In this document: positions 1-64,000 of the stretch, piece after piece
Layout of the letters: every line of letters begins with the position of its first letter
Position numbering within the stretch: position 1 is the first letter of the stretch
Assembly: GCA_945864585.1 (NCBI GenBank)
Contig: CAMBCF010000005.1
Span: 4,992 to 68,991 of the forward strand
Direction of reading: 5' to 3'
Origin: Bordetella parapertussis
GTDB lineage: Bacteria; Pseudomonadota; Gammaproteobacteria; Burkholderiales; SG8-41
Length of the DNA stretch: 64,000 nucleotides
Translations under genes and position numbers: made by a program
The notes under the pieces: model-generated
Database searches by the model: none
Told to the model about the DNA's origin: nothing
The model's input: only the letters and a program-made list of their open reading frames with translations

Positions 1-290
1 AGCAGCAGCGAGCGGCCACGCTCCGACTTCAGGTTCAGCGTGATCGCTTTCTTGTTGCAGTTCAACATCGCAAACGGCAGCGACGCACCGCCGAGGTTCG
101 CGCGGATGCGCAGATGCTCGCCGCCCAGCGGCTCGATCTTGATAACCGTGGCCCCCGCCATCGCCATGAGAAACGTCGCGTACGGCCCGTTGTAGATATG
201 CGAGAGGTCGATGACTACTACGCCTTCCAGGGCCTGACGAGCTGCTGGTGTGTTGGGCTGAGCGCGCACACCGCTTTCTTTTGTGTTCAT
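1..290 (-). CDS. family III (CaiB/BaiF-type) CoA-transferase, 5' part; gene runs off the left edge
   Basis: Not in ORF track (open at edge). Minus-strand ATG at 290-288 reads MNTKESGVRAQPNTPAARQALEGVVVIDLSHIYNGPYATFLMAMAGATVIKIEPLGGEHLR..NKKAITLNLKSERGR; 60 of 76 aligned residues identical to the N-terminus of CDS 16840-18051. Confidence 0.85.
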   Translation of the reverse strand, partial: MNTKESGVRAQPNTPAARQALEGVVVIDLSHIYNGPYATFLMAMAGATVIKIEPLGGEHLRIRANLGGASLPFAMLNCNKKAITLNLKSERGRSLL

Positions 291-306
291 CACCTACATT
301 TCCACG

Positions 307-1275
307 TTAGTCAACACGCATTCCGGAGGCCTTGACTATCCTTGCCCACTTGTCGATTTCAGCGCGTAGAAACCGTGCGTATTCCTCCGGCGTGCTTCCC
401 GCGGGCTCGGAGCCTTGCGCCAGCAGCGACGCCCGCACTTCCGGGATACGCATGATGCGCGCTAGTTCCTCGCTCAGCCTTCCGATGATCGGCCGCGGTG
501 TGCCCACGGGGGCCAGCACGCCGTACCACGCGCCGACCTCGTAGCCCGCGACGCCGGCTTCCGCTACCGTGGGCAGCTCGGGCGCACCGGCCGAGCGTGC
601 AGGGCCAGTGGTCGCGAGCGCGCGCAAGCGTCCCGATTTCGCAAATTCACGTGTCATGGTCATAGTGCCGAAAATCAAATGAATCTGCCCGGCGATGACA
701 TCGGCCAGAGCAGGCGCGCCGCCCTTGTAAGGCACATGCACAATCTGCACCTGCGCCATGTATTTGAAGAGTTCCCCCGCGACATGATTGGCGGTGCCCA
801 TGCCGCCCGACGAATAATTGAGTTGCCCGGGCTTGGCCTTCGCCAGCGCGATCAGGTCCTGAATCGACTTCACCGGCAGCGATGGATGGACAACGAGCAT
901 CATCGGCACCGTCACCAGCAGCGACACCGGATCGAAGTTCGTCACCGGGTTGATCGGCAACTTGGGGAAGAGGCTGACGTTGACCGAGTTCGACAGCGAT
1001 GCGATCAGCAGCGTGTGACCGTCGGGTGTTGCGCGTGCCACCGTCTCGGTGCCGATATTGCCTGCACCGCCGGGGCGGTTATCGACGATGAACTGCTTCC
1101 CCAGAGACTCGGTCAGGCGTAGCGCGGCGAGGCGCCCCGTCAGGTCCGTGCCGCCGCCCGGTGTATACGGCACCACCAGACGTACGACGCGTTCGGGATA
1201 CTGGGCGTACGATGCACTGGCCAGGCAAGACGCCAGCACGGCCGGCGCGAATAGGATTCGCCGTCTAATGGTCAT
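307..1275 (-). CDS. Bug/TctC-family tripartite tricarboxylate transporter substrate-binding protein (intact)
   Basis: 322 aa; signal peptide then YPERVVRLVVPYTPGGGTD..DNRPGGAGNIG..HVPYKGGAPAL family signature. Confidence 0.9.
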   Translation of the reverse strand: MTIRRRILFAPAVLASCLASASYAQYPERVVRLVVPYTPGGGTDLTGRLAALRLTESLGKQFIVDNRPGGAGNIGTETVARATPDGHTLLIASLSNSVNVSLFPKLPINPVTNFDPVSLLVTVPMMLVVHPSLPVKSIQDLIALAKAKPGQLNYSSGGMGTANHVAGELFKYMAQVQIVHVPYKGGAPALADVIAGQIHLIFGTMTMTREFAKSGRLRALATTGPARSAGAPELPTVAEAGVAGYEVGAWYGVLAPVGTPRPIIGRLSEELARIMRIPEVRASLLAQGSEPAGSTPEEYARFLRAEIDKWARIVKASGMRVD

Positions 1276-1294
1276 GTTGTGTTTCTCCTTTTAC

Positions 1295-2524
1295 TTATCC
1301 GGCCAAGCCGATGACCTTGCGTTGCGCCAGTGCCGCGACATCCTCGCGCTTCATGCCGAGCAGGGACTGCAACACCTCATCGGTGTCCGCGCCCAGTTGC
1401 GGGGCTGGCGCTAAAGGTTCCCCGGTCCACTGTGCGGCACGGATCGGGCAACCCGCGACCTGCACCGGATGCCCGCGCTGATCCAGTGGACGAATCGACT
1501 GGTTGTGCCGCGCCTGCTCGGTGCGCACCGCGTCGTGCAGTTCGAGTACGGGACTATTGGGCACATCGGCGGCATCCAGCACCTTGAGCCATTCGGCGCG
1601 CGGCTTGATGGCAAAAATTCGCTCCAGCTCGGGAATGAGCACGGCGCGATTGGCAAGCCGCGCCGGGTTCGTTACAAAGCGCTCGTCCTTGATCCACGCC
1701 TCACGATCGATGGCCTTGCACAGGTTCCACCAGAACTCGCGCGTGAATGCGCCCACCATCACGTATTCGCCATCGCTGCACATAAAAGCCTGATAGGGCA
1801 CGATCTGCGCGTGGCCGCGCCCCAGCCGCTCGACCTTGTGTCCGAGCGTGGCGACGGACGGAATGTAATTGCACATCATGTTGAGCGAGGCATCGAGCAT
1901 CGCCACCTCGATGTGCTGGCCCTGCGCGAAGCGTTCGCGCGCAAACAGCGCGGCGAGCACGCCCGACAGGCCGAAGAGGCCGCTGGAGAAATCTGAAATC
2001 GGCGCACCAATGCGCACCGGCCCGCCGCCCACTTCGCCGGTGATGCCCATCAGCCCCGACACGCTTTGCATGATGATGTCGTTGGCCGGGCGCGTCGACC
2101 ACGGGCCGCTCGAACCGAACGCCGAGATCGAACAGTAAACGAGACCGCGCCGCAGTTTGGCGAGGTCTTCAAAGCCCAGACCGAGCCGGCTCATCACCCG
2201 AGGCCGGAAGTTCTCCACCACCACGTCGCACTGCGCGGCCAAGCGCCTCGCGATGTCCACGCCCTCCGGCGCCGAGAGATCGAGGACGATGCCTTTCTTG
2301 TTGCGGTTCAAACTCACGTAGTAGTCGGAGTCCTTGGGGCCGAGCGACGGCATCGGCACGCCCATCGAGCGGCTGCCGTCGCCGTGCCGCGGTTTTTCGA
2401 TCTTGATCACCTCTGCGCCAAGGTCGCCAAGCAACATCGTCGCAAACGGCCCCGCAGCGGCGTGGCTGAAATCCAGCACGCGTATACCCGAGAGCGGCCG
2501 CGCGCGCTGCGATGGTGATTCCAT
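1295..2524 (-). CDS. family III CoA-transferase (CaiB/BaiF)
   Basis: ORF 1295-2560; LSGIRVLDFSHAAAGPFATMLLGDLGAEVIKIEKP; start taken at MESPSQ (2524), 2560 also possible. Confidence 0.9.
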   Translation of the reverse strand: MESPSQRARPLSGIRVLDFSHAAAGPFATMLLGDLGAEVIKIEKPRHGDGSRSMGVPMPSLGPKDSDYYVSLNRNKKGIVLDLSAPEGVDIARRLAAQCDVVVENFRPRVMSRLGLGFEDLAKLRRGLVYCSISAFGSSGPWSTRPANDIIMQSVSGLMGITGEVGGGPVRIGAPISDFSSGLFGLSGVLAALFARERFAQGQHIEVAMLDASLNMMCNYIPSVATLGHKVERLGRGHAQIVPYQAFMCSDGEYVMVGAFTREFWWNLCKAIDREAWIKDERFVTNPARLANRAVLIPELERIFAIKPRAEWLKVLDAADVPNSPVLELHDAVRTEQARHNQSIRPLDQRGHPVQVAGCPIRAAQWTGEPLAPAPQLGADTDEVLQSLLGMKREDVAALAQRKVIGLAG

Positions 2525-2531
2525 TGTGCTC

Positions 2532-3719
2532 TCAGGCCCGGCGATCCGCTTCAAAATCAATCGGAAAATCCGGCAGCGGTGCTGATTTCGACGGCAACGC
2601 CACGATGGCGGTGCCCGGCATAATGTCGCCGCCGCGCTGATTGATGCCGTGGAATTCGCAGGTCACGTAGCCTATCCCTGTTTTAGCGCCGCGCCATTTT
2701 TCGATGACCTCGCCCTGTATCCATACCGTATCGCCGAGGAAATTCATGCCGCGATATTGCGCGAATACTTCGGCGACCCAGCCGTCGTCTCCCACCCAGT
2801 TGGTCATCAGGTGCGTGGCCCACGCGCCGCGCTGCGAACCGTAGTCATACGGCGCGGGCATGCCGATTTCCGATGCCATGAAGGCATCCCAGTGCACGCG
2901 CTCCACCGGCTGGGGAATGCCCGTCTCCGGGTCTTTGACCGCGATCTTGGGCGACTGCGTGCGATACGCAAGCCAGTATTGCCCGCTGCGGATGTGCGGC
3001 GAGCCCACACCCATCATCCACGCGATCATATCGCCCACCGTGAGCGGGCCGCGCACCACCGGCTGAATCGCGTCGCCGGCGCTGACATCTTCCCAGTAGC
3101 GCGTACGCTTGCCGCGCACCTCCTCGGCCCCGGTGTCGGCGTCGATCTTGCGGATGTCATCATCGCTGTACTTGGCCCTGGGAATCGACATGTATTTGCC
3201 GGCCTCCTTGCCCGCCTCGCGCTCGGTGCGCACGGCCGCCATCACGCAGCGCGCGATAAGCTCATCGCGCTGGTTGTAGTATTTGAATTCACGCCGCTGC
3301 ATCTTCGAGCTGCCGGCGTATTTACCACTGCGGTCTTCGAGTGCCGTCATTTCCTTGGTCGCGTGCACCTCGTCGCCGTCGAGTAAGGGGCGGTAGTACG
3401 TCCACTTGTCGCTGGCGTGCAGCCCATGCACGCCCGGCAGGCCCTCGCCACGCCGCATATCCCAACTGCCCCAGGTGACCGCGTACAGCAACGCCGGCGG
3501 CGCCATGCAGCGGGCATAGCGGCTCGCCTTGCCGTGCGCCGGGTCGATCCACAGCGGATTCATGTCGCCAATCGCGCGCGCGGCGTGGCGGATGCTGTCC
3601 GAATTGACATAGCGGACAAACGGCTCGGCGATGGGATAGACTTTGTGCAGGCGGCGGCGCACCTGCTCGACGGCTTCGTCGGTTATCTTGCCGTAGGTGC
3701 TTTGGGGTACTGTGCTCAT
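2532..3719 (-). CDS. MaoC-like enoyl-CoA hydratase/dehydratase, double hot-dog type (mesaconyl-/itaconyl-CoA hydratase-like)
   Basis: 395 aa; IRHAARAIGDMNPLWIDP hot-dog motif in N-half and a second MaoC-like half; lies between CoA-transferase and GntR genes. Confidence 0.75.
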   Translation of the reverse strand: MSTVPQSTYGKITDEAVEQVRRRLHKVYPIAEPFVRYVNSDSIRHAARAIGDMNPLWIDPAHGKASRYARCMAPPALLYAVTWGSWDMRRGEGLPGVHGLHASDKWTYYRPLLDGDEVHATKEMTALEDRSGKYAGSSKMQRREFKYYNQRDELIARCVMAAVRTEREAGKEAGKYMSIPRAKYSDDDIRKIDADTGAEEVRGKRTRYWEDVSAGDAIQPVVRGPLTVGDMIAWMMGVGSPHIRSGQYWLAYRTQSPKIAVKDPETGIPQPVERVHWDAFMASEIGMPAPYDYGSQRGAWATHLMTNWVGDDGWVAEVFAQYRGMNFLGDTVWIQGEVIEKWRGAKTGIGYVTCEFHGINQRGGDIMPGTAIVALPSKSAPLPDFPIDFEADRRA

Positions 3720-3758
3720 CTGTCTCTCCTGACTTTCGTTAACTTGTATTTGATCGCG

Positions 3759-4448
3759 TTACTGTTTTGCGGCGAGCAGAAAATCGCGCGCCTCAAGCAA
3801 ATGCGCCTCCATCAGCCGCCGCACCTGCTTCGGCTTATTCGCGCGAAACGCTTCTGCGATGCTGCGGTGACAATCCAGTGAAAACTGCCGGCGCTCGGAC
3901 ACGCGCCAGATGTACAGGCGATACGCCACGGGCATGCGCAAGGCCTCCAGCATGCGCAGGATCGTCTTGCTGCCGCTGGCATTGAGTATGCGCTCGTGAA
4001 ACCGCGAGTTAAGATCGACCGGCACTCGAATCGCGTCGAGGTCATCGCTGGATATCGCCGCGATTGCCTGTTGCAACGCGTCGCAGTTCGCATCGAGATC
4101 GCGCGCGATGGCCGGCGCATCGGCTTTGCACGCAAGCTCGCCGGCATAACCCTCGAGCAGCGCGCGCACCGTGTAGCGGTCGGACAGTTCGTCCTCATCG
4201 AAGCGCTGCACGATGGCGCCGCGGTGCGGCTGTATGCGCACAATGCCGTCGGTCTCCAGCGCTTTTAACGCCTCGCGCACCGGCGTGCGGCTGATGCCGA
4301 ACTCCGCCGCGATGCGCTCGATCGTCAGCCGCTCCTCCGGCTTGATCTTGCCTTCGAATATCGCCTCGCGTATCCGATCGCGCGCCTGATCCGCCAGCGA
4401 ATGGGCGCTGATGCTGCCGAGCTTGTTGGGGGAATGACTGCTGTTCAT
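3759..4448 (-). CDS. GntR-family transcriptional regulator with FCD ligand domain
   Basis: ORF 3759-4535; winged HTH LTIERIAAEFGISRTPVREALKALETDGIVRIQPHRGAIV; start taken at MNSSHSPNK (4448). Confidence 0.85.
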   Translation of the reverse strand: MNSSHSPNKLGSISAHSLADQARDRIREAIFEGKIKPEERLTIERIAAEFGISRTPVREALKALETDGIVRIQPHRGAIVQRFDEDELSDRYTVRALLEGYAGELACKADAPAIARDLDANCDALQQAIAAISSDDLDAIRVPVDLNSRFHERILNASGSKTILRMLEALRMPVAYRLYIWRVSERRQFSLDCHRSIAEAFRANKPKQVRRLMEAHLLEARDFLLAAKQ

Positions 4449-4490
4449 GGGGCACGGAGTGCGTAGGCGCGAATGCGTCACAATCCGTAC

Positions 4491-4502
4491 ATTACATGTA
4501 AT
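4491..4502. promoter_or_regulatory. perfect 12-bp palindrome ATTACATGTAAT, candidate GntR operator
   Basis: Seen in the AT-rich divergent region between the GntR gene (start 4448) and icmF; only positional logic supports function. Confidence 0.25.
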
Positions 4503-4867
4503 ATGCGATTGGTGCAATAGAGTGGATAAGCACATCCGTATCGATAAATAAATATAACTAATTGATTATAAACATTTGTTTTGTTTTCTCTCTTTGGCTG
4601 ATCTGATTTGGAATGGGGGCGGGCTTGGCGATACGATCAGCACGAGCCAGCGGACGCAAAGTTGCAACAGCAAGTCCTGCGGCGTAGTCTTGGCCGCCTG
4701 AAGTGATGCTTGGGCATGCCGGACGAAGGTCTTATCAAGCGAATTGCCGCCACCTAAGAACTGGGCTTTGGTCAAAAAGGGTGTAATTCCTGTACCTCAG
4801 CAGATGTCGCGGGCCTTGGCCCGTGCAGATTGACGAGCGCAGAGCGCTCGCTAACAGGAGCAGGAAC

Positions 4868-7800
4868 ATGAGTATTCGCGCAGAAGAGGTCAGTGCAGCG
4901 GTTGCATCCACCGCGCCCAGGCCGCCATTGCGGTTTGTCACCGCGGCGTCCCTGTTCGACGGCCATGATGCAGCCATCAATGTGATGCGGCGCCTGATTC
5001 AGGGTGCGGGCGCTGAAGTGGTCCACCTGGGGCATAACCGCAGTGTGTCGGATGTGGTGTGCGCGGCGATCCAGGAAGATGCGGATGCGATCGCGATCAG
5101 TTCCTACCAGGGCGGCCATAGCGAATACTTCAAATACATGGTGGACATGTTGCGCGAGGCGGGCGCCGGTCACGTTCGGGTGTTCGGTGGCGGTGGCGGC
5201 ACCATCACTCCGGGAGAAATCGCGGATCTCCAGTGCTATGGCGTGGAGCGCATTTACCATCCGAATGATGGCATGACGATGGGCTTACAGGGCATGATCG
5301 ATGATCTCTTCGAGCGTGCACACCGTGCGCGATTGCCGTCTGGATTGCCACAGAAGATCGAGCGCGGCAATTTTCTCTCAATCGCACAGACTTTGTCGGC
5401 GCTCGAGGATGGCACGCTGGGTGAAGTGCAACTCGAGAAGCTGCGCAAGGCGTGGCGCTTGGGCGGCGCCAAAGTGCCAGTCATCGGCATCACTGGCACC
5501 GGCGGCGCCGGTAAAAGTTCGGTCACCGACGAAATCCTGTCCCGCTTCATGCAGTACTTCCCCGCTATGCGCATTGCGGTGATCGCGGTCGATCCCACCC
5601 GCCGGCGGACCGGCGGCGCGTTGCTGGGCGATCGCATTCGCATGAACAGTCTGCGCCATGATCGAATTTTCATGCGCTCCATGGCGACGCGCCGGCAGCA
5701 CCTCTCGACCAGTGCCATGCTGGGCGATGCGGTCGCGTTCCTGAAGTCCCTGCAATTCGATTTGGTGATGGTGGAAACCGCCGGTATCGGTCAAAGCGAT
5801 TCTCAGATCGTCGATCTGGTCGATCTTCCGGTGTATGTGATGACCAGCGAATACGGCGCGGCGAGCCAGCTCGAGAAAATCGACATGCTCGATTTGGCCT
5901 CGTTGGTCGTGCTTAACAAGTTCGATAAGCGCGGCGCCGAAGACGCGTTACGGGATGTGCGCAAGCAATGGAAGCGCAATCATCAGGCGTTCACCGCCGA
6001 GGACGCGGAAATTCCCGTGTTCCCCACCATCGCGAGTCAGTTCAACGATCCGGGCATGACCTGGATGTTCATGAACCTGTGCCAAACTTTGATCACGAAA
6101 GTTGGAGTCGAGTCCGCAAGGTGGACACCGCAAATCGAGGTGGGGATCAAAGAGCCACGCGCCACGGTGCTGATCCCTGGCCACAAGAATCGTTATCTCG
6201 CCGAGATCGCGGAGCAGGGGCGCGGTATCAATACCGGTGTCGAGCAGACTGCGGCGACCGCTAACCTTGCGCAGCACTGCTATGAAGCCCTGCGCGCGCT
6301 CGGGGATACGCTCGGTCCAGCGGCCGGCGATGCGTATCCGGAGGCGCAGATCACCGGTGAACCGATCCTGGCCGCACTGCGCCGCCGCTACAACCAGGCC
6401 TTGGCCGCGCTCGGTGCGGACGGACTCGATATCCTGCGCCATTGGTCGGCGCGCATCGCGCGCATCACGCAGGAGAAGTACACCTACGAAGTGCGCGGCA
6501 AACCCGTGGAAGGCGACAATTATCGCGAGAGCCTGAGTCACCAGCGGATCCCGAAAATCGCACCGCCCAAATTCGACAGCTGGGGTGATCGCGTGCGGTT
6601 CGGCATGAAAGAGAGTCTGCCCGGCAGCTATCCCTACACCGCCGGTGTTTATCCGTATCGCCGGACCGCTGAAGATCCGACCCGCATGTTCGCGGGGGAA
6701 GGCACGCCAGAACGCACCAACCGCCGTTTCCATTATGTTTCCTCGGGGCAACCCGCCGCCCGTCTCTCGACCGCATTCGACTCAGTCACGCTGTACGGCG
6801 AGGATCCCCACGAGCGGCCGGATATCTATGGCAAAGTCGGTAACTCGGGTGTCTCGATCGCGACGGTGGACGACGCCAAGCGGCTGTACTCCGGTTTCGA
6901 TTTATGCGCGCCCAGTACGTCAGTGTCGATGACCATTAACGGACCAGCGCCGATGATCCTCGCGTTCTTTATGAACGCCGCGATCGATCAGCAGGTCGAA
7001 AAGCATCTCAAAGCGACTGGACAATGGGAGGCGGCCCAACCGCGCATCGCAGCCTACTTCAAGGGTCACCCACGGCCACAATACCGCGGCGAGATCCCCG
7101 AAGGTAACAGCGGACTCGGACTTGGCCTGCTCGGCATTTCAGGTGAGTACGTGGTGGATGCAGAGACCTATGCACGCCTCAAGGCCGCGACCTTGGCGAG
7201 TGTGCGCGGCACTGTGCAGGCCGATATTCTCAAGGAAGACCAGGCGCAGAACACCTGCATCTTCTCGACCGAGTTCGCGCTGAAGATGATGGGTGACGTG
7301 CAGGCCTACTTCGTCGCGCAGAATGTGCGCAACTTCTACAGCATCTCGATCAGCGGTTACCACATCGCAGAAGCCGGCGCGAATCCCATCTCGCAGCTGG
7401 CGTTTACCTTGTCGAACGGTTTCACCATAGTCGAGTACTACCTCGCGCGCGGGATGCAAATCGATGACTTTGCACCGAACCTGTCGTTCTTCTTCAGCAA
7501 CGGCATGGATCCCGAGTACGCGGTGATCGGTCGCGTGGCCCGCCGCATCTGGGCGCGTGCGATGCGCGAGCGCTACGGCGCAAGCCCGCGCAGCCAGATG
7601 ATGAAGTATCACGTTCAAACCTCGGGCCGGAGCCTGCATGCTCAGGAGATCAACTTCAACGATATCCGCACGACCTTGCAGGCCCTGTATGCAATCTTTG
7701 ATAACACCAACAGCCTGCATACCAATGCCTATGACGAAGCCATCACCACGCCCACCGAGGAATCGGTGCGCCGCGCGGTCGCCATCCAGCTCATCATCAA

Positions 7801-8308
7801 TCGTGAGCTGGGACTCAACTTCTGCGAAAACCCGCTGCAGGGCTCCTTCATCATCAATGAACTGACCGATCTGGTGGAAGAAGCGGTCTACCAGGAGTTC
7901 GAGCGGATCTCCGAGCGCGGCGGAGTGCTGGGCGCGATGGATACCATGTATCAGCGGAGCAAAATTCAGGACGAGAGCCTGTACTACGAAAGCCTGAAAC
8001 ACGACGGTCGTCTGCCGCTGATTGGCGTAAATACCTACTTGCCGAAGAAGGGACACGAAGATCAGATCACCACCGTGGAACTGATGCGTTCCACAGAAGC
8101 GGAAAAGCAGGAGCAGATCACCGCGGTACGCGCGTTCCAAAAATTGCACGCTGCAGAGCGGCCTGCCCGTCTCGCGCATCTGCAGCAGGTCGCGCGCAGT
8201 CGTGGCAATGTGTTTGAAGCGTTGATGGAGGCCGTCAAGGTGGCCTCGCTGGGACAGATCTCGGGCGCCTTGTACGACGTCGGCGGCGAGTACCGCCGAA
8301 ACGTGTAA
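4868..8308 (+). CDS. icmF: fused isobutyryl-CoA mutase (B12 domain + MeaB-like GTPase + mutase barrel)
   Basis: ORF 4823-8308; B12-binding [11 protein letters not shown]-loop [12 protein letters not shown], long C-terminal methylmalonyl-CoA-mutase-like domain; AGGAG 7 nt upstream of ATG 4868. Confidence 0.9.
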
Positions 8309-8330
8309 GGCCCCGAGGACTCGCGCGAAC

Positions 8331-9140
8331 ATGTCCAAGGGGTTCACCGATGCCAGCGGCGCTGCTCACCCCGCAGCGGGCGATGGCGCACGCATCGTGT
8401 GCCTGGTGCCGAGCATTACTGAGCTGTTGTGCGATCTGGGGCTTAGCACGGCGCTGGTTGGGCGCACCGGCTTCTGTATCCATCCGCGCGAGAGCGTGCG
8501 CGTGATCCCAAAAGTCGGCGGGACCAAGAACGTCGACCTGAATAAAGTACGCGCGCTCAAACCCACTCACGTGATCGTGAATGTTGATGAGAACAAGCGC
8601 GAGACAGCGGCCGCACTGGCCGAATTTATTCCACACGTAATTGTTACTCATCCGCTTGCGCCGATTGATAATTACGGGCTGTATCGGCTGCTTGGCGATA
8701 TTTTTGGGGTAATGCCGCAGGCGCAACGACTGTGTGCCGCGTTGGATGAGGTGCTGGCGTTGATCGCCGCACACGGGCCGCGACCCCCGCGCAAGGTGCT
8801 TTACCTGATCTGGCGGGAGCCTTGGATGACCGTGGGACGCGACACCTACATCTCGCGCACGCTGGCGCACTTTAATTGGTGCACGCAACCTGGCGATCGC
8901 GAGGAGCGCTACCCCGTAATCGATCTCCGCGAAGTGGCGACCGGTGTCGATGAAGTGCTATTGAGCACCGAGCCGTTTCCATTCCAGACGCGTCACGTGC
9001 TTGAAGCGCAGACCCTATGCGGGGGTATCCCGGTGCGCTTGATCGATGGTGAGATGACGTCCTGGTACGGATCACGCGCCATCGCAGGACTGCGCTATCT
9101 CCACGCCTTTTCACGCGCGCACGCGCCGGTGGCGGCATGA
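8331..9140 (+). CDS. BtuF/TroA-fold (helical-backbone) cobalamin/metal-binding protein, no signal peptide
   Basis: 269 aa; RIVCLVPSITELLCDLGL..LVGRTGFC..KPTHVIVNVDENK pattern of periplasmic-binding-protein type 2 fold; immediately downstream of icmF. Confidence 0.6.
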   Translation: MSKGFTDASGAAHPAAGDGARIVCLVPSITELLCDLGLSTALVGRTGFCIHPRESVRVIPKVGGTKNVDLNKVRALKPTHVIVNVDENKRETAAALAEFIPHVIVTHPLAPIDNYGLYRLLGDIFGVMPQAQRLCAALDEVLALIAAHGPRPPRKVLYLIWREPWMTVGRDTYISRTLAHFNWCTQPGDREERYPVIDLREVATGVDEVLLSTEPFPFQTRHVLEAQTLCGGIPVRLIDGEMTSWYGSRAIAGLRYLHAFSRAHAPVAA

Positions 9141-9337
9141 GCCGGAGTGGCGCGATGGAGTCCCCATGTGTCTCGGTCTGCCAGATCAATCGTGCGACTG
9201 GCGTTTGCGAGGGGTGCCACGATGAGATTGACCACAAAGACCAGCACGAGGTCGCTGTTTTGATTCTTCGTCGACGTGAAAGGGTTGGGGATCAAACTGG
9301 GCCGCAAAGTGGATCATGTGGGCCTTGTCTACGATGA
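9137..9337 (+). CDS. small DUF1289-like Cys-rich protein (divergent; 3' end uncertain)
   Basis: ESPCVSVCQINRATGVCEGC matches the SPC..C....C.GC signature; ATGA overlap with upstream gene; tail overlaps the MaoC remnant on the opposite strand. Confidence 0.45.
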   Translation: MSRSGAMESPCVSVCQINRATGVCEGCHDEIDHKDQHEVAVLILRRRERVGDQTGPQSGSCGPCLR

Positions 9338-9395
9338 TCTTCCTTGAACGGAAGGTCTGCCCCACTGCGAAATCTTCAAGATATCTTTCCGGCAT
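9255..9395 (-). pseudogene. MaoC-like hydratase, N-terminal remnant (about 47 codons)
   Basis: MPERYLEDFAVGQTFRSRKIIVDKAHMIHFAAQFDPQPFHVDEE is a typical MaoC N-terminus; family similarity stops after HVDEE and the frame runs into unrelated sequence. Confidence 0.6.
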
Positions 9396-9470
9396 TATCG
9401 CTGCTTGCGCTGAAGCAAAAAACAGTGATGGCAAATCCGTGCAGATGCCGCAGCAGCTCACCTTGGCCGA

Positions 9471-10883
9471 TCAAGGAAGACCGGCGCCGGCGATGGCGTC
9501 GGCGAGCGCACGTACGTCAGATAAGTTGTCGATATCCATGATGGCATCGGCGAGTTCTGCCGCTTGTTTATCGCTCACCCGTGCGTAGCGCAGGTTCGCC
9601 TTGAACTTTGCGAGCAGTTCATCTCCGCTGAGCGGATTGTCGGGGTGACCCTTCGCGCAGGTTTGTTCCACGTCGCGGGTGCCGAACGCGCCGTGCGCAC
9701 GGAGCTTGCAGCCGCCGATATCGCGGTGCGCGGCCGCTGTATCGGGCGCGCAGCTGATTTTCGCTATCCATTCGCGAAGCTTCGGCGACGGGGGAATTTC
9801 CTCGGCCAGCTGGCGGGGGGTTACTTCGCCGTGGGCCAGCACGCTTGCAACCGACCAAAAGACGCTGAACTGCGCGTTAACGCGGGATTGCGGTGCGCGT
9901 TTCTCCGGCGCATCGCGACCGACGACATCTAGCGCTTGTGGCGCCATTAAGAGCTCCACGCGCTCGATCTTATCCGTGTCGCGGCCAAGCTGCGCGCGCA
10001 GATCAAGCGCCGCACTGATTGCCGCATGCGTGAAGCGGCACGTCGGGTACGGCTTGATCGACAGGCGGTCGAATTCCCATTGCGTGCCGAGGCCTTGTAT
10101 CGCACGCGCGGGATCAAAGCGATCGTGCAAATAGACACGGCTCAAACCATCTTCACCGGTGAGCGGATGTTTGACGCCCGGCAAGCCGCCACTCGCCATC
10201 AATGCAGCGGTGACCGCGTTCGCCGCAGCGAAGCCGGGCTGCACGTGCTTGGTCGAAGCGCCTTCACGCGTCGACTGATGGTTGCCGCTCGCTAGGCAAT
10301 ACACGATGCCCAGCGCGTTGCGCAGCACCTCGGGATACGGATCGATCAGGCGCGCGGCGGCGAGCGTTGCGCCGAAGTGGCCGAGTAGCGCCGTGTAGAT
10401 CCAGCCACCTTCGATCAGATTGAGTTTTGTCGCGACACCGAGCCGGCACGTCAGCTCCACGCCGAGCAGCACGGCTTCGCACAATTCCTTTCCGCTCACT
10501 TCGCCACGCAATCCCGCTGCGGCGAATGCGGCCGGTATCGCCGCCGAGCCGGCGTGCAGTACTGCCTCGTCGTGCGTGTCGTCGAGCTCGAGGACGTGGC
10601 CGTAGTAGCCGTTGCAGAGCGCCGCCGTCGGCGCTGGCACGCGCGGTCCGCCGATCACGCGTGCGTCCGGCCTGCCGCCCATATCCACCAGCACCTTGAG
10701 CCATGGCGGGTACCCCGCTGCGGCGCGGCCGGCAATCGCCGCGCCAAGATAGTCGAGCAACTCGCGCCTGACGCTTACGCGCGTAGCTTCGGGCACCTGC
10801 GCCCAGCGCAGCGATAGCGAAAGATCGATGAATGCGTCGAACGTCTGCTCGGGTGCATCATGTGTGGTATGGGCTGCTTTCAT
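9471..10883 (-). CDS. MmgE/PrpD-family protein (2-methylcitrate dehydratase-like)
   Basis: 470 aa, family-typical length and N-terminal ..RRELLDYLGAAIAG.. / ..HVLELDDTH.. motifs. Confidence 0.85.
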   Translation of the reverse strand: MKAAHTTHDAPEQTFDAFIDLSLSLRWAQVPEATRVSVRRELLDYLGAAIAGRAAAGYPPWLKVLVDMGGRPDARVIGGPRVPAPTAALCNGYYGHVLELDDTHDEAVLHAGSAAIPAAFAAAGLRGEVSGKELCEAVLLGVELTCRLGVATKLNLIEGGWIYTALLGHFGATLAAARLIDPYPEVLRNALGIVYCLASGNHQSTREGASTKHVQPGFAAANAVTAALMASGGLPGVKHPLTGEDGLSRVYLHDRFDPARAIQGLGTQWEFDRLSIKPYPTCRFTHAAISAALDLRAQLGRDTDKIERVELLMAPQALDVVGRDAPEKRAPQSRVNAQFSVFWSVASVLAHGEVTPRQLAEEIPPSPKLREWIAKISCAPDTAAAHRDIGGCKLRAHGAFGTRDVEQTCAKGHPDNPLSGDELLAKFKANLRYARVSDKQAAELADAIMDIDNLSDVRALADAIAGAGLP

Positions 10884-10913
10884 GCGTTGCTCCGTATGTG
10901 CTATGGACGAATG

Positions 10914-11606
10914 CTACTCGGCGCTTATACCCGCCTGCTTGGCGATACGGCTCCACTTCGCGAGATCGTTGATGATGAGTTCGCCAAATGCTTTCGGCGT
11001 GGCGACCACCGGCTCGGCGGCTTCAGCGGACAGGCGCTTGGCCATATCCGGGTCGCGCAGGATCGCGTTGATCTCGCCGTTGAGCTTCATCACGATCGGT
11101 CCCGGCACACCCGCAGGCGCGAGTATGCCCCACCAAATCGCGCCGTCGTAGCCCGGCACGCCGATCTCGGAAACGGTCAGTAAATCCGGCAAAAGCGGAG
11201 AACGTTTGGCCGAGCCGACGCCGAGTGGCTTGAGTTTGCCTGAACGTATATGCGGCAGCGCCTGGATCAGCGTGCCGAACAGCACCTTGACCTGTCCCGT
11301 CATCACATCGAGCATCGAGGTCCCGCCGCCTTTGTAGGGAATATGTGCAAGCTTGACACCGGCGAGCATGTTGAATAGTTCACCGCCGAAATGGTTGAAT
11401 CCGCCGATACCGGACGATGCGTAGCGGATTTGCCCCGGTTTGCCTTTTGCCAACGCGACCAGATCCTTTATGGTCTTCGCCGGGAAGCTCGGGTGCGTGG
11501 CAATGGCGTTCCCGCCCGACGCAATCTGCGCGATGGGGATCAGCGACTTCAGCGGGTCGTAGGGCAGCTTGTGTACTGCGGGATTCATCGTATAAGTCGT
11601 TGACAC
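10914..11606 (-). pseudogene. Bug/TctC-family receptor, 5'-truncated (lacks signal peptide and about 95 N-terminal residues)
   Basis: 230 aa starting in mid-family (..LPYDPLKSLIPIAQI..KDLVALAKGKPGQIRYASSGIGGFNH..HIPYKGGG..); no signal peptide or YP.KP..VVPF..GG segment upstream. Confidence 0.7.
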
Positions 11607-11664
11607 AAGCCCTCATTGTAGGAAGTCGCATTGTCCTCAAAGTTTAAAGGCATTACGGTCTTGA

Positions 11665-11713
11665 TGTCAAATCATCTAAATCAATTGACAAATACTAGAG
11701 CGTTTATTACGAT
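11665..11713 (+). promoter_or_regulatory. sigma70-like promoter (TTGACA-17-TACGAT) with inverted repeat TGTCAA-N14-TTGACA over the -35
   Basis: TTGACA 11685-11690, TACGAT 11708-11713; TGTCAA 11665-11670 is the reverse complement of the -35 hexamer; 35 nt upstream of ATG 11748. Confidence 0.4.
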
Positions 11714-11747
11714 AGGTGCACATATCCTTTTTCAACCGTTCTGCCGA

Positions 11748-13061
11748 ATGCTGAAAATCCGTAGCAGCTCTGACGTTGACTTCACCGCCTTTCTGCGTCC
11801 AGACGACGTCGTTACTTGGCCGCAGGGAACGGGCGAGCCGGTCGGTCTCACGCGGCGGCTGGTGGAGCAGCGCCATGCTCTCCCACAGATCGATCTTTTC
11901 ATCGGCATGAGTTCGAGCAAAACGCTTGCGCCCGAGCACGCGGCGCTCGCGCCAGGGCACCCCGGTCGCTTTCGCCTGCGGGGTTTGAATGGCGCGGGCA
12001 CCAACCGCGTGCTGGCTGCCGCGAACGTGCTGGACATCGTGCCGTGTCACGTTTCGTCGGTGCCCGGTCTGATTCGCTCGCGAGCGTTGCGTGTCGATGT
12101 TGTGCTCTTACGCGTCCGTCCGCATCCGAAACCCGGCTACTTTACCGTCGGCGTGATGGCTGATTTCGTGCCCGCGATGGTCGCAGCGGCGCGTTACGTG
12201 ATCGCCGAGGTTGATGAGCGCCTACCCATCACCGCGCAGGACGCGCTGGTCGCCGAAGCCGACATTGACGTGCTCGCGCAATGTGACGCTGGCGAGATCC
12301 TGCTGCCGGATCCGGAGCCTGCCGAAATCGATGTGCGTGTCGCTGCGCAGGCCGCCGCGTTGATTCCAGACGGCGCCACGATACAGCTCGGCGTCGGCAC
12401 TTTGCCCGTCGCGGTGTGCCGGGCGCTTAGCGGTCACCGCGATCTCGGTGTACACAGCGGCGTCATTTCCGACGCGCTGGTCGATCTGGTGGAGAAGGGT
12501 GTTGTCACCAACGCGCGCAAAGGCATCGATGTGGGAACGATCGTGACTGGCGGGCTGTTTGGCACCCGGCGCCTGATGCAGTTCGCCGATGGCAATAACG
12601 GCGTGCATCTGCGCGCCTCTGACTACACCCACAATCAGACTGTCATGTCGCGCGTACAGAAGCTCCATACCATCAACTCCGGCCTCGAAATCGACCTCAC
12701 GGGACAGGTCAATTCCGAAGTGGCGGGCAGCCGTTATCTGGGCGCAGTCGGCGGTCAGGTGGATTTCGTGCGCGGCGCGCAATCCTCTCCCGGAGGTCGC
12801 TCGATCATCGCGCTGTCCTCGACCACACCCGATGGCAAGCATTCGCGCATCGTCGCGTCGCTGGCCGGCCGCCCCGTTACCACGCCGCGCTCCGACGTCG
12901 ATCTGGTGGTGACCGAATACGGCGTTGCCGACTTGCGCGGCCGCTCGTTTACCGAGCGTGCAGCGCGGCTTGCGGCGATTGCGCATCCCGATTTCAGATC
13001 CGAACTCAGGGCCAATACGACGCACGCGAACGCGAAAGCAAACCCAAGAATGCAGACATGA
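11748..13061 (+). CDS. acetyl-CoA hydrolase/transferase family protein (4-hydroxybutyrate/succinyl-CoA transferase-like)
   Basis: ORF 11631-13061; start taken at MLKIRSSSDVDF (11748); ..QLGVGTLP.. and ..GAVGGQVDFVRGA.. family motifs. Confidence 0.85.
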   Translation: MLKIRSSSDVDFTAFLRPDDVVTWPQGTGEPVGLTRRLVEQRHALPQIDLFIGMSSSKTLAPEHAALAPGHPGRFRLRGLNGAGTNRVLAAANVLDIVPCHVSSVPGLIRSRALRVDVVLLRVRPHPKPGYFTVGVMADFVPAMVAAARYVIAEVDERLPITAQDALVAEADIDVLAQCDAGEILLPDPEPAEIDVRVAAQAAALIPDGATIQLGVGTLPVAVCRALSGHRDLGVHSGVISDALVDLVEKGVVTNARKGIDVGTIVTGGLFGTRRLMQFADGNNGVHLRASDYTHNQTVMSRVQKLHTINSGLEIDLTGQVNSEVAGSRYLGAVGGQVDFVRGAQSSPGGRSIIALSSTTPDGKHSRIVASLAGRPVTTPRSDVDLVVTEYGVADLRGRSFTERAARLAAIAHPDFRSELRANTTHANAKANPRMQT

Positions 13062-13840
13062 ACGACGCCGGTCTTGTTGTGGAACAGCGCGCAGAGGGGA
13101 TCGTGCAGATCCGGCTCAACCGTCCCGATCGCCTGAACGCGCTCGGCGTGGATATGGTTGTGGCGTTGGAGCGCGCCGTGAGCGAGGCCATCGCAGCGCG
13201 CGCGCGCGTGATTCTCGTGCGCGGCACCGGTCGTGCCTTCTGCGCGGGCGCCGATCTGAAGGAACGCCGCACCATGGACGAGTCAGCGCGCGTGCAGCAC
13301 AATCGCCAGATCAACGCTGCGATAGACGCGCTCGCGGCGGCGCCCATGCCGACGATTGCCGTGGTCAACGGTCTTGCGCTCGGCGGCGGCTGTGAAATCG
13401 CCCTCGCGTGCGATATGCGCATTGCCTCGGAAGAGGCGCAGCTCGGGCTGACCGAAGCGCGCATCGGCGCCATTCCCGGCGCGGGCGGAACGCAGCGCCT
13501 GCCGCGTCTCATCGGCGCGGCGCGCGCGCTTGATATGATATTGACTGGCGAGCCAGTCACCGCCAGGCGCGCTGCCGAGATCGGACTGGTGAACGCCGTG
13601 GTGCCGGGCGACGCGCTTGATGGGCACGTGGAGCGCCTCGCCGGGGTGCTCGCATCGCGTTCGCCGCGCGGCGCACAGACCGCCAAGCGCCTCATCTATC
13701 GCGGGATCGAAGTACCGCTCGGCGACGCCCTGCAACTGGAGCGCGCGGCGCTGAAAGACATACTCGCGTCCGCAGACTACGCGGAAGGGCTCGCTGCTTT
13801 TGCCGAAAAGCGCCCGCCCCGGTTCGGGGGCGGGAACTAG
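13058..13840 (+). CDS. enoyl-CoA hydratase/isomerase (crotonase family)
   Basis: 260 aa; RAFCAGADLKE..NGLALGGGCEIALACD.. oxyanion-hole motifs; ATGA overlap with upstream gene. Confidence 0.9.
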   Translation: MNDAGLVVEQRAEGIVQIRLNRPDRLNALGVDMVVALERAVSEAIAARARVILVRGTGRAFCAGADLKERRTMDESARVQHNRQINAAIDALAAAPMPTIAVVNGLALGGGCEIALACDMRIASEEAQLGLTEARIGAIPGAGGTQRLPRLIGAARALDMILTGEPVTARRAAEIGLVNAVVPGDALDGHVERLAGVLASRSPRGAQTAKRLIYRGIEVPLGDALQLERAALKDILASADYAEGLAAFAEKRPPRFGGGN

Positions 13841-13957
13841 CCGGGCGCTGATTTTCGCTAGGCTGCGGATACGGGAGGATAGTGTCAAAAATAACTGTTT
13901 TAAATCAATAAGTTACTAAATTTTTTTCAGTCATATCAAAAAACACCAGGACGCGCG

Positions 13958-14731
13958 ATGAACGAAAAGAATGTCTCGATTTTTCGCAGCAAGGCGGAGC
14001 ACGTTGCGCATAGCCTGCTTGAGCGTATTCTCGCCGCGCGCATCAAACCCGGAGCGAGCTTCGCGACAGAAGCCGAACTGCTGTCGCAGTTCAACGTGAG
14101 CCGGCCTACATTGCGCGAAAGTCTGCGCATGCTGGAGTCGCAGGGTGTGCTCGCCATGAAACCGGGACCTGGCGGTGGCATCATCGTCGGCGAGCCGAGC
14201 ATCGACCTGCTCGCGCATGGTCTATCCGTGTTTCTTCGCCTGCACGAGGTGCCGTTTATAACGGTGCTCAAGGCGCGCGAGGTCATCGAACCGGCGCTTG
14301 CGCGCGAAGCGGCGATCCACGCGACGCAAGACGACTTCGCGGCGCTTGAGCAATCGATCGCGCGCATGAAAGCGCTACTGGCGGATGCCGATCAGGAAGC
14401 TTTCATCGAAGAGAACCTCGTCTTTCACCGTACTATCACGCGGGCGAGCGGCAACAAGGTGCTGGAGGCGTTCTGGTCAACCATCACCGTACTCGAGAGT
14501 GAGCAATTGCGGGACATCCGGTTTTCGGTCGGCAATCAGGCGCACGTGGCCGCAGCGCATGAGCGCATTCTCGCCGCGTGCCGCGCGCGCGATGGTGATG
14601 CCGCCGCTGCCGCCATGCAGGAGCACGTGAGCGGGCTCGAGAGTCTTGTGCGCACGCATTACCAGCATTTGCTCGCCCATCCGACGAACGTCGTTGCGCG
14701 GCCCGGGCGCACGGTCGGCCAAAATACCTGA
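13958..14731 (+). CDS. GntR/FadR-family transcriptional regulator (FCD domain)
   Basis: 257 aa; ..TEAELLSQFNVSRPTLRESLRMLESQGVLAMKPGPGGG.. HTH. Confidence 0.85.
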   Translation: MNEKNVSIFRSKAEHVAHSLLERILAARIKPGASFATEAELLSQFNVSRPTLRESLRMLESQGVLAMKPGPGGGIIVGEPSIDLLAHGLSVFLRLHEVPFITVLKAREVIEPALAREAAIHATQDDFAALEQSIARMKALLADADQEAFIEENLVFHRTITRASGNKVLEAFWSTITVLESEQLRDIRFSVGNQAHVAAAHERILAACRARDGDAAAAAMQEHVSGLESLVRTHYQHLLAHPTNVVARPGRTVGQNT

Positions 14732-14765
14732 TTCAAATTTCAAAAAGTTAAAAAAGGAGAGCGCT

Positions 14766-15929
14766 ATGGATTTCAAACTGAACGACGAGCAACGCAGCAT
14801 AGTGCGCACGGTGCGCGAACTCAGCCAGGACCTGTTCAAGCCGAACGCGCCGAAGTATATGGACGGCACCTTCCCGTGGGACAACATCCGTGCGCTGGCG
14901 AAGATCGGCGTGCTGGGGATGGCCGTGCCGGAGGAGTACGGCGGGCTCGGCCTGCCGGTGCTGGACACGGCGCTTGTTCTCGAAGAGATCGCGAAAGGCT
15001 GCTACGTGACCGCGATGGCCGTGATGGGCGAAGTGGGCGTGCAGTGCAAGATCATCGACAACTTCGCCCCTGACAGCATCAAGCGCCGCCTGCTGCCTGG
15101 CGTTTGCACCAGTGAAGTCATACTCGCCGTGTGCATGACCGAGCCCCACGCCGGGACGGACGTTGCGAACTACCGCACCAACGCCGATATCCGCGGCGAC
15201 AAGCTCGTGCTGAACGGCGTCAAGACGCTGATCAGCCGTGTCGATGAAGCGCAGGCCTTCGTGGTGTTCAGCCGCGTCAACAAGCTGCCAGGCCGCGAAG
15301 GCATCGGCTGTGTCCTGATCGAGCGCGGCACGCCGGGATTCGAATGCACCGCGCGCTATCATACGATGGGCGGCGAGAATCTCGCAGAGATACAGTTCAA
15401 CAACTGTGAGCTGCCGCTGGAAAATCTGATCATACGCGAGGACGGATTCCGCAAGCTCCTGAATGCGTTTAACACGCAGCGGTGCCTCAACCCCAGCGTC
15501 TCGCTCGGCCTTGCGGAAGCCGCGTTTGAGGACGCTGTGAAGTATGCGCGCGACCGCACTGCATTCAACCGTCCGATTGGCGAGTTCCAGGCGATACGTC
15601 ACAAGCTGGCCGAGATGTATCGCGACATTGAAGCAAGCCGTTCGTTGTTGTATCGCGCCTGCGCGACGGCGAATCCGTTCCCCGATCCGTACATGGCCGC
15701 GATTGCGAAAATCACGGTGAACGAAATGTCGTTGCGCGTCACCAGCGAGGCCATCCAGATTCACGGCGGTTACGGTTTCACCGACGAATTCCCGGTGTCG
15801 CGCTACTATCGCGGTGCGCGCTACGGCACCCTCGGCGGCGGCACCACCGAAACACTGAAGGATCTTGTCGGCAAGAAGATCATGAGCGACTTTCCGGTCG
15901 ACGGGTTCCTCGGCATGGGCAATTTCTAG
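14766..15929 (+). CDS. acyl-CoA dehydrogenase
   Basis: ORF 14646-15929; start at MDFKLNDEQ (14766) with AAGGAGA RBS; ..CMTEPHAGTD.. and ..IHGGYGF.. motifs. Confidence 0.9.
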   Translation: MDFKLNDEQRSIVRTVRELSQDLFKPNAPKYMDGTFPWDNIRALAKIGVLGMAVPEEYGGLGLPVLDTALVLEEIAKGCYVTAMAVMGEVGVQCKIIDNFAPDSIKRRLLPGVCTSEVILAVCMTEPHAGTDVANYRTNADIRGDKLVLNGVKTLISRVDEAQAFVVFSRVNKLPGREGIGCVLIERGTPGFECTARYHTMGGENLAEIQFNNCELPLENLIIREDGFRKLLNAFNTQRCLNPSVSLGLAEAAFEDAVKYARDRTAFNRPIGEFQAIRHKLAEMYRDIEASRSLLYRACATANPFPDPYMAAIAKITVNEMSLRVTSEAIQIHGGYGFTDEFPVSRYYRGARYGTLGGGTTETLKDLVGKKIMSDFPVDGFLGMGNF

Positions 15930-15931
15930 CC

Positions 15932-16819
15932 ATGCGTTCGCTGCTTTTTGTGCCGGGCGACGACCAACGCAAAATCGCCAAAGCACTCACATCCGCGGCG
16001 GATGCGCTGATCCTTGATCTCGAGGACGCCGTGGCGCCGCAGCGCAAGACTGCCGCGCGCGAGGTATGCACCTCGGTGCTGCGTAGCGCGAATACCCCGA
16101 AGGCGCTGTTCGTGCGCATCAACGCGCTCGACACCGCCGATGCCGCGCTCGATTTGAACGCGATCGCCGGCGCGAAACTGTTCGGGATCGTGTTGCCTAA
16201 ATGCAGGCACGGGGACGATGTGCGGCGGCTCGCGCGCGAGCTTGACGTGATGGAAGCGCGCGCGGGCATCACCCCCGGCGGCATTCGCATACTGCCGATT
16301 GTCACTGAAACCGCCGCTTCACTGTTTGGTCTCGGCACTTACCGCGAGCCGCCGATTCCACGTTTATTCGGCATGATGTGGGGCGGAGAAGACCTCGCGG
16401 CCGATATCGGCGCCGTGACCAATCGCGACGCAGCCGGGCGCTACACGGCGCCCTTTGAACTGGCCCGCGCGCTGTGCCTGTTCGGCGCCGCAGGGGCCTC
16501 TGTGTTGCCGGTCGATGCGGTATACACCGATTTCCGTGACCGCGATGGCCTGAAGGCCGAGGCGCTGGAAGGCTTGCGCAGCGGTTTCGGCGCTAAGGCC
16601 GCGATACACCCGGCGCAGATCGAGGTCATCAACGAGGCGTTCACGCCTTCGCGTTCCGACATCGAATGGGCGCAGCGCGTGGTAACGGTATTCAATGACG
16701 CCGGCGATGCCGGCGTCGCAGCCATCGACGGCAGGATGCTCGATCGCCCGCATTTGAGAAGCGCGCGGCGCATGCTTGATCGCGCGCGTGAAGCCGGTGT
16801 ACTCGGCGAAATCGTCTGA
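15932..16819 (+). CDS. HpcH/HpaI aldolase / CitE-like acyl-CoA lyase (citramalyl-/malyl-CoA lyase family)
   Basis: 295 aa; MRSLLFVPGDDQRKIAKALTSAADALILDLEDAV signature. Confidence 0.85.
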   Translation: MRSLLFVPGDDQRKIAKALTSAADALILDLEDAVAPQRKTAAREVCTSVLRSANTPKALFVRINALDTADAALDLNAIAGAKLFGIVLPKCRHGDDVRRLARELDVMEARAGITPGGIRILPIVTETAASLFGLGTYREPPIPRLFGMMWGGEDLAADIGAVTNRDAAGRYTAPFELARALCLFGAAGASVLPVDAVYTDFRDRDGLKAEALEGLRSGFGAKAAIHPAQIEVINEAFTPSRSDIEWAQRVVTVFNDAGDAGVAAIDGRMLDRPHLRSARRMLDRAREAGVLGEIV

Positions 16820-16839
16820 TCGGCATTCTGGAGGCAGTC

Positions 16840-18051
16840 ATGTCAGCAATACCATCCGCATCGCACTACCCGCTAGCGGGCGTGACGGTGATCGACCTGT
16901 CCCATGTCTACAACGGGCCTTACGCAACTTTTATGATGGCGATGGCTGGCGCAGAGGTGATCAAGGTTGAGCCGCTTGGCGGCGAGCATCTGCGCAGCCG
17001 GGGCGACATGGGTGGGGCGGCGCTTCCCTTCGCGATGCTGAATTCCAACAAGAAGCCGGTTACGCTGAATCTCAAGTCCGAAAAGGGCCGCGATTTGCTG
17101 CACGAAATGGCGGCCCGCGCCGACATCCTGGTGGAGAATTTTGCTCCGGGTGTCACCGATCGTTTGGGTATAGGTCCTGCGGATTTGCACAAGATCAACC
17201 CGCGCCTCATCTATGGGTCGAGTTCGGGTTATGGCAAGACCGGCCCTTATCGCGACTACCCCGCCATGGATTTAGTCATGCAAGCGATGTGCGGCGTCAT
17301 GCATACCACCGGCTTTCCGGATCAGCCGCCGGTCAAGGCCGGCGCGGCCATGTGCGATTTCAGCGCAGGCATTCATCTTTACGCCGCGATCATGACGGCC
17401 CTTTACGAGCGCGAGCGCACCGGCAAGGGGCGCGTCGTGGAAGTTTCCATGCAGGACGCGACGTATGCGTCGCTGGCCTCGAATCTCGGCATGCTGCATG
17501 CGCGTGGCGCCGCCGCCCCGGCACGCACCGGCAACCGGCATGGCGGCCTGGGCATCGCGCCCTACAACGCCTATCCAACCCAGGACGGCTACGTGGTGCT
17601 CAACGCGCCGGGTGACAACCATTTCCGTTCGATACTCGATGTCATGGGCCGCTCCGATCTTAAGAACGATCCGCGCTTCCTGACCCGTGCGACGCGAGTC
17701 GCCAATTTCGCCGCGGTGGACGAACTGATCGAAGCCTGGACGAAAACGCAATCGAGAAACGAAGTGGCGCGGCGCATGCTGGCGGCCGCGGTACCCTGCG
17801 CGCCGGTGCGCGATCTTGCCGAAGTTATGCACGACGAGAACATGCACGCGCGCGGCAGCCTGCAATGGATCGACCATCCCGAACTCGGCTGCGTCGTTCT
17901 GCCCCATTCGCCGCTGGTGTACGAAGGAACGGCGCGCCGGCCGCTCGAGCCCAGCCTGCCGTTGGGCGCCAGCAACGATGTCATCTTCGGCGGCTGGCTT
18001 GGCCATTCCGAGGAAGAGCTGGCGGCTTACAAGGCCGAAGGCGTCATTTAA
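16840..18051 (+). CDS. family III CoA-transferase (CaiB/BaiF)
   Basis: 403 aa; GVTVIDLSHVYNGPYATFMMAMAGAEVIKVEP; paralog of the partial gene at 1-290. Confidence 0.9.
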   Translation: MSAIPSASHYPLAGVTVIDLSHVYNGPYATFMMAMAGAEVIKVEPLGGEHLRSRGDMGGAALPFAMLNSNKKPVTLNLKSEKGRDLLHEMAARADILVENFAPGVTDRLGIGPADLHKINPRLIYGSSSGYGKTGPYRDYPAMDLVMQAMCGVMHTTGFPDQPPVKAGAAMCDFSAGIHLYAAIMTALYERERTGKGRVVEVSMQDATYASLASNLGMLHARGAAAPARTGNRHGGLGIAPYNAYPTQDGYVVLNAPGDNHFRSILDVMGRSDLKNDPRFLTRATRVANFAAVDELIEAWTKTQSRNEVARRMLAAAVPCAPVRDLAEVMHDENMHARGSLQWIDHPELGCVVLPHSPLVYEGTARRPLEPSLPLGASNDVIFGGWLGHSEEELAAYKAEGVI

Positions 18052-18201
18052 GGGCGCGCCGGTTCGCCCAAGGGCGGCTCAATCTTGACTGTAACGCCAG
18101 CAGTGGTGCTCCGGTGTTTCGGGCCGGGACACGCGCGCGAAGGCGCCTCCACCAGCCTGGCGCCGCAAGCGATACCGTGACACTGAAAATCGCAGACTAC
18201 A

Positions 18202-18425
18202 CATACGGAACACGCCAAAACGCGTCAGCTCAGTGGGCGCGTTGGCGACAATTGCGAGGCCCTGCGCCAGCATCATTCGCGTGTCGCGCAGCGCTATGAT
18301 GCCATCGTCCCACAGACGTGCGCTGGCGTAGTAAGCGCTCGATTGACGTGCATATTGCTCGAGTATCGGCGCTTTAAACGTGGCTTCGTCCTCGGTTGTA
18401 AAGAATGATTGTCGCAGGAATTTTC
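18202..18425 (-). pseudogene. acyl-CoA carboxylase carboxyltransferase (methylcrotonyl-/propionyl-CoA carboxylase beta-like), C-terminal remnant
   Basis: Minus frame reads ..EATFKAPILEQYARQSSAYYASARLWDDGIIALRDTRMMLAQGLAIVANAPTELTRFGVFRM, the characteristic C-terminus; in-frame stop at 18471 upstream, native stop after FGVFRM lost. Confidence 0.65.
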
Positions 18426-18521
18426 GTCGCGTAAATTTCTTGCTGAAACTACGACAGCATGATCGCCGCTATGCATTGATGATAGCATTCACTTGATAAG
18501 CATACGCGCGAGGAAAATTTC

Positions 18522-18746
18522 TTGAGCCACCACCTGTTCGCTGCTGTAAGCATCGCAACACTCGCATTGCTTCCCGCATTCGTATCGGCGCAGCCCACCG
18601 TTGCCGCGAATAGCGTTGCCAAGCTGATTACAATGGCACGCGCGAAACCGGGCGCGTTGAATTGCGCCTCGGCAGGCACCGGCACACCCAATCATCTGGG
18701 CTGCGAGTTGCTCAAGGCACTGGGTGGCATCAAGGCTGAGCGATAA
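18522..18746 (+). pseudogene. Bug/TctC-family receptor remnant (signal peptide fused to mid-domain, then truncated)
   Basis: 74 aa: signal peptide ..ATLALLPAFVSAQ joined directly to ..SVAKLITMARAKPGALNCASAGTGTPNHLGCELLKALGGIK; about 125 internal residues and the C-terminal third are missing. Confidence 0.65.
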
Positions 18747-18751
18747 CCCCT

Positions 18752-20365
18752 ATGCAAAACCAGGGCGCCTACGACTACATCATCATCGGCGCCGGCTCCG
18801 CCGGCTGCGTACTGGCGAACCGGTTATCCGCCGACCCGAATGTCTCCGTGCTGTTGATCGAAGCCGGCGGCAGGGACAACTGGCACTGGATCCACATCCC
18901 CGTCGGTTATCTGTATTGCATCGGCAATCCGCGCACCGACTGGTGTTACAAAACCGTGCCCGAAGCGGGGCTGAATGGCCGCACCATCAACTACCCGCGT
19001 GGGCGCGTGCTCGGCGGCAGTTCGTCGATCAACGCCATGCTGTATTTGCGCGGGCAGGCGCGCGACTACGACGAATGGGCGCAGGTTACGGGTGACTCCG
19101 GATGGGCGTGGCAAAACGTGTTGTCCACCTTCATGCAGGTTGAAGACCACTGGAAAGGCGCCGACGAAAAGCATGGTGAAGGCGGCGAGCTGCATGTGGA
19201 TACGCCGCGCACCAGCTGGGAGATTCTGGATGCATTTCGCGATGCCGCGGTAGAGAATGGCGTTCCGTTAACGCAGGATTTTAATCGCGGCGATAACGAG
19301 GGCGTGGCGCGCTTCGAGGTGACACAGAAAGACGGCATGCGCTGGAGCACGGCGAAGGCTTTTCTGCGCCCAGCAATGGAACGCCCGAATCTCACCGTGC
19401 TTACCCAAGCACTGGTGCACAAACTGCGGCTCGACGGCCGCCGCGTGCTAGGCGTCGAATTTAGCCGCGGGCGCGAAGTATCATTTGCCGCAGCGCGACG
19501 CGAAACCATTTTATCTGCAGGCGCCATCGGCAGCCCGCAAATACTGCAACTCAGCGGCATCGGGCCTGCTGCTTTACTGCAAAAGCACGGCATACCACTG
19601 GTGCACGAGCTGCCTGTAGGCGAGAACCTGCAGGACCATTTGCAACTGCGGCTGGCCTACAAAATTCAAGGCGCGCTGACGCTCAACACGGTGCTCGATT
19701 CATGGTGGTACAAGATGAAAATCGCCCTCGAATACGCACTGCACCGCAGCGGCCCCATGACCATGCCGCCGTCGCAGACCGGCGCCTTCGTGAAGTCCGA
19801 TCCTTCGCAAAGAACCGCGAATCTTGAATACCACGTGCAGCCGATTACACTGGATCGCTTCGGCGCGCCGCCGCACAAGTTCCCGGCGTTCACCGCCAGC
19901 GTGTGCAACCTGCGTCCCACCTCGCGCGGACATGTGAGCATTACCTCGGCTGACCCACGTGCGTATCCGGCGATTGCGCCGAACTATCTTGCCACCGACG
20001 AAGACCGCAAAGTCGCCATCGACGCCATCCGCCTCACCCGCCGCATCGTCACCGAAAGCGCAGCGCTGAAAAAATACCAGCCCGAAGAATTCATGCCCGG
20101 CCCCGCGTTCCAGAGCGACGAGGAACTGGTCAAAGCCGCCGGTGACATCGGCACCACGATTTTTCATCCGGTCGGCACCTGCAAGATGGGACGCGCGAAT
20201 GATCCTTCCGCCGTGGTCGATACCGATTTCAAAGTGCGCGGCATCGAGCGGCTGCGCGTGATCGACGCCTCGATCATGCCGACGATTACCTCCGGCAACA
20301 CCAACGCGCCGACCATCATGATCGCCGAGCGTGCGAGCGAAATCGTCAGGCGCACATCCTCCTAG
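18752..20365 (+). CDS. GMC-family FAD oxidoreductase (choline/alcohol dehydrogenase-like)
   Basis: 537 aa; YDYIIIGAGSAGCVLANRLSADPNVSVLLIEAGG and C-terminal ..HPVGTCKMG.. motifs. Confidence 0.9.
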   Translation: MQNQGAYDYIIIGAGSAGCVLANRLSADPNVSVLLIEAGGRDNWHWIHIPVGYLYCIGNPRTDWCYKTVPEAGLNGRTINYPRGRVLGGSSSINAMLYLRGQARDYDEWAQVTGDSGWAWQNVLSTFMQVEDHWKGADEKHGEGGELHVDTPRTSWEILDAFRDAAVENGVPLTQDFNRGDNEGVARFEVTQKDGMRWSTAKAFLRPAMERPNLTVLTQALVHKLRLDGRRVLGVEFSRGREVSFAAARRETILSAGAIGSPQILQLSGIGPAALLQKHGIPLVHELPVGENLQDHLQLRLAYKIQGALTLNTVLDSWWYKMKIALEYALHRSGPMTMPPSQTGAFVKSDPSQRTANLEYHVQPITLDRFGAPPHKFPAFTASVCNLRPTSRGHVSITSADPRAYPAIAPNYLATDEDRKVAIDAIRLTRRIVTESAALKKYQPEEFMPGPAFQSDEELVKAAGDIGTTIFHPVGTCKMGRANDPSAVVDTDFKVRGIERLRVIDASIMPTITSGNTNAPTIMIAERASEIVRRTSS

Positions 20366-20369
20366 CTCT

Positions 20370-20409
20370 GTAGGGCGGGTTAGGCGCGCCGTATGCGCCG
20401 TAACCCGCC
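20370..20409. repeat. REP-like imperfect palindrome (GTAGGGCGGGTTA...TAACCCGCC), copy 1
   Basis: gtagggcgggttaggcgcgccgtatgcgccgtaacccgcc just after the GMC stop codon. Confidence 0.7.
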
Positions 20410-20448
20410 GCTCACGCCCCACGCTGGCGGATGAAACGCCCCACACAC

Positions 20449-20478
20449 GGCGGGTTACGCTACGCTAACCCGCCCTAC
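20449..20478. repeat. REP-like palindrome, copy 2 (inverted relative to copy 1)
   Basis: ggcgggtta-cgctacgc-taacccgccctac; 9-bp stem. Confidence 0.7.
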
Positions 20479-20601
20479 GCCGGCTGGATTATCCTGCGCC
20501 GAAGCCCAGCCGCCCTGCGCCGCGTGCAATACAAACCCGGCGCCCACTGCGCCTTTGACGAACCCGCGTCGTGTCATGCTCATGACTCCTCCAGATCAAA
20601 C

Positions 20602-20644
20602 GGCGGGTTACGGCGACAAACTACGTCGCCTAACCCGCCCTACG
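20602..20644. repeat. REP-like palindrome, copy 3 (long stem)
   Basis: ggcgggttacggcgac-aaacta-cgtcgcctaacccgccctacg; overlaps the last codons of the GST gene. Confidence 0.7.
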
Positions 20645-21254
20645 CAGGCTGCGTCGCCACAACCGAAGCCCGCTGCTTCACCCCCTCATACCACTGCGCC
20701 AACAGCGGACGCGATTCCCGCCAGTTCTCATCAACAAAACGAAAATCCAGATAGCCCAGCACGCACACCGCGCCGATCTGGCCGATGCCGAAGCGTGCGC
20801 CCCACGCCGGCGCTTCAGCAGCCAGCGCATCGAGCCCGTTGCGAACCTTGATGAACTGGCCTTTTACCCAGCCGTCCCAGCGGTACTCTTGTGGCCGCAC
20901 AAATGTTTCGTAGCGGGTCAGCACCGCCGCATCGAGTATGCCGTCGCACAGTGACTGCAAGCGCAGCGCATCCCAACGCGTGGCATCCGCTGGAATGATG
21001 TGCGCGCCGCTATGCAGGCTGTCGAGGTATTCGCAGATCACCGATGAGTCATACAGCACCTTGCCGCCATCGCCGTCGTCAATTTGCAGCGCGGGGATTT
21101 TTACCAGGGGATTGTGTGTGGCAAGATCGGCGTTGGGGCTGACCGGCGACACCATGACAGCGATTTCCTCGATACGCGGTAACTGTCCGGTCTCGCGCGC
21201 AACGATGCGCACCTTGCGGGCGAAGGGTGATGCGGGGTTATGCCATAGACGCAT
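20640..21254 (-). CDS. glutathione S-transferase
   Basis: 204 aa; N-terminal thioredoxin-like ..SPFARKVRI..VKIPAL..LYDSSVICEYL.. and helical C-domain. Confidence 0.85.
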   Translation of the reverse strand: MRLWHNPASPFARKVRIVARETGQLPRIEEIAVMVSPVSPNADLATHNPLVKIPALQIDDGDGGKVLYDSSVICEYLDSLHSGAHIIPADATRWDALRLQSLCDGILDAAVLTRYETFVRPQEYRWDGWVKGQFIKVRNGLDALAAEAPAWGARFGIGQIGAVCVLGYLDFRFVDENWRESRPLLAQWYEGVKQRASVVATQPA

Positions 21255-21272
21255 GATGTTCTCCTTTCCGAT

Positions 21273-22013
21273 TCACTTCCCTGCCAATAACCGTCCCCAC
21301 CCCGCCACCGGCGGCGCGATGCCTGCTGCAATCAATCGCCACGGCTGGGTAATCGGATTGGTCACCACCGGTATGCCAAAATCTTCTTCCAAAATCGGCA
21401 CCGCGGCAAGGCTGCGCCACGCGCCGCCCGCCAGAAACAGCGCATCGGCCCCGGGCGCGCGCCGCATCGCTTCACGGCCCAACTGGAAAGCGAGTTTTAC
21501 GCCCTCTTCGATGCTCATGGAAAATGCCTGCTTGGCCCATTGCCCAACACTGGTGATGGCGAGCACTTCGAAACCCGCCTGCGTCAGATAATCCACCACC
21601 CGTTTGTTGAGAGGTTCGGACCAGCGGCTGGCCACCGCAATGCGCTTCGCGCCAAAATGCTGGAGCGCCGCGACAGTGGCCTCGGCATGTGCATCCACCA
21701 CCACACCGGTTTTGCGCGCGGTTTCTTCCAGCAGCGCCTGCACGCGCGGGCGGCCCAGTTGCGAGGCAATAGGGAATCCCGCGAGGGTGATACTGTTTGC
21801 GCCCTGCCGCATCAAGTCATCCACACAGGCCCAGTAGCGCTGATCTATCGCCTGGTGTACGCCTTCGGTGGTGTAGTCCGTTACCTCTATCGAGGATGCA
21901 ATATGGTGTATATCGGGCGGCAGTAAAGGTTGCGGCTGCGACATGGGATGGCGATCTTCTCCGATCGGAGAAACGCTGCCGAGGATGTAGCGGGGTTTCA
22001 CGGTGTCATTCAT
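21273..22013 (-). CDS. Asp/Glu/hydantoin-racemase-superfamily protein (maleate isomerase / arylmalonate decarboxylase-like)
   Basis: ORF 21273-22106; start taken at MNDTVKP (22013) because upstream codons translate the REP-like hairpin. Confidence 0.65.
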   Translation of the reverse strand: MNDTVKPRYILGSVSPIGEDRHPMSQPQPLLPPDIHHIASSIEVTDYTTEGVHQAIDQRYWACVDDLMRQGANSITLAGFPIASQLGRPRVQALLEETARKTGVVVDAHAEATVAALQHFGAKRIAVASRWSEPLNKRVVDYLTQAGFEVLAITSVGQWAKQAFSMSIEEGVKLAFQLGREAMRRAPGADALFLAGGAWRSLAAVPILEEDFGIPVVTNPITQPWRLIAAGIAPPVAGWGRLLAGK

Positions 22014-22074
22014 TGCACTCTCCGATAATTGGTATGCAAACACGGTGGTGCTTGCACCGCCCCTCACCCTCGGT

Positions 22075-22095
22075 CCCTCTCCCGGCGGGAGAGGG
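22075..22095. repeat. 9-bp-stem hairpin CCCTCTCCC-ggc-GGGAGAGGG
   Basis: 8 nt downstream of the CbbO/NorD-like stop codon on the minus strand; no U-tract follows. Confidence 0.5.
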
Positions 22096-22102
22096 ATGAA
22101 AA

Positions 22103-24610
22103 TCACCGCCGCAGCTTTAAATAAATCTCCGGCAATTTCTTCGGCAGGCTGTTGATGTGATCCAGCACCAGATAATGCCCCGCACCGAATATCTGCGGCA
22201 AATACTGATTCGCCATGGTGTCCACCGTGATGCAGAACGGATGCACGCCCTTGGCCACCGCTTCCTTCACCGCCATGCGCGTGTCTTCATGCAGATAGCG
22301 GCGGTCGCCACCGTCGTCGTAATCTTCGGGACGCCCGTCCGACAGCAGCAACAATAATCGCCTGCGGCTTTCCACGCGCTCAAAATGTTTGGTGGCATGA
22401 CGTATCGCCGCACCCATGCGTGTAGCCAGCCGGCCCGACATGCCGCCGATCTGGCTGCGCACGTCGTCATTGTACGATTCGTCAAAATCCTTGATGTTGT
22501 AGTAACTCACATTGTCGCGATACTTGGAGCAAAAGCCTGCGATGGCGTAGTTGTCGCCGACTTCCTCCATGCTTTCCGCGAACAGCAGCACACCCGCGCG
22601 AATGCGGTCCACCAGCCGCCCGCCGCCTTCCGGCAGATGCTGCATGATCGAGGTCGACATATCCGCCAGCAAAATCACGGAAATTTCGCGCTGGCGCATT
22701 TCGCGCCGCCGGTAGATCGCGGGAATCGGCGAGCGGCCCGAAATTTTTTCCGCCATGTATTCCACCACGGCATTCAAGTCAATTTCGTCACCATCCATCT
22801 GCTTGACCTTGGGCGACATGCGCGTGGGTTTTTGCGACTGAATGGCTTTTTTCAGGCGCTTCAGCGCATTTGAGTACTGCTTCATCAAGCGATTGGTCTC
22901 GGTGGTATTCGATTCGCCCAGTCGCTTCTCCTGCACCCAGCTCCAATTCTTTTTGTAGCGCGATTCGCGGTAATCCCATTCGGGATAGGGCACGCCCTTG
23001 TCCGCCGGGCCGCGCCCCGTCTGCTGGCCGTCGGGACGGCTCTCCGAGCGTTTCGCCGAGCCGCTGGTTTCACCCTCACCCGTGGTTTCCTGACGCTCGC
23101 CGCCATCCTGCTGCTCGCCGCTTTCCGATTCCTGCGGCGTGTCGTTTTCGTCCTCGCCTTTTTCGTCGGGCTGATTTTCCTGCTCCGCGCCGGGCTGGCT
23201 TTGCTGATCTTCGTCGGGATTGTCCTGCGGATGCGCCACACGCGTAGCGTTCGGCCCGCGTCCCGGCAGATAGGCCGCCGCAAACGCTTCGGCATCCGTC
23301 ACCCGCGGCAGCGTGTGCTCCGCAAAAATCGCACCGGCGATGCGATGGGCATCGGCCAGCGTCGCGCGGCGCTCATACAACGGCGCGAAGCGCGCATCGA
23401 GAATCGCTATGCCGCGCGCCGCGCGCAGCGCGTCTTCGGCTGTGGCAATCGCCAAATCATAGTACGCCCCAGTTTCCGCGTGTTTCACGCGGGCAGCCCA
23501 CGCATTGGCAATCAGCCGCTGAAAATAATTCGGTATCTGCTTTTGCAGGCGCGACTCTATGCGCAGGTCTTCGCACATGTCAAAGATCAACTGAAAACGC
23601 ATCGCGTCTTCGCCAAAGCGCATGAAGATCGGCGCCCACGACACCGTATCCGATTCGGGGAAATCGATCTTCGCATCGGCAAACATCTGGCGCATCGCCA
23701 CCCGCTCGAAGGTGCCGTGGCGCATGTGCCCCGCTGCATGCAACACCGACAGTATCGCCTCCTCACGATTGCCCATCACCGCCGGAAAATACAGGCACTG
23801 GCCGTCAGTCTCCATGAAGGGGCGGCCCTTCTCCGGCGACCAGGCGCTTTCCTTGAGCTCCATACCTTCGCCGAACCACACTTCGAGCAGTATCCCGAGC
23901 AGGCGGTTGCGGTCGGCCAGCTTGTAGCCCTGCATGTTCTCCAGCAGCAAGGCGAGGCTTTCCTCGGACTCCAGGCGGAAATAGGCTTCGCCGCGGGTGC
24001 GGCCCGACTGTATGATGTCGGCGCCGCGCATCGCCCACGGCAACACCGCCTGCGCGCCGAGCAGATTGCGCACGCGGATCGCACCCGGCAGAAACGTCGC
24101 CAGTTGCAGCTTGCGAGATTCGTACAATTCCTCGGCGGGCGCGTTCAGTTGCTCGATCGCGGCAATGCCACCGCCACGACCGGAAATCTCAAGCACGGGT
24201 GTGGTAAAAAAGGCGCAACCACAATCGACGGAACGCGCGCACCACGCCAAACCGATGCCCGCCCAGCGCTCCTCGCCCGCGTGACCCAGCGAGCCAAATG
24301 CGCGCGGCAGGTTTTTCATAAAACCTTCGATGGCGGGCCACGAGTGTCGCCAGCGCATGATCTGCAGCGCCTGGCGCGTCCATGGCAGCACCACTTCGGA
24401 TATTTTTTCGGCCTCGCGGCTGCCGCGCGCAAATGCCTTGCCGGCCTCGCGATCAAAGTCATACAGCGTGCGGCAGGCGTTTATCCAGTCAAGCGTTACC
24501 GCCTCGCCGTGCGGACGAATGACCGGCAACACGCCTTCGATTTCCGCAAGCAAATCACTATTCACCTCGCGAATGGCGTCGAGCAGCGTGCGTATGGCAG
24601 GAGATGACAC
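22103..24610 (-). CDS. CbbO/NorD-family protein with C-terminal von Willebrand factor A domain
   Basis: 835 aa; acidic low-complexity insert (..DEDQQSQPGAEQENQPDEKGEDENDTPQESESGEQQDG..) followed by VWA/MIDAS-like ..ISVILLADMSTSI..; directly downstream of the AAA+ gene. Confidence 0.8.
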   Translation of the reverse strand: MSSPAIRTLLDAIREVNSDLLAEIEGVLPVIRPHGEAVTLDWINACRTLYDFDREAGKAFARGSREAEKISEVVLPWTRQALQIMRWRHSWPAIEGFMKNLPRAFGSLGHAGEERWAGIGLAWCARSVDCGCAFFTTPVLEISGRGGGIAAIEQLNAPAEELYESRKLQLATFLPGAIRVRNLLGAQAVLPWAMRGADIIQSGRTRGEAYFRLESEESLALLLENMQGYKLADRNRLLGILLEVWFGEGMELKESAWSPEKGRPFMETDGQCLYFPAVMGNREEAILSVLHAAGHMRHGTFERVAMRQMFADAKIDFPESDTVSWAPIFMRFGEDAMRFQLIFDMCEDLRIESRLQKQIPNYFQRLIANAWAARVKHAETGAYYDLAIATAEDALRAARGIAILDARFAPLYERRATLADAHRIAGAIFAEHTLPRVTDAEAFAAAYLPGRGPNATRVAHPQDNPDEDQQSQPGAEQENQPDEKGEDENDTPQESESGEQQDGGERQETTGEGETSGSAKRSESRPDGQQTGRGPADKGVPYPEWDYRESRYKKNWSWVQEKRLGESNTTETNRLMKQYSNALKRLKKAIQSQKPTRMSPKVKQMDGDEIDLNAVVEYMAEKISGRSPIPAIYRRREMRQREISVILLADMSTSIMQHLPEGGGRLVDRIRAGVLLFAESMEEVGDNYAIAGFCSKYRDNVSYYNIKDFDESYNDDVRSQIGGMSGRLATRMGAAIRHATKHFERVESRRRLLLLLSDGRPEDYDDGGDRRYLHEDTRMAVKEAVAKGVHPFCITVDTMANQYLPQIFGAGHYLVLDHINSLPKKLPEIYLKLRR

Positions 24611-24622
24611 GGACAGCAGGGC

Positions 24623-25471
24623 CTATACCGCAAAGTGCGCGTTAACAATCTCCATCAATGCCTCGGCCAGCTCCGGGTCATCGGTGATCGGGTTGACCAT
24701 CGCCACCTGACATGCCGCTACCGCATCCAGCCCTGCAATGATCATCGCGCCTGCGTAGACCAGTGCGCGGGTGGAGGTCGCTTCTTCAAGACCGTGGTCC
24801 TTCAGAAGCCGCGCCTTGCGCCCGGCGGCGACCAGTTGCTGCGCCGTCTCATGCGAAAGTCCCGGCACTTCGTTTATCAGAATCTTGCGCTCGATGTCTT
24901 CGCTGGGAAAATCAAAGTTCAGGCCGATGAATCGCTGCTTGGTCGACGGCTTCAGATCTTTAAGCACCGTTTGATAACCGGGGTTATACGAAATCACCAG
25001 CATGAAATCCTCATGCGCGTCTATTTCCTGGCCCTTTTTCTCGATGGTGAGTTTGCGGCGGTGATCCGTTAGCGAGTGAATCACCACGGTGGAATCGGTG
25101 CGCGCCTCGACAATTTCATCGAGATAACAAATTGCGCCGGCTTTCACCGCGCGCGTGAGCGGCCCGTCCTGCCACACCGTTTCCGCGCCTTCCAGCAGAA
25201 AGCGTCCGACCAGATCAGAACTGGTTAAATCCTCGTGACACGACACCGTCACCAGCGGCCGCTGCAACTGAAACGCCATGTGCTCCAGAAAGCGCGTTTT
25301 GCCGCAGCCGGTGGGACCTTTGAGCATCACCGGCAGACGACGCCTGTAAGCGGCTTCGAACACCGCGATTTCGTTACCTTGCGGCTCGTAATACGGCGAA
25401 ATTTCGCCTGCCTGCGGCATTTGAACAATATCGTGCTCTACGCCACGCTGGCGCGCTGTTGCAGTCTTCAT
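24623..25471 (-). CDS. CbbQ/NorQ/NirQ-family MoxR-type AAA+ ATPase
   Basis: ORF 24623-25600; start taken at MKTATARQ (25471); ..[21 protein letters not shown].. Walker A. Confidence 0.85.
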
Positions 25472-25759
25472 TGATTCCCCGGATTGCGAATGAGTGCGAT
25501 TGGATTGGATCATTGCGTCAGGGTGGATTTTAACATCCGCGCTGGCGGCGGCACGCATGCACTGCACGCGCTGCACATCGTGGCGCAATCTGCCAGGCAA
25601 TTCTCCAGCGCTACGCGCTATTGCAGTCGCTACCGCTGAAGCGCTGGTCAGCGTGTGGACGCAGGCATAGAATCTGCGGCTGCGAGCGCACGCAATACAA
25701 GTCTAATAATATTAGTAAGTATCTGTTTTTAAACATTTATTTAAATAGATGAGAATGCT

Positions 25760-26248
25760 ATGATTATCCGCGGACTGCATCACAACGCCTACCGCTGCCG
25801 CGATTCCGAAGAAACGCGCAAGTTTTACCAGGATTTTCTCGGCCTGCCGCTGGCAGAAGCGTTTGAAATCAACGAAACCAGGAGCGGACGCAAGACCAGC
25901 GTGTTGCACAGCTTCTACCAGATGGGTGACGGCTCGTTTCTGGCGTTCTTTGAGGCGCCCGGCATGCCGTTCGAGTTCAAGCAACAGCACGACTTCGATC
26001 TGCATATCGCGCTGGAAGTCGATGAAGCTACGCTGCACGCTATGTTCGCCAAAGGCAGAACGTCGGGTATCGACACGCGCGGCATCGCCGACCACGGCTT
26101 CCTGCATTCGATTTATTTTCGCGATCCGAACGGCTATGTGATTGAACTCACCGCAAAAATGCCGGGACATGACCAGGCGATGGATAACGCAAGCAACGGC
26201 GCGCGGGGTAAGCTGGATCAATGGCAGTCCGCCAAACACGCGACATAA
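25760..26248 (+). CDS. VOC-family (glyoxalase/dioxygenase fold) protein
   Basis: 162 aa; MIIRGLHHNAYRCRDSEETRKFYQDFLGLPL..SIYFRDPNGYVIEL. Confidence 0.8.
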   Translation: MIIRGLHHNAYRCRDSEETRKFYQDFLGLPLAEAFEINETRSGRKTSVLHSFYQMGDGSFLAFFEAPGMPFEFKQQHDFDLHIALEVDEATLHAMFAKGRTSGIDTRGIADHGFLHSIYFRDPNGYVIELTAKMPGHDQAMDNASNGARGKLDQWQSAKHAT

Positions 26249-26255
26249 AACGCGT

Positions 26256-26555
26256 ATGCCGCCTGAGCTTACCGCTGCTATCGCAGAAAAAAACCCCGTC
26301 GTCAGTTGCAGCACCTGCCGTGCCAATTGCTGCAAACTGGAGGTGATGCTGATGGGCGAGGACGACGTGCCGGTTGCGTTGACGGCCATCGATCGCTGGG
26401 GCGGCCACGTCATGGCGCGGCTTGAAGACGGCTGGTGCGCTGCATTAAATCGCGACACACTGTTGTGCGGCATCTACCAGCGCCGGCCGGCGGTCTGCCG
26501 CGACTATGCACTCGGTGGCGATGACTGCCTGCAGGAACGAGCAAAGGTCGATTAG
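26256..26555 (+). CDS. YkgJ-family cysteine-cluster protein
   Basis: ORF 26142-26555; start taken at MPPELTAA (26256); SCSTCRANCCKLEV (C..C..CC) plus ..CGIYQRRPAVCRDY.. Confidence 0.7.
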   Translation: MPPELTAAIAEKNPVVSCSTCRANCCKLEVMLMGEDDVPVALTAIDRWGGHVMARLEDGWCAALNRDTLLCGIYQRRPAVCRDYALGGDDCLQERAKVD

Positions 26556-26576
26556 ATACGCTGTCCCGGCTTTGAC

Positions 26577-27074
26577 TTACAGATCAACCGGCCGGTTCGG
26601 CAACTCGTCGGGATTCGCATCGCGCGCCGGAAAGTGCCGCGTCAACAATGCGCTAATGTCACGCAGGCCGCCAAGCACGCCTTCCTCGAAGCGGCGTTCC
26701 CGGAACGCGGCTTCCATGCCCTGACAGATCGCTTCCCATTCACCCTGCGTCACGCGCGCGTTGATGCCGCGGTCGGCAATGATTTCGAAATCGCGATCGA
26801 CCAGTTGCAGATACAGCAGCACCCCGGTGTTTTCTTCGGTGTCCCACACGCGCAGGTCGGAAAACACCGTGATCGCACGGCTGTGCGCCGTCACGCCTTT
26901 GAGCAGCGGCAACACGCCGAATCCGCATTCGACTGCGAAGCGAACTTCGCCACAATGCGCCGCCTCGGATTGTGTAATCGCCGCTTCGATACGCGTGTAC
27001 GCGCCGGCCGCAAACGCACGCCGCGCGAGCCAATCCGGGGTCAGAAGATGCTTAAAAATACGCAATAAATTCAT
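26577..27074 (-). CDS. TPM-domain protein
   Basis: 165 aa; ..GEVRFAVE....ENTGVLLYLQLVDRDFEIIADRGI.. Confidence 0.75.
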   Translation of the reverse strand: MNLLRIFKHLLTPDWLARRAFAAGAYTRIEAAITQSEAAHCGEVRFAVECGFGVLPLLKGVTAHSRAITVFSDLRVWDTEENTGVLLYLQLVDRDFEIIADRGINARVTQGEWEAICQGMEAAFRERRFEEGVLGGLRDISALLTRHFPARDANPDELPNRPVDL

Positions 27075-27086
27075 AATGTTATAGCC

Positions 27087-27932
27087 TTACCAGCTACCCG
27101 AGGCGCCGCCGCCGCCGAAATCACCGCCACCACCGCCCCAACTGCCGCCCGACGATCCACCGCCACCACCGCCGCCAAAAAACGACAGCCCCAGCAGGCA
27201 CGCCACAAACACAATTAAACCAACCACGCCGCCGCCGATAACACCAGCGCCCAAAAATGCCGCTGCCACACCGGCAACGGAACCGGCAATCAGCGAACCC
27301 AAAAATGTGCCGAAAATCCAGCGCAAAAAGCCGCCCACAAACACCACCAGCAAACCGCCCCAGCTCAGCGCATCGTTTACCGAAAATTTAGCCGAGCTGC
27401 CGAGATTCACAGCTTTAGGCGCAGGCAGCGGTTCGCCGTCTACCAGCTTGATAATGCGATCCACACCTGCGTTAATGCCGCCGTTGAAATCCGCTTTTTT
27501 GAACGGCGCAACCATGTATTCGTCGATGATGCGCTTGCCGATGGCGTCGGGCAGCGCACCCTCAAGTCCACGCCCGGCCTCGATACGCATCCTGCGATCG
27601 TTCTTCGCGATCAACAAAAGCACGCCGTCGGCGACGCCTTTACGGCCGATTTTCCATTGATCGGTCACGCGTATCGAATACTGCTCGATCGTTTCCGGCT
27701 CTGTCGTTGGCACCAACAGCACGGCGATCTGGCTGCCTTTGCGCTGCTCAAACGCCGCGAGCTTCGCTTCCAGCGCGGCGCTTTGTTCCGTGGTAAGGGT
27801 CGCAGTGAGATCGGTAACACGCGTCTTCAGCGGCGGCACTGCGACGTCCGCCGAAACTGAAGGTACAAAGAATGGCGCCACCAACAAAACTGCCGCGAGG
27901 ATCACTCGCGGCAACAGGGGAAAACCGTGCAT
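27087..27932 (-). CDS. TPM-domain (YgcG-like) membrane protein with Gly-rich tail
   Basis: 281 aa; signal peptide, TPM core (..QIAVLLVPTTEPETIEQYS..), TM segments, tail GGGGGGSSGGSWGGGGGDFGGGGASGSW. Confidence 0.8.
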   Translation of the reverse strand: MHGFPLLPRVILAAVLLVAPFFVPSVSADVAVPPLKTRVTDLTATLTTEQSAALEAKLAAFEQRKGSQIAVLLVPTTEPETIEQYSIRVTDQWKIGRKGVADGVLLLIAKNDRRMRIEAGRGLEGALPDAIGKRIIDEYMVAPFKKADFNGGINAGVDRIIKLVDGEPLPAPKAVNLGSSAKFSVNDALSWGGLLVVFVGGFLRWIFGTFLGSLIAGSVAGVAAAFLGAGVIGGGVVGLIVFVACLLGLSFFGGGGGGGSSGGSWGGGGGDFGGGGASGSW

Positions 27933-27940
27933 GAACGCGC

Positions 27941-28609
27941 TTACTTCGCGGCCGGCACCGTGTACTCGTTCGGCGGGCTGGGCGGTATCGCGGCGGGTGC
28001 GGGTGTTGCCGCGGGCTTCGCGCCGAAATCAATCTTCGGCGGCTCGGCGATGGCTTTTTCACTATCCACGGTGAACTGCGGCTTCACCTTGAAGCCAAAC
28101 AGCATCGCCGTCAGATTGCTCGGAAACTGGCGCACGGTGACGTTGAATTCCTGCACCGCCTTGATGTAGCGGTTGCGCGCCACGGTGATGCGGTTTTCCG
28201 TGCCTTCGAGTTGCGCTTGCAGATCACGGAAGTTCTGATCGGATTTCAGTTGCGGATAGTTTTCCGCCACCAGCATCAGCCGTCCCAGTGAAGACGACAA
28301 CTGCGCTTGCGCCGCCTGGAATTTGGCGAAGGCCTCCGGGTTGTTTATGAGTTCAGGCGTGGCCTGAATGGCGCCGACCTGGGCGCGCGCTTTGGTCACG
28401 CCCAGAAACACTTCTTTTTCCTGTGCGGCAAAACCCTCAACTACCTTCACCAGATTGGGAATCAAATCGGCGCGGCGCTTGTACTGGTTAAGCACTTCGG
28501 ACCACGCCGCGCTCACCTGCTCGTCGGTGGTTTGCAGCGTGTTGTAACCGCAGCCGCCCAATAAGCTTGCTGAAACCAAAAGCAGTAATAGGCTCAGGCG
28601 CTTTAACAT
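27941..28609 (-). CDS. lemA: LemA-family protein (lipoprotein-type signal)
   Basis: ORF 27941-28624; start taken at MLKRLSLLLLLVSASLLGGCGY; ..YKRRADLIPNLV..NRITVARNRY.. Confidence 0.85.
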   Translation of the reverse strand: MLKRLSLLLLLVSASLLGGCGYNTLQTTDEQVSAAWSEVLNQYKRRADLIPNLVKVVEGFAAQEKEVFLGVTKARAQVGAIQATPELINNPEAFAKFQAAQAQLSSSLGRLMLVAENYPQLKSDQNFRDLQAQLEGTENRITVARNRYIKAVQEFNVTVRQFPSNLTAMLFGFKVKPQFTVDSEKAIAEPPKIDFGAKPAATPAPAAIPPSPPNEYTVPAAK

Positions 28610-28639
28610 GGCTTTCTCCTCCATTAGGAATTGCCCATT

Positions 28640-29398
28640 CTATATGGTTTCAGCGTCGCCGGATTTCAAGCCCTCCAGTGTATCCAGCGCAAAGCAAAGG
28701 TCTTCCCAAGCCCGCGCTTTTTCCTGCAGACTGCGCAACAGGTACGCGGGATGATAGGTCACGATCAGCGGAATGCCGCGATACTGATGCACCGTGTTGC
28801 GCAAACTCGCGACGCTGGCCTCGCGCGCCAGCAGATTGGTGGCCGCCACCTTGCCCAGCGCCACGATCAGTTTGGGTTTGATCAGATCAATCTGCCGGTG
28901 TAAAAACGGTTCGCACGCGAGTGCTTCGCCGGATTCCGGATTGCGGTTGCCTGGCGGACGGCATTTCACGATGTTGGCGATATACACGTTGCTGCCGCGC
29001 TGCAACTGAATAGCCGCCAGCATGCTGTCGAGCAGCTTGCCGGCCTGACCGACAAAAGGCTCACCCTGTGCATCTTCATCGGCGCCGGGACCTTCGCCTA
29101 CGAACAGCCAATCGGCGTTTTCGTCGCCCACGCCAAAAACAGTCTGGTTGCGGCGGGCGTGCAACGCACATTGCGTGCATACCGCGACGCAGGCTTTGAG
29201 TTGTGGCCAATCCATGCGCATGATACCGGCGCGACGCTGATTGTCGTCTACTGCGATTGCCACAGGCACCACGCTTGCAGCGGCAGGCAGTAGCGCGGCA
29301 GCCGCGGGCGCTTCCACAGCACCACGCGCATGCCATTGCGGCGACAAATCCATTTCACGCAACATCAGTGCGCGGCGTTCGCTGGTGTTCATGGTCAT
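28640..29398 (-). CDS. family 4 uracil-DNA glycosylase
   Basis: 252 aa; ..CTQCALHARRNQTVFGVGDENADWLFVGEGPGADEDAQGEPFVGQAGKLLD.. Confidence 0.85.
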   Translation of the reverse strand: MTMNTSERRALMLREMDLSPQWHARGAVEAPAAAALLPAAASVVPVAIAVDDNQRRAGIMRMDWPQLKACVAVCTQCALHARRNQTVFGVGDENADWLFVGEGPGADEDAQGEPFVGQAGKLLDSMLAAIQLQRGSNVYIANIVKCRPPGNRNPESGEALACEPFLHRQIDLIKPKLIVALGKVAATNLLAREASVASLRNTVHQYRGIPLIVTYHPAYLLRSLQEKARAWEDLCFALDTLEGLKSGDAETI

Positions 29399-29868
29399 GG
29401 CTTGTATTCCAGCACAATCGCGTCTTCGCGTGCGCCGTCTTGATTGAAACCTGCAGGATAATAACCGCGCCGCACGCCGATCTCGCGAAAGCCCGCCTGC
29501 GTATACAACGCACGCGCTGCTGCGTTCGACACCCGCATTTCGAGAAACAGCACGCTCGATTCAATTTCTTTAATAGTGTCAATTAGATACAGCAACATCT
29601 CCCGCCCCAGCCCGCGCCGCTGCCACGCCGCCGCCACGCTCAGGTTGAGCAGATGCGCTTCATCCGCGCCCACCGCGAGCACCGCGTAGCCTACCGTTAC
29701 GCCATGCAGCTGCATGATCCAGCACAGGCTGCCGGCATGCAGCGAATCCACAAAATTGCCGCGCGTCCACGGGTGTGTATAAATCACGTTTTCGATGGCC
29801 ATCACGACCTCGAGATCCGCTTCGGTCATGCGGCGAAAGTGCGTCGCCGGATTCAGTCGCGCGCTCAT
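29395..29868 (-). CDS. rimI: ribosomal-protein-alanine N-acetyltransferase
   Basis: 157 aa GNAT; ..AAAWQRRGLGREML..; conserved tsaB-rimI order; 4-nt overlaps on both sides. Confidence 0.8.
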   Translation of the reverse strand: MSARLNPATHFRRMTEADLEVVMAIENVIYTHPWTRGNFVDSLHAGSLCWIMQLHGVTVGYAVLAVGADEAHLLNLSVAAAWQRRGLGREMLLYLIDTIKEIESSVLFLEMRVSNAAARALYTQAGFREIGVRRGYYPAGFNQDGAREDAIVLEYKP

Positions 29869-30554
29869 GGTGACGGTATTGATGCGCGTTCGTGCGTCAT
29901 CAAAGCGACTTTGTCGCGCACATACATTGGCGCGGCAAGCTCCGCGCGCACACCGCCACCGCTCGCAAAAACCGGTGCAGCGAGTATCGCGACTTCGCGC
30001 GCACGCGCGTGCAGCGTGTCGTTGATGCCGCGCAACTGCAGCCCGTAGCGTAACCGCAGTGCTTCACCATACACCGCGAATCCGTTACCGCAGCCCAGCC
30101 AGCCTGCACCCGGCAGCGGCGGCAAGGCGCTGGGCGCATACACGCCCGGCGCCTGCACGATGCACCAGGTGTCGTGGTGTTTTTCATACGCCGCGTGATA
30201 CACCTCGCGCATCCGGGCATCGACACAACACACCACGCGCGCGGCACCCGCCGCCTCGGCCAGCGCGTGCAGCGTGCCCACTGCAACCACCGGCTTATCG
30301 GCGCCCAGGGCCAACCCTTGCGTCACGCCGCACGCCACGCGCAGGCCGGTGAACGAACCCGGCCCGGCGCCAAACGCGATGCCGTCGATGGCGCTGAGTG
30401 TTTCGCCACAGGCGTGTAACAACGCATGCACCATGTCGAGCAGCAATCCCGATTGACGCTGCCCGGCGGGCACTTCGCGATCATCCACAGCACCGTCGCG
30501 CCACAGCGCCACAGAGCAAAAGTCGCCGGAGGTTTCCAGGGCCAGAATTTTCAA
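29865..30554 (-). CDS. tsaB: tRNA threonylcarbamoyladenosine biosynthesis protein TsaB
   Basis: 229 aa; MKILALETSGDFCSVAL...GPGSFTGLRV. Confidence 0.85.
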   Translation of the reverse strand: MKILALETSGDFCSVALWRDGAVDDREVPAGQRQSGLLLDMVHALLHACGETLSAIDGIAFGAGPGSFTGLRVACGVTQGLALGADKPVVAVGTLHALAEAAGAARVVCCVDARMREVYHAAYEKHHDTWCIVQAPGVYAPSALPPLPGAGWLGCGNGFAVYGEALRLRYGLQLRGINDTLHARAREVAILAAPVFASGGGVRAELAAPMYVRDKVALMTHERASIPSP

Positions 30555-30703
30555 GGTGAGCGCATTCCGATTTCTTGCATCGATTCTAGCAAAGTCACGC
30601 GCTTTTTACGTTGCGGATGTATCATAGAATGCGTGACGTGAGCGGCGTCTGTTGATGAGGTGCCGGCCCGTTGTCGGCGCCAAACTGCGAAAGAGGTAAT
30701 CCA

Positions 30704-31510
30704 ATGTCAGAAATAAAGTTGCGCCGGGCGCATCTCATTGCCGGTGGCTTTCCGCCCGGCTCAAGCGCCGGACACGACCACGACTATGCCCGCCTGCGGC
30801 TGCTGGGGCTGTTAGCCGAACGGGATCTTCAAGCTTCGGTCGCGAATGACTTCGCGGACATTGAAAAATGGCTGCCGGTCAGCCGCCTGCTCATCACCTA
30901 TGTGGCCGGCCCCTACCCGAACGCTGCGCAGTGCCACGCCATTCAGGCCTGGCTTACGGCAGGCGGCCACTGGCTGGGCTTGCATGGAACCAGCGGCGGC
31001 CGCGCCGAGCGGGTAGAGGGGGTGCGCCAACGCCGCACCGTAAAAACCGAACATCACGCCCTGCTCGGGAGCTTCTTCCTGACCCATCCCCCCTACTGCA
31101 AGTTTCGAGTCGATGTGAGCGACACCGGCCACCCGCTCACCCGCGGACTTGGCAAGTCATTCGAAGTCGAGGACGAACCCTACTTCATCGAACTGCAAGA
31201 CCCGGCTTCAACACGGATATTGCTCACTGCGGACTACGGGCCGGGCGCCGTATCACCCAGCATCGGGACCGCCTACGCCTCGGATACTTCTCTGCAACCC
31301 GACGGCAGGACTCGTGCGCTCGGCTACACCCGCGAGGTCGGCAACGGTGGCGTGACCTATTTTGCTCTCGGTCATTGCCACAATCCGGCCTCCCGCGCAG
31401 GCCGCACCGCCGACGCCTCGGACGCACAACCGCCCACATTGCGGGGGGCGTGGGACAGTGATGCGTTTGTTGTGCTGCTACGCAATGCGATTGCGTGGAC
31501 GACGGCATAA
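30704..31510 (+). CDS. ThuA-like domain protein
   Basis: ORF 30671-31510; start taken at MSEIKLRR (30704) after GAGG; ..LLITYVAGPYPN...GGHWLGLHGTSGG.. Confidence 0.5.
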   Translation: MSEIKLRRAHLIAGGFPPGSSAGHDHDYARLRLLGLLAERDLQASVANDFADIEKWLPVSRLLITYVAGPYPNAAQCHAIQAWLTAGGHWLGLHGTSGGRAERVEGVRQRRTVKTEHHALLGSFFLTHPPYCKFRVDVSDTGHPLTRGLGKSFEVEDEPYFIELQDPASTRILLTADYGPGAVSPSIGTAYASDTSLQPDGRTRALGYTREVGNGGVTYFALGHCHNPASRAGRTADASDAQPPTLRGAWDSDAFVVLLRNAIAWTTA

Positions 31511-31659
31511 CATTCCTCCCGCCTGGCGACGCAGTGTCACAATCTGGAATAGCTGATGACTTACGCTCCCTGTGTGATAGTCTATATTCAGACGGAAATC
31601 CGCAAAGCAGATTCCCGCGGGCCCTTAAGCAACGCTGATACAACCTAGGAGGAAGCCAA

Positions 31660-33372
31660 ATGTATGATCTCGTGATTCGTAACGGCACAGTAGTCGACGG
31701 AACAGGAATGCCGAAATATAAAGCGGACGTTGGCTTGATCGGCGATCGAATTGCCGCGATCGGGCGCATCGTCTCCCGCGGCAAAGAAGAAATTGATGCC
31801 ACCGGCCAGGTGGTTTCGCCGGGCTTTATCGACGGGCACACCCACATGGATGCTCAGGTGTTCTGGGATCCTCTGGGAAGCTGCTCTTGCTGGCACGGTG
31901 TCACCACCGTGGTCATGGGCAACTGCGGATTTACGCTGGCGCCGGGCTCCATCGACCAGCGTGACATGATCATCAGCAACATCGCGCGTGCAGAGGACAT
32001 CTCCTCAGACGCGATGGATGCTGCGATCCGCTGGGACTGGACATCCTTCCGCGAATACATGGATGCCGTGGACAAGCAGCCGAAGGCGATCAACTACGCC
32101 GCCAACGTCGGACACTCCGCGCTGCGCACGCATGTCATGGGCGCGCGCGCGTTCGAGCAGCAGGCCTCCGCCGATGACCTTGGCATGATGGAGCATAAAT
32201 TGCTCGACGCGCTCGACGCCGGCGCCATCGGCTTCACCAGTTCCCGTTCAACCGGCCACAAGCTGCCGGAACCGGACAACCGGCCCGTCGCATCGAATCA
32301 CGCTTCGTGGGAAGAACTGAGCCAGCTGGTATGCCTCATGGGCACAACGGGCCACGGTATTTTCGAATATTCCCGGGAGCGGGAGGCCCGTTCACCGGAC
32401 CCAGCAGTGCGCAAGGCCGTCAACGACAGGTTGCGCGAGCTTGCGGTGAAAAGCGGTGTGCCCATCACCTTCGGCCTGCCGGCAGGCAGCCACGGCACGC
32501 AGGATGCGTTGGCGCTGCTGGACAGCACGGCCGAGGCTGGCGGCCGCATGTTCGGGCAAACGCATACCCGCGGCATTTCCCACGTGTTGTCGTTCAAGGG
32601 GCGCCTGCAGTTTGATGATTTCGCCGAATGGGCACGAGTCCGCGCTTTGCCGGAAGACGAACAGCGCAAGATTTTTAGCGATCCGGAACAGCGCAAACAC
32701 CTGGTCGCTGCGACCAAGTCAGGCGTCTATCGAACCGGCGGCGGCGAGCCGCGCAAGCCCAACTACGACAAGATGTATGTCATGTACAGTGCGGTGTCGC
32801 GCAATCCCACCGTGGCGGAACTGGCGGCCCAGCGCAATGTAGATCCGGTGGAGGTCATGATGGACCTCGCTCTGGAAAGCAACTTCAATCAGTTGTTCAT
32901 GCAGTTTGATACCGCCACGGTGCCAAAAACTGAAGAGGAAGCGCTGACGACCTTGCGGCATCCGCGCACAGTGATGACGTTTTCCGATTCCGGTGCGCAT
33001 GTCAGCCTGATCATGGATTCGTCGATACACACGCACTTGCTGGCCTACTGGGTGCGCGAGCGCAAAGCGTTCACGCTGGAAGAAGGCGTGAAAATGATCA
33101 CCCTCACCCCGGCGATGGCCTGGGGCTTCACCGATCGCGGCATATTGCGCCAGGGTAGCATCGCCGACATCAACGTCTTCGATCCGGCGACGATTGCGCC
33201 GGAGATTCCGACCATCGAACATGACCTTCCGGCGGGCGCGCGCAGACTCAAGCAAAAGTCGAAGGGCATCATGGCCACCATTATTGCCGGCAAAGTGACA
33301 TTCAGGAATGGCGACCATACCGGCGCGCTGGGCGGAAAACTGCTGCGCTCGACTGCCGCGGGCGTGCAGTAA
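31660..33372 (+). CDS. N-acyl-D-amino-acid deacylase (D-aminoacylase) family amidohydrolase
   Basis: 570 aa; MYDLVIRNGTVVDGTG...VSPGFIDGHTHMD. Confidence 0.85.
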   Translation: MYDLVIRNGTVVDGTGMPKYKADVGLIGDRIAAIGRIVSRGKEEIDATGQVVSPGFIDGHTHMDAQVFWDPLGSCSCWHGVTTVVMGNCGFTLAPGSIDQRDMIISNIARAEDISSDAMDAAIRWDWTSFREYMDAVDKQPKAINYAANVGHSALRTHVMGARAFEQQASADDLGMMEHKLLDALDAGAIGFTSSRSTGHKLPEPDNRPVASNHASWEELSQLVCLMGTTGHGIFEYSREREARSPDPAVRKAVNDRLRELAVKSGVPITFGLPAGSHGTQDALALLDSTAEAGGRMFGQTHTRGISHVLSFKGRLQFDDFAEWARVRALPEDEQRKIFSDPEQRKHLVAATKSGVYRTGGGEPRKPNYDKMYVMYSAVSRNPTVAELAAQRNVDPVEVMMDLALESNFNQLFMQFDTATVPKTEEEALTTLRHPRTVMTFSDSGAHVSLIMDSSIHTHLLAYWVRERKAFTLEEGVKMITLTPAMAWGFTDRGILRQGSIADINVFDPATIAPEIPTIEHDLPAGARRLKQKSKGIMATIIAGKVTFRNGDHTGALGGKLLRSTAAGVQ

Positions 33373-33386
33373 GAACCGGGGCGTCC

Positions 33387-33414
33387 ATGCGCGCGGGTGT
33401 TTGCCCGCGCGCAT
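33387..33414 (+). terminator. 11-bp GC stem-loop after the D-aminoacylase gene
   Basis: ATGCGCGCGGG-tgtttg-CCCGCGCGCAT, 15 nt after the stop; no clear U-tract. Confidence 0.35.
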
Positions 33415-33583
33415 CACAGTGCCCCCGGCGCATGGGGGCGAGACGAAGTTGTCGCAACACGCCGTCTGGCTGGAACAACCATTGGAAGTTGCAGGCGCGG
33501 CGACATCCGTCGCTGTCGTTACGCAGCGCATCGAGTACGCCGCGCCATGAGCGGCGCGGTACCTCTACCCTGCTGACGCCACC

Positions 33584-34279
33584 CTACCGCAATCCGGCTA
33601 ATATCCCGAACACCTGCTGCATCGAGAAATCGTAGGTCTTCTGGTCGAATGCCGCACCGCCTCCCGCCATCATGTAGCCGTGCTGTATGCCGGGAAAAAT
33701 GTGCACCCCGACGTTTTTCATGCGCGCGGGCACGGCGCGGTAGGCTTCCTGCACCGGCGGCGGCGCGGCGTGATCCTGATCGCCCCAGATGATGCAGACC
33801 GGCTGCGTGACACCGTCGAGTTCCTTGATGTAATCGCCTAATTGCGTACCGTGGCACGAAATGCCAGCGCTGTAGCCGAGGCGTTTCGGGCCGAGGATCG
33901 CGTACGGGCCGCCGTAGCAAAACCCCATCGTGGCAGCGCGCCCGTTGAACTGCGGCAGCTTGCGCACCTCTGCTAGTGTGTCTGTCATATCGGCCTCGCC
34001 GGCCTCGATGACCTCGAGTCGCGGCAGCCCCCGCGGCGTCGAACGCGCATCGCCGCGCGCCAGCGGGCCTGGCACCGTGCGTGAGAACAGATCCGGTGCG
34101 GCCGCGATGTAGCCCTTGGCTGCGAAGGCGTCGGCGATGCCGCGCAGATCGGCATCCACGCCGTGTATCGCGCTGGCCAGCACAATCGCGGGCACTTTGC
34201 CCGGCGCATCCGGCGTAACCAGATAACAATCGAATGCGCCGCCGCCGCTGGATTTAATCTTGATGTCCTGCTGCTTCAT
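33584..34279 (-). CDS. dienelactone hydrolase family protein
   Basis: 231 aa; ..GKVPAIVLASAIHGVD...MGFCYGGPYA.. Confidence 0.85.
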   Translation of the reverse strand: MKQQDIKIKSSGGGAFDCYLVTPDAPGKVPAIVLASAIHGVDADLRGIADAFAAKGYIAAAPDLFSRTVPGPLARGDARSTPRGLPRLEVIEAGEADMTDTLAEVRKLPQFNGRAATMGFCYGGPYAILGPKRLGYSAGISCHGTQLGDYIKELDGVTQPVCIIWGDQDHAAPPPVQEAYRAVPARMKNVGVHIFPGIQHGYMMAGGGAAFDQKTYDFSMQQVFGILAGLR

Positions 34280-34411
34280 GACTCCCCCTGAATGGCTCTG
34301 TTGATGAACCGCGATATATTACCGCGACGGCGCGCGCCTGTGCGTATTTCACAATGTCGTGAGCAGTGATTTCACATCTGCCGCGCAGGCACAACACGCA
34401 CGTGCAGGAAA

Positions 34412-35254
34412 TTATTCGCTCGCGGCACCGTACTTACGCAAATAACTTTCATGCCGGAACAGGAAATCCGCGCCGACGATACGATGGTCGAACCCGTCCG
34501 GCCGGAACCGATAGTCGACAAATCCGACCTCGCGCGCGCCCCAGTGCAAAGTGGTGGGCGGAGAGTTTACGCAGGCGACGGACGGCCCCCACAGGTAATA
34601 AATACCGTCGAGCGAGAAGGACCGAGTTTGATGTTTGTGGCCCGAACTCACCAGGCGCACGCGGTGTTTATGGCACAGTTCGAGCAGGCGTGCGCGGCTG
34701 CCGGAGTCGATGCACGACTGGCGTAGCGTAAGATCATCATAATCCAGCTCCGATGGGTGATCGAGGAACAGCGGCTTGTGCAGAAACAGCGCAACCGGAC
34801 AATTTCTGAATCCTTCCAGCGTACGCGTCAGCCACATCCACTGCTCGGCTTCGGCGGCCTGGCCATCGCTGCCCAGCAGTTGCGAATTGAGCCCGACGAA
34901 ACCCCAGCCGGCGGCCTCGAATGCCCAGCGCTCCTCGCCAAAGTGGGCAGCGAAACGCGCACGCCGCGCATCATTGACGCGCTTCGCCATCTTGCCGGAG
35001 ATGACATTGTCGCCGATGTCATGATTGCCGGGCAGATAGCGGCAGGCTACGGCGAGCTGACCAATCTGCGCGCGCGCAAACACGTGATCCGCATCCTCGT
35101 CCGGATCGCCCATGACCAGGTCGCCGTTGGCAATAACCAGATCGGGTTGCTCGCGACCGATCCAGCGGACAACTTTCAGCCAATTGTCGAGATGATGCTC
35201 CTGACCGGCGCCCAGATGAATATCGGCCACCTGCACAACTCTGAATTCATTCAT
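34412..35254 (-). CDS. metallophosphoesterase (calcineurin-like)
   Basis: 280 aa; VVQVADIHLG...ANGDLV...LPGNHD. Confidence 0.85.
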   Translation of the reverse strand: MNEFRVVQVADIHLGAGQEHHLDNWLKVVRWIGREQPDLVIANGDLVMGDPDEDADHVFARAQIGQLAVACRYLPGNHDIGDNVISGKMAKRVNDARRARFAAHFGEERWAFEAAGWGFVGLNSQLLGSDGQAAEAEQWMWLTRTLEGFRNCPVALFLHKPLFLDHPSELDYDDLTLRQSCIDSGSRARLLELCHKHRVRLVSSGHKHQTRSFSLDGIYYLWGPSVACVNSPPTTLHWGAREVGFVDYRFRPDGFDHRIVGADFLFRHESYLRKYGAASE

Positions 35255-35365
35255 GGGTCACCGCTTCTTCGCTGGTATCGGACAATTATGGATAAATTAT
35301 ATTGCGGTGATTTTATTACCTATGCGCCGGAGTATTATGCAGCGATTCTTGCATAAGCGTTTATC

Positions 35366-36976
35366 GTGACGGAAAAATTTCAGGTAATCATCGTAGGCGG
35401 CGGGCCGGTGGGTGTGGGCCTTGCGGTGGCGCTGGGGCAACGCGGCATCTCCTGCGCCATAGTGGAGCGACGGCTCACGCCGCAACGCATCCCCAAGGGG
35501 CAAAATCTCACGCAGCGCACGCTGGAGCATTTTTATTTCTGGAACTGCGTGAAAGAACTGCGCGCCGCGCGCATCATGCCCACCGACGTGCCCACCAGCG
35601 GCGTCAGCGTCTACGGCAATTTGCTGAGCGAATTCTGGAGCGCACCCTCGCAGCGGGAGCTGGTGCAAAAATATTACTTTCAGGAATACGACCGGCTGCC
35701 GCAGTACTGCGCCGAAGCGGTGTTGCGCACGAGAATGGCAGCGCTCCCCTCAATCAAGTCATTTTTCGGCTGGAACGCGGAAAAGGTGGAGCAGGACGAG
35801 CATTCAGCGCGCGTTTGCATCACTGAAGCGAATGGCAGCGGGCGCCAGGTGCTGGAGGCCGATTACCTCGTCGGCTGCGACGGCGGCCACTCGCTCGTGC
35901 GCGAACAGGCCGGTATCGCGCGCAGCGGCGCCGACTTCGAGCAGAAAATGGTGCTGATGGTTTTTCGCTCGAAGGAACTGCAGGAGGGGCTCAAGCGCTT
36001 CCCGCTTAAATCCACCTACAACATCATGCATCCCGACCTCAACGGCTATTGGTTATTTTTCGGGCGCGTCGACATGGTCGATGGTTTTTTCTTTCACGCG
36101 CCGGTGCCCAATGAGTCGACTGCCGGGAATTACGATTTTCTCGGTCTGCTGCACCGTGCAGCCGGTTTCACGTTTGAGGTGGCGTTCGAGCATGTCGGTT
36201 TCTGGGACATGCGCGTCGCGGTCGCCGACGACTATCAGGCCGGGCGCGTTTTCATCGCCGGCGATGCCGCGCACAGCCATCCGCCGTATGGCGGTTTTGG
36301 TCTTAACAACGGCCTGGAGGATGCGGTAAATCTCAGCTGGAAACTGGCCGCGCATCTCGACGGCTGGGGCGGTAAGGCTTTGTTGCGCTCCTATAACGAA
36401 GAACGGCGCCCGGTGTTCGTCGACATCGGCCGTGATTTCATTTCCGCCCGCATCGAGGAAGACCGGGATTTTCTTGCGCGCTACAATCCGCAGCGGGACC
36501 GTGCCGAATTCGAACGCGCGTGGACGGAGCGCATGGCTCGCGTCAGCAGCAGGGCGCAGGTGTACGAGCCGAATTACGAAGGCTCCCCGGTGGTGATGGG
36601 GCCGCCGGGTGGCGTATGCAGTGCCCATGGCCATCACACCTTCACCGCGCGCGCCGGGCACCACCTGCCGCCTCACGTGCTTTCATCGGGTCACAATGTT
36701 TTCGAGGAACTCGGCGGCGGCTACACCCTGCTCGCGTTTGGTTTAAAGGACGGCGCGGATGACAGCGCGGGACAACGTGCAATTCGCGACTTCGAGCAGG
36801 CGGCACACTCGCTGAAGGTGCCGCTCACGGTAGTGCGCGACAGCGATAACAGCGGGCGCGAAACCTACGCCTCGAAACTCATCCTGGTGCGGCCCGATCA
36901 GTATGTAGCGTGGAACAGCGATACAGCGCCGCTGGATGCATGCGCCGTGGTGAGCAAAGTCGCTGGGCTAGTGTAG
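35366..36976 (+). CDS. FAD-dependent aromatic-ring monooxygenase (PheA/TfdB-like)
   Basis: 536 aa; VIIVGGGPVGVGLAVALGQRG...GDAAHSHPPYGGFGLNNGLEDAVNL. Confidence 0.85.
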   Translation: MTEKFQVIIVGGGPVGVGLAVALGQRGISCAIVERRLTPQRIPKGQNLTQRTLEHFYFWNCVKELRAARIMPTDVPTSGVSVYGNLLSEFWSAPSQRELVQKYYFQEYDRLPQYCAEAVLRTRMAALPSIKSFFGWNAEKVEQDEHSARVCITEANGSGRQVLEADYLVGCDGGHSLVREQAGIARSGADFEQKMVLMVFRSKELQEGLKRFPLKSTYNIMHPDLNGYWLFFGRVDMVDGFFFHAPVPNESTAGNYDFLGLLHRAAGFTFEVAFEHVGFWDMRVAVADDYQAGRVFIAGDAAHSHPPYGGFGLNNGLEDAVNLSWKLAAHLDGWGGKALLRSYNEERRPVFVDIGRDFISARIEEDRDFLARYNPQRDRAEFERAWTERMARVSSRAQVYEPNYEGSPVVMGPPGGVCSAHGHHTFTARAGHHLPPHVLSSGHNVFEELGGGYTLLAFGLKDGADDSAGQRAIRDFEQAAHSLKVPLTVVRDSDNSGRETYASKLILVRPDQYVAWNSDTAPLDACAVVSKVAGLV

Positions 36977-36990
36977 CCGCGTAACGGCCG

Positions 36991-38649
36991 TCAGAATCCG
37001 AGGGCGATCCCGCCGGGACGCGGATCACTGGCCCCGCGCAGCATGCCGTGCTCGCGATCGAGTTGTATCAACTGCACCGCGCCACCGCCCGACCATGCGC
37101 CTATCCTCTCGACACCATGGCCGAGGCCGGCAAGCGCGTCACATGCCGCTTGCGGTACGCGCTGCTCGATCTTGACCGCCGGTGTACCGCCCAGACTTCC
37201 CGGATCGGTACCCGGAAAGCTGTACCAGCGCGGCGCTTCGACCGCGTCCTGCAATGACATGCCGTGATCAATGACGCTGCTGATCACCTGCGTGCTCCAC
37301 TGCGTCTGCTGATCGCCGCCGGGCGTGCCGCCCACCAGCCACGGTTCACCGTTGCGGCAGATCAAATACGCATTCAGCGTGTGCATGGTGCGGCGGCCGG
37401 GTGCAATGACGTTGGGGTGATCTGGGTCGAGGCTGAAGCCGCGCCCGGCGCGGTTGTTAAGCGTGATGCCTGTTTCACCGCCGACCACACACGAACCAAA
37501 AGAATTCGACAGGCTGTGGATGAATGAAAGCGCGTTGCCGTCGCCATCGGCCACGGCAAAATAACTGGTGTCGCCATTGTGTTCGGGTAGCACTGCGCCC
37601 GCCGGCCACTGCGCGCGCCGCGGATCGATCAGCGCGCGGCGCGTGGCGGCGTGCCCTTTTGAAATCAGCTGTGCGAGCGGCCATTTCACAAAAGCCGGAT
37701 CACCCGCATAGCGGTTGCGGTCGGCGAACGCGAGCTTCTTCGCTTCGATCAGCAGATGCATGCGCTCGGCACTGTAGGGACTGAGCGACTTCAGATCAAA
37801 GCCTTCAACGATGTTGAGTTGTTCCAGCAGCACGAAACCCTGCGACGGCGGCGCGGTTTCGTGGATCATAAAACCGCGATAGTCGCTGGTGAGCGGCGCG
37901 TAAGTAACCGCCTGCTGTTGCGCAAAATCGCCGGCCTCGAATAAACCACCCTCGCTCTTGAAAAACGCGATCAGCTTTTCCGCAATCTCGCCGCGATAGA
38001 ACGCGTCGGCGCCGCCTTTCGCAACGATGCGCAGACTGCGCGCGAGATTCGGCGCGGCCCAGCGCTCGCCTGCAGCCGGCGCGCGCCCGTTGGGCAGAAA
38101 CTGTTTAGCGGACCATTCATACTGCGCCAGTTTGTCGGCGCTGTCAGCGTAGCGCCTGCTGATGTAATCGGTGATCGCAACACCGTTCTCCGCGAGTTGA
38201 ATCGCCGGCGCCCACAACTCCGCCCACGGCATCGTGCAGTAGCGCTTCCAGATCGCCTCGTAAACACTGACCGCACCGGGCACGCTCACGGCATGCACGC
38301 CGTGCAGCGGCATTTGTTTGTGCCCGCGGCTGGTGTAGTACTCGGCGGTCGCACCAGCCGCCGCCACGCCGCTGCCGTTGTAGGCGACCATTTCGCGTTT
38401 TTTTGCATCATGCAGTACCACGAATGCGTCGCCGCCGAGGCCGCATTTCATCGGCAGCACTACCCCCTCGGACGCGGCCACTGCAATCGCCGCGTCGAAA
38501 GCATTGCCGCCCCGTTGCAGCACGCTAAGCCCGATAAATGCCGCTGCCGGATGCGCGGAGGCAACCATGCCGCGCAGCCCGAATGCTTCAGGCCGTTGCC
38601 GCGTGCTGCTGCCTTCCGCCGCGCTGAGTCCCCATGATCCATCGTCCAT
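36991..38649 (-). CDS. gamma-glutamyltransferase family protein
   Basis: ORF 36991-38715; start taken at MDDGSWG (38649); ..GDTSYFAVADGDGNALSFIHSL.. (catalytic Thr region). Confidence 0.85.
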   Translation of the reverse strand: MDDGSWGLSAAEGSSTRQRPEAFGLRGMVASAHPAAAFIGLSVLQRGGNAFDAAIAVAASEGVVLPMKCGLGGDAFVVLHDAKKREMVAYNGSGVAAAGATAEYYTSRGHKQMPLHGVHAVSVPGAVSVYEAIWKRYCTMPWAELWAPAIQLAENGVAITDYISRRYADSADKLAQYEWSAKQFLPNGRAPAAGERWAAPNLARSLRIVAKGGADAFYRGEIAEKLIAFFKSEGGLFEAGDFAQQQAVTYAPLTSDYRGFMIHETAPPSQGFVLLEQLNIVEGFDLKSLSPYSAERMHLLIEAKKLAFADRNRYAGDPAFVKWPLAQLISKGHAATRRALIDPRRAQWPAGAVLPEHNGDTSYFAVADGDGNALSFIHSLSNSFGSCVVGGETGITLNNRAGRGFSLDPDHPNVIAPGRRTMHTLNAYLICRNGEPWLVGGTPGGDQQTQWSTQVISSVIDHGMSLQDAVEAPRWYSFPGTDPGSLGGTPAVKIEQRVPQAACDALAGLGHGVERIGAWSGGGAVQLIQLDREHGMLRGASDPRPGGIALGF

Positions 38650-38758
38650 TGCTGCCTCCTGTTGTCGCGACGTGCCTGCTTGACCGGCAGTATTTACTAC
38701 CGCGCGCCGCTGCACACTGCGTCAAAAAATACGCTACCGCGTACACGCCATGGCGACG

Positions 38759-39967
38759 CTACGCGGGTAAGCCGAACTCGCGGCGGCAGACCTCGGCAAG
38801 TGCTGCGACGCCCTGATGAATTTCCTCGTGGCTCGGGCTCGCAAAGCACAGCCTTAGCCGGCTGCGGCCATGCGCCTTGTTCACCGACCACTGGGCGCCT
38901 GGATTGATCGCGACGCCCGCCGCGAGCGCCGGCTCGTAGAGCTTCATCGTGTCGACGTGGTCGGGAAGCTTGACCCAGAGGAAAATGCCCCCCTTGGGAT
39001 CGTCGAACTCCACCGCCGTCCCGAAGTGTTCTTTGAGCGATTCCATCAACGTCTCGAGCTTGGCTCGCAGGCCGCGCCGCAACGCCGGAACATGCCGGGT
39101 AAACTGCCGCACGCAGAACTCCGCCAGCACCATCTGCTCCAGCGCGCCGGAACCGCCGTCGGTCTTGAGTGGGAGGATGCGCGACATCACATCCCAGGGC
39201 GCCACGATGTAGCCGACCCGCAGCGCCGGCGCGATCGACTTCGAGAACGAGCCGATATGGATGACATCACCGTGCTCGCTCATGGCGTAGAGCGCGGGTG
39301 GGCGCTCGCCCGACCAGATCAGATCGGCATAACAGTCGTCCTCGAAAATGGGCACGCCATGCGCCGCTGACAGCCGCAGCATCTCCTGGCGCCGTTGCAG
39401 CGGCATGATGGTGCCGGTCGGATTCTGCACAGTCGGAATGGTGTAGATGTACTTCGGCCGGATGCCCTTGCGTTTGAGATCGTCGAGCGCGGCCGACAGC
39501 GCATCGATGCGCATGCCGTCGTGGTCGAGCGGGATGCCGACCGGGGTGACGCCAAGCCGGGTCAACCGGTTGATCGATCCCTGGTAGCAATCCTGTTCGA
39601 TGATCACGGTATCGCCACGTTCGAGCAGCGTGCCGTTGACCAGGTCAATCGCCTGCAACGATCCCGACGTGATCAGAATATCGTCGGCCGTGCAATCGAT
39701 GGCCGCATCGGCCTTGAGCTTGGCGGCGACAAACTCACGCAGCGCGCGGTAGCCCTGCGGGCCGCTGTTCAGCCCATAGGTCGAGAGCGTACGCCCCTCG
39801 CGTTTGAGTACCGCGTCGGCAGCCGCAATCAAATCTTCGAGCGGCAGCCGGTCCGCGTCATTGTTGCCGCCGGTGAAATCAAACTTGACGCGCCCGCTCC
39901 AGCGCGCCGCCGCCGGCGGTAATCCCTTGGCCAAAAACGGTGCGAAATCAAACGTTGCGGTACTCAT
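38759..39967 (-). CDS. PLP-dependent aminotransferase (class I/II fold)
   Basis: 402 aa; ..IGSFSKSIAPALRVGYIV.. Lys motif. Confidence 0.85.
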   Translation of the reverse strand: MSTATFDFAPFLAKGLPPAAARWSGRVKFDFTGGNNDADRLPLEDLIAAADAVLKREGRTLSTYGLNSGPQGYRALREFVAAKLKADAAIDCTADDILITSGSLQAIDLVNGTLLERGDTVIIEQDCYQGSINRLTRLGVTPVGIPLDHDGMRIDALSAALDDLKRKGIRPKYIYTIPTVQNPTGTIMPLQRRQEMLRLSAAHGVPIFEDDCYADLIWSGERPPALYAMSEHGDVIHIGSFSKSIAPALRVGYIVAPWDVMSRILPLKTDGGSGALEQMVLAEFCVRQFTRHVPALRRGLRAKLETLMESLKEHFGTAVEFDDPKGGIFLWVKLPDHVDTMKLYEPALAAGVAINPGAQWSVNKAHGRSRLRLCFASPSHEEIHQGVAALAEVCRREFGLPA

Positions 39968-40023
39968 CGTCTTGGGTCTTCCTCCAGATTAGAAAATTTA
40001 AGCGCTATTTTTGACCAGCGGGG

Positions 40024-40052
40024 ACTGTATCCCTCGCCCGCAGAATGGTCAA
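40024..40052 (-). promoter_or_regulatory. recurring promoter module, copy E (TTGACC-17-TACAGT)
   Basis: Minus strand: gcGGTTGACC at 40052-40047, 17-nt spacer, ggaTACAGT at 40029-40024; 57 nt upstream of the aminotransferase ATG. Confidence 0.5.
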
Positions 40053-40230
40053 CCGCATGAATGTACTTGTCATTGACGAAATCGCTGATACGATAGGCTG
40101 CAGCATTGATGACCGGCAGACTGGATAGAAAAACGAGTCAGCAAGTATCATTCCTTGCGCACCTATCAGCACGCGCTAGTCCGCCAAATCAGTCATCGCA
40201 CTTATATCACCTGAGAAAGGATTACCCATC

Positions 40231-41475
40231 ATGGTTCGCCTGGCAGACCTCTCGCCTTCCGATCAGGAAAACATGCTCAAAAAAGTTCCCACGCTTCCGC
40301 GCTTTGAGCAGCGCCCCTGGGCACGCGGCCCCAAACTCGCGCAGCGCCGCTTGGCGATCGTCAGCACCGCCGGTTTGCACGCGCGCGGTGACCGGCCGTT
40401 CGGTGGCGGCGGCATGGACTACCGGGTGATTGCCGGCGACATCGACGCCGGTGATCTGATCATGAGCCATATGTCGGTAAATTTCGACCGCAGCGGATTT
40501 CAGGAAGACTGGAATGTCGCATTTCCGCTGGATCGCCTGCAAGAACTCGCGCACGAAAAAATGATCGGTTCCGTCGCGGCATTTCACTACTCGTTCATGG
40601 GCGCCGTATCGCCGGTGACGAATTACCAAGCCAAAGCCGCCGAGCTTGCGCAATTGCTGCGCAACGACAAGGTTGACGCAGTATTGTTATCGCCCGTTTG
40701 ACCCAACTACACGTGCGCCGTCGGCGCACTCGGTCACTACCTCGAAGCCGCAGGCATACCCACCACGCAGATCAGTCTGGTACGCGAACACACCGAAGCA
40801 CTCGCGCCGCCGCGCGCGCTGTGGGTGCCCTTCATGCTCGGGCGTCCGTTCGGCGTGCCCAACGACGCTGCGTTTCAACGCAGGGTGCTGCTTGCCGCAC
40901 TGCAATTGTTCGAACGTGAATCGGGCCCCGTGCTTGAGGATTTTGCGCAAGACGCGCCGCATCAACGGTTAAGTTCGCCGCCTGAGAATCTGGTGTGCCC
41001 GGTCAGTTTCCCGCGCCTGCAGGCCGAGGGCGCACTGGCAGAAAAACTGGCCGACGAAGTATCGCAACTGCAAGCGTGGCACGAGGTGGCCGTCAAGCAT
41101 CGCGGCCGCACCACGCTGGGCGTCACTGGCATGCAGCCACTGCAAATCGTGGATTACCTCACGGCGTGGCTCAGCAATCAGCCCCCGCAGCCGTTTCGCA
41201 AGGATATATCACCCGGCGACGCCCTCAAGCAGGCGTGCGATGAACTCAAGGCTTTTTATCTGGAAGCCAAGGCTGTGCAACCGGGGCAGCACTCGGCAGC
41301 CAGTATTCAGCAGTGGTTCTGGATGGAAACCGCACTCGCTCAGGCTATTGTTCAGATACGCGCCATCGCGGCGAGCAGCGCTGAACCTTCCGTGAAAGGG
41401 GTTGCCGTGCAGAGCCTGGTTCCGCGCGCAATGGAAGCCGCTGTGCAGAAAAAGGCTGTTTCACAGAGCAGATGA
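40231..41475 (+). CDS. PrdB/GrdB-family (selenoprotein B-like) protein with in-frame UGA (predicted selenocysteine) at 40699-40701
   Basis: ORFs 40231-40701 and 40825-41475 share one frame; only interruption is TGA 40699; read-through ..DAVLLSPV-U-PNYTCAVGALGHYLEAAGIPTTQISL..; hairpin 11 nt downstream; AAAGGA RBS before ATG 40231. Confidence 0.8.
40713..40729 (+). promoter_or_regulatory. SECIS-like RNA hairpin
   Basis: GTGCGCC-GUC-GGCGCAC, perfect 7-bp stem starting 11 nt after UGA; GU at loop apex 18 nt past the UGA. Confidence 0.65.
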
Positions 41476-41554
41476 CCGTAAAACCCGTGCAAAATTAACC
41501 CGAGTAATCACATCGAAGTATAGAACGCCTGTCTTTCAAATAAAGGAAAACACA

Positions 41555-42115
41555 ATGATAAAACCGCTAGGCAATGACGATTTGTCCGACAAGCCGGGGG
41601 AAAGGATTATTGACAAGCCCGAACTGCCGGCCGCCGGCATCACCAATGAAAATGATCTGTTGACTGAAACCGTGAGCGGCCAGTTGCAGCTCAAGCGCAG
41701 CCAGTCAGGCAAGTTCGAAGTGTGGTGCGATGAGCCTGCGCGCATCGGCGGCACGGATACCTATCCGTCCCCAATGACGTATCTGGCGATGTCGATCGGC
41801 TTCTGACTGCTCACTCAGGTTGCGCGGTACGCGCACATGATGAAATTGAAAGTCAGCGACCCCAAATGCCGCGTAGTGATGCGCAAACACCTGGGTGGTT
41901 CCGTCATCAAAGGCACAGTGTTCAACAAGTGGGAGGGCATCAGTACCTATCTCACGGTCGAAAGCGACGAGGCTGAGGACAAGCTTGCGCATTTGATCAA
42001 AAACGCAAAAGCAGGATGCTTTGCGGAGGGACTGATCACCCAACAAGTTCCACTACACAGCCATGTCGAAGTAAACGGCAAGCCGTTTCAAATCGAAGGT
42101 GTTACGCAGAAATAG
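41555..42115 (+). CDS. OsmC/Ohr-family protein with in-frame UGA (predicted selenocysteine) at 41804-41806
   Basis: ORFs 41402-41806 and 41837-42115 share one frame; ..DEPARIGGTDTYPSPMTYLAMSIGF-U-LLTQVA.. puts UGA at the first conserved Cys column; second Cys kept in KNAKAGCFAEGL; RBS AAAGGAAAA before ATG 41555. Confidence 0.8.
41821..41835 (+). promoter_or_regulatory. SECIS-like RNA hairpin
   Basis: TGCGCG-GUA-CGCGCA, 6-bp stem starting 14 nt after UGA; GU at loop apex 20 nt past the UGA. Confidence 0.6.
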
Positions 42116-42150
42116 CGCTTTGACGTACACACTCACGACATCCTGCCAGG

Positions 42151-42528
42151 CTAATCTGCAAGCTTCTCGTAAGCCGCAACGTCCAGCAGCGCCCCCAACT
42201 CAGCCGGGTCGCTGAGTTTCATACGAAACAGCCACGCACCATATGGGTCTGTATTGACCGCTTCCGGCGCATCAGTGAGCGCTGGATTGATTTCAGTCAC
42301 CAGGCCCGAAGCGGGCGCATGTACGTCGGCCACAGTTTTGACGGACTCAATCACACCGCACGCTTCGCCCTGTCTGACCATGACGCCGGCAGCAGGAGGC
42401 TGCACGTAAACCACATCGCCCAACTGTTCCTGCGCGTGATAGGTAACGCCGACGATACAGCTATCGCCGGACTCCATCTTCAGCCAGGTGTGTGATTCAT
42501 GATACTTAAGATTCCCGGGGTTCAACAT
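42151..42528 (-). CDS. gcvH: glycine-cleavage-type H protein (lipoyl carrier)
   Basis: 125 aa; ..YHESHTWLK...GVIESVKTVADVHAPASG.. lipoyl-Lys motif; no gcvT/gcvP nearby. Confidence 0.85.
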   Translation of the reverse strand: MLNPGNLKYHESHTWLKMESGDSCIVGVTYHAQEQLGDVVYVQPPAAGVMVRQGEACGVIESVKTVADVHAPASGLVTEINPALTDAPEAVNTDPYGAWLFRMKLSDPAELGALLDVAAYEKLAD

Positions 42529-42555
42529 GAATTTTCAGCAAGCGCATTAATTCGC

Positions 42556-43785
42556 TCAGACGATCTTATCCGCTTGCAGTTTACCCACCGCATCAGCGCT
42601 AAGACCGAGCCAGCCGGTGAGCACATCCGCGGTATGCTCGCCGAGACCCGGGGACGCCTTTATCTTCGGCGGCTTGCCGTTGATCCGCACCGGCCAGGAT
42701 GACATTTTGAAGGCGGGGTAATTCTTGCGCTCCATCACCTGCATGATGCCGCGTTGTTCGAAGCTCGCGTCATTCTGTAGCTCCATCGTATCCAGCACCG
42801 CGCCTGCCGGTATGCCCGCGCCGCCAACCAACTTCATCGCCTCATGCTTGGTACGCGCCTTGGTCCAGGCGGTAATGATAGCGTCGAGTTCAGCGTCGTT
42901 CTTCACCCGCAACGCCGGCGTGGCAAAGCGCGGATCGTTGACCAGATCCTCACGTCCGATCACCTTGCACAGCCGCGACCAATGCTCGGGATTCGCGCGG
43001 CTGGTCATAATCCAAACATAGTCGTTAAGCCCCCCCGGCGCGCAGGGAAACAGTCCCGACGGGGCATTGGAGCCGCCGCCCGAGCGTGTGCCATCGCGCT
43101 CGACCGCCTTGCCGGTGCGCGCCTGGGTGGAGAAGTTGGTGCGCATGTAGTGCAGCATCGCGTCCTGCATCGCCACCTGCAATCGGCAACCCTCGCCGGT
43201 TTTCTCACGTTTGCGCAACGCGGCGAGAATAGTAATCGCCATCGTCATGCCCGTCCCGGTGTCACCAAGAGACAGGCCGGGCTTCACCGGCTGCCGCCCG
43301 CGCTCGCCGGTCACACTGATGGTTCCGCCCATCGCCTGGGCGATCATATCGAAGGCGAGGTTGGTCTCGTACGGGCTGCCCTCGCCAAACCCCTTGACTT
43401 GGCAAAAAATAATACCGGGATTGATCTTCTTTACCTCGTCATAGCCGAGGCCAAGACGCTCAATCGTGCCGGGCGCCATGTTCTCCACCGCGATGTCGGC
43501 CTTGCGCAGCAGGTCCTTGACCAGCGCCAACCCCTCCGGCGCTTTCAAATTCAGCGTGATCGATTTCTTGTTGGCGTTGAACTCGTTGAAATAATACGGA
43601 TCGTCGTCGGGCTGGCCTGGCCGCAGCCGCCGTCCCGGATCGCCGGTCCGAGGATTTTCGATTTTTACCACCTCTGCGCCCAACCAGGCGAGGGCTTCGG
43701 TGCAGGACGGCCCAGCCTCGAACTGGGTAAAGTCAACGACCCGGACTCCGGCGAGAAAATCATAATCAGCACTGTTGTTCGACAC
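42556..43785 (-). CDS. family III CoA-transferase (formyl-CoA transferase-like)
   Basis: 409 aa; LAGVRVVDFTQFEAGPSCTEALAWLGAEVVKIENP. Confidence 0.9.
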   Translation of the reverse strand: MSNNSADYDFLAGVRVVDFTQFEAGPSCTEALAWLGAEVVKIENPRTGDPGRRLRPGQPDDDPYYFNEFNANKKSITLNLKAPEGLALVKDLLRKADIAVENMAPGTIERLGLGYDEVKKINPGIIFCQVKGFGEGSPYETNLAFDMIAQAMGGTISVTGERGRQPVKPGLSLGDTGTGMTMAITILAALRKREKTGEGCRLQVAMQDAMLHYMRTNFSTQARTGKAVERDGTRSGGGSNAPSGLFPCAPGGLNDYVWIMTSRANPEHWSRLCKVIGREDLVNDPRFATPALRVKNDAELDAIITAWTKARTKHEAMKLVGGAGIPAGAVLDTMELQNDASFEQRGIMQVMERKNYPAFKMSSWPVRINGKPPKIKASPGLGEHTADVLTGWLGLSADAVGKLQADKIV

Positions 43786-43885
43786 GGTTCTACCTCCCTT
43801 GGTTATGTCATCCTTGTCCTAAGCTTCGCACAAACCATAGATTAATCCAACTGGCTGCCGGGGCAGACTTTGCATGATTTGGGCT

Positions 43886-43937
43886 TAGGGCCTGTTAACA
43901 ATTGATTCGCGAGCGAATTAATTGTTAACAGGCCCTA
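43886..43937. repeat. 52-bp near-perfect palindrome built from two copies of the 24-bp repeat TAGGGCCTGTTAACAATTRATTCG
   Basis: TAGGGCCTGTTAACAATTGATTCGC-ga-GCGAATTAATTGTTAACAGGCCCTA; one mismatch between arms; same repeat bounds the element at 46892-47159. Confidence 0.85.
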
Positions 43938-43951
43938 GCGGCGGTAATGAT

Positions 43952-44863
43952 TTAGTTGAAGTTGAGCTTTAACCCTGGCTCCGGCCACTGCATCACGCCG
44001 AGCCGCCCGGTGCCGGACAGTGTAATGTAAGCCGTGCGCATATCCGCCCCGCCGAAGCAGATATTGGTCGGATGGCCATCGGGCATTTTTACCGCGCGCA
44101 CAACCTCACCTACCGGCGAAAACTCCGTGATGTAGCCGGTAATCAAAGTCGCCACCACGATATTGCCATTCGCCAGAACCTTAAGGCTGTCGAACTTGGC
44201 ATTGCCGCCGAGCCCGGCAATAACGCGTCCGCTGTGCGGTGCATAATCGGGCTTGAGCTTCACCTTGCCGGGGCCTTGCACCTCAAACGCCCACAAGCGC
44301 GCGCCATCGGTCTCAGCGACGTAAAGCGTTTTGCCATCGGGCGACAAGCCGCAACCATTGGGACTCAATACGGGATAGGCCACTTCGATGACCTTCGAGC
44401 CGTCAGGCAGCGCGTAATAGACACCGCCGTAAACCTTGTGACGTGGCATGCGCTTGCCGAGATCAGTAAAGTAGAATCCACCTGCCTTGTCGAACACCAG
44501 ATCGTTCGGCGCCGACAGCAGGTGGCCGTTCACTTCCTTGTACAGCAGTTTTGCGACACCGGTTTTGGGATCGATGCGCTGGACGGAACCGAATTGGTAA
44601 TCCGGGTGCGGGCCCATGCCTAGGGGATGGCCTTCGACATAACGGTTGCCGCCGTTGTTGCACAAATAGAAAAATCCATCCGGCCCCACCGCGAGCCCGT
44701 TGGGCCCGCCACCGCACTCGGAAAACAGGCTGACCTTGCCATCCGGCGCGACGCGCGAACAGCGCCGACTACGCAGCTCCACCAAAACCACGGAGCCATC
44801 GACGCAAACCACTGGCCCTTCCGGAAAACCCAGTCCCGTCGCCAGTATTTTCATGTCGTCCAT
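43952..44863 (-). CDS. SMP-30/gluconolactonase/LRE-family protein
   Basis: 303 aa beta-propeller; ..GLGFPEGPV...PNDLVFDKAGGFYFTD.. Confidence 0.85.
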   Translation of the reverse strand: MDDMKILATGLGFPEGPVVCVDGSVVLVELRSRRCSRVAPDGKVSLFSECGGGPNGLAVGPDGFFYLCNNGGNRYVEGHPLGMGPHPDYQFGSVQRIDPKTGVAKLLYKEVNGHLLSAPNDLVFDKAGGFYFTDLGKRMPRHKVYGGVYYALPDGSKVIEVAYPVLSPNGCGLSPDGKTLYVAETDGARLWAFEVQGPGKVKLKPDYAPHSGRVIAGLGGNAKFDSLKVLANGNIVVATLITGYITEFSPVGEVVRAVKMPDGHPTNICFGGADMRTAYITLSGTGRLGVMQWPEPGLKLNFN

Positions 44864-44973
44864 GATGCGTTACTCCTTGCTTGATTTTTTGCGGGTGACC
44901 ATGGTGCAGATGTAGCGGAAGCGCGATCAAACGTGTGCATGAATTTTTTTTGCGCCACGCGCGGGCTACCGGC

Positions 44974-45002
44974 AATGTATCGCCGGCTCGGCCAGCGGTC
45001 AA
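44974..45002 (-). promoter_or_regulatory. recurring promoter module, copy F (TTGACC-17-TACATT)
   Basis: Minus strand: gcGGTTGACC 45002-44997, 17-nt spacer, TACATT 44979-44974; 111 nt upstream of the SMP-30 ATG. Confidence 0.45.
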
Positions 45003-45041
45003 CCGCGCACAAGTTCAAGCGCGTGCGCCACAGCGCGCAGG

Positions 45042-45605
45042 CTACCTGTGCAAGCGGCTCGTACGCGGTACCCCAATGAGCAAGTATTCCATTTGATCCG
45101 CCAGGATGTTTCGGTTCCGCAGGATAAAGTGCTCGTGCCTGGAGGGCGTGTAAGGCACATAAAGCAGCGGCATGCGCGCCTGCTCTGGCGTGCGATCCGC
45201 CTTTCTCCCGTTACAGGCCCGACACGCTGTGACCACATTCATCCAAACGTGCTTCCCGCCCCTTGAAACCGGTATCACGTGGTCGCATGAGAGTTCGCGG
45301 GTAGCAAAACGATTACCGCAATACGCGCACAGATGACGATCACGCGCGTAGAGCAGGTCATTGCCCAGCACCGGCACGCGCGCGAGCAAGCGTCCGGCAT
45401 GGCCCGCTCCACGCAGCGCCAAAATCGATTGCGTTTCAATACGTGAACGACGTCCATCGCGTTGCGTGCCGCCACGGTATTCGCAGACGCGGTTACCCGC
45501 CGACCAGGCCACAAGCTGCTTGGCGTGATACGTGATCGCCTCTTCGATACCCACCCAGGCCTGTGGCAGACCAGCCTGGTCCAGCATCAGAATCAATGTT
45601 TGCAT
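45042..45605 (-). CDS. HNH endonuclease
   Basis: 187 aa; ..CAYCGNRF...LSCDHVIPVSRGGKHVWMNVVTACRACNGRKADR.. Confidence 0.85.
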   Translation of the reverse strand: MQTLILMLDQAGLPQAWVGIEEAITYHAKQLVAWSAGNRVCEYRGGTQRDGRRSRIETQSILALRGAGHAGRLLARVPVLGNDLLYARDRHLCAYCGNRFATRELSCDHVIPVSRGGKHVWMNVVTACRACNGRKADRTPEQARMPLLYVPYTPSRHEHFILRNRNILADQMEYLLIGVPRTSRLHR

Positions 45606-45752
45606 TATTTTATCTCGTAACTATAACCGGTCGGCCGCTCTCACCGCCGACCAGTTTTGTTGCTATTGCGTAATTTGACATCGTTATGGACAATGTGTTC
45701 TACGACGAATTCTGCCTGCCGTTTCCGGCAAGACTGGATGTGGTTTACAGGT

Positions 45753-45831
45753 TGGTACCGTCGGCAGGACTCGAACCCGCATCCTCCGCGTTCGAAGCGC
45801 GGCACTCTGGTTCCAATTGAGTTACGGCGGT
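45753..45831 (-). tRNA. tRNA-Arg (anticodon UCG), CCA encoded; atypical A1-U72 and C5-A68 mismatch
   Basis: Hand-folded: ACCGCCG TA ACTC..GAGT G CCGCG CTTCGAA CGCGG AGGAT GCGGG TTCGAGT CCTGC CGACGGT A CCA. Confidence 0.7.
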
Positions 45832-45843
45832 GCAAATCTGAAT

Positions 45844-45918
45844 TGGTAGGCCCTGCAGGAATCGAACCTGCCTAATGCGGATTAAAAGTCCGCTGCCTCG
45901 CCAATCGGCCAAGGACCT
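45844..45918 (-). tRNA. tRNA-Lys (anticodon UUU), CCA encoded; A1-U72
   Basis: Hand-folded: AGGTCCT..GCGGA CTTTTAA TCCGC ATTAG GCAGG TTCGATT CCTGC AGGGCCT A CCA. Confidence 0.75.
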
Positions 45919-45928
45919 GAATTGATAG

Positions 45929-46005
45929 TGGGGTGACCGACGCGATTCGAACGCGCACCCGCTTGGTTCACAGCCAAGCACTCTGCCAGTTAAGCTACGA
46001 CCACC
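45929..46005 (-). tRNA. tRNA-His (anticodon GUG) with encoded G-1 opposite C73, CCA encoded
   Basis: Hand-folded: G-GTGGTCG TA GCTT..CTTGG CTGTGAA CCAAG CGGGT GCGCG TTCGAAT CGCGT CGGTCAC C CCA. Confidence 0.8.
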
Positions 46006-46017
46006 ATCGATAAAAAT

Positions 46018-46095
46018 TGGCTCCGGCCAGTGGAATCGAACTACTCTCATTCGCCGTTAACAGCGGCGCGCTTTCACCTTGAAAGCCAGACCGGA
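46018..46095 (-). tRNA. tRNA-Asn (anticodon GUU), CCA encoded
   Basis: Hand-folded: TCCGGTC TG GCTT TCAAGGTGA AAGC G CGCCG CTGTTAA CGGCG..TTCGATT..GGCCGGA G CCA; U1-A72 and G73 as in E. coli tRNA-Asn; starts 8 nt after the rtcB stop. Confidence 0.75.
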
Positions 46096-46103
46096 AACTA
46101 TGC

Positions 46104-46409
46104 CTACCCCTTCACGCACAGCACCTGTTTCAGGGTATGCACGATTTCGACGAGATCCGATTGCGCCGCCATCACGTCATCGATGGACTTGTACGCGCCC
46201 GGAATCTCATCAATCACACCGCTGTCCTTGCGATATTCCACACCAGCGGTTTGCTGTGCCAGGTCCGCTTGCGAGTAGCGGCGCCTGGCTTCACCCCGGC
46301 TCATGCGGCGCCCCGCGCCATGCGAACATGAGGCATACGCGTCAGCGTGCCCCTTGCCCTTCACGATGTAGGACTTCACTCCCATGCTGCCAGGGATGAT
46401 GCCAAGCGC
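46104..46409 (-). pseudogene. rtcB: RNA ligase RtcB, 3'-terminal remnant (about last 100 codons)
   Basis: ..LGIIPGSMGVKSYIVKGKG..SCSHGAGRRMSR..IDEIPGAYKSIDDVMAAQSDLVEIVHTLKQVLCVKG closely resembles the E. coli RtcB C-terminus; upstream the frame dissolves into the Bug fragment in another frame. Confidence 0.8.
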
Positions 46410-46885
46410 ACGATCAGCTCCCTGGCGGATTTGGCGGGAACCGACGGGTGGGCCACCAGCAGCATACAGGTGTGCACGAGAAACGCCACCGGCGCCAGAT
46501 CGACGAGCGGGTCATAGTTGAGTTTCAGCAGATGGGGGTTGATCACGATCTGTCCCAAGGTGGCGAACACCAGGGTATGACCGTCTGGCGGCGATTTGGC
46601 GGTCAGCTCCACCGCGATCGAGCCCGATGCGCCGGAACGATGCTCGATGATCACAGGTTGTTTCCAGGTTTCGTTCAGTTTTTGCGAGACCATGCGCGCA
46701 AACAGATCGGTCGCACCACCCGGCGGCTGTCCTGAGAGAATGCGTACCGGTTTGGACGGATACGCTTGACCCAGTGCTGCGCTACCGTGCGTAAGCAGCG
46801 CGCACATCGCTAGTACGCTCACGATCACACTGATTAATCGCGAGGCAGAATCCAACCCAGCTACATTCTGAGACGAAGTTTTCAT
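46376..46885 (-). pseudogene. Bug/TctC-family receptor, N-terminal half only (3'-truncated at junction with the rtcB remnant)
   Basis: 169 aa: signal peptide, YPSKPVRILSGQPPGGATD..EHRSGASGSIA..AHPSVPAKSARELI then unrelated tail and stop; family continues about 160 aa further in intact paralogs. Confidence 0.7.
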
Positions 46886-46891
46886 CTTGAC

Positions 46892-47159
46892 TAGGGCCTG
46901 TTAACAATTAATTCGTGAGATGCGTTGCTGTCCCAATCGTCGCTGGCAAGGCGCTTGCCGCAGGCAATATCGCGAATATTGCCAAGGCAAGCAACGCAGC
47001 AAGCGGCGATTGGGGCAGCAACCCGTAGGGCCAGGGCGATTGGGCGGTAGATAGCACAGTTTCCTTGATACGCCACAGCGATATGATTTCCATCGGCTCT
47101 TTATTTACCAAACCCAATCGTCCCTGGCGCGCTCGCGAATTAATTGTTAACAGGCCCTG
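46892..47159. mobile_element. MITE-like 268-bp element bounded by 23-24-bp terminal inverted repeats
   Basis: TAGGGCCTGTTAACAATTAATTCG (46892-46915) and its reverse complement CGAATTAATTGTTAACAGGCCCT (47136-47158); non-coding interior with sub-hairpins (e.g. GGCAATAT-cgcga-ATATTGCC); no target duplication recognised. Confidence 0.55.
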
Positions 47160-47188
47160 AAAGTCCCTGACAAAATTCACCGATCAGC

Positions 47189-47217
47189 ACTCCATCCTGC
47201 GACGGGCGCACAGTCAA
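47189..47217 (-). promoter_or_regulatory. recurring promoter module, copy A (TTGACT-17-TGGAGT, weak -10)
   Basis: Minus strand: acgcGGTTGACT 47217-47212; separated from the Bug fragment by the MITE-like element. Confidence 0.35.
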
Positions 47218-47350
47218 CCGCGTGAATTTTCACCGCTTAGATTTTCGCCAAGCCCCGATGTTTTCCTGAAAATCTTGACCTGCGAAGCATTGCGCAGCGG
47301 CTAATTTCCGAGCCATCGACGCCTTTTCACCAGCGCAAGCGGAGCCGTAG

Positions 47351-47370
47351 GGCGCAATCCCTATTGCGCC
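47351..47370. repeat. REP-like hairpin GGCGCAAT-ccct-ATTGCGCC preceded by GTAG
   Basis: gtagGGCGCAATccctATTGCGCC; a half copy (ggcgcaatagg) lies at 47397-47407. Confidence 0.55.
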
Positions 47371-47498
47371 GAATAGATGTCGCTGGTGATTCATGCGGCG
47401 CAATAGGACAAGGGAACACTTGAAGCGAAGCATTGCGCCCTTCGCGGTTGACGTGCGCTTGTTTGATGAGCAACGTATGGATACAAGTAGCGTTTGAC

Positions 47499-48824
47499 TC
47501 AAGGTACCAACACCCCCACCAGCCACAGGCTCAGCGCCGGGAAGGTGATGAGCAGCGCGATGCGCACGGCGTCGGCGGCAAGAAATGGAATCACGCCGCG
47601 GTAGGTCTCGGCCATCGGCACATCGCGCGCGTAGCTATTCACTACGTAGACATTGAGTCCCACCGGCGGCGCGATCAGCCCGACTTCGACCACGCACAGC
47701 ACCAGGATGCCGAACCAGATCGCCTTCTGCGTGACGCCCAGCCCGTACAGTTCCAGACCCATCACCGCGGGAAAAATGACGGGGATGGTCAGCAGTATCA
47801 TCGCGAGTTCATCCATCACACAACCGAGCGCGAGATAGAACGCGAGTATGCCGAGCACCACGGCGAGCGGGGGCAGGCTGCTTGCGGCGACGGCCTTGGC
47901 GAATTGCGCCGGCATCTGCGACAGCGCGAGCGCCGAGTTGAGCATGTCAGCGCCGAGAAAAATCATGAAGATCATGCCGGTGGTCACGGCAGTGCCGTAG
48001 AAGCAGCGCATCAGGCCTGCGGTATCGAGCTCGCGCATGGCAAGCGCGACGATCAGCGTGCTCGCAGCGCCCACCGCAGCGCCCTCAGTCGGGGTGAACC
48101 ATCCGCCGTAGATGCCGCCGAACATCAACAAAAAGATGGCCATGATCGGCCACACGCCGCGCAAAGCGGCGAGCAGTTCGGCACGGCCATGGCGCTCGGT
48201 GGCGGGCCCATGATCCGGATACAACTTTACGTAGATCGCAATTGCGGCGAGGTACAGCGCTGCCGCAAGAAAGCCAGGTATGAATGCGGCGGCGAACAGC
48301 TTTGCAATGTTCTGCTCGGTGAGAATGCAGTAAACCACCAGCACCACTGACGGCGGGATCAGAATGCCGAGTGTGCCGCCGGCAGCAAGCGTTGCGGTGG
48401 CCAGCCGGCCGGAGTAACCGTGCCGGCGCATCTCGGGCAGCGCGACCTGCGTCACGGTGGCCGCCGTCGCAACCGAGGAGCCGCAGATCGAGCCGAATAC
48501 GGCGCAGGCGAGTATCGCTGCCATCGCCATCCCGCCGCGAAGATGGCCAATCAGTGCGTTCGCGAGGCTGAACAGCGCTTTGGACAGGCCTCCCTGCGTG
48601 GCGAACTGGCCCATCAACAGGAACAACGGGATCACCGACAAGTCGTGGACCGACAGGCGTGCATAGGCCAAGCCCTTAAGATGGTTGAGCAGTGCATCCG
48701 GGCTTGCCTGCGCCACATAACCGATTGCGCCCGCGACGAACATGGCGATCGCGATCGGCACGCGCAACGCCATCAGTGCAAGCATCCCCGCGAAGAGTGC
48801 AATGCCGACGCTCAGGGCGCTCAT
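47499..48824 (-). CDS. TRAP transporter large permease (DctM family)
   Basis: ORF 47499-49265 is over-extended; start taken at MSALSVGIALF (48824), giving an ATGA overlap with the DctQ stop; 441 aa polytopic membrane protein. Confidence 0.85.
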   Translation of the reverse strand: MSALSVGIALFAGMLALMALRVPIAIAMFVAGAIGYVAQASPDALLNHLKGLAYARLSVHDLSVIPLFLLMGQFATQGGLSKALFSLANALIGHLRGGMAMAAILACAVFGSICGSSVATAATVTQVALPEMRRHGYSGRLATATLAAGGTLGILIPPSVVLVVYCILTEQNIAKLFAAAFIPGFLAAALYLAAIAIYVKLYPDHGPATERHGRAELLAALRGVWPIMAIFLLMFGGIYGGWFTPTEGAAVGAASTLIVALAMRELDTAGLMRCFYGTAVTTGMIFMIFLGADMLNSALALSQMPAQFAKAVAASSLPPLAVVLGILAFYLALGCVMDELAMILLTIPVIFPAVMGLELYGLGVTQKAIWFGILVLCVVEVGLIAPPVGLNVYVVNSYARDVPMAETYRGVIPFLAADAVRIALLITFPALSLWLVGVLVP

Positions 48825-49330
48825 GCGGTCTTCCATCTGCGCCAGGCGCTGTAGAGGCCGGTGAGCGCGGTGAGCGCGAAGGCTGGCGTCATCAGCGCGT
48901 AGGCATACCACAGCGGCACACTCATGATCATCGAGGTCTCGCCGCCCGCCTTCATCGCCACTGCGCCAGCGCCCGTACGCCAGGCCACTAGCGCCATGAC
49001 CACGGCGAGCAGCACGGCGCCGAGCGCATCGAGCACACCCCGCGTTCGCGGTCGCGCGCGCAGGGTGAAGAAATCCACGATGATATTGCCTTGATTGAGC
49101 TGGCAATAAGGCAGAAAAAAAGCGATCGCCACCGCACAGCCAAACTGCACCAGCTCGAAGTCGCCCTGGATCGGCCGGCCCATCATGCGCCCGCCGATCG
49201 AAGCGACCGACATCAACACCAGCGCCGACAGCACGGCGCCCCCGAGAAGCGCGAGGAGTTTGCACGCCGCCCCGAGCGCGCGGCCAAGCGTAGCTGCCGC
49301 CTGCGCGTGAATCTCTTCAGATATCTGCAA
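48821..49330 (-). CDS. TRAP transporter small permease (DctQ family)
   Basis: 169 aa, four hydrophobic segments, between DctP and DctM genes. Confidence 0.8.
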   Translation of the reverse strand: MQISEEIHAQAAATLGRALGAACKLLALLGGAVLSALVLMSVASIGGRMMGRPIQGDFELVQFGCAVAIAFFLPYCQLNQGNIIVDFFTLRARPRTRGVLDALGAVLLAVVMALVAWRTGAGAVAMKAGGETSMIMSVPLWYAYALMTPAFALTALTGLYSAWRRWKTA

Positions 49331-49357
49331 CGTAAAGCCGGCGGCTGAGAAGCAGCG

Positions 49358-50392
49358 CTATTTCGTATACTTCTGGATCAGCGCGCGCGCGGACTCGATC
49401 AACGCCTTGCCATCGTGGCCCTTGGCACCCATATCCTTGATCCACTCGTCGGCGATCGGCTGCGCCACTTTGCGCCAGTTTTCCAGCTCGGCTGCCGGGA
49501 CGGTGTAGAACTGGTTACCGCGCGCCTGCGCGAGCTTGCGGCCAGGCACGTCCGCTTCCTGAAACACCTTGCCGATCCACGCCGAAAGCTCCGCGCCCGA
49601 ATTCTGATCGATCACCTTTTTCAGGTCCGGCGGCAGAGCGTTGTACTTGGCGGGATTCATCGCGAAAATGAAGGTAGAGGTGTACAGCGCGAGAAATTTG
49701 GCGTCGGTTTCGGTGTGGAATTTGGTCAATTCTTCCACCTTTACCGCCGGCACCACCTCCCACGGAATCACCGCACCGTCTATCACGCCCCTGCTGAGCG
49801 CCTCCGGTACCTGCGGCACCGGCATGCCCACGGGGGTGGCGCCCATTGCACCGATCAGCTTGTTGGTAAGCCGGGTTGGCGCGCGCACCTTGACGCCCTT
49901 CATGTCGGCAAGCGTGCGGATCTGCTTCTCACGCATGTGGATGTAGCCCGGCCCGTGGACGTGGAATGCCAGCGGATGCACGTCCTTGAATTCGCCCCTG
50001 GCGTGCTGTTGCACGTAAAGCCACAACGCGCGCGAGGTGGCCTCGGCGTTGGTCATCGTGAACGGCAACTCGAACGCCTCGATAAGCGGGAAGCGGCCCG
50101 CGGTGTAGCCGGGCAGGGTCCACACGATATCGGCGACGCCGTCTTTCGCCTGGTCATAGAGCTGCGGCGGTGCGCCGCCCAGTTGCATCGAGGGATAAAT
50201 CTGGCACGCCAGCCTGCCGCCGGATTCCTTGCCGATCTTCTCGCACCAGGGAACAATGAATTTGGCGTGTGCGGTGGATGGCAGCGGAAGGAAGTGGTGT
50301 ATCTTGAGCGTCACCTCCTGCGATCGCGCGACACCTGCGAATCCGCTGGTGAATGCGAAGAGCAGGACAAGAATTGTGTATTTGAGTTTCAT
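49358..50392 (-). CDS. TRAP transporter substrate-binding protein (DctP family)
   Basis: ORF 49358-50440; start taken at MKLKYTILVLLFAF (signal peptide). Confidence 0.85.
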   Translation of the reverse strand: MKLKYTILVLLFAFTSGFAGVARSQEVTLKIHHFLPLPSTAHAKFIVPWCEKIGKESGGRLACQIYPSMQLGGAPPQLYDQAKDGVADIVWTLPGYTAGRFPLIEAFELPFTMTNAEATSRALWLYVQQHARGEFKDVHPLAFHVHGPGYIHMREKQIRTLADMKGVKVRAPTRLTNKLIGAMGATPVGMPVPQVPEALSRGVIDGAVIPWEVVPAVKVEELTKFHTETDAKFLALYTSTFIFAMNPAKYNALPPDLKKVIDQNSGAELSAWIGKVFQEADVPGRKLAQARGNQFYTVPAAELENWRKVAQPIADEWIKDMGAKGHDGKALIESARALIQKYTK

Positions 50393-50394
50393 AG

Positions 50395-51639
<1,245 letters not shown>

Positions 51640-52818
51640 TCAAACGGCCCACGGCAGCCCAACGTAGTTCTCCGCGAGGGTTGTGGCGGCGGCCCGCGAG
51701 CTTATGACGTATTCGAGCTGTGAGCGCTGCAGGCGCTGCTGGAACGCGTCGTCCTCCGGGAAACGGTGCAGCATGGAAGTCATCCACCACGAGAAATGCT
51801 CCACCCGCCAGACACGTTTCAGGCAGGTCGCGGAATAGGCATCAAGGAGCTCACTGCGCCCCGTAGCGAAGTATGCCGCGAGCGCCGGGGCCAGCACCCG
51901 CACATCAGCCACCGCGAGATTGAGTCCCTTGGCGCCGGTGGGCGGCACGATATGCGCGGCGTCACCGGCAAGGTAGAGCCTGCCGTAGCGCATCGGCTCG
52001 ACGACGAAGCTGCGCATCTCCGTGATGTTCTTCGACAGCACCGGGCCTTCGGTGAGCTGCCAGCCGTCGTCGGTCGCGAGCCTCACCCGCAACTCCTGCC
52101 AGATGCGCTCGTCAGGCCAGTTCGCAACATCCTCGTCCGCTGCGACCTGCAGGAAATGCCGCGTGAGCGCCGGCGAGCGCCGGTTGAAAAACCCGAAACC
52201 GCGCTCGTGCCAGGCGTAGACCGTCTCTTGTTCCGGGGTCGCTGCCTCCACCAGGATGCCGAGCCAGCCGAACGGGTAGACGCGCTCGAACACGCTCAGC
52301 GCACCCGCCGGTATCGACGGACGGCAGACACCGTGAAAGCCGTCGCAGCCGGCGATGAAATCACAAGCGAGCTCCACTGGCTCACCGTTCCTGCTGAAGT
52401 GGATGCGGGACGAAGCTGAGTCCAAGTCACTCACGCTCACGTCCTCGACCTCGAAAAGAATTTGGCCGCCTGCGGCAAGGCGCGCCTCAACCAGATCCTT
52501 CACGATCTCCTGCTGGGCGTAGATGGTGTAGGGGCGCCCGCCGGAGAGCTCCTTCAGGTTGAGGGGATGGCGTCTGCCGCCGAATCGCAGCTCGATGCTG
52601 TCGCGGACTATGCATTCCCGCCGCAGCCGTTCGCCGACGCCCGACGCCGTCAGCAGGTCCACCGTGCCCTGCTCGAGCACGCCCGCCCGCACGCGCTGCT
52701 CGATGTAGTCGCGGCTGCGGTTTTCGATGACAACCGACTCGACACCCTGCAAGTGCAGCAGATGCGAGAGCAACAACCCGGCCGGCCCGGCGCCGACGAT
52801 GGCGACTTGAGTACGCAC
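51640..52818 (-). CDS. pobA: 4-hydroxybenzoate 3-monooxygenase, canonical-looking paralog
   Basis: 392 aa; [58 protein letters not shown]. Confidence 0.9.
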   Translation of the reverse strand: MRTQVAIVGAGPAGLLLSHLLHLQGVESVVIENRSRDYIEQRVRAGVLEQGTVDLLTASGVGERLRRECIVRDSIELRFGGRRHPLNLKELSGGRPYTIYAQQEIVKDLVEARLAAGGQILFEVEDVSVSDLDSASSRIHFSRNGEPVELACDFIAGCDGFHGVCRPSIPAGALSVFERVYPFGWLGILVEAATPEQETVYAWHERGFGFFNRRSPALTRHFLQVAADEDVANWPDERIWQELRVRLATDDGWQLTEGPVLSKNITEMRSFVVEPMRYGRLYLAGDAAHIVPPTGAKGLNLAVADVRVLAPALAAYFATGRSELLDAYSATCLKRVWRVEHFSWWMTSMLHRFPEDDAFQQRLQRSQLEYVISSRAAATTLAENYVGLPWAV

Positions 52819-52829
52819 GCGCTGTCCGC

Positions 52830-53474
52830 TTATTCGAGCTTGATGTCGAACATCATCATGACGTGGCCGCCCATCATGTCCTGGAGCGCCGGTGCGGCGC
52901 CCTTGTACGGCACGTGGACGATGTCGGCCTTGGTGGTCAGCTTGAACAATTCCCCGGCGATAGGGCCCGAGCTGCCGACACCCTGCGAGGCGTAAGTCAA
53001 TTCGCCTCGCCTCGCCGTGGCGAGCGCGATCAACTCTTTGACCGATTTCGCCGGCACAGAGGGATGCACCACCAGCACGTTCGGCACGGCCGCCATCAGG
53101 ATGATCGGGCTGAAATCCTTCACCGCGTCATACGGCAATTTGGCGACGAGGTGCGGGAGTATCGCGTTGGTGGCGTGGAATCCTGCGAACAGCGTGTAAC
53201 CATCGGGGGGAGACTTGGCGGCGACCTCGGCCCCGATGATCCCTCCGCCGCCGGTGCGATTGTCCACGATCACCGGCTGCCGGGTCGCAGCAGGCATTTT
53301 CTGCGCGAGCGCGCGCGACAGCAGGTCGGCCATCCCGCCGGGGGCGAGCGGCACGATGATGCGCACCGGCTTGGCCGGATACTCCTGGCCATGTGCCGGA
53401 ATGACAGCCGTGAGCCAAACTACACCTGCGGCCGATACCGCGAGCGCAGCGCTGCCTCGACGAACAATGGTCAT
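52830..53474 (-). pseudogene. Bug/TctC-family receptor, 3'-truncated (about 214 of 320 codons)
   Basis: ORF 52830-53576; from MTIVRRGSAAL signal peptide through ..HVPYKGAAPALQDMMGGHVMMMFD then stop 12 nt before the pobA start; C-terminal about 100 residues absent. Confidence 0.65.
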
Positions 53475-53555
53475 GACGGTCCCCCGTATTCTTCTATGAA
53501 CTTTCCCCCACATCCTGCGCGACATCGTTTCGAACACCATTTTCCACCAGCAGGC

Positions 53556-53584
53556 AATGTATCCGCCGCACTGCAAACGGTCAA
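53556..53584 (-). promoter_or_regulatory. recurring promoter module, copy C (TTGACC-17-TACATT)
   Basis: Minus strand: TTGACC 53584-53579, TACATT 53561-53556; 82 nt upstream of the Bug fragment start; 48/63 nt identical to copy B. Confidence 0.5.
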
Positions 53585-53595
53585 CTGCGCATAAG

Positions 53596-54567
53596 TCAGT
53601 CGATGGTGATGCCCGTTTGTTTGATCATCTTCTCCCACCGCGCAACATCGGCGCGCAGAAAAGCGGCGAACTCCTCCGGCGTACTGGGCGATACCATGCC
53701 GCCTTCGAACTGAAGACTCTTCTGCACCTCGGGCATTGCCAACACTTTTACGACCTCTCGATTCAGGCGTGTGACCACTTCCCTCGGCACCTTGGCCGGT
53801 GCCAGCAGGCCATGCCAAAGAATCGTCTCGAACCCGGGCATACCGGATTCTGCGACCGTCGGAACGTCGGGAAATAAATGTGATCGTTTCACACCGGTTA
53901 CGGCCAGCAGTCTCGCCCTGCCATCCCTCGCATAAGTTAACGCTGAGACCATGGACGTGATCATGTAGGACACGCGTCCGGCATATAAATCGAGCATGCC
54001 TGGCCCACCGCCTTTATACGGAACATGCAAGGTATTGATGCCCATTGCGCCATTGAAGAAAGCCCCGAGAACGTGGCTGCTGCCCGCGGTACCCGCCGAT
54101 GCAAAGGTCAATGCTCCGGGATTTGCCTTTGCGGCTGCGATGAGATCTTTTAGCGACCGCAGCGGCGACTTATCGTTAACCACAAACACCTGCGGCGTAC
54201 GCACCACCAGCGAGATCGGCGCAAAGGCGGTGAGCGTGTCAAAGTTTTTCTGCTTGCGCACCGCCTGGCCAACCACGAGATTGCCGTCTTGCCCCAAAAC
54301 AATCGTGTAGCCATCCGCAGCCGCATTCGCTGCGATCTCCGCACCTAACGCACCCGCAGCACCGGCTCGATTGTCGAGCACTAATTGCTGTCCCAGCGCT
54401 TCAGAAAGCTTGATACTGATGATGCGCGAGTAGGTGTCGGTGCTGCCGCCGGGCGGAAACGGCACGATGAGCCGAATCGGGCGATAAGGATAAGATTGCG
54501 CCAATGCCGGCGCTGCGACGGAAAACAGCGCCCACACCGTGATGCCAAAACCGAAAACGCGTTTCAT
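53596..54567 (-). CDS. Bug/TctC-family tripartite tricarboxylate transporter substrate-binding protein (intact)
   Basis: 323 aa; signal peptide, YPYRPIRLIVPFPPGGSTD..DNRAGAAGALG..HVPYKGGGPGM. Confidence 0.9.
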   Translation of the reverse strand: MKRVFGFGITVWALFSVAAPALAQSYPYRPIRLIVPFPPGGSTDTYSRIISIKLSEALGQQLVLDNRAGAAGALGAEIAANAAADGYTIVLGQDGNLVVGQAVRKQKNFDTLTAFAPISLVVRTPQVFVVNDKSPLRSLKDLIAAAKANPGALTFASAGTAGSSHVLGAFFNGAMGINTLHVPYKGGGPGMLDLYAGRVSYMITSMVSALTYARDGRARLLAVTGVKRSHLFPDVPTVAESGMPGFETILWHGLLAPAKVPREVVTRLNREVVKVLAMPEVQKSLQFEGGMVSPSTPEEFAAFLRADVARWEKMIKQTGITID

Positions 54568-54593
54568 CGCAAAGTTTCCCCGACACCTTTGCG

Positions 54594-55421
54594 CTACGGC
54601 GCGAACGGCAGCCCGCGCTTGTGCTGGGTGTTGTCGTAAGTGCGGACGATGACCGCATAGACATCGTCGCTGACCTTCTGGCCGTGCAGAAAAGCATCGA
54701 TCTGGGCATAGGTGATGCCATGAGCCTCTTCATCGGGCTTACCCGGGCGCAGTTCCTCGAGGTCGGCGGTAGGCACTTTTTCCACCAGATTTTCCGGCGC
54801 CCCCAGATGCCGGGCGATAGCCCGCACCTGCTTTTTAACCAGGCCGGCAAGGGGTGTCAGGTCGCATGCGCCATCACCGAACTTGGTGAAGAAACCCATC
54901 ACCGCTTCGGCCGCGTGGTCGGTGCCGATCACCAGCCCGTTGTTGGCGTTGGCGATGGTGTACTGGGCAACCATGCGCATGCGTGCTTTGGCGTTGCCGA
55001 CGACAAAATCGCGGCGCGCGGCGCTTAGCGCGTGCAAATGGGTAACCTCTTCGTATAGGCCGAGGACGGCGCCAGCGATATTTACCGTGTCTTCGGCATC
55101 GGCGCGGATGAATTTCAACGAGGCGGCAGCGTCCTGCTCATCGTGCTGGATGTTGTAGGGCAGACGCACGGCGATAAAACGGTAGTCGTTGTCACCGGTC
55201 TCGGCGCGCAGCTCTTGCACCGAAAGTTGCGCCAGACGCCCGGCGGTCATCGAGTCGACGCCGCCGCTGATGCCCAGCACCAGCACCTTGACGCGCGCGT
55301 GGCGCAGGCATTGCTTGATGAACGCCTTGCGCCGGTCGATCTCGGCAGCCATGGCTGCGGTATCGGCGAAAGGCGGTACCACGTTGAGTGCAGCGGCGAT
55401 TTCAATTTGACGATTGGTCAT
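54594..55421 (-). CDS. nadE: ammonia-dependent NAD+ synthetase
   Basis: 275 aa; ..[19 protein letters not shown].. PP-loop. Confidence 0.9.
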
Positions 55422-55451
55422 GTCGGAATGGATAGGCTATCAGAATGTCAC

Positions 55452-55480
55452 AATCTATCCGGCGACAGGCGAACAGTCAA
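55452..55480 (-). promoter_or_regulatory. recurring promoter module, copy D (TTGACT-17-TAGATT)
   Basis: Minus strand: TTGACT 55480-55475, TAGATT 55457-55452; 31 nt upstream of the nadE ATG. Confidence 0.55.
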
Positions 55481-55544
55481 CCCAAAACATGGGTAGAGTG
55501 AGGACAGGCTTGCGCCTGCCCTCTAGTCTACCTATTGCTTCGCG

Positions 55545-56006
55545 TCACTTTGGCTGGGCCTCGATCACAATGTTTGCCAGAGCCTTCGGATCGAGCGGCA
55601 GTTCCTTGTCGCCCGCCGGTATGCCGCTGACGGCGAGCATGTGCGCGATAGCGTCCAGGCTTTGCTGGTCGGTGAGCGTGCCCGGGGCGTCGGGCGGCAT
55701 CGTGTGACGCACAATCGCGAAAAGTGCCGCAACGTTCCCGCCTGCCCATTTTCGGAAAAAAGTGGTTCCAGCAATCGCGGGCGAGGGTGGCATCTCGGAC
55801 TGGCCCGCGCCGCTCAGCCGCGGGCCGTGGCACATGGCGCAAACGTCCGCATGAATCTCCTCGCCGCGCTTGTTCTGGGCTGCCGTATAGACGCCGCTCC
55901 ACACCGATACCGGCTTCACTGACTGGGCATCGCCGCCTGCGGTGACGCAAGCCAGCGCAACGCCGCTCATAAACGCGATCTGCCGGGCCCATGCGCCCCG
56001 TTTCAT
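55545..56006 (-). CDS. monoheme c-type cytochrome (periplasmic)
   Basis: ORF 55545-56084; start taken at MKRGAWARQIAF (signal peptide; ATGA overlap with upstream stop); single CAMCH heme motif. Confidence 0.8.
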   Translation of the reverse strand: MKRGAWARQIAFMSGVALACVTAGGDAQSVKPVSVWSGVYTAAQNKRGEEIHADVCAMCHGPRLSGAGQSEMPPSPAIAGTTFFRKWAGGNVAALFAIVRHTMPPDAPGTLTDQQSLDAIAHMLAVSGIPAGDKELPLDPKALANIVIEAQPK

Positions 56007-56662
56007 TCGGGCTCCTCGTCCGGCTGATCGGCGTCCAGCTCCGCGCTGGTGACCATGTCGGCGGTCACCACGATGCTGGCGCACGCCGGCAGGTACCGGG
56101 ACCCGGACACCAGGATGTCGTACTGGCCGCTGGCAACTTTCACTCTCGCAATCCCGTTGCTGTCGGTCACCGCCCGGTACGGATGCATGACCACGCGCGC
56201 GCCCTTGATCGGAGTTTGCTTCTCCCTGTCAACGGCTCTGACCGTGACTTCGCAATCGGGAGCCGTGACAACGCGAACAATCAAGGGGAACGAGCCGGGT
56301 GCATGCGACAGCTCCGCATCCCAGCCGGTCATCTTCGCCTCCCATGGATGGCTTCCGGCCTCGCGCGGGGCTCTGGCTTCGACCTCTGCGAAATAGAGAG
56401 CCTGCGTACCCGGCCAGACATCGTGGCCGAGCTTCACCGTGCAGGCCAGTGAGCCTTCGTGGTCGACGATGCGCAACTCGCGCCCTCCCAGGTCGCATCC
56501 CGCCGAGCACCTGGCGCCGGCTGCAACCGCAAAGCGCTCGCCCGCCACGGTCGCAGACGGCACATCCCAGACCGTCAGCTCCAGCGCGTGCGCGTCGGGC
56601 GTGGCCTCGACCCCTTGGCCGCCAGGACTCTTCATGGCGCTTTCGCCGGCGAGCGTGAACAT
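56003..56662 (-). CDS. hypothetical protein, possible beta-sandwich (carboxypeptidase-regulatory-like) C-terminal region
   Basis: 219 aa between the flavoprotein and cytochrome genes; ..GARVVMHPYRAVTDSNGIARVKVASGQYDILVS..; no signal peptide recognised. Confidence 0.55.
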   Translation of the reverse strand: MFTLAGESAMKSPGGQGVEATPDAHALELTVWDVPSATVAGERFAVAAGARCSAGCDLGGRELRIVDHEGSLACTVKLGHDVWPGTQALYFAEVEARAPREAGSHPWEAKMTGWDAELSHAPGSFPLIVRVVTAPDCEVTVRAVDREKQTPIKGARVVMHPYRAVTDSNGIARVKVASGQYDILVSGSRYLPACASIVVTADMVTSAELDADQPDEEPE

Positions 56663-56667
56663 CGAAC

Positions 56668-58749
56668 CTACGCCCGCTCCTTGGCGATGTTGCCGCCGGC
56701 GATGTAGCCGTGGACGAGGGCCCTGCCCAGCCCATGCTGGTTGCCGCCGCCGCTAGCCTCTCCTCCGCTGTAGAGGCCGGGGATGATCTCGCCTTGCGTG
56801 TCGGCGACCTGGCCCCTGCCGTTGATCCGCAGGCCTCCATAGGAATCGTGCCAGACCGGGCAGATCGCGGCGGCATAGAAGGGGGGCTTGTCGATCTTGT
56901 GCATCGGCGCGTCCTTGCCGCGCCCGAAGTCGGGGTCTGCGCCCGCGTCCACGTACGAGTTCCACTTGCGCACCGTTTCCGCGAGGTTGCTGAGCGGCAC
57001 GCGCTGGAACTCGTGGCCTTTCTCTATCTTCCGCACCAGCTCCGCGATCGTGTCGGCGCGGAAGAAATAGCCGTTGTCGGCGGTGAAGGGAGGATTGATG
57101 TTCCAGTTGTCGCGCTCGATCGTGCCGCGGTCGAAGATCGCCCACAGCGGCCCGGAGTAGAAGTGCGGGGCCTGGGAGCCCTCGTTCATCGCCATGGCGG
57201 CGTCGAGCGCGGCATTGCCGTTGTACATCTTCCTGACCCAGTCGGGGCTGCAATTGCGCCAGTCGTACTGGACGTGCTCGAGCGAGTGCGTCGGCACGCC
57301 GAAGCGCGGCCCGCCCGGCCAGATGGGGCTCAAGTGGCGCTTCGCGACATTGAGCTCGTTGAAGAAACGCTTACCGACCTGGTTCACGGCGATCAGGTGC
57401 TCGTACGAGCTGGTGCCGAGCGTGATGCCGGTGGACCGGCGGAACGGGAAGGTCGGATGGCCGGGCAGCATGTCGGTGTAGGTGTCGCGCGTCGCCAGCC
57501 GCGGGGGGATGTGGAAGCTCTGGGTGATCCCGAGATTCTGCTGCATACCCGCAAGATTGGCCCCGACGCGCATACCGGCGACGATACCGCTCCCATCCCC
57601 GCCGAGGGGCCCGATTAGCGCCCATCCGCTCGACACGAACGCAGGTTCGTTGAACGCGGGATAGAACATGCTGCGCAATTGCGGATTGGCGCTGTGGCCG
57701 CCGCTGCCGATGAAGATCGCCCTCCTCGCCCGGATGTTGATGGTGGCGCGGCGCTCGTCGATGTTGCCGTTCTGCGCGTAGCTTTCCAGGCGCACCTTGG
57801 TGTCCGGATCGAAGCGCGGGCTGTAGCGCGCCGCGACGCCCAGGACCCGTCCCGAGAACGGCTGCTCGCGGACGATCTCGGTCATCTTCCGGTTGAGCAT
57901 GAACTGGACCCCTTTTCCCCGCGCGCTGAATTCCAGCCCGCGCGTGAGGGCGGCGCCGTTCCACACCGTGCCGGGCCCAGCCCACTGGGCTGCGCTCGCC
58001 ATGAAGCGCGGCGCGAAATGGCTCGAACTCTTGCCCTGGATTCCCGCGTCCTGCCGCGTGACGGTTCCCGCCTTGATGTCCGTCTTGTCGCCGAGCATGA
58101 GGAAGGTGGTCGCACGCCGGGCGCGGGAGACACCGCCCGTCCCGTGCGTGCCCTGGATGCGCGTGAAGCGCACGTAGTTGTCCATGAGGAACTGCCGCGT
58201 GGCGGGACAGTTGTCGGCCCAGGCGCGATGGAGCTCCCGATCGTTGTAGCGGTAGGGCGCGTTCCCGCCAACGTCGAGCACGGACCAGTCGGTCATATCC
58301 CGGAACAGGAAATCGGTATCCTCGGTCATGTCCTGCGGCTTGTGCAGCGGGGGGACCTTGATGAACCCTTCCTTATCGCCCTGGCCGGCGATGTCCCGCA
58401 GCTGGCACGGGTCGCCGCCGCCGAGCGAGATCTGGCCGCCGCTATGCAGCATCTTGCCGCCAACGTCGAAGTTCTGATCGATGATGAGCACGGAGAGGCC
58501 GGCATCCCGTGCCCGGATCGCGCAGGGCAATCCGGAAGCCCCCGAACCGATGACGACAAGGTCCACCTCGTAGTCCCATGTGATGCCGTCGGGGCTTGTT
58601 CCGTGCGCGGAAGGCGTTGCGGCGCAACCGCCGAGAGCTGCCGCGCCGACACCGGCAGCCATGCCTCGCTTGATGAAATCCCGCCGGCTGACCGACGTGC
58701 GCTCCTGCGGCTTGCGTTCTTCCGGTTTGGTGTCTCGCTTTTTAGCCAT
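56668..58749 (-). CDS. Tat-exported FAD-dependent oxidoreductase (fumarate-reductase/succinate-dehydrogenase flavoprotein-like fold)
   Basis: 693 aa; twin-arginine signal SRRDFIKRGMAAGVGAAALGG; dinucleotide fold DLVVIGSGASGLPCAIRARDAG. Confidence 0.8.
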   Translation of the reverse strand: MAKKRDTKPEERKPQERTSVSRRDFIKRGMAAGVGAAALGGCAATPSAHGTSPDGITWDYEVDLVVIGSGASGLPCAIRARDAGLSVLIIDQNFDVGGKMLHSGGQISLGGGDPCQLRDIAGQGDKEGFIKVPPLHKPQDMTEDTDFLFRDMTDWSVLDVGGNAPYRYNDRELHRAWADNCPATRQFLMDNYVRFTRIQGTHGTGGVSRARRATTFLMLGDKTDIKAGTVTRQDAGIQGKSSSHFAPRFMASAAQWAGPGTVWNGAALTRGLEFSARGKGVQFMLNRKMTEIVREQPFSGRVLGVAARYSPRFDPDTKVRLESYAQNGNIDERRATINIRARRAIFIGSGGHSANPQLRSMFYPAFNEPAFVSSGWALIGPLGGDGSGIVAGMRVGANLAGMQQNLGITQSFHIPPRLATRDTYTDMLPGHPTFPFRRSTGITLGTSSYEHLIAVNQVGKRFFNELNVAKRHLSPIWPGGPRFGVPTHSLEHVQYDWRNCSPDWVRKMYNGNAALDAAMAMNEGSQAPHFYSGPLWAIFDRGTIERDNWNINPPFTADNGYFFRADTIAELVRKIEKGHEFQRVPLSNLAETVRKWNSYVDAGADPDFGRGKDAPMHKIDKPPFYAAAICPVWHDSYGGLRINGRGQVADTQGEIIPGLYSGGEASGGGNQHGLGRALVHGYIAGGNIAKERA

Positions 58750-58812
58750 GTCACTCTCCCTTGCTGTTGCCGCAGCATACTCGACGCTGTGCCTCGCGCC
58801 TTTGGTTGCCGA

Positions 58813-58935
58813 TTATTTCCTGCGAGCGGGCGCGCCGAGCGTAGCACCGGAATCGACCACCAGCACCTGCCCGGTTACCGCGCCTGCACCCTCGATCAGC
58901 CAGCACACCGCAGACGCAATGTCCTCCGGATCGAC
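58813..58935 (-). pseudogene. short-chain dehydrogenase/reductase, C-terminal remnant (40 codons)
   Basis: VDPEDIASAVCWLIEGAGAVTGQVLVVDSGATL is a classical SDR C-terminus; nothing SDR-like upstream. Confidence 0.55.
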
Positions 58936-58975
58936 GGAGGGTAGAAATTTTAAACACCATTTTTCACCAACCCTC

Positions 58976-59004
58976 AATCTATCCCCCGCCCGGCAAACAG
59001 TCAA
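58976..59004 (-). promoter_or_regulatory. recurring promoter module, copy B (TTGACT-17-TAGATT)
   Basis: Minus strand: acgcGGTTGACT 59004-58999, TAGATT 58981-58976; points into the SDR remnant and flavoprotein operon. Confidence 0.5.
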
Positions 59005-59145
59005 CCGCGTGAAGTTTAGACAAGGACGCATCGAGGAAATGCGGCATTATTGTTAAGCTGTTCTTATTCTTATATACAGTATTTCCATTATCCCCCAGCA
59101 CCGCAGCCAGTGATGCTGCAGACCCTGTTTAACATTTTTACCACC

Positions 59146-59938
59146 ATGTCTGCCCTCCCCGCCTACGCCGAGCTGCATTGCCTTTCCAACTTCACCTTCG
59201 TGCGCGGCGCATCACATGCCGAAGAACTGGTCACGCGCGCACAGGCGCTGGGCTATGGCGCACTGGCCATCACCGACGAATGTTCGCTGGCAGGTGTGGT
59301 GCGCGCGCATGTCGCCGCCAGGCAGCACGGGTTCAAGCTCATCATCGGCACCGAAGTGCAAATCGATGACGGCCCGAAGCTTGTGCTGCTGGCGACCAAC
59401 CGTGAAAGCTACGGCCACATTTCAATGCTCATCACACGCGCGCGCAGGCGCGCGGTGAAGGGCAGCTATCGGCTGACGCTGGCTGATCTGGAACAAAATC
59501 TCGATCATTGTTTGGCGCTGCTGATTCCGGGCCAGCAGCCCGATTCTGAACACGCGAACTATCTTGCCCGCCGTTTTCCGCAGCGCGCATGGATCGCCGT
59601 CGAGCTTTTGAACGGTCCCAACGACCACGCACAACTTGAAGCGCTGCGTGAACTCTCCGCGCAAAGCGGCCTGCCGCTGGTCGCCAGCGGCGATGTACAC
59701 ATGCACCTGCGCTCGCGCAAACCGTTGCAGGATACGCTGACTGCCATACGCCACGGCGTCACGCTCGCTGCAGCCGGGCATCGGTTGCAGCCCAATGCTG
59801 AACGGCATCTGCGCGCGCGCGGCGCGCGCGCGCATTTATCCGCCCGAGCTGCTGGCCGAAACACAGCGCATCGCTGATCTGTGTGATTTCTCGCTCGACA
59901 TTCTGCGTTACGAATATCCGCACGAACTGGTGCCTTAA
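59146..59938 (+). pseudogene. dnaE2: error-prone DNA polymerase DnaE2 (ImuC), N-terminal PHP-domain fragment with frameshift and truncation
   Basis: MSALPAYAELHCLSNFTFVRGASHAEELV..ALAITDECSLAGVVRAH; frame breaks inside the GC-repeat 59811-59833, homology resumes in +1 frame ([33 protein letters not shown]) and ends at stop 59936-59938; about 260 of about 1000 codons. Confidence 0.8.
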
Positions 59939-59984
59939 AATGGGTCAATTTTCGGTCAGTGGCAACAGACTGAACCTCAAGCCG

Positions 59985-60608
59985 TGACTCTACAAAGCGT
60001 TCTGATAGTCGTGTCGCAACGGTACCAGGATGTATTGCCACGCAGATTGCATCGGGCCGAGTGCGTCCCAATTCAATTGCCGCTGTGCGCACGATTTGAT
60101 TGAGTGCCGCCTTCGACGCACGGTAGCTGTACCATCCGCCCAATCGATTATCGCTGATGCTGCCTACGCGTGCGGACAGGGTGGCGAATACGCATTTGCC
60201 AACAGCCGGCAGCATGGGCAGGAAACATTTCATGAGTAGCGCCGGCCCAATAGCATTGACTGCGAAAGCGTGCGCCATAGAAGCGGCACTCACTTGCCGC
60301 CAGGTCTTTTCGGCTACGCATGCATCGCCCTCCAATACACCGGTCGCGTCGATGACCAGCCGTATCCGCAGATTCCGGTGGGCGACGTCTGCCGCGACGG
60401 CTTCGATACTCGACGGTAAGGCCAAGTCGAGTGCGATTGCACTCGAGCGGGAATATCCCAGAACGCCCGAGAAACCACCCGTAGCCTCCAACTTCGCCGT
60501 GAGGGCGCGGCCAATCCCTCCACTAGCACCAAAAACTACCGCAGTACCGCCCAAAGGATATGACGCGAGACAGGATGCTGATTCGATGCTCAGGCCTTTT
60601 TCGCCCAT
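59985..60608 (-). CDS. SDR-family oxidoreductase (C-factor-like), probably 3'-truncated
   Basis: Within ORF 59559-60710; GTAVVFGASGGIGRAL..YSYRASKAALN..IHPGTVATRLSERF then Arg/Cys-rich junk antisense to dnaE2; start (60608) uncertain and overlaps the HiPIP 3' end. Confidence 0.55.
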
Positions 60609-60898
60609 ACGACGCACCAACCTTTGCCGTTTACCAGCTTGCCGCCCACGGCTCCGCACGCACCCCAAGGATCGGTGGGCTTCGCCTGATAGAGCTGACA
60701 GTTGGCGCAATCGCGGCCAGCCGCGTAGGCCGGATATTTCTTCGCATCGACTTTGCTGGCGTCGTGCTTGTAGCCCAATGAGACAGCCAGCGGGTCGGAT
60801 TCTTCAAGACGGGCGGGCTGTGCGGATGCTTTGCGATTCAGGGCCAACACGAGCGTGGCGGCAGGGATGGCACAAATAATGTGGCGACGTGTAGTCAT
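60590..60898 (-). CDS. high-potential iron-sulfur protein (HiPIP) with Tat-type signal
   Basis: Within ORF 60590-61291; MTTRRHIICAIPAATLVLA..; Cys pattern ..CANCQLY..WGACGAVGGKLVNGKGWCVVWAKKA. Confidence 0.8.
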   Translation of the reverse strand: MTTRRHIICAIPAATLVLALNRKASAQPARLEESDPLAVSLGYKHDASKVDAKKYPAYAAGRDCANCQLYQAKPTDPWGACGAVGGKLVNGKGWCVVWAKKA

Positions 60899-60933
60899 GA
60901 TTGCTCCTGTAAGGGTTGTAGGGAATACCAGGG

Positions 60934-61293
60934 TTAACGACGAAACTTTTCCGGCGAAGCATCGCTCGCAGCAGCAGGGGCGCGCCAATAGCGCCGCAGA
61001 CGCAGGAAGCCGTCGTACAACTTGTCGAGCGCCAAAAGGGTTGGACGGTTGGCACGGATTCGCGCAAGCCAGGCGAACGCAGGCAGTTGCTTCCAGATTT
61101 CGACAAATGCCGCAGCGCCTGACACCAGCGTTCCATTCCCGCGCCGAACATGCAGGCGGCGCATCGCCGAAACCCGATCCAGATCGGTGCTGAGCGCAGC
61201 TTCTTCGCAGCGCGATGCATCCACCCAATGGATGTCTTCGCCGCCGCGCAATCGGCGGTGGGTAGAAATTTCGCGGCTGCAAACAGGGCACAT
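60934..61293 (-). CDS. DCC-family (DUF393) thiol-disulfide oxidoreductase; 5' end anomalous
   Basis: 119 aa from MCPVCSREI; the family's preceding strand TVYFDG is encoded in frame upstream of this ATG with no canonical start codon. Confidence 0.6.
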   Translation of the reverse strand: MCPVCSREISTHRRLRGGEDIHWVDASRCEEAALSTDLDRVSAMRRLHVRRGNGTLVSGAAAFVEIWKQLPAFAWLARIRANRPTLLALDKLYDGFLRLRRYWRAPAAASDASPEKFRR

Positions 61294-61338
61294 GCCATCG
61301 AAGTAAACCGTACAGGCTGACGTTAGGCGAGTGAGGTG

Positions 61339-61767
61339 TCAGCTGCCGCGGCTTACCACGGAAGCGGTAGCGATTAGTTCATCAAGCAGTCCCATCGATG
61401 CGCGTCCCGAACACGCATAGGGATTCAGCGCGGCCTTTTCGGAATACTTGAGCAGCAGCGACGGATTGATCTTGGCGATATTTACCTGCCCCATGGTCCA
61501 TCCGCCAAAGCGCCGCTCGGAGATTTCGTCGTAAGTGAGTATCCGCACGTCACGATGGCGATCGTCGCTAACGATTTTGTTGTAAGTGTCGCAGACCTCA
61601 TCACGACCGCCTTCAAGCACTTGGATAAACAGGTCGTCGTTGAAACAAAGTATTCCGGTGATACCTTGTGGTGAATTATTCGCGCGGGACTGTTCCAGTA
61701 TGGAATCCAAAACCATCGTGGACAAGGGGGTGGACGGGCGGCTGGCGTAAAGTAGACGGACTAGCAT
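61339..61767 (-). CDS. BLUF-domain blue-light flavin photoreceptor (short type)
   Basis: 142 aa; MLVRLLYASR...GITGILCFNDDLFIQVLEG...I..D.RH. Confidence 0.85.
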   Translation of the reverse strand: MLVRLLYASRPSTPLSTMVLDSILEQSRANNSPQGITGILCFNDDLFIQVLEGGRDEVCDTYNKIVSDDRHRDVRILTYDEISERRFGGWTMGQVNIAKINPSLLLKYSEKAALNPYACSGRASMGLLDELIATASVVSRGS

Positions 61768-61774
61768 GGCAGCC

Positions 61775-62488
61775 TCAGTTTTTCAGATTGATGAGAGAGA
61801 GGAATTCCCGGCGCAGCGCCGGGTTTTTAAGGAATGAACCGCGCATCACGCTGTTGACCATCTTGGTGCTGGAATCCTTGACGCCGCGCCAGTGCATGCA
61901 AAAATGATCCGCTTCCATCACCACCGCCAGCCCGTCGGGACTGACCTTGGTCATCAGCAATTCCGCCATCTGCGTGATGGCCTCTTCCTGTATTTGCGGG
62001 CGGCTCATGATCCATTCGGCGAGCCGCGAGTACTTCGACAACCCGATCAAGTTCGAATGTTCATTCGGCATCAGACCAATCCATAGTCGTCCCATGATCG
62101 GGCAGAAATGATGGCTGCAAGCGCTGCGCACCGTGATGGGCCCCACGATCATCAGCTCATTGAGGCGCTCGGCGTTGGGGAATTCGGTCACCGGCGGCTC
62201 CGTCACATAGCGTCCGCGAAATACCTCGGTCAGATACATCTTGGCGACGCGGCGGGCGGTGCCCTGGGTGTTGTGATCGCTTACGGTGTCGATCACCAAA
62301 CTTTCCAGAACACCCTGCATCTTGCCGGCCACTTCTTCGAGCAGCGCGTCCATTTCGCCAGGGGCGATATAGGCAGCGATGTTATCGTTGGCGTGATAGC
62401 GCTGGTTCGCGCGTTGAATTCGGGCGCGTACTCTCTGTGAGATCGGCAGGGCGAGATCGTCAGACGGGTGGCTAGAAAGGTCGCTCAT
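61775..62488 (-). CDS. folE: GTP cyclohydrolase I (type 1)
   Basis: 237 aa; ..GTARRVAKMY...VRSACSHHFCPI...VVMEADHFCMHWRGV.. Confidence 0.9.
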   Translation of the reverse strand: MSDLSSHPSDDLALPISQRVRARIQRANQRYHANDNIAAYIAPGEMDALLEEVAGKMQGVLESLVIDTVSDHNTQGTARRVAKMYLTEVFRGRYVTEPPVTEFPNAERLNELMIVGPITVRSACSHHFCPIMGRLWIGLMPNEHSNLIGLSKYSRLAEWIMSRPQIQEEAITQMAELLMTKVSPDGLAVVMEADHFCMHWRGVKDSSTKMVNSVMRGSFLKNPALRREFLSLINLKN

Positions 62489-62613
62489 AATCTTCCATTA
62501 GTGGGTCAAACTGACCGTGATGTAACGCATCATGCTATGTATAAATAGCGTAGACATTTTATTTTATTGAATAAATTAATGCGTCCTGCGCAAGCCAGGG
62601 TGAAGCCGCCGGC

Positions 62614-63585
62614 TCAAATCCTGGATGCCGGTAGTGACAGGCCTTCCGCTTCGGCAACGCGTTTCAAAGCGGTTTCCAACAAAACGCGCGCGCTGCCCGT
62701 GATCTCACACAGGTAGCGATGCAACGCGGCATCGGCCGGGCCGCGGCTTTCGCATTCGGCGCTGTAAGTCTCAAAATTGCCCAGCCGCATCAATAGATCG
62801 GCGAGATGATGTGGACACTCGCAATGCAGCGCCACGGATGCCATGGTGATTTCGACCAGCGCCTTGTTGTCAAATCGTCGAGAAGTGGAGGCCTCTAAGT
62901 GCGGCACGGCGACGGAGGGTGGCAGCCCAAGCAAGGCTTCCAACTGATCGAGATCGATCGGTGAACGCATCAGACTGTAGCCCAAACCACTGAGTTCCTG
63001 CTCAACGGGCTTGGGGCCGAAACCGTATACCACGACAATTCGTTGCGCCCCCAGTTGCTGGGCCAGCGCACGAATCGCCTGTGGCGTTTCGCGTTGCAGT
63101 GTCGGCAACTCGATGAGCAGGGCGTCGGCTTTCACTTTCTGCATCGCCTCGTTCGCGAGCGCCAAATTCGCGCTTGACGCCACCACCTTCAGCGCGGGCA
63201 GTTGATGGCGCTCCAATTGCAAGCTGATCGCTTCACCGGCAACGGCGACGCGTAGCGGCATGCCCATCGCACGCTTTGCGCTGGCACCGGCAGTGCGCGG
63301 CATGGTGGCTATGGCCTCGTCCAGCATCAACTGCAGCGCTTCCCTATGGAGCGCCGCAATGGAGCCAATGGCGTATCCCGAGTTGACTAATTTTTTGATC
63401 AAGGTCAGTCGGGTTACTTCGTTGGGCGAATAAAGGCGCTGTCCCTTTGCGCTCTGACGCGGCCCGACGATGTTGTAACGCCGCTCCCAGACGCGCAGCG
63501 TCTCCACCGGAATGCCGGTGAGCTTGGCCACTGCGCCACTGCGGTATGACGGTCGTTCCGCCGCAAGCGGTTGATTTGATGCCAT
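62614..63585 (-). CDS. MerR-family regulator with B12-binding-like (LitR/CarH-like) middle region and Cys/His-containing C-terminus
   Basis: 323 aa; HTH YRSGAVAKLTGIPVETLRVWERRYNIV; middle ..LRVAVAGEAISLQLE..KADALLIELPTL..RIVVVYGFG.. has Rossmann-like topology but no His at the expected position; C-terminus HCECPHH. Confidence 0.7.
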   Translation of the reverse strand: MASNQPLAAERPSYRSGAVAKLTGIPVETLRVWERRYNIVGPRQSAKGQRLYSPNEVTRLTLIKKLVNSGYAIGSIAALHREALQLMLDEAIATMPRTAGASAKRAMGMPLRVAVAGEAISLQLERHQLPALKVVASSANLALANEAMQKVKADALLIELPTLQRETPQAIRALAQQLGAQRIVVVYGFGPKPVEQELSGLGYSLMRSPIDLDQLEALLGLPPSVAVPHLEASTSRRFDNKALVEITMASVALHCECPHHLADLLMRLGNFETYSAECESRGPADAALHRYLCEITGSARVLLETALKRVAEAEGLSLPASRI

Positions 63586-63709
63586 AAAAATGCTTCAGTG
63601 AACTGTAATTGACCCTATATTATCAGGATTTCGTTCTTCAGAATAGAAAATATAAAGCGATTTTTATAAAATACCAGTTCATTTACGGAATATAGTGTTA
63701 TTATATCGG

Positions 63710-63731
63710 TTCATTATAGCAATGTAATGAA
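63710..63731. promoter_or_regulatory. inverted repeat TTCATTA-N8-TAATGAA, candidate MerR-type operator
   Basis: In the AT-rich 245-bp divergent region between the MerR-like gene and the fasciclin gene; a third TTCATTT half-site lies at 63678-63684. Confidence 0.3.
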
Positions 63732-63831
63732 TACAAAAGCGGTTTAAACAATCGTAACGCGATGGGTTTTTGGTTTGAGGTTCCAACCTTTCTCGCTGCG
63801 CTAGTTCACTTCACACCCTAAAGGAAATCCC

Positions 63832-64000
63832 ATGAAAAAACTGATCTCAGCATTGTTTGTTTCTTTAACCATGGCGTCTGCCGCGAATGCAGCAGATATC
63901 GTCGACACCGCTGTAGCGGCCGGCAATTTCAACACGCTCGCCACCGCGCTAAAAGCCGCCGGCCTAATCGAAACACTCAAAGGCAAAGGCCCGTTCACGG
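63832..64000 (+). CDS. fasciclin (FAS1) domain protein, 5' part; runs off the right edge
   Basis: Not in ORF track. ATG 63832 after AAGGAAA: [56 protein letters not shown]. Confidence 0.8.

What the first reader, a model, noticed from the sequence alone, without database searches (positions are those of the whole stretch)
40231..41475. ORF track splits one gene: PrdB/GrdB-family selenoprotein with in-frame UGA and SECIS-like hairpin
ORFs 40231-40701 and 40825-41475 are in the same frame (offset 594 = 3 x 198). The only stop between 40231 and 41475 is TGA at 40699-40701 (codon 157). Reading through gives ..NDKVDAVLLSPV-[TGA]-PNYTCAVGALGHYLEAAGIPTTQISLVREHTEALAPPRALWVPFMLGRPFGVPND.., so protein-like sequence continues straight across the stop, and there is no ATG in this frame before 40825. 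From memory, this matches the region around the selenocysteine of D-proline reductase PrdB and glycine reductase GrdB (..DAVLLT..U..C.. then ..EEAGIPT..), so the TGA sits at the family's known Sec column. Eleven nt after the TGA, a perfect 7-bp stem GTGCGCC/GGCGCAC closes a GUC loop (40713-40729), putting G-U at the apex 18 nt past the UGA as expected for a bacterial SECIS. No PrdA/GrdA/GrdE-type partner is in the window and the neighbourhood looks aerobic-heterotrophic, so the substrate is unknown. A C-terminal extension of about 170 aa (from about 40960) is unassigned.
Basis: partly seen in the sequence, partly recalled or inferred. Interest (0 to 1): 0.8.

Follow-up and report, generated by a model that had tools for sequence, protein, structure and literature searches.

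The report
Split selenoprotein gene, PrdB-like, aerobic bacterium
Two neighbouring "genes" are really one 414-codon gene whose internal TGA encodes selenocysteine; it belongs to a widespread family, already listed as a selenoprotein and routinely mis-annotated, that resembles a proline reductase subunit but whose real function is unknown.

Summary
Window 40231-41475 (+) is one reading frame with a single stop, TGA at 40699-40701.

Evidence that the TGA encodes selenocysteine:
- All 91 related sequences examined carry TGA at this column. Full-length homologues carry Cys there (C-P-x-C-T/S).
- Synonymous changes outnumber non-synonymous ones on both sides of the TGA.
- The hairpin at 40713-40729 is conserved. 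Its third-codon positions are frozen, and one tracks its pairing partner (U16 with A30 in 32 of 36; C16 with G30 in 38 of 39).
- In four relatives, selA/selB and in three of them tRNA-Sec lie within 10 kb; one also has selD.

The protein is not a true D-proline reductase subunit. It scores 89 bits against a 300-bit PrdB cut-off, has no PrdA/Grd partner, and carries an extra conserved helical domain with no structural relative. The family was already listed as "proline reductase PrdB" in ocean selenoproteome surveys. I therefore rate it a new member of a known kind with unknown function.

- A second selenoprotein gene (OsmC-like, 41555-42115, TGA at 41804) lies directly downstream.
- This allele alone has Tyr in place of the conserved UxxC cysteine.

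The parts
40231..41475 (+). Complete PrdB-like selenoprotein gene: 414 codons plus a TGA stop, with Sec at codon 157
   Evidence: Single frame. Aligns end to end with full-length Cys homologues. Synonymous changes outnumber non-synonymous ones on both sides of the TGA against L001, L003, L004 and L005.
40699..40701 (+). UGA read as selenocysteine (U157), in a UGA-C context
   Evidence: TGA at this column in 83 of 83 sequences and in 8 of 8 metagenome hits, where it was part of the search pattern. Full-length homologues have Cys here.
40713..40729 (+). SECIS hairpin: 7-bp stem GUGCGCC/GGCGCAC closing the loop GUC. G and U in the loop are invariant in 76 distinct sequences.
   Evidence: Fold. 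Pair counts: pair 16-30 is C-G in 38 and U-A in 32; pair 15-31 is G-C in 65 and U-A in 3; four inner pairs are essentially invariant. Third-codon positions inside the stem are frozen and those outside are free.
40708..40710 (+). TAC (Tyr160) where every relative has the Cys codon (TGC/TGT) of the UxxC motif
   Evidence: The window is the only one of 91 sequences with A at 40709.
40714..40716 (+). Cys162 (U-x4-C). This second cysteine is present in most betaproteobacterial and some other members (UPxCTC) and is the only nearby candidate resolving cysteine in this allele.
40333..40911 (+). PrdB-like alpha/beta domain (aa 35-227)
   Evidence: TIGR04483 matches profile positions 26-218 of 238, 89 bits. 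In the AlphaFold2 model of the Cys homologue P0114 the CxxC sits at the N-terminus of a helix that follows a beta strand.
40912..41472 (+). Family-specific C-terminal region (aa 228-414): a low-confidence linker followed by a confidently predicted helical bundle
   Evidence: Conserved in both Sec and Cys forms. pLDDT is above 90 for most of the bundle. No Pfam, NCBIfam, PDB-sequence or Foldseek match.
40996..41001 (+). Cys256-Pro257, invariant in the close family, inside the low-confidence interdomain linker
   Evidence: Invariant columns in A1 and A5. Lowest pLDDT segment in both models. Absent from some distant full-length forms (P0243, P0249, P0258).
41555..42115 (+). Second selenoprotein gene, OsmC-related, 186 codons, 79 nt downstream on the same strand
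   Evidence: The read-through protein scores 162.2 bits against NF041052 'OsmC-related (seleno)protein' (cut-off 95), in one stretch covering profile positions 6-144 of 144. The two halves hit the two halves of the profile.
41804..41806 (+). UGA read as Sec in the OsmC-like gene (..SIGF-U-LLTQ.., a UxxT motif)
   Evidence: The same '*LLTQ' is seen in the relatives that span this column (7 loci).
41821..41835 (+). Second SECIS-like hairpin, UGCGCG-GUA-CGCGCA, starting 14 nt after the UGA
   Evidence: Sequence and fold. Covariation was not tested.
40067..40151 (+). Two sigma-70-like promoter matches upstream of the gene. No terminator-like site lies between the two selenoprotein genes, so they may form one operon.
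   Evidence: These are consensus matches only and are weak evidence.

Best explanation
Window 40231-41475 is one gene for a 414-residue selenoprotein.

Translation. During translation, SelB carrying Sec-tRNA(Sec) binds the hairpin at 40713-40729, which starts 11 nt after UGA-157. The UGA is then read as selenocysteine instead of stop. The comparative signature of this recoding is shown here; selenium insertion itself is inferred.

Protein. The N-terminal alpha/beta domain is homologous to nearly the whole of PrdB, the selenoprotein subunit of D-proline reductase. Sec sits at the same column as in PrdB and GrdB, at the start of a helix. A family-specific helical domain follows.

Chemistry (inferred from PrdB/GrdB). 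The selenolate attacks an electrophile. A nearby cysteine resolves the adduct to a selenenyl-sulfide. A dithiol such as thioredoxin or a lipoyl protein then re-reduces it. In this allele the usual +3 cysteine is Tyr, so only Cys162 (+5) could act as the resolving cysteine.

What it is not. It is not a Stickland D-proline reductase. It has no pyruvoyl partner and it lives in aerobic heterotrophs.

Likely role. Context favours a thiol-dependent detoxification or antioxidant module shared with the OsmC-like selenoprotein that appears to be co-transcribed. I put this at about 0.4, against about 0.3 for substrate-specific reductive cleavage. The overall confidence of 0.85 applies to the claim that this is a genuine selenoprotein gene for a U/CxxC-type oxidoreductase, not to the specific role.
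For: - TGA at the column in 83 of 83 sequences. Eight further metagenome hits carry it too, though there it was part of the search pattern.
- Cys at the column in 15 of 16 full-length representatives (C-P-x-C-T/S; the 16th lacks the segment) and in four other full-length homologues.
- Of the 150 best cluster representatives, 102 are fragments of about 245 aa that start right after the Sec column, and 16 are full-length.
- Synonymous changes exceed non-synonymous ones on both sides of the TGA. Against L003 the counts are 45:13 before and 74:23 after.
- SECIS: stem third-codon positions 15, 18, 21, 27 and 30 are nearly fixed, while positions 6, 9, 24, 33, 36, 39, 42 and 45 vary freely. Position 30 is A in 32 of 36 sequences when position 16 is U, and G in 38 of 39 when it is C.
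- The 31-nt SECIS core is identical in metagenome contigs whose genes otherwise diverge from the window's (ungapped identity 0.41-0.83, partly lowered by indels).
- Sec machinery lies beside the gene in relatives: L037 (tRNA-Sec, SelB 383 bits, SelA 576 bits), L072 (SelB, SelA, SelD, tRNA-Sec), L083 (tRNA-Sec, SelB, SelA) and L042 (SelA, SelB).
- A second selenoprotein gene with a similar SECIS lies 79 nt downstream.
- Redox context: an OsmC-like Sec gene follows in 8 betaproteobacterial loci. L083 has GST, then the PrdB-like gene, then thioredoxin, a Prx-like Sec protein and OsmC.
- Structure: in the AlphaFold2 model of a Cys homologue, the CxxC sits at a helix N-terminus after a beta strand.
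Against: - The 64-kb window has no selA, selB, selD or tRNA-Sec (and the ORF scans). Sec decoding in this particular genome is therefore inferred from two SECIS-bearing genes and from relatives.
- This allele lacks the otherwise universal +3 cysteine (UPNYTC). That could be a sequencing error or an impaired allele.
- No conserved neighbour exists across the family. The redox context appears in only two lineages.
- No experimental datum exists for any member.
- The covariation counts are not phylogenetically independent.
Confidence: 0.85

Rival explanations
1. It is a substrate-specific reductase that uses PrdB/GrdB chemistry. Sec would attack the alpha-carbon of a carboxylate or CoA-thioester and reductively cleave a C-N or C-X bond. 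The C-terminal domain would replace the missing PrdA/GrdE partner.
For: - Homology covers about 80% of PrdB.
- Many invariant residues lie outside the redox motif, including DRSGFQ, HYSFMG, PPRALWVPF, RGRTT and QPG.
- In four marine alphaproteobacterial loci the gene sits directly between a family III CoA-transferase and a D-2-hydroxyacid dehydrogenase.
- The PrdB mechanism is described in PMC3091704.
Against: - No pyruvoyl proprotein is present, and the C-terminal domain gives no Pfam match at all, so no PrdA/GrdE homology.
- The CoA-transferase operon belongs to one narrow clade, and such transferases are abundant paralogues in these genomes: three occur in this window alone.
- No substrate can be named.
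Confidence: 0.3
2. It is the genuine PrdB subunit of a Stickland-type D-proline reductase, as JGI labels the N-terminal fragments.
For: The best NCBIfam hit is TIGR04483 PrdB. JGI names the N-terminal fragments 'D-proline reductase (dithiol) PrdB'.
Against: - It scores 89 bits against an equivalog cut-off of 300.
- It is 414 aa, against 242 aa for PrdB.
- No prdA, prdC, prdD, prdE or prdF is present in the window or in the Pfam-annotated relatives L001, L083 and L084.
- The host genes point to aerobic metabolism.
Confidence: 0.02
3. The TGA is a true stop. The locus would then be a pseudogene, or two independent genes of 156 aa and about 216 aa.
For: Gene callers and public databases annotate it this way almost everywhere. 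This allele also carries an unusual Cys-to-Tyr change next to the TGA.
Against: - A nonsense mutation would not be conserved as TGA specifically in all 83 independently retrieved sequences, across several phyla.
- No start codon occurs for 41 codons after the TGA, yet that stretch is the most conserved DNA of the gene.
- Fused Cys-containing forms exist.
- Both halves are under purifying selection.
Confidence: 0.03
4. The gene is a real selenoprotein gene in the lineage, but this particular allele is functionally compromised, or the Tyr160 codon is a sequencing or assembly error.
For: Only 1 of 91 sequences has A at 40709. It is a single G-to-A change in the otherwise invariant UxxC cysteine.
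Against: - The rest of the gene is intact and 95% identical in protein to L001, with synonymous changes at least as numerous as non-synonymous ones.
- Cys162 is retained and could resolve the selenenyl intermediate.
Confidence: 0.25

Closest known systems
'Proline reductase PrdB' selenoprotein family of the ocean selenoproteome surveys (Zhang, Fomenko and Gladyshev 2005, PMC1088965; Zhang and Gladyshev 2008, PMC2398784; also listed for Anaeromyxobacter and Geobacter in PMC1794560)
   Same: - Pfam PF07355 and a UxxC motif.
- Selenocysteine forms outnumber Cys forms (235 to 110 in the Global Ocean Sampling survey). Here, about 127 of the 150 best cluster representatives are fragments beginning at or shortly after the Sec column, against 16 full-length forms.
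- Found in aerobic waters and in non-Stickland bacteria.
- Our related loci include marine Rhodospirillaceae and SAR202 genomes.
   Different: Identity with that family is inferred from its descriptors. The papers give no sequences that I could align. Those papers treat it as proline reductase and do not describe the extra C-terminal domain or the missing PrdA.
D-proline reductase subunit PrdB (Clostridium sticklandii CLOST_2232, 242 aa, Sec152; NCBIfam TIGR04483)
   Same: Homologous over profile positions 26-218 of 238. Sec falls at the equivalent column. UxxC is present in relatives. The selenenyl-sulfide and dithiol redox cycle is presumed to be shared.
   Different: - 89 bits against a 300-bit cut-off.
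- 172 extra residues forming a helical domain.
- No PrdA pyruvoyl partner and no prd operon.
- Aerobic hosts.
- In this allele UxxC is UxxY.
Glycine, sarcosine and betaine reductase protein B selenoproteins (GrdB, GrdF, GrdH; about 436-440 aa; Sec350/352)
   Same: The C-terminal third aligns (profile positions 272-420), including the Sec column. Many members, including the window's clade, have U-x-x-C-x-C, which recalls the UxxCxxC motif of GrdB (PMC13188914).
   Different: - The N-terminal 270 residues of GrdB are absent.
- All NCBIfam cut-offs are missed: 38-45 bits against 602-800, and the subfamily model TIGR01918 gives 40.8 against 65.45.
- No GrdA, GrdC or GrdE is present.
Operons or islands of UxxC/UxxT redox selenoproteins (Prx-like, Trx-like and OsmC-like; NF041052)
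   Same: Here an OsmC-related selenoprotein lies immediately downstream. L083 has GST, thioredoxin, a Prx-like Sec protein and OsmC next to tRNA-Sec, selB and selA.
   Different: The PrdB-like fold is unrelated to the Trx and OsmC folds. The clustering is lineage-specific and not family-wide.

Membership tests
Bacterial selenoprotein gene (UGA-Sec with SECIS) | In-frame UGA with conserved coding sequence in the same frame on both sides | tested here: met
Bacterial selenoprotein gene (UGA-Sec with SECIS) | Homologues with Cys at the UGA column | tested here: met
   C-P-x-C-T/S in P0027, P0108, P0113, P0114 and in 15 of 16 full-length representatives.
Bacterial selenoprotein gene (UGA-Sec with SECIS) | Stem-loop shortly after the UGA with G/U in the apical loop, conserved and supported by covariation | tested here: met
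   The stem starts 11 nt after the UGA and the loop is GUC. G22 and U23 are invariant in 76 sequences. The compensatory pair 16-30 involves a synonymous site. No Rfam SECIS model matches, which says little about short bacterial SECIS elements.
Bacterial selenoprotein gene (UGA-Sec with SECIS) | selA, selB, selC and selD present in the same genome | not testable with these tools
   None is present in the 64-kb window (ORF scans). They lie adjacent to the orthologue in L037, L042, L072 and L083. A second SECIS-bearing gene in the window argues that the trait is present.
Bacterial selenoprotein gene (UGA-Sec with SECIS) | Selenium actually incorporated at residue 157 | not testable with these tools
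   Requires selenium-75 labelling or mass spectrometry.
D-proline reductase PrdB (TIGR04483 equivalog) | Score at or above the curated cut-off of 300 bits | tested here: not met
   89 bits.
D-proline reductase PrdB (TIGR04483 equivalog) | Sec at the PrdB Sec column, in a UxxC motif | tested here: inconclusive
   The column agrees by profile arithmetic: residue 157 maps to about profile position 148 of 238, and C. sticklandii has Sec152 of 242. UxxC is present in 90 relatives, but this allele has UxxY.
D-proline reductase PrdB (TIGR04483 equivalog) | Encoded with prdA (the pyruvoyl proprotein) and other prd genes | tested here: not met
   No such gene is present in the window, in L001, L083 or L084, or as a conserved neighbour in 83 loci. 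The rest of the genome was not seen.
Glycine/betaine/sarcosine reductase protein B (TIGR01917, NF040794/5; subfamily TIGR01918) | Scores above the curated cut-offs and the full 430-residue architecture | tested here: not met
   38-45 bits against 602-800. TIGR01918 gives 40.8 against 65.45. Only profile positions 272-420 align.
Pfam PF07355 GRDB superfamily | Gathering score of 22 bits | tested here: met
   35.4 bits for residues 84-154 against profile positions 275-345 of 347.
Stand-alone PrdB-like selenoprotein family (ocean 'PrdB' of Zhang and Gladyshev) | PF07355 domain with U/C-x-x-C, about 400-aa architecture with a conserved C-terminal domain, and Sec forms predominating | tested here: met
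   Equating this with the published family rests on descriptors only.
OsmC-related (seleno)protein NF041052 (the downstream gene) | Score at or above 95 bits over the whole profile, with Sec or Cys at the active-site column | tested here: met
   162.2 bits, covering profile positions 6-144 of 144, with U replaced by C for the scan.

The most novel reading that the evidence does not exclude
The family could be a self-contained, oxygen-tolerant selenoenzyme with chemistry not yet described. On this reading, the fold-orphan C-terminal domain replaces the PrdA/GrdE partner. The invariant Cys-Pro in the flexible interdomain linker (Cys256) would be either a third redox cysteine or, as in PrdA and GrdE, the precursor of a pyruvoyl group made by self-cleavage at a cysteine. 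A single polypeptide would then carry out reductive bond cleavage in aerobic bacteria.
Probability: 0.1. Interest if true: 0.75.

Novelty: new member of a known kind. Interest (0 to 1): 0.4.

Why it matters
- Annotation. This gene, and hundreds like it, are split in public databases into a 156-aa "PrdB" and a roughly 245-aa "hypothetical protein". In relatives the false start is the GTG valine codon in the SECIS loop. Pathway predictions therefore report proline reductase in aerobes that cannot have it.
- Biology. This is one of the most abundant selenoprotein families in surface waters. It keeps Sec far more often than Cys. It has no solved structure, no partner and no known substrate.
- A way in. 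The window offers a compact two-selenoprotein unit (PrdB-like plus OsmC-like) in a heterotroph related to cultivable Burkholderiales. It also carries a natural variant lacking the canonical resolving cysteine. Both make the family's chemistry testable.

Tried and rejected
- Rfam. The gathering-threshold search of the whole window and the permissive search of 40650-41900 found no SECIS family.
- Solved structures. The PDB sequence search gave no hits at E up to 1. Foldseek against the PDB gave nothing at E of 1e-3 or better, for either the full-length model or the window's C-terminal fragment. The top hits, such as periplasmic binding proteins and de novo helical bundles, have TM-scores of 0.25 or less and were dismissed.
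- Conserved neighbours. Clustering ORFs from 83 loci and annotating the commonest clusters gave only generic families: TctC, ABC transporter ATPase, enoyl-CoA hydratase, TetR, PLP enzyme and DnaN.
- GcvH next door (42151-42528, minus strand). It looked attractive as a dithiol donor, but it is adjacent in only 3 close relatives.
- Family III CoA-transferase adjacency. It occurs in 11 loci, but three paralogues in this window alone show how common these genes are.
- A weak Pfam hit to HGD-D (E = 0.3) was dismissed as noise.
I modelled a Cys homologue and the exact C-terminal fragment instead.
- Searching the window for selA, selB and selD with tblastn, and for tRNA-Sec with ARAGORN, found nothing.
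Full report
**1. Observation**

Window 40231-41475 (+) translates as 414 codons with one internal stop, TGA at 40699-40701, codon 157. The ORF list shows the two same-frame pieces, 40231-40701 and 40825-41475. No ATG, GTG or TTG occurs in the frame between them.

The hairpin GTGCGCC-GTC-GGCGCAC occupies 40713-40729. It starts 11 nt after the TGA. The 42 nt from the UGA fold to -15.8 kcal/mol, with z = -2.87, and none of 200 shuffles fold as well. Over 62 nt the signal is weak (z = -1.5).

TGA is the commonest normal stop in the window (21 of 50 genes). The GC pattern by codon position is the same before and after the internal TGA. All stated coordinates are correct.

**2. One gene, read through**

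A protein search returned more than 2000 relatives.
- Most top hits are 231-256-aa proteins that begin just after the TGA column.
- A search with the N-terminal 156 aa returned hundreds of 155-158-aa proteins that end at it.
- Full-length homologues of 369-436 aa align over the whole 414 residues. They carry Cys at the column: VCPNCT, VCLLCT and VCPSCT.

An exhaustive profile search of 1.84 billion cluster representatives found 494 clusters at E of 1e-30 or better. Among the best 150:
- 102 start at profile position 154-158, directly after the Sec column.
- 25 start slightly later.
- 16 are full-length, and 15 of those carry C-P-x-C-[T/S/P]; the 16th (P0244) lacks the segment.

I fetched 80 genomic loci from Betaproteobacteria, Alphaproteobacteria, Gammaproteobacteria, Desulfobacterota, Chloroflexota and Binatia, plus two metagenome contigs. 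In all 82, and in the window, the column is TGA, never TAA or TAG.

Against the four closest relatives, synonymous differences equal or outnumber non-synonymous ones on both sides of the TGA. For L003 the counts are 45:13 upstream and 74:23 downstream.

**3. SECIS**

The 48 nt from the UGA align without gaps in 76 distinct sequences.
- Counted on that alignment, the stem pairing columns 15-21 with 25-31 has four essentially invariant G-C pairs.
- Pair 16-30 is C-G in 38 sequences and U-A in 32. Pair 15-31 is G-C in 65 and U-A in 3. The observed covariation score was reached by 0 of 500 shuffles.
- Because this is coding sequence, I examined third-codon positions separately. Those inside the stem (15, 18, 21, 27, 30) are nearly fixed. 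Those outside it, or in the loop (6, 9, 24, 33, 36, 39, 42, 45), vary freely.
- Position 30 is a synonymous site. It is A in 32 of 36 sequences when position 16 is U (Cys codon), and G in 38 of 39 when position 16 is C (Arg codon).
- The loop bases G22 and U23 are invariant, although they are also the first two bases of an invariant Val codon.
- A lower stem (columns 8-12 with 34-38) is present in only part of the family.
- An exact 31-nt pattern over the UGA and stem found 8 metagenome contigs whose genes otherwise diverge from the window's: ungapped identity 0.41-0.83, partly lowered by indels.
- Rfam has no matching model.

**4. Sec machinery**

The window has no tRNA-Sec. It has no selA, selB or selD by tblastn, and none by family scans of nearly every ORF of 80 aa or more.

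In relatives the gene lies beside the machinery:
- L037: tRNA-Sec, SelB (383 bits, cut-off 242) and SelA (576 bits, cut-off 268).
- L072: SelB, SelA, SelD and tRNA-Sec directly upstream.
- L083, from a 6.9-Mb genome: tRNA-Sec, SelB and SelA.
- L042: SelA and SelB.

Four of 84 loci is about ten times what random placement would give.

The window also holds a second selenoprotein gene 79 nt downstream, at 41555-42115.
- Its single TGA is at 41804-41806 (..SIGF-U-LLTQ..), followed by the hairpin UGCGCG-GUA-CGCGCA at 41821-41835.
- The read-through protein scores 162.2 bits on NF041052 "OsmC-related (seleno)protein", cut-off 95.
- One or two such genes follow the PrdB-like gene in 8 betaproteobacterial loci.

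**5. What the protein is**

- Pfam PF07355 passes its gathering score, 35.4 against 22.
- The best NCBIfam model is PrdB TIGR04483, in one stretch covering profile positions 26-218 of 238. At 89 bits it is far below the 300-bit equivalog cut-off.
- The GrdB, GrdF and GrdH models align only through their C-terminal third, at 38-45 bits. The subfamily model TIGR01918 is also missed, 40.8 against 65.45.
- The profile offsets put residue 157 at about position 148 of the PrdB profile (238 positions) and about 347 of the GrdH profile (435 positions). This matches Sec152 of 242, Sec350 of 436 and Sec352 of 440 in C. sticklandii PrdB, GrdB and GrdH (PMC3091704).
- Residues 228-414 match nothing in Pfam or NCBIfam, yet they are conserved in both Sec and Cys forms.

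AlphaFold2 gave two models.
- The Cys homologue P0114 (pLDDT 83.4) shows an alpha/beta domain with the CxxC at the N-terminus of helix 157-172, after strand 149-153. A low-confidence linker and a helical domain follow.
- The exact window fragment 158-414 (pLDDT 83.1) gives a confident helical bundle. The invariant Cys256-Pro257 falls in the least confident segment.
- Neither model has a PDB match at E of 1e-3 or better. No PDB sequence matches either.

**6. Context and function**

No Prd or Grd partner is present in the window or in the Pfam-annotated relatives. No neighbour family is conserved across the 83 loci.

Lineage-specific contexts are:
- An OsmC-like selenoprotein downstream, with GcvH nearby in three loci only, in the window's clade.
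- GST, then the PrdB-like gene, then thioredoxin, a Prx-like selenoprotein (FYRGHW-U-PYC), OsmC and the sel genes in L083.
- Family III CoA-transferase, then the PrdB-like gene, then D-2-hydroxyacid dehydrogenase in four marine alphaproteobacterial loci.

The shared chemistry I commit to is the PrdB/GrdB redox cycle: Sec as nucleophile, a selenenyl-sulfide formed with a nearby Cys, and re-reduction by a dithiol (mechanism as in PMC3091704). The oxidant is unknown.
- Context slightly favours a detoxification or antioxidant role, about 0.4. That paper's reference list includes a study reporting peroxidase activity of GrdB; I saw only its title.
- A substrate-specific reductive cleavage gets about 0.3.

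**7. Anomaly**

Every relative has U-P-x-C-T. The window has U-P-N-Y-T-C, with TAC at 40708-40710. It is the only one of 91 sequences with A at 40709. Cys162 (+5) is common in this clade and remains. Whether this is an error, a tolerated variant or an impaired allele cannot be decided here.

**8. Novelty**

Ocean selenoproteome surveys already list "proline reductase PrdB" (pfam07355, UxxC) among the most abundant selenoprotein families. They report 42 genes in the Sargasso Sea, and 235 Sec against 110 Cys forms in the Global Ocean Sampling survey (PMC1088965, PMC2398784). "Proline reductase" is also listed for Anaeromyxobacter and Geobacter (PMC1794560).

Databases still split the gene. JGI names the N-terminal fragment "D-proline reductase (dithiol) PrdB". 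NCBI names it [quoted passage not shown]. The C-terminal fragment is "hypothetical". No paper in the library treats the stand-alone family as distinct.

**Verdict.** This is a genuine selenoprotein gene and a new member of a known, functionally uncharacterised kind. It is of moderate interest.

Noticed in passing
window 41555-42115 (+); TGA at 41804-41806; hairpin at 41821-41835: A second split selenoprotein gene lies directly downstream. It is an OsmC-related (seleno)protein with the motif ..SIGF-U-LLTQ.. and its own GU-apex hairpin. It is probably co-transcribed with the PrdB-like gene. The read-through protein scores 162 bits against NF041052 (cut-off 95).
   Followed up: yes
window 40708-40710: The UxxC cysteine, conserved in all 90 relatives examined, is Tyr (TAC) in this window. 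It is a single G-to-A difference at 40709. Only Cys162 remains near Sec157.
   Followed up: partly
related loci, column 22-24 of alignment A2 (window 40720-40722): In most relatives the Val codon in the SECIS apical loop is GTG. Gene callers use it as a false start, which explains why 102 of the 150 best cluster representatives begin 'MGALGHY..' right after the Sec column. In the window the codon is GTC, so the mechanical ORF starts only at 40825.
   Followed up: yes
L083 6748-16747 (6.9-Mb genome): A selenoprotein and thiol-redox island. It runs GST, the PrdB-like Sec gene, thioredoxin, small ORFs, a split Prx-like selenoprotein (10336-10809, FYRGHW-U-PYC), an OsmC-domain protein, tRNA-Sec (13892-13986), selB and selA.
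   Followed up: partly
L072 3174-11194; L037 7293-14612; L042: The Sec-insertion genes sit immediately beside the PrdB-like gene in unrelated lineages: selB-selA-selD-tRNA-Sec in an alphaproteobacterium, and tRNA-Sec-selB-selA in a Burkholderiales genome. L037 also has oxalyl-CoA decarboxylase (969 bits) directly upstream.
   Followed up: partly
L055, L066, L079, L082 (for example L079 about 8300-12210): In marine Rhodospirillaceae-type genomes the gene sits tightly between a family III CoA-transferase and a D-2-hydroxyacid dehydrogenase on one strand. This hints at an acyl-CoA or 2-hydroxyacid substrate in that clade.
   Followed up: partly
window 42151-42528 (-): A stand-alone GcvH (lipoyl carrier, 145 bits against a cut-off of 117) has no other glycine-cleavage genes nearby. 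It lies next to the two selenoprotein genes and could be a dithiol donor, but the adjacency is shared with only 3 close relatives.
   Followed up: partly
window 50395-51639 (+) and 51640-52818 (-): Two convergent paralogues of 4-hydroxybenzoate 3-monooxygenase abut each other end to end. Both score well above the subfamily cut-off (612 and 602 bits against 351).
   Followed up: no
window 45042-45605 (-) and 45753-46095 (-): A 187-aa ORF with an HNH domain resembling those of IscB and Cas9 (weak hits of 40-44 bits) lies next to a cluster of four tRNA genes (Arg, Lys, His, Asn).
   Followed up: no
window 46376-46885, 52830-53576, 10914-11606 (all -): Three TctC-family receptor ORFs cover only part of the Pfam profile (positions 2-98, 2-157 and 49-273 of 274). 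They may be truncated, frameshifted or given the wrong start. Full-length TctC paralogues are at 307-1275 and 53596-54567.
   Followed up: no
window 4823-8308 (+): A 1161-aa fusion of a B12-binding domain, a MeaB GTPase and a methylmalonyl-CoA-mutase-type domain (IcmF-like architecture). It lies among CoA-transferase, enoyl-CoA hydratase and acyl-CoA dehydrogenase genes.
   Followed up: no

What the first reader, a model, noticed from the sequence alone, without database searches (positions are those of the whole stretch)
40231..43785. Candidate selenium-dependent redox module: two selenoprotein genes next to an orphan H-protein and a CoA-transferase
The PrdB/GrdB-like and OsmC-like genes are co-directional, 79 nt apart, and probably one operon. 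They converge on a minus-strand pair encoding a family III CoA-transferase (42556-43785) and a lipoyl-carrier H protein (42151-42528), with no gcvT or gcvP nearby. Clostridial PrdB/GrdB enzymes perform reductive C-N cleavage and need a dithiol reductant, and OsmC proteins are thiol-dependent peroxidases. A lipoylated H protein could supply the dithiol to one or both. An aminotransferase and a GGT-family gene lie immediately upstream (36991-39967). The combination in an apparently aerobic heterotroph suggests an uncharacterised amino-acid or betaine-type reductive pathway, or a Sec-based redox defence unit. This is a hypothesis from gene content only.
Basis: inference. Interest (0 to 1): 0.7.

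Follow-up and report, generated by a model that had tools for sequence, protein, structure and literature searches.

The report
Selenoprotein redox operon remnant beside GcvH
Two adjacent genes that each use a UGA codon for selenocysteine are real and are the trimmed remains of a multi-selenoprotein antioxidant-type operon found in lake and groundwater Burkholderiales; the lipoyl carrier GcvH next door may feed it electrons, but the CoA-transferase is an unrelated recent neighbour.

Summary
PrdB/GrdB-like (40231-41475) and OsmC-like (41555-42115) genes each carry one in-frame TGA. That TGA is conserved in 80/80 and about 55 homologous loci, and each is followed by a hairpin with compensatory base changes. 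Both families have been predicted selenoproteins since 2005.

The proposed four-gene module is not conserved. Collinearity with the nearest relatives (93-94% nucleotide identity over the selenoprotein block) ends 15 nt upstream of gcvH. The CoA-transferase therefore lies in a window-specific 4.3-kb segment. The aminotransferase and GGT genes are shared only with close relatives.

What recurs in Betaproteobacteria is TetR -> [AhpD-like(Sec)] -> PrdB-like(Sec) -> OsmC-like(Sec) -> [AhpD-like(Sec)]. The window keeps a 54-nt fossil of a deleted second OsmC-like gene. Its PrdB-like UxxC cysteine is replaced by Tyr.

GcvH stays inside this island through several rearrangements. OsmC, Ohr and AhpD are known lipoyl-dependent enzymes, so a lipoyl-GcvH-fed selenoperoxidase unit is the best reading (about 0.5). 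However, gcvH in this clade is never next to gcvT/P, so its orphan status is not informative.

A Stickland-type reductive pathway is unsupported: no PrdA/GrdE/GrdA partner, sub-threshold HMM scores and an extra C-terminal domain. This is a new variant of known kinds, of moderate interest.

The parts
40231..41475 (+). PrdB/GrdB-like selenoprotein gene (414 codons; Sec at codon 157). It has a PrdB-homologous alpha/beta domain and a family-specific helical C-terminal domain. The active-site motif here is U-P-N-Y-T-C, where relatives have U-P-x-C-T-[CR].
   Evidence: TIGR04483 PrdB 89 bits against a cut-off of 300, covering residues 35-227. (Cys homologues have PVCPNCT). (TGA in 80/80 loci). (model with pLDDT 81; no PDB analogue). 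(Tyr variant only in the window, L001 and L002).
40699..40701 (+). In-frame TGA, read as selenocysteine 157 of the PrdB-like protein.
40713..40729 (+). SECIS-like hairpin starting 11 nt after the UGA: 7-bp stem GUGCGCC/GGCGCAC with loop GUC.
   Evidence: fold; across 77 homologous sequences 87.8% of cells are paired, 5 of 7 pairs show compensatory changes, and 0 of 500 shuffles reach the observed values.
41437..41490 (+). Fossil of the 3' end of a deleted second OsmC-like selenoprotein gene ('type B'). It now supplies the last ~12 codons of the PrdB-like gene in another frame, plus the start of the intergenic spacer.
   Evidence: peptide RCAEKGCFTEQMTVKPV against RCAKKGCFAEQMVVKPV. (DNA alignment with L007, where PrdB-like, OsmC-B and OsmC-A are all intact).
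41555..42115 (+). OsmC-like selenoprotein gene ('type A', 186 codons). Sec84 sits in a UxxT motif at the position of the first (peroxidatic) Cys of OsmC. Cys154 (GCFAE) sits at the position of the second Cys.
   Evidence: NF041052, 162 bits against 95. (alignment to PDB 3cje)..
41804..41806 (+). In-frame TGA, read as selenocysteine 84 of the OsmC-like protein.
41821..41835 (+). SECIS-like hairpin starting 14 nt after the UGA: 6-bp stem UGCGCG/CGCGCA with loop GUA.
   Evidence: 100% of cells are paired in 55 distinct sequences, 3 pairs show compensatory changes, and the covariation score is 0.384 against 0.083 in shuffles.
42151..42528 (-). GcvH lipoyl-carrier protein (125 aa, ESVK lipoyl-lysine motif). 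It converges on the OsmC-like gene with a 35-nt gap. It is the candidate electron donor.
   Evidence: TIGR00527, 129 bits against 115.85. (retained in the island in the window, L158, L006, L005, L090, L153 and L104).
42544..46887 (.). Window-specific segment, NOT part of the conserved unit. It holds the family III CoA-transferase (42556-43785, -), an SMP-30/SGL lactonase-like gene (43952-44863, -), an HNH endonuclease (45042-45605, -), four tRNA genes (45753-46095, -) and an RtcB C-terminal fragment (46104-46385, -).
   Evidence: blastn collinearity with L158 and L006 ends at 42543. L158 has a MetX-like hydrolase upstream of gcvH instead..

Best explanation
The PrdB-like(Sec) and OsmC-like(Sec) genes are a trimmed copy of a selenoprotein operon specific to Burkholderiales. 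In relatives the operon reads TetR -> [AhpD/CMD-like(Sec, CxxU)] -> PrdB-like(Sec, UxxC) -> OsmC-like(Sec, UxxT; up to four paralogues) -> [AhpD-like(Sec)].

I read it as a selenol/thiol-based hydroperoxide or electrophile detoxification unit. It is not a Stickland-type reductase.

Proposed mechanism (inferred, not shown):
1. Sec84 of the OsmC-like protein attacks ROOH and forms a selenenic acid.
2. Cys154 resolves it to a Se-S bond.
3. A dithiol re-reduces the Se-S bond. The most likely donor is dihydrolipoyl-GcvH, encoded next door and recharged by housekeeping lipoamide dehydrogenase with NADH. The electrons may pass through the UxxC (PrdB-like) or CxxU (AhpD-like) proteins.

Shown here:
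- Sec coding, the SECIS-like hairpins and the conserved gene order.
- The window lineage lost the TetR gene and one OsmC-like gene, of which a fossil remains.
- The UxxC cysteine of the PrdB-like protein has mutated to Tyr.
- The CoA-transferase, lactonase, aminotransferase and GGT genes are bystanders.

The biochemical role of the PrdB-like protein itself remains unknown.
For: Sec coding: TGA is conserved in 80/80 PrdB-like loci and in 55 distinct OsmC-like sequences. The downstream hairpins covary.

Family identity: NF041052 is passed at 162 bits against a cut-off of 95. Sec84 and Cys154 align with the two Cys residues of a solved OsmC-like protein.

Recurrent gene order:
- TetR-PrdBl(U)-OsmC(U) in L005, L007, L009, L011, L115, L117 and L120.
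- PrdBl-OsmC-AhpD(U) in L047, L117 and L118.
- TetR-AhpD(U)-PrdBl(U) in L029, L030, L035 and L039.
- Overall, 12 of 80 species-level loci have a Sec-OsmC or Sec-AhpD gene beside the PrdB-like gene.
- The AhpD-like genes are CMD family with a C-x-Y-U motif.

Fossil of OsmC-B in the window.

GcvH is retained through rearrangements: window, L158 and L006 (convergent on OsmC-A); L005, L090 and L153 (same strand, among OsmC and AhpD Sec genes); L104 (AhpD-OsmC-GcvH, 178 nt apart).

Precedent:
- Lipoyl groups on proteins reduce Ohr/OsmC (Cussiol 2010, as cited in PMC5384416).
- Mycobacterial AhpD/AhpC draw on lipoyl-E2 (PMC12440151).
Against: - No experiment addresses this family.
- Most PrdB-like loci (68 of 80) have no OsmC-like, AhpD-like or GcvH neighbour. 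They span SAR202/Dehalococcoidia, Desulfobacterales and Rhodospirillaceae, so the PrdB-like protein does not need these partners.
- Type A OsmC-like genes, the window's type, usually lack a PrdB-like neighbour (L089-L095, L110).
- All GcvH-containing islands come from related organisms (PrdB-like protein at least 89% identical, or AhpD-like protein 86-89% identical). They may reflect one ancestral juxtaposition rather than repeated selection.
- The GcvH passes the canonical gcvH equivalog model. Its closest homologues elsewhere sit at a housekeeping-type site (accC-prmA-DUF3426-gcvH-[tpx]-dgkA).
- No lipoamide dehydrogenase gene is nearby.
- The window's PrdB-like protein has lost the UxxC cysteine, so it may be decaying.
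Confidence: 0.5

Rival explanations
1. Chance or historical juxtaposition. The two selenoprotein genes are each real but functionally independent redox proteins that are co-inherited. GcvH is simply the cell's housekeeping glycine-cleavage and lipoyl-relay H protein, which happens to lie beside them.
For: - GcvH passes TIGR00527 and NF002270.
- In this clade gcvH is never next to gcvT/P, in 6 of 6 contexts examined.
- All GcvH-linked islands belong to related organisms.
- 68 of 80 PrdB-like loci, and most type A OsmC-like loci, lack these partners.
- The region is a patchwork of paralogous Bug/TctC, CoA-transferase and oxygenase genes.
Against: - The PrdB-like -> OsmC-like order, with gaps of 50-100 nt on the same strand and often behind the same TetR gene, recurs across PrdB-like proteins that have diverged to 51-90% identity.
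- Three different Sec redox families (UxxC, UxxT, CxxU) co-cluster in different orders.
- GcvH survives an inversion, deletions and a flank replacement that changed everything on its other side.
Confidence: 0.3
2. A selenium-dependent reductive C-N cleavage pathway for an amino acid or betaine-type compound, in which the PrdB-like protein is the catalytic selenosubunit, GcvH is the dithiol donor, and the CoA-transferase, aminotransferase and GGT process substrate or product.
For: - The N-terminal 230 residues are homologous to nearly the whole of PrdB (E = 3e-25, profile positions 26-218 of 238).
- The UxxC motif matches that of PrdB and GrdB.
- JGI pipelines name the fragments 'D-proline reductase (dithiol) PrdB'.
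Against: - Scores are far below the equivalog cut-offs: 89 against 300 for PrdB, 38 against 602 for GrdB, and 41 against 65 for the subfamily model.
- No PrdA/GrdE pyruvoyl proprotein, GrdA, GrdC or PrdC appears in the window or as a conserved neighbour in 80 loci.
- There is an extra ~160-residue helical domain, present in 498 representative clusters and always at the same place after the Sec.
- The CoA-transferase is absent from the nearest relatives, and collinearity breaks in front of it.
- The aminotransferase and GGT are shared only with relatives whose PrdB-like protein is at least 89% identical.
- The hosts include aerobic isolates (Zwartia, Polynucleobacter).
Confidence: 0.07
3. Decaying locus. 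The window copy is on the way to loss, so it is not functional as a unit in this organism.
For: - A 54-nt fossil remains of a deleted OsmC-B gene.
- The UxxC cysteine is replaced by Tyr in three independent assemblies of this species only.
- The TetR gene is absent.
- The upstream intergenic region 40064-40194 is not conserved with relatives.
Against: - Both reading frames are otherwise intact.
- Both SECIS-like hairpins are perfect.
- A second cysteine two residues on (U-x-x-Y-x-C) is retained and could take over the resolving role.
- The L158 and L006 relatives share the same reduced layout with an intact UxxC.
Confidence: 0.1

Closest known systems
Clostridial D-proline reductase PrdB and glycine/sarcosine/betaine reductase protein B (GrdB/GrdF/GrdH)
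   Same: The alpha/beta domain is homologous (PF07355; TIGR04483 aligned over almost its full length). The selenocysteine sits in a UxxC motif at the equivalent position.
   Different: - Scores are far below every family cut-off.
- No pyruvoyl partner (PrdA/GrdE), GrdA, GrdC or PrdC is encoded nearby or conserved.
- There is an additional ~160-residue helical C-terminal domain.
- The hosts are largely aerobic Proteobacteria and SAR202 rather than amino-acid fermenters.
- The window copy has UxxY.
'Proline reductase PrdB' predicted selenoprotein family of marine metagenomes (Zhang, Fomenko and Gladyshev 2005, PMC1088965; GOS 2008, PMC2398784)
   Same: Same Pfam domain, same UxxC motif, almost always Sec rather than Cys, and abundant in oxic waters. 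The relatives found here in SAR202, Rhodospirillaceae and Gammaproteobacteria MAGs fit that family.
   Different: I could not align the published sequences directly, so identity with that family is probable but not shown. Those papers did not report the C-terminal domain, nor the linkage to OsmC-like and AhpD-like selenoproteins, TetR or GcvH.
OsmC-like selenoprotein family (NCBIfam NF041052; 'OsmC-like protein, UxxT' of Zhang et al. 2005)
   Same: It passes the curated model. It has Sec in UxxT at the first-Cys position and a conserved second Cys.
   Different: Nothing differs at the family level; it is a member. What is new is that up to four diverged paralogues (38-55% identical to each other) sit in one island.
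Lipoyl-dependent peroxidase systems: Ohr/OsmC with lipoylated proteins (Cussiol 2010); Trichomonas OsmC with the H and L proteins (Nyvltova 2016); mycobacterial AhpC-AhpD-DlaT-Lpd
   Same: The same protein families (OsmC, AhpD/CMD, lipoyl carrier) are encoded side by side. An H protein without T or P partners nearby would serve as the electron relay.
   Different: Here the catalytic residues are selenocysteines. A PrdB-like selenoprotein is part of the operon. No Lpd gene is linked. Nothing has been tested biochemically.
Multi-selenoprotein operons (grdAB, prdBC, frhA-frhD-hdrA, SAO, Tso; reviewed in PMC13188914)
   Same: Several Sec-decoding genes lie in one transcription unit, presumably in one pathway.
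   Different: The families are different. The combination PrdB-like + OsmC-like + AhpD-like is not listed in that review's operon section. It was not found in two full-text searches.

Membership tests
D-proline reductase PrdB (TIGR04483) | Score at or above the curated equivalog cut-off (300 bits) | tested here: not met
   89 bits, residues 35-227 on profile positions 26-218 of 238.
D-proline reductase PrdB (TIGR04483) | Selenocysteine (or Cys) in a UxxC motif | tested here: inconclusive
   Sec is present. Relatives have U-P-x-C (80/80). The window has U-P-N-Y with a Cys two residues later.
D-proline reductase PrdB (TIGR04483) | Encoded with the pyruvoyl proprotein PrdA (and with PrdC/D/E/F) | tested here: not met
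   No such domain appears in the Pfam neighbour tables of the window or of L158. No conserved neighbour of that kind appears in 80 loci.
D-proline reductase PrdB (TIGR04483) | About 240 residues, single domain | tested here: not met
   414 residues. There is an extra helical domain from about residue 255, found in 498 representative clusters at the same position.
Glycine/sarcosine/betaine reductase protein B (TIGR01917, TIGR01918, NF040794, NF040795) | Score at or above the curated cut-offs | tested here: not met
   38.1 against 602; 40.8 against 65.45; 41.7 against 800; 44.8 against 775. Only the general Pfam GRDB model is passed (35.4 against 22, residues 84-154).
Glycine/sarcosine/betaine reductase protein B (TIGR01917, TIGR01918, NF040794, NF040795) | Partners GrdA, GrdE and GrdC/D encoded in the locus | tested here: not met
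   Absent from the neighbour tables and from the conserved neighbour clusters.
OsmC-related (seleno)protein NF041052 | Score at or above the curated cut-off (95 bits) | tested here: met
   162.2 bits, residues 37-175 on profile positions 6-144 of 144.
OsmC-related (seleno)protein NF041052 | Sec or Cys at the first (peroxidatic) Cys position, and a second conserved Cys | tested here: met
   U84 aligns with the first Cys and C154 with the KKGCF Cys of PDB 3cje. TGA is conserved in 55 distinct homologues.
OsmC-related (seleno)protein NF041052 | Thiol/selenol peroxidase activity | not testable with these tools
   This needs an enzyme assay.
Bacterial selenoprotein gene (Sec decoding) | In-frame UGA with conserved coding sequence on both sides | tested here: met
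Bacterial selenoprotein gene (Sec decoding) | Stem-loop shortly downstream of the UGA with G in the apical loop (bacterial SECIS; the criterion is from my own knowledge of Zhang and Gladyshev's bSECIS model) | tested here: met
   Hairpins at 40713-40729 and 41821-41835 with loops GUC and GUA. Covariation is shown. Rfam has no matching family.
Bacterial selenoprotein gene (Sec decoding) | selA, selB, selC and selD present in the genome | not testable with these tools
   None lies in the 64-kb window. The whole genome is not available.
Glycine cleavage H protein GcvH (TIGR00527) | Score at or above the cut-off, and a lipoyl-lysine motif | tested here: met
   129.3 against 115.85; NF002270 145.5 against 117. 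The motif I-E-S-V-K is present.
Glycine cleavage H protein GcvH (TIGR00527) | Functions with GcvT and GcvP (typically a gcvTHP cluster) | tested here: inconclusive
   No gcvT or gcvP lies in the window. The same holds for 6 of 6 contexts of its 73-82% identical homologues. Whether T and P exist elsewhere in the genome, or whether there is a second gcvH, cannot be seen.
Formyl-CoA transferase Frc (TIGR03253 / NF003809) | Score at or above the cut-off | tested here: not met
   362.7 against 504.2 and 369.7 against 442. It is a family III CoA-transferase of unassigned specificity (PF02515, 383 bits).

The most novel reading that the evidence does not exclude
The PrdB-like selenoprotein has been listed for twenty years as 'proline reductase PrdB' and is among the most abundant selenoprotein families in oxic waters. 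On this reading it is not a Stickland reductase. It is a component of a selenol-based peroxide or electrophile defence relay that, in Burkholderiales, is wired to Sec-OsmC and Sec-AhpD enzymes and draws electrons from a lipoylated GcvH. That would be a selenium version of the lipoyl-dependent peroxidase systems.
Probability: 0.3. Interest if true: 0.7.

Novelty: new variant of a known kind. Interest (0 to 1): 0.45.

Why it matters
Both selenoprotein families are widespread, and the PrdB-like one is very abundant in surface-water metagenomes. Neither has an assigned function, and pipelines label the PrdB-like fragments as D-proline reductase.

The conserved TetR/PrdB-like/OsmC-like/AhpD-like operon and its link to a lipoyl carrier give a concrete, testable hypothesis. 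The test is a coupled assay of lipoyl-GcvH, Lpd and NADH with organic hydroperoxides. The result would bear on what these proteins do and on why aerobic freshwater Betaproteobacteria invest in selenocysteine.

The work also shows how not to read the locus. The CoA-transferase, aminotransferase and GGT genes are accidents of neighbourhood.

Tried and rejected
- Rfam scan of the window: only tRNAs were found and no SECIS family matched. I therefore tested the hairpins by covariation on homologous loci instead.
- Folding free-energy z-scores of the regions downstream of the UGAs were unremarkable (-1.5 and -0.8). The support for the hairpins comes from comparative data, not from energy.
- PDB sequence search with the PrdB-like protein gave no hit at E <= 1.
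- The AlphaFold2 model of a Cys homologue was good (pLDDT 81), but Foldseek against the PDB gave nothing at E <= 0.001. The best match was a B12-binding-like photocobilin protein with TM 0.22. No functional inference from fold is possible.
- The promoter and terminator scan gave counts no higher than in shuffled sequence.
- No neighbour of the PrdB-like gene is conserved across all 80 loci. Bug/TctC genes are frequent but are massively paralogous in Burkholderiales, so I disregarded them.
- I first took the tpx (thiol peroxidase) gene beside gcvH in other Betaproteobacteria as independent support for a GcvH-peroxidase link. Further contexts showed the same housekeeping block without tpx, so I downgraded this to weak evidence.
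- L104 (AhpD-OsmC-GcvH) looked like an independent lineage. Its AhpD-like protein is 89% identical to that of L153, so it is the same island family.
- I could not determine whether the genome has a second gcvH, or where gcvT, gcvP and the sel genes lie.

Full report
**Observation**

- PrdB/GrdB-like gene. 40231-41475 (+) is a single 414-codon frame interrupted only by TGA at 40699-40701.
- OsmC-like gene. 41555-42115 (+) is a 186-codon frame interrupted only by TGA at 41804-41806. The two genes are 79 nt apart.
- Converging minus-strand pair. These are a 125-residue GcvH (42151-42528) and a family III CoA-transferase (42556-43785).
- Upstream genes. An aminotransferase (38759-39967) and a gamma-glutamyltransferase (36991-38715) lie upstream on the minus strand.
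- Absent from the window. The 64-kb window has no gcvT or gcvP and no selA/B/C/D.
- Source. The window is a metagenomic contig of a Burkholderiales-type organism. It is near-identical to ENA ERZ27280197 k141_2084698.

**Are the TGAs selenocysteine codons? Yes.**

PrdB-like gene:
- More than 2,000 database relatives were found. Most are ~156-residue or ~248-residue fragments that end or begin at the TGA. A few full-length homologues have Cys there, in the motif PVCPNCT.
- In 80 species-level genomes encoding a relative (45-90% identical), the aligned codon is TGA in every one, within P-V-U-P-x-C-T-[CR].
- Starting 11 nt after the UGA is a 7-bp GC-rich hairpin with loop G-U-N. Across 77 sequences, 87.8% of cells are paired and five of seven pairs show compensatory changes. 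No shuffle reached the observed values.

OsmC-like gene:
- 55 distinct homologous sequences have TGA at the aligned position, and one has Cys.
- A 6-bp hairpin with loop GUA, starting 14 nt after the UGA, is paired in 100% of cells. Three pairs show compensatory changes.
- The protein passes NCBIfam NF041052 'OsmC-related (seleno)protein' (162 bits against 95).
- Sec84 and Cys154 align with the two cysteines of a solved OsmC-like protein, PDB 3cje.

Both families have been in the predicted-selenoprotein literature since 2005, as 'proline reductase PrdB, UxxC' and 'OsmC-like, UxxT' (PMC1088965, PMC2398784, PMC13188914).

**Is the four-gene module conserved? No.**

- Among the 80 genome loci, none has an orthologous CoA-transferase. 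Only paralogues of 27-30% identity occur, in four loci.
- A 250-kb contig whose GcvH is 97% identical and whose PrdB-like protein is 95% identical (L158) has a MetX-like alpha/beta hydrolase upstream of gcvH. It has no CoA-transferase, lactonase, HNH gene or tRNA genes.
- Nucleotide collinearity with L158 and L006 (88-96% identity) runs from about 33517 to 42543 and stops there. That is 15 nt upstream of the gcvH start codon.
- Window 42544-46887 is therefore a lineage-specific replacement. It holds the CoA-transferase, an SGL lactonase-like gene, an HNH endonuclease, four tRNA genes and an RtcB fragment.
- Family III CoA-transferases are also paralogous in this window; another lies at 16840-18051.
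- The aminotransferase and GGT are shared only with relatives whose PrdB-like protein is at least 89% identical.

**What is conserved**

A scan of all fetched loci for the relevant families shows a recurrent Betaproteobacterial operon: TetR -> [AhpD/CMD-like] -> PrdB-like -> OsmC-like -> [AhpD/CMD-like]. All the non-regulator genes carry in-frame TGA.

- The AhpD-like proteins have a C-x-Y-U motif and match Pfam CMD and TIGR01926.
- TetR-PrdBl-OsmC occurs in L005, L007, L009, L011, L115, L117 and L120.
- PrdBl-OsmC-AhpD occurs in L047, L117 and L118.
- TetR-AhpD-PrdBl occurs in L029, L030, L035 and L039.
- PrdBl-AhpD-OsmC occurs in L138.
- In total, 12 of the 80 species-level loci have a Sec-OsmC or Sec-AhpD gene beside the PrdB-like gene. 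All twelve are Betaproteobacteria.

The OsmC-like genes fall into at least four diverged paralogue types. One 10-kb stretch of a Burkholderiales MAG (L153) holds four OsmC-like and two AhpD-like Sec genes around a gcvH.

Type B is usually the one directly downstream of the PrdB-like gene. L007 has PrdBl-B-A.

The window has type A directly downstream. It also retains, at 41437-41490, a fossil of the type B 3' end, about 85% identical to L007 DNA. A deletion follows, and then the shared leader of type A. The window layout is therefore a reduced derivative. Its last dozen PrdB-like codons are read from former OsmC-B DNA in another frame.

The window's species alone (three assemblies) has Tyr in place of the UxxC cysteine.

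**GcvH**

GcvH lies in the island in several arrangements:
- Convergent on OsmC-A in the window, L158 and L006.
- Co-directional, between Bug genes and flanked by the OsmC-B, AhpD-like and OsmC-C genes, in L005, L090 and L153.
- 178 nt downstream of AhpD-like and OsmC-C in L104.

It survived a flank replacement that changed everything on its other side. This argues for a link.

Three points temper that argument:
- All these organisms are related, so the island may have arisen once.
- The protein is a canonical GcvH by score.
- Its 73-82% identical homologues in other Betaproteobacteria lie at a housekeeping-type site (accC-prmA-DUF3426-gcvH-[tpx]-dgkA), again without gcvT or gcvP. Being 'orphan' is therefore normal in this clade.

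The mechanistic precedent is strong:
[quoted passage not shown] - Mycobacterial AhpD and AhpC are coupled to lipoyl-E2.

**The PrdB-like protein**

Its first ~230 residues are homologous to almost the whole of PrdB (E = 3e-25), but it is far below every PrdB and GrdB cut-off. It carries an extra helical domain of about 160 residues. That domain occurs in 498 representative clusters, always about 90 residues after the Sec, and almost only in post-UGA fragments.

No PrdA/GrdE/GrdA/GrdC partner is encoded nearby or conserved. The model of a Cys homologue is confident (pLDDT 81) but has no significant PDB analogue.

I conclude that it is a relative of PrdB and GrdB but not a D-proline or glycine reductase subunit. 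Its UxxC selenol/thiol centre more likely acts in a redox relay. This last step is inference.

**Verdict**

The finding is a real pair of selenoprotein genes from families already known. It is embedded in a multi-selenoprotein operon type that I did not find described in the 2026 review's operon section or in full-text searches. That operon has a plausible but unproven lipoyl-GcvH connection. The reductive-pathway reading and the role of the CoA-transferase are rejected.

Noticed in passing
window 42544-46887: This 4.3-kb segment holds the CoA-transferase, an SGL/SMP-30 lactonase-like gene, an HNH endonuclease, four tRNA genes and an RtcB fragment. It is absent from the closest relatives (L158, L006), whose DNA is otherwise collinear at 88-96% identity. 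The adjoining 46888-47164 matches L158 at a different place and in the opposite orientation. The segment looks like a replacement or rearrangement, possibly brought by a mobile element.
   Followed up: partly
window 45753-46095 (-): There is a tight array of four tRNA genes: Arg-TCG, Lys-TTT, His-GTG and Asn-GTT. ARAGORN calls all four, but Rfam's tRNA model reaches its gathering score for only three; the Asn gene at 46018-46095 is missed. On one side lies an HNH endonuclease gene (45042-45605). On the other lie a 93-residue RtcB C-terminal fragment (46104-46385; profile positions 327-426 of 426) and a truncated TctC gene (46376-46885).
   Followed up: partly
window 41437-41490: This is a fossil of a deleted OsmC-like 'type B' selenoprotein gene. 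Its DNA now encodes the non-conserved C-terminal tail of the PrdB-like protein in a different reading frame.
   Followed up: yes
window 40702-40719: The otherwise invariant UxxC cysteine of the PrdB-like family is Tyr (TAC) in this species only. It is seen in the window, L001 and L002, while the 95%-identical L158 has Cys. L001 additionally has Ala for the Pro that follows the Sec.
   Followed up: yes
L153 1-10381 (NCBI GCA_040081205.1, JBEBHE010000053.1): This is a dense selenoprotein island. Four OsmC-like genes and two AhpD/CMD-like genes all carry in-frame TGA, and a third AhpD-like copy has Leu at that position. They surround a gcvH and are interspersed with Bug/TctC receptor genes.
   Followed up: partly
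L149, L151, L154, L157, L160 (gcvH at ~4001-5384): In other Betaproteobacteria the closest GcvH homologues sit in a conserved block: aroQ-accB-accC-prmA-DUF3426-gcvH-tpx-dgkA. A thiol peroxidase gene (NF001808, 247 bits) lies directly downstream. In L162-L164 the same block lacks tpx.
   Followed up: partly
window 40064-40194: The intergenic region upstream of the PrdB-like gene, where its promoter should lie, is the one stretch inside the conserved block that does not align with L158 or L006. Relatives with the full operon have a TetR gene at this position.
   Followed up: no
window 11631-18051: This is a separate acyl-CoA catabolic cluster. It holds an acetyl-CoA hydrolase/transferase-family gene, an enoyl-CoA hydratase, a GntR regulator, an acyl-CoA dehydrogenase, an HpcH/HpaI-type lyase and a second family III CoA-transferase (16840-18051). 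A MmgE/PrpD-family gene (9471-10883) lies just upstream. It shows how paralogous the CoA-transferase family is in this genome.
   Followed up: no
window 4823-8308 (+): This is a large fused gene with B12-binding, MeaB-type GTPase and methylmalonyl-CoA-mutase domains (IcmF-like architecture, 1146-1161 residues).
   Followed up: no
window 21273-24610 (-): A CbbQ/NorQ-type AAA+ gene is followed by an 835-residue VWA-domain gene (a NorD-like pair). An identical copy of the VWA protein is in NCBI assembly GCA_947490945.1, which may be a MAG of the same organism.
   Followed up: no

What the first reader, a model, noticed from the sequence alone, without database searches (positions are those of the whole stretch)
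41555..42115. Second split gene: OsmC/Ohr-family protein with UGA at the peroxidatic-Cys position
ORFs 41402-41806 and 41837-42115 share a frame (offset 435 = 3 x 145), interrupted only by TGA 41804-41806. From the RBS-preceded ATG at 41555 the read-through product has 186 codons: ..WCDEPARIGGTDTYPSPMTYLAMSIGF-[TGA]-LLTQVARYAHMMKLKV...LIKNAKAGCFAEGLI... This follows the OsmC pattern (DEP..GG.D..P.P..L.A....C), with the TGA at the first conserved Cys column. The second conserved Cys is retained in KAKAGC (E. coli OsmC reads QKAKAGCPVSQ). Fourteen nt after the TGA, a 6-bp stem TGCGCG/CGCGCA closes a GUA loop (41821-41835), resembling the hairpin in the neighbouring gene. Two UGA-plus-hairpin cases 1.1 kb apart are unlikely to be independent nonsense mutations.
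Basis: partly seen in the sequence, partly recalled or inferred. Interest (0 to 1): 0.75.

Follow-up and report, generated by a model that had tools for sequence, protein, structure and literature searches.

The report
Known OsmC-like selenoprotein gene, correctly spotted
The apparent "split gene" is one intact gene for an OsmC-family redox protein whose in-frame UGA encodes selenocysteine; the selenoprotein family was described in 2005 and has a curated NCBI model, so the find is real but ordinary.

Summary
ORF 41555-42115 (+) has one in-frame TGA (41804-41806), followed 14 nt later by a 6-bp hairpin (41821-41835).

With U written as C, the product scores 162 bits against NCBIfam NF041052 "OsmC-related (seleno)protein" (cutoff 95). 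It also matches Pfam OsmC.

HMMER alignments to three solved OsmC-like structures place their helix Cys on the UGA column. Cys155 aligns with E. coli OsmC Cys125.

In 80 related loci from uncultured Burkholderiales MAGs (62-96% identity), plus divergent paralogues, 89 of 89 copies keep TGA at this column.

Six codons over the hairpin are frozen at synonymous sites (entropy 0.10 bit or less, against a mean of 1.10 elsewhere). Divergent paralogues keep the stem through compensatory changes. Two Cys homologues with the same peptide have no hairpin.

TGA is an ordinary stop elsewhere in the window.

The U-x-x-T motif matches the OsmC-like selenoprotein family from the Sargasso Sea (PMC1088965).

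I could not test for Sec machinery (selA/B/C/D): none lies in the window or the loci. The peroxidase-type function is inferred.

The PrdB-like selenoprotein neighbour is adjacent in only 3 of 80 loci.

Verdict: a real, already known kind of gene, usually mis-annotated as two hypothetical ORFs.

The parts
41543..41547 (+). Shine-Dalgarno-like AAGGA, 7 nt before the start codon
   Evidence: Read from the sequence. The ATG aligns with the N-terminal Met of homologues P0010 and P0014.
41555..42115 (+). Single CDS for an OsmC-related selenoprotein: 186 residues, Sec84, then a TAG stop
   Evidence: Translation. Pfam PF02566 46.1 bits. NCBIfam NF041052 162.2 bits against a cutoff of 95. 80 loci match query residues 1-186 contiguously.
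41804..41806 (+). In-frame UGA = selenocysteine codon (residue 84) in a U-L-L-T motif, at the position of the helix Cys of OsmC-family proteins
   Evidence: TGA in 82/82 orthologous copies and 89/89 including paralogues. Cys at this column in 3cje, 2onf and 9wo1 and in P0001, P0003, P0004, P0005 and P0011. The UxxT motif is that of the known family.
41821..41835 (+). SECIS-type hairpin: 6-bp stem UGCGCG/CGCGCA with apical GUA (GGUAC if the closing G-C pair opens). The loop G and U lie 24 and 25 nt from the U of UGA.
   Evidence: Fold. Codons 89-94 are frozen at synonymous sites. Compensatory changes at 2 of 6 pairs, with 98.3% of cells paired. The hairpin is absent from Cys homologues encoding the same peptide.
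42017..42019 (+). Cys155 codon (TGC) in NAKAGC, the putative resolving cysteine
   Evidence: Cys in 82/82 copies, with TGT and TGC both used. hhalign pairs it with Cys125 of E. coli OsmC, using a sequence I recalled from memory.
40231..41475 (+). Upstream same-strand PrdB/GrdB-like selenoprotein gene with TGA at 40699-40701 and a hairpin at 40713-40729. It probably shares a transcript with the OsmC-like gene in this genome.
   Evidence: Translation. PF07355 and TIGR04483 partial hits, below the equivalog cutoffs. Fold. TGA and hairpin are conserved in L001, L006, L052 and L011. Promoter-like sites occur only upstream of 40231; the gap to the OsmC-like gene is 79 nt.

Best explanation
Positions 41555-42115 are one gene for a cytoplasmic OsmC-superfamily redox protein of the NF041052 'OsmC-related (seleno)protein' family. 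UGA 41804-06 is decoded as selenocysteine. The hairpin 41821-35 lies inside the coding sequence and acts as the bacterial SECIS element. It would recruit SelB carrying Sec-tRNA(Sec) to the ribosome paused at UGA. Shown here: the gene is single and intact, the UGA is conserved, Cys occupies the same column in homologues, and the hairpin is under RNA-level selection. Inferred: Sec84 in the U-x-x-T motif on the long central helix takes the role of the peroxidatic Cys of OsmC/Ohr. It would attack a hydroperoxide or another oxidised substrate to form a selenenic acid. Cys155 would resolve this to a selenenylsulfide. A dithiol donor (thioredoxin or a lipoylated protein) would then reduce it. In this genome the gene is probably co-transcribed with the upstream PrdB-like selenoprotein gene.
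For: Family membership: NF041052 at 162.2 bits against cutoff 95, E 7e-48, and PF02566 at E 7e-12. Solved OsmC-like proteins 3cje (E 3e-6), 2onf and 9wo1 align without gaps over the motif, with Cys on the UGA column. An AF2 model of the 49%-identical Cys homologue P0005 has 39 top Foldseek hits that are all OsmC/Ohr. TGA is kept in 82/82 orthologous and 89/89 total copies across 40-96% protein identity. Synonymous variation with no amino-acid change in codons 85-88 shows that the stretch between the TGA and the next ATG is translated. Codons 89-94 (GTT GCG CGG TAC GCG CAC) have synonymous entropy of 0.10 bit or less; the 84 other conserved degenerate columns have mean 1.10 and minimum 0.46. 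Stem pair 1 switches U-A to G-C, and pair 2 switches G-C to G.U, U-A or U.G; the covariation score is 0.348 against 0.131 shuffled, 0/500. Cys homologues L081 and L082 encode the same CLLTQVARYA peptide with codons that cannot form the stem. TGA ends 20 of 46 likely genes in the window, so the code is standard. An OsmC-like selenoprotein family with a UxxT motif and a SECIS was published in PMC1088965 and is listed in PMC13188914.
Against: No selA, selB, selD or tRNA-Sec lies in the window or in about 1.1 Mb of related loci, so the decoding machinery is unverified for this organism. No Rfam SECIS family matches, though Rfam covers few bacterial SECIS types. The single-sequence fold is not exceptional (z -0.94). 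No member of this subfamily has a measured activity that I could find, so the peroxidase role is an analogy. A MAFFT alignment with a recalled E. coli OsmC sequence placed Cys59 two columns from U84; the HMMER alignments and the Pro-to-Cys spacing of 11 residues favour equivalence.
Confidence: 0.88

Rival explanations
1. It is a selenoprotein, but not a hydroperoxide reductase. On this reading the OsmC-like fold serves another selenol-based redox or transfer reaction, for example acting on a lipoyl or thiol carrier, or partnering the PrdB-like reductase.
For: The protein belongs to the uncharacterised COG1765/NF041052 branch. It gave no hit to any NCBIfam OsmC or Ohr model at E <= 0.01. It has a conserved roughly 50-residue N-terminal extension (GERxIDKPELP) that lies partly outside the model. 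Neighbours in this window are a PrdB-like selenoprotein and a GcvH-like lipoyl carrier.
Against: Both redox positions of OsmC/Ohr are kept. Neighbours are not conserved: the PrdB-like gene is adjacent in 3/80 loci and GcvH lies nearby in about 5/80.
Confidence: 0.3
2. The UGA is recoded, but not to Sec. It could be read through as Trp or Cys by near-cognate or specialised tRNAs, with the hairpin merely stimulating read-through.
For: The Sec machinery is unverified. One relative (L083) carries TGG with an intact hairpin.
Against: The hairpin has the position and G-U apical loop expected of a SelB-binding SECIS (my knowledge of E. coli fdhF G23/U24; here G24/U25). Homologues carry Cys, never Trp, at a redox-active column. 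The L083 gene also carries a frameshift (P0007), so it looks damaged or mis-assembled. The family is curated as a selenoprotein.
Confidence: 0.04
3. It is a pseudogene or nonsense mutation, or two independent small genes (83 aa and 92 aa), as public gene calls have it.
For: Public annotation calls two 'hypothetical' ORFs. An ATG-ATG follows the hairpin at 41837.
Against: TGA is present in 89/89 copies down to about 40% identity, with purifying selection on both sides and across the TGA-to-ATG interval. Cys homologues are single chains. Neither half alone would contain a complete OsmC domain: the Pfam match spans residues 66-167.
Confidence: 0.01

Closest known systems
OsmC-like selenoprotein family (Zhang, Fomenko & Gladyshev 2005, Sargasso Sea; NCBIfam NF041052 'OsmC-related (seleno)protein')
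   Same: OsmC-like domain, Sec in a U-x-x-T motif, a SECIS hairpin just downstream with G in the apical loop, and Cys-containing homologues.
   Different: Nothing essential differs. This copy comes from an uncultured freshwater or soil-type Burkholderiales lineage rather than marine plankton. That lineage carries several Sec paralogues per genome.
E. coli OsmC and Ohr (thiol-dependent organic hydroperoxide reductases; PDB 1qwi/1nye, 1usp and others)
   Same: The fold matches. A redox residue sits on the central helix and a second Cys about 70 residues later in a (K/N)AKAGC-like motif.
   Different: Sec replaces the first Cys. There is no hit to NCBIfam OsmC or Ohr models. Structure-aligned identity is only 10-20%. 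The protein has an extra conserved N-terminal extension, and its activity is untested.
3CJE (Jannaschia sp. CCS1 Jann_2040) and 2ONF (Thermoplasma Ta0195), structural-genomics OsmC-like proteins
   Same: They are the closest solved relatives by sequence (E 3e-6 and 0.02) and by fold (E 1.7e-7 and 6.9e-6). Both have Cys at both redox columns.
   Different: They are Cys forms and have no known function either.
E. coli fdhF SECIS (SelB-binding hairpin)
   Same: A hairpin inside the ORF just 3' of UGA, with G-U in the apical loop about 23-25 nt from the UGA (own knowledge; window geometry).
   Different: The stem is shorter (6 bp). The minimum-energy fold closes a 3-nt loop. I saw no bulged U. SelB binding is untested.

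Membership tests
NCBIfam NF041052 OsmC-related (seleno)protein | HMM score above the curated cutoff | tested here: met
   162.2 bits against cutoff 95, E 7.1e-48, residues 37-175 on model positions 6-144 of 144 (U written as C).
NCBIfam NF041052 / OsmC-like selenoprotein (Zhang 2005) | Sec (or Cys) in a U-x-x-T motif | tested here: met
   U84-L-L-T87. The motif is listed as UXXT for the family.
OsmC/Ohr superfamily (Pfam PF02566) | Pfam domain match above the gathering score | tested here: met
   46.1 bits against 27.5, residues 66-167 on profile positions 1-97 of 100.
OsmC/Ohr superfamily (Pfam PF02566) | OsmC-type alpha/beta fold | tested here: met
   Tested by proxy only. An AF2 model of the 49%-identical Cys homologue P0005 (pLDDT 79) has 39 top Foldseek PDB hits that are all OsmC/Ohr.
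OsmC/Ohr superfamily (Pfam PF02566) | Two conserved redox cysteines: a peroxidatic one on the central helix and a resolving one about 65-70 residues later | tested here: met
   U84 aligns with Cys in 3cje, 2onf and 9wo1. C155 is invariant in 82/82 copies and pairs with E. coli OsmC C125 (recalled sequence). One MAFFT run displaced EcC59 by 2 columns.
OsmC/Ohr superfamily (Pfam PF02566) | Thiol-dependent hydroperoxide reductase activity | not testable with these tools
   Needs an enzyme assay.
OsmC proper / Ohr subfamilies | Match to the subfamily-specific NCBIfam models | tested here: not met
   NF041052 was the only NCBIfam hit at E <= 0.01. The gene is therefore filed in the superfamily, not as OsmC or Ohr proper.
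Bacterial selenoprotein gene | In-frame UGA conserved among orthologues, with Cys in more distant homologues at the same column | tested here: met
   89/89 copies have TGA. The Cys forms are P0001, P0003, P0004, P0005 and P0011.
Bacterial selenoprotein gene | SECIS hairpin immediately 3' of UGA, under selection as RNA | tested here: met
   Frozen synonymous sites, compensatory changes and absence from Cys forms.
Bacterial selenoprotein gene | Genome encodes selA, selB, selC (tRNA-Sec) and selD | not testable with these tools
   None lies in the 64-kb window or the 80 loci.
Bacterial selenoprotein gene | Selenium physically present in the protein | not testable with these tools
   Needs 75Se labelling or mass spectrometry.

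The most novel reading that the evidence does not exclude
An uncultured Burkholderiales lineage has expanded OsmC-like selenoproteins into multi-paralogue 'selenoprotein islands'. One 13.8-kb locus, L006, holds four Sec paralogues plus a PrdB-like selenoprotein. The PrdB-like protein, the OsmC-like selenoproteins and the nearby GcvH-like lipoyl carrier would together form a previously undescribed selenium-dependent reductase or detoxification module in aerobic Betaproteobacteria.
Probability: 0.1. Interest if true: 0.55.

Novelty: already known. Interest (0 to 1): 0.2.

Why it matters
The main value is for annotation. Public gene calls for this very contig and its relatives split the gene into two "hypothetical proteins", so selenoproteomes of environmental Burkholderiales are under-counted. 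The data also give a clean example of dual coding: a SECIS hairpin frozen at synonymous sites, with Cys-form controls that lack it. They also show strict retention of Sec (89/89 copies) in a family whose biochemical function remains untested. Nothing here changes what is known about Sec decoding or about OsmC proteins.

Tried and rejected
- **Structure prediction of the window protein.** I modelled the Cys homologue P0005 instead.
- **Rfam.** The scan at a permissive E-value over 40650-41900 gave no SECIS family, only chance hits.
- **Sec machinery.** tblastn with E. coli SelA, SelB and SelD sequences recalled from memory found nothing in the window or the 80 loci beyond a weak GTPase hit. ARAGORN found no tRNA-Sec.
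- **Conserved operon partners.** The PrdB-like gene is adjacent in 3/80 loci and GcvH lies nearby in about 5/80. A PaaI-like thioesterase sits upstream in 16/80, and Bug/TctC genes are adjacent in about 27/80. No universal partner exists. The first ORF clustering was swamped by spurious high-GC ORFs, and my first regex for the PrdB motif was too narrow.
- **Other in-frame-TGA genes in the window.** A scan found only the two already known.
- **MAFFT with a recalled E. coli OsmC sequence.** It mis-registered the first Cys by two columns. I relied on the HMMER alignments instead.
- **Global TGA reassignment.** Rejected, because TGA ends 20 of 46 likely genes.

Full report
**1. Observation**

- An ATG at 41555 is preceded by AAGGA at 41543-47.
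- The frame runs to TAG at 42113-15 and is interrupted only by TGA at 41804-06. That gives 186 codons counting the UGA.
- The mechanical ORFs 41402-41806 and 41837-42115 share a frame.
- Fourteen nucleotides after the TGA, TGCGCG (41821-26) pairs with CGCGCA (41830-35) around GTA. This hairpin is the core of the minimum-energy fold.
- Taken alone, the 60-nt fold is not better than shuffles (z = -0.94). The case therefore has to rest on comparison with relatives.
- One small slip: the window reads NAKAGC. KAKAGC is the E. coli motif.

**2. What the protein is**

I wrote the UGA as Cys for the searches.
- The product hits Pfam OsmC (PF02566, 46.1 bits against 27.5; residues 66-167 on profile positions 1-97 of 100).
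- It hits NCBIfam NF041052 "OsmC_like_Se, OsmC-related (seleno)protein" much more strongly (162.2 bits against a cutoff of 95, E 7e-48). No OsmC-proper or Ohr model was hit.
- HMMER alignments to the solved OsmC-like proteins 3cje, 2onf and 9wo1 run without gaps through GGTDTYPSPMTYLAMSIGF-U-LLTQ. In each, the Cys lands on the UGA column.
- hhalign pairs Cys155 with Cys125 of E. coli OsmC, using a sequence I recalled from memory whose numbering fits the published Cys59/Cys125.
- A MAFFT run with that recalled sequence put Cys59 two columns away from U84. The spacing from the conserved Pro to the Cys or Sec is 11 residues in both proteins, and the HMMER alignments agree, so I treat this as an alignment artefact. 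I still record it.
An AlphaFold model of the 49%-identical Cys homologue P0005 (pLDDT 79) places residue 84 on the long helix 73-95. Its 39 best Foldseek PDB matches are all OsmC/Ohr proteins.

**3. Is the UGA a real codon?**

- The protein search found full-length homologues at about 50% identity with GF-C-LLTQ (P0001, P0003, P0004, P0005, P0011).
- It also found many fragments that end exactly at ...SIGF or begin at MMK... These are the signature of gene callers stopping at a conserved UGA.
- A scan of one genome per GTDB species returned 80 loci, nearly all from uncultured Burkholderiales or "Betaproteobacteria" MAGs. They are 62-96% identical, and each matches query residues 1-186 contiguously.
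- Every one of the 82 copies has TGA at the same column. Adding divergent paralogues at 40-50% identity gives 89 of 89.
- Codons 85-88, which lie between the TGA and the hairpin, vary synonymously but never change the amino acid. That stretch is therefore translated.
- TGA ends 20 of 46 likely genes in the window, so the genetic code is standard.
- Together these results exclude a pseudogene, two separate genes, and a reassigned code.

**4. Is the hairpin functional?**

Three independent results say yes.

(a) Synonymous-codon entropy, computed across the 82 copies.
- Codons 89-94 (GTT GCG CGG TAC GCG CAC) score 0.10 bit or less.
- The 84 other conserved degenerate columns average 1.10 bit, with a minimum of 0.46.
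- GTT is the rarest Val codon at most other conserved Val columns of the gene. Here it is used in 79 of 80 cases, because its U pairs with the A of CAC.

(b) Divergent Sec paralogues change the stem but keep it paired.
- Pair 1 switches from U-A to G-C.
- Pair 2 switches from G-C to G.U, U-A or U.G.
- 98.3% of cells remain paired.
- The covariation score is 0.348 against 0.131 in shuffles (0 of 500 reach it). Registers shifted by 1 to 3 columns collapse.

(c) Cys homologues that encode the identical peptide CLLTQVARYA use different codons.
- L081 uses GTC GCA CGT TAT GCG.
- L082 uses GTC GCC CGG TAC GCC.
- Neither set can form the stem.

The loop G and U lie 24 and 25 nt from the U of UGA. From my own knowledge, the SelB-contacting G23/U24 of E. 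coli fdhF sit one position nearer. The Sargasso Sea paper likewise marks conserved apical-loop guanosines. No Rfam SECIS model matched, which is unsurprising for a short hairpin specific to one lineage.

**5. What could not be shown**

- No selA, selB, selD or tRNA-Sec lies in the window or in the roughly 1.1 Mb of related loci.
- No activity data exist for this subfamily in what I could search.
- The proposed chemistry is inferred by analogy with OsmC/Ohr: the Sec84 selenolate attacks a hydroperoxide, Cys155 resolves the intermediate, and a dithiol donor recycles the enzyme.

**6. Context**

- The window matches an ENA metagenome contig (k141_1328363, 91.7 kb). Its public gene calls split both selenoprotein genes into pairs of unnamed ORFs.
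- Upstream on the same strand, after a 79-nt gap with no promoter-like site, lies a PrdB/GrdB-like gene (40231-41475). It has its own conserved TGA (40699) and a GUGCGCC-GUC-GGCGCAC hairpin.
- That pairing occurs in only 3 of 80 loci (L001, L006, L052).
- Other neighbours also vary. A PaaI-like thioesterase sits directly upstream in 16 loci, Bug/TctC genes are adjacent in about 27, and GcvH lies nearby in about 5.
It reflects a Sec-using organism rather than a fixed two-gene system.

**7. Comparison with what is known, and verdict**

- OsmC-like selenoproteins with a UxxT motif and a downstream SECIS were reported from the Sargasso Sea metagenome in 2005 (PMC1088965).
- They are listed in a 2026 review (PMC13188914) and have a curated NCBIfam model that this protein passes easily.
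- The finding is therefore real and correctly interpreted, but the kind of gene is already known.
- Residual interest lies in three points: the systematic mis-annotation, the strict Sec retention with paralogue expansion in these Burkholderiales, and the unknown function of the subfamily.

Noticed in passing
window 40231-41475 (+); TGA 40699-40701; hairpin 40713-40729: The PrdB/GrdB-like selenoprotein gene gives only partial hits, below the equivalog cutoffs (TIGR04483 89 bits against 300). Relatives L001, L006, L052 and L011 read U-P-N-C-T-C after the Sec, but the window reads U-P-N-Y-T-C (TAC for TGC). The window copy has therefore lost the first Cys of that motif.
   Followed up: partly
L006 2583-3080, 3283-3837, 5064-5600 (-), 10259-10804; L052 2281-2775 and 2860-3414: These are clusters of OsmC-like selenoprotein paralogues. 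L006 holds four TGA-containing copies in 13.8 kb next to a PrdB-like selenoprotein, and L052 holds two tandem copies. Several MAGs contribute two or more loci. This points to a lineage-specific expansion of one selenoprotein family.
   Followed up: partly
L083 472-474 (ENA forest-soil contig; protein P0007): This relative has TGG (Trp) in place of the Sec TGA while keeping the exact SECIS hairpin sequence. The same gene has a downstream frameshift. It is probably a damaged copy or an assembly error.
   Followed up: no
window 45042-46385 (-): A tight cluster of four tRNA genes (Arg-TCG, Lys-TTT, His-GTG, Asn-GTT; 45753-46095) is flanked by an HNH endonuclease gene and by short RtcB and TctC fragments, according to the public gene calls. 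ARAGORN finds four tRNAs, but Rfam reports only three at the gathering score; the Asn one is missing. This may be a mobile insertion.
   Followed up: no
window 41555-41806 and 41837-42115; 40231-40701 and about 40834-41475: Public gene calls for this contig and for 45 cluster members annotate the selenoprotein halves as separate 'hypothetical proteins' of 83 + 92 aa and 156 + 213 aa. This is a systematic annotation error in MAGs.
   Followed up: yes
window 42151-42528 (-): A GcvH-like lipoyl-carrier gene is convergent with the OsmC-like gene, 35 nt from its stop. It also lies nearby in L001, L006, L008 and L010. From my own knowledge, lipoylated proteins are the reductants of Ohr, so it could be the electron donor. 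The link is not conserved across the 80 loci.
   Followed up: partly
L058 9524-9988 and 15 other loci: In a sub-clade of 16 of the 80 loci, a PaaI/hotdog-like thioesterase gene sits directly upstream of the OsmC-like selenoprotein gene on the same strand.
   Followed up: no
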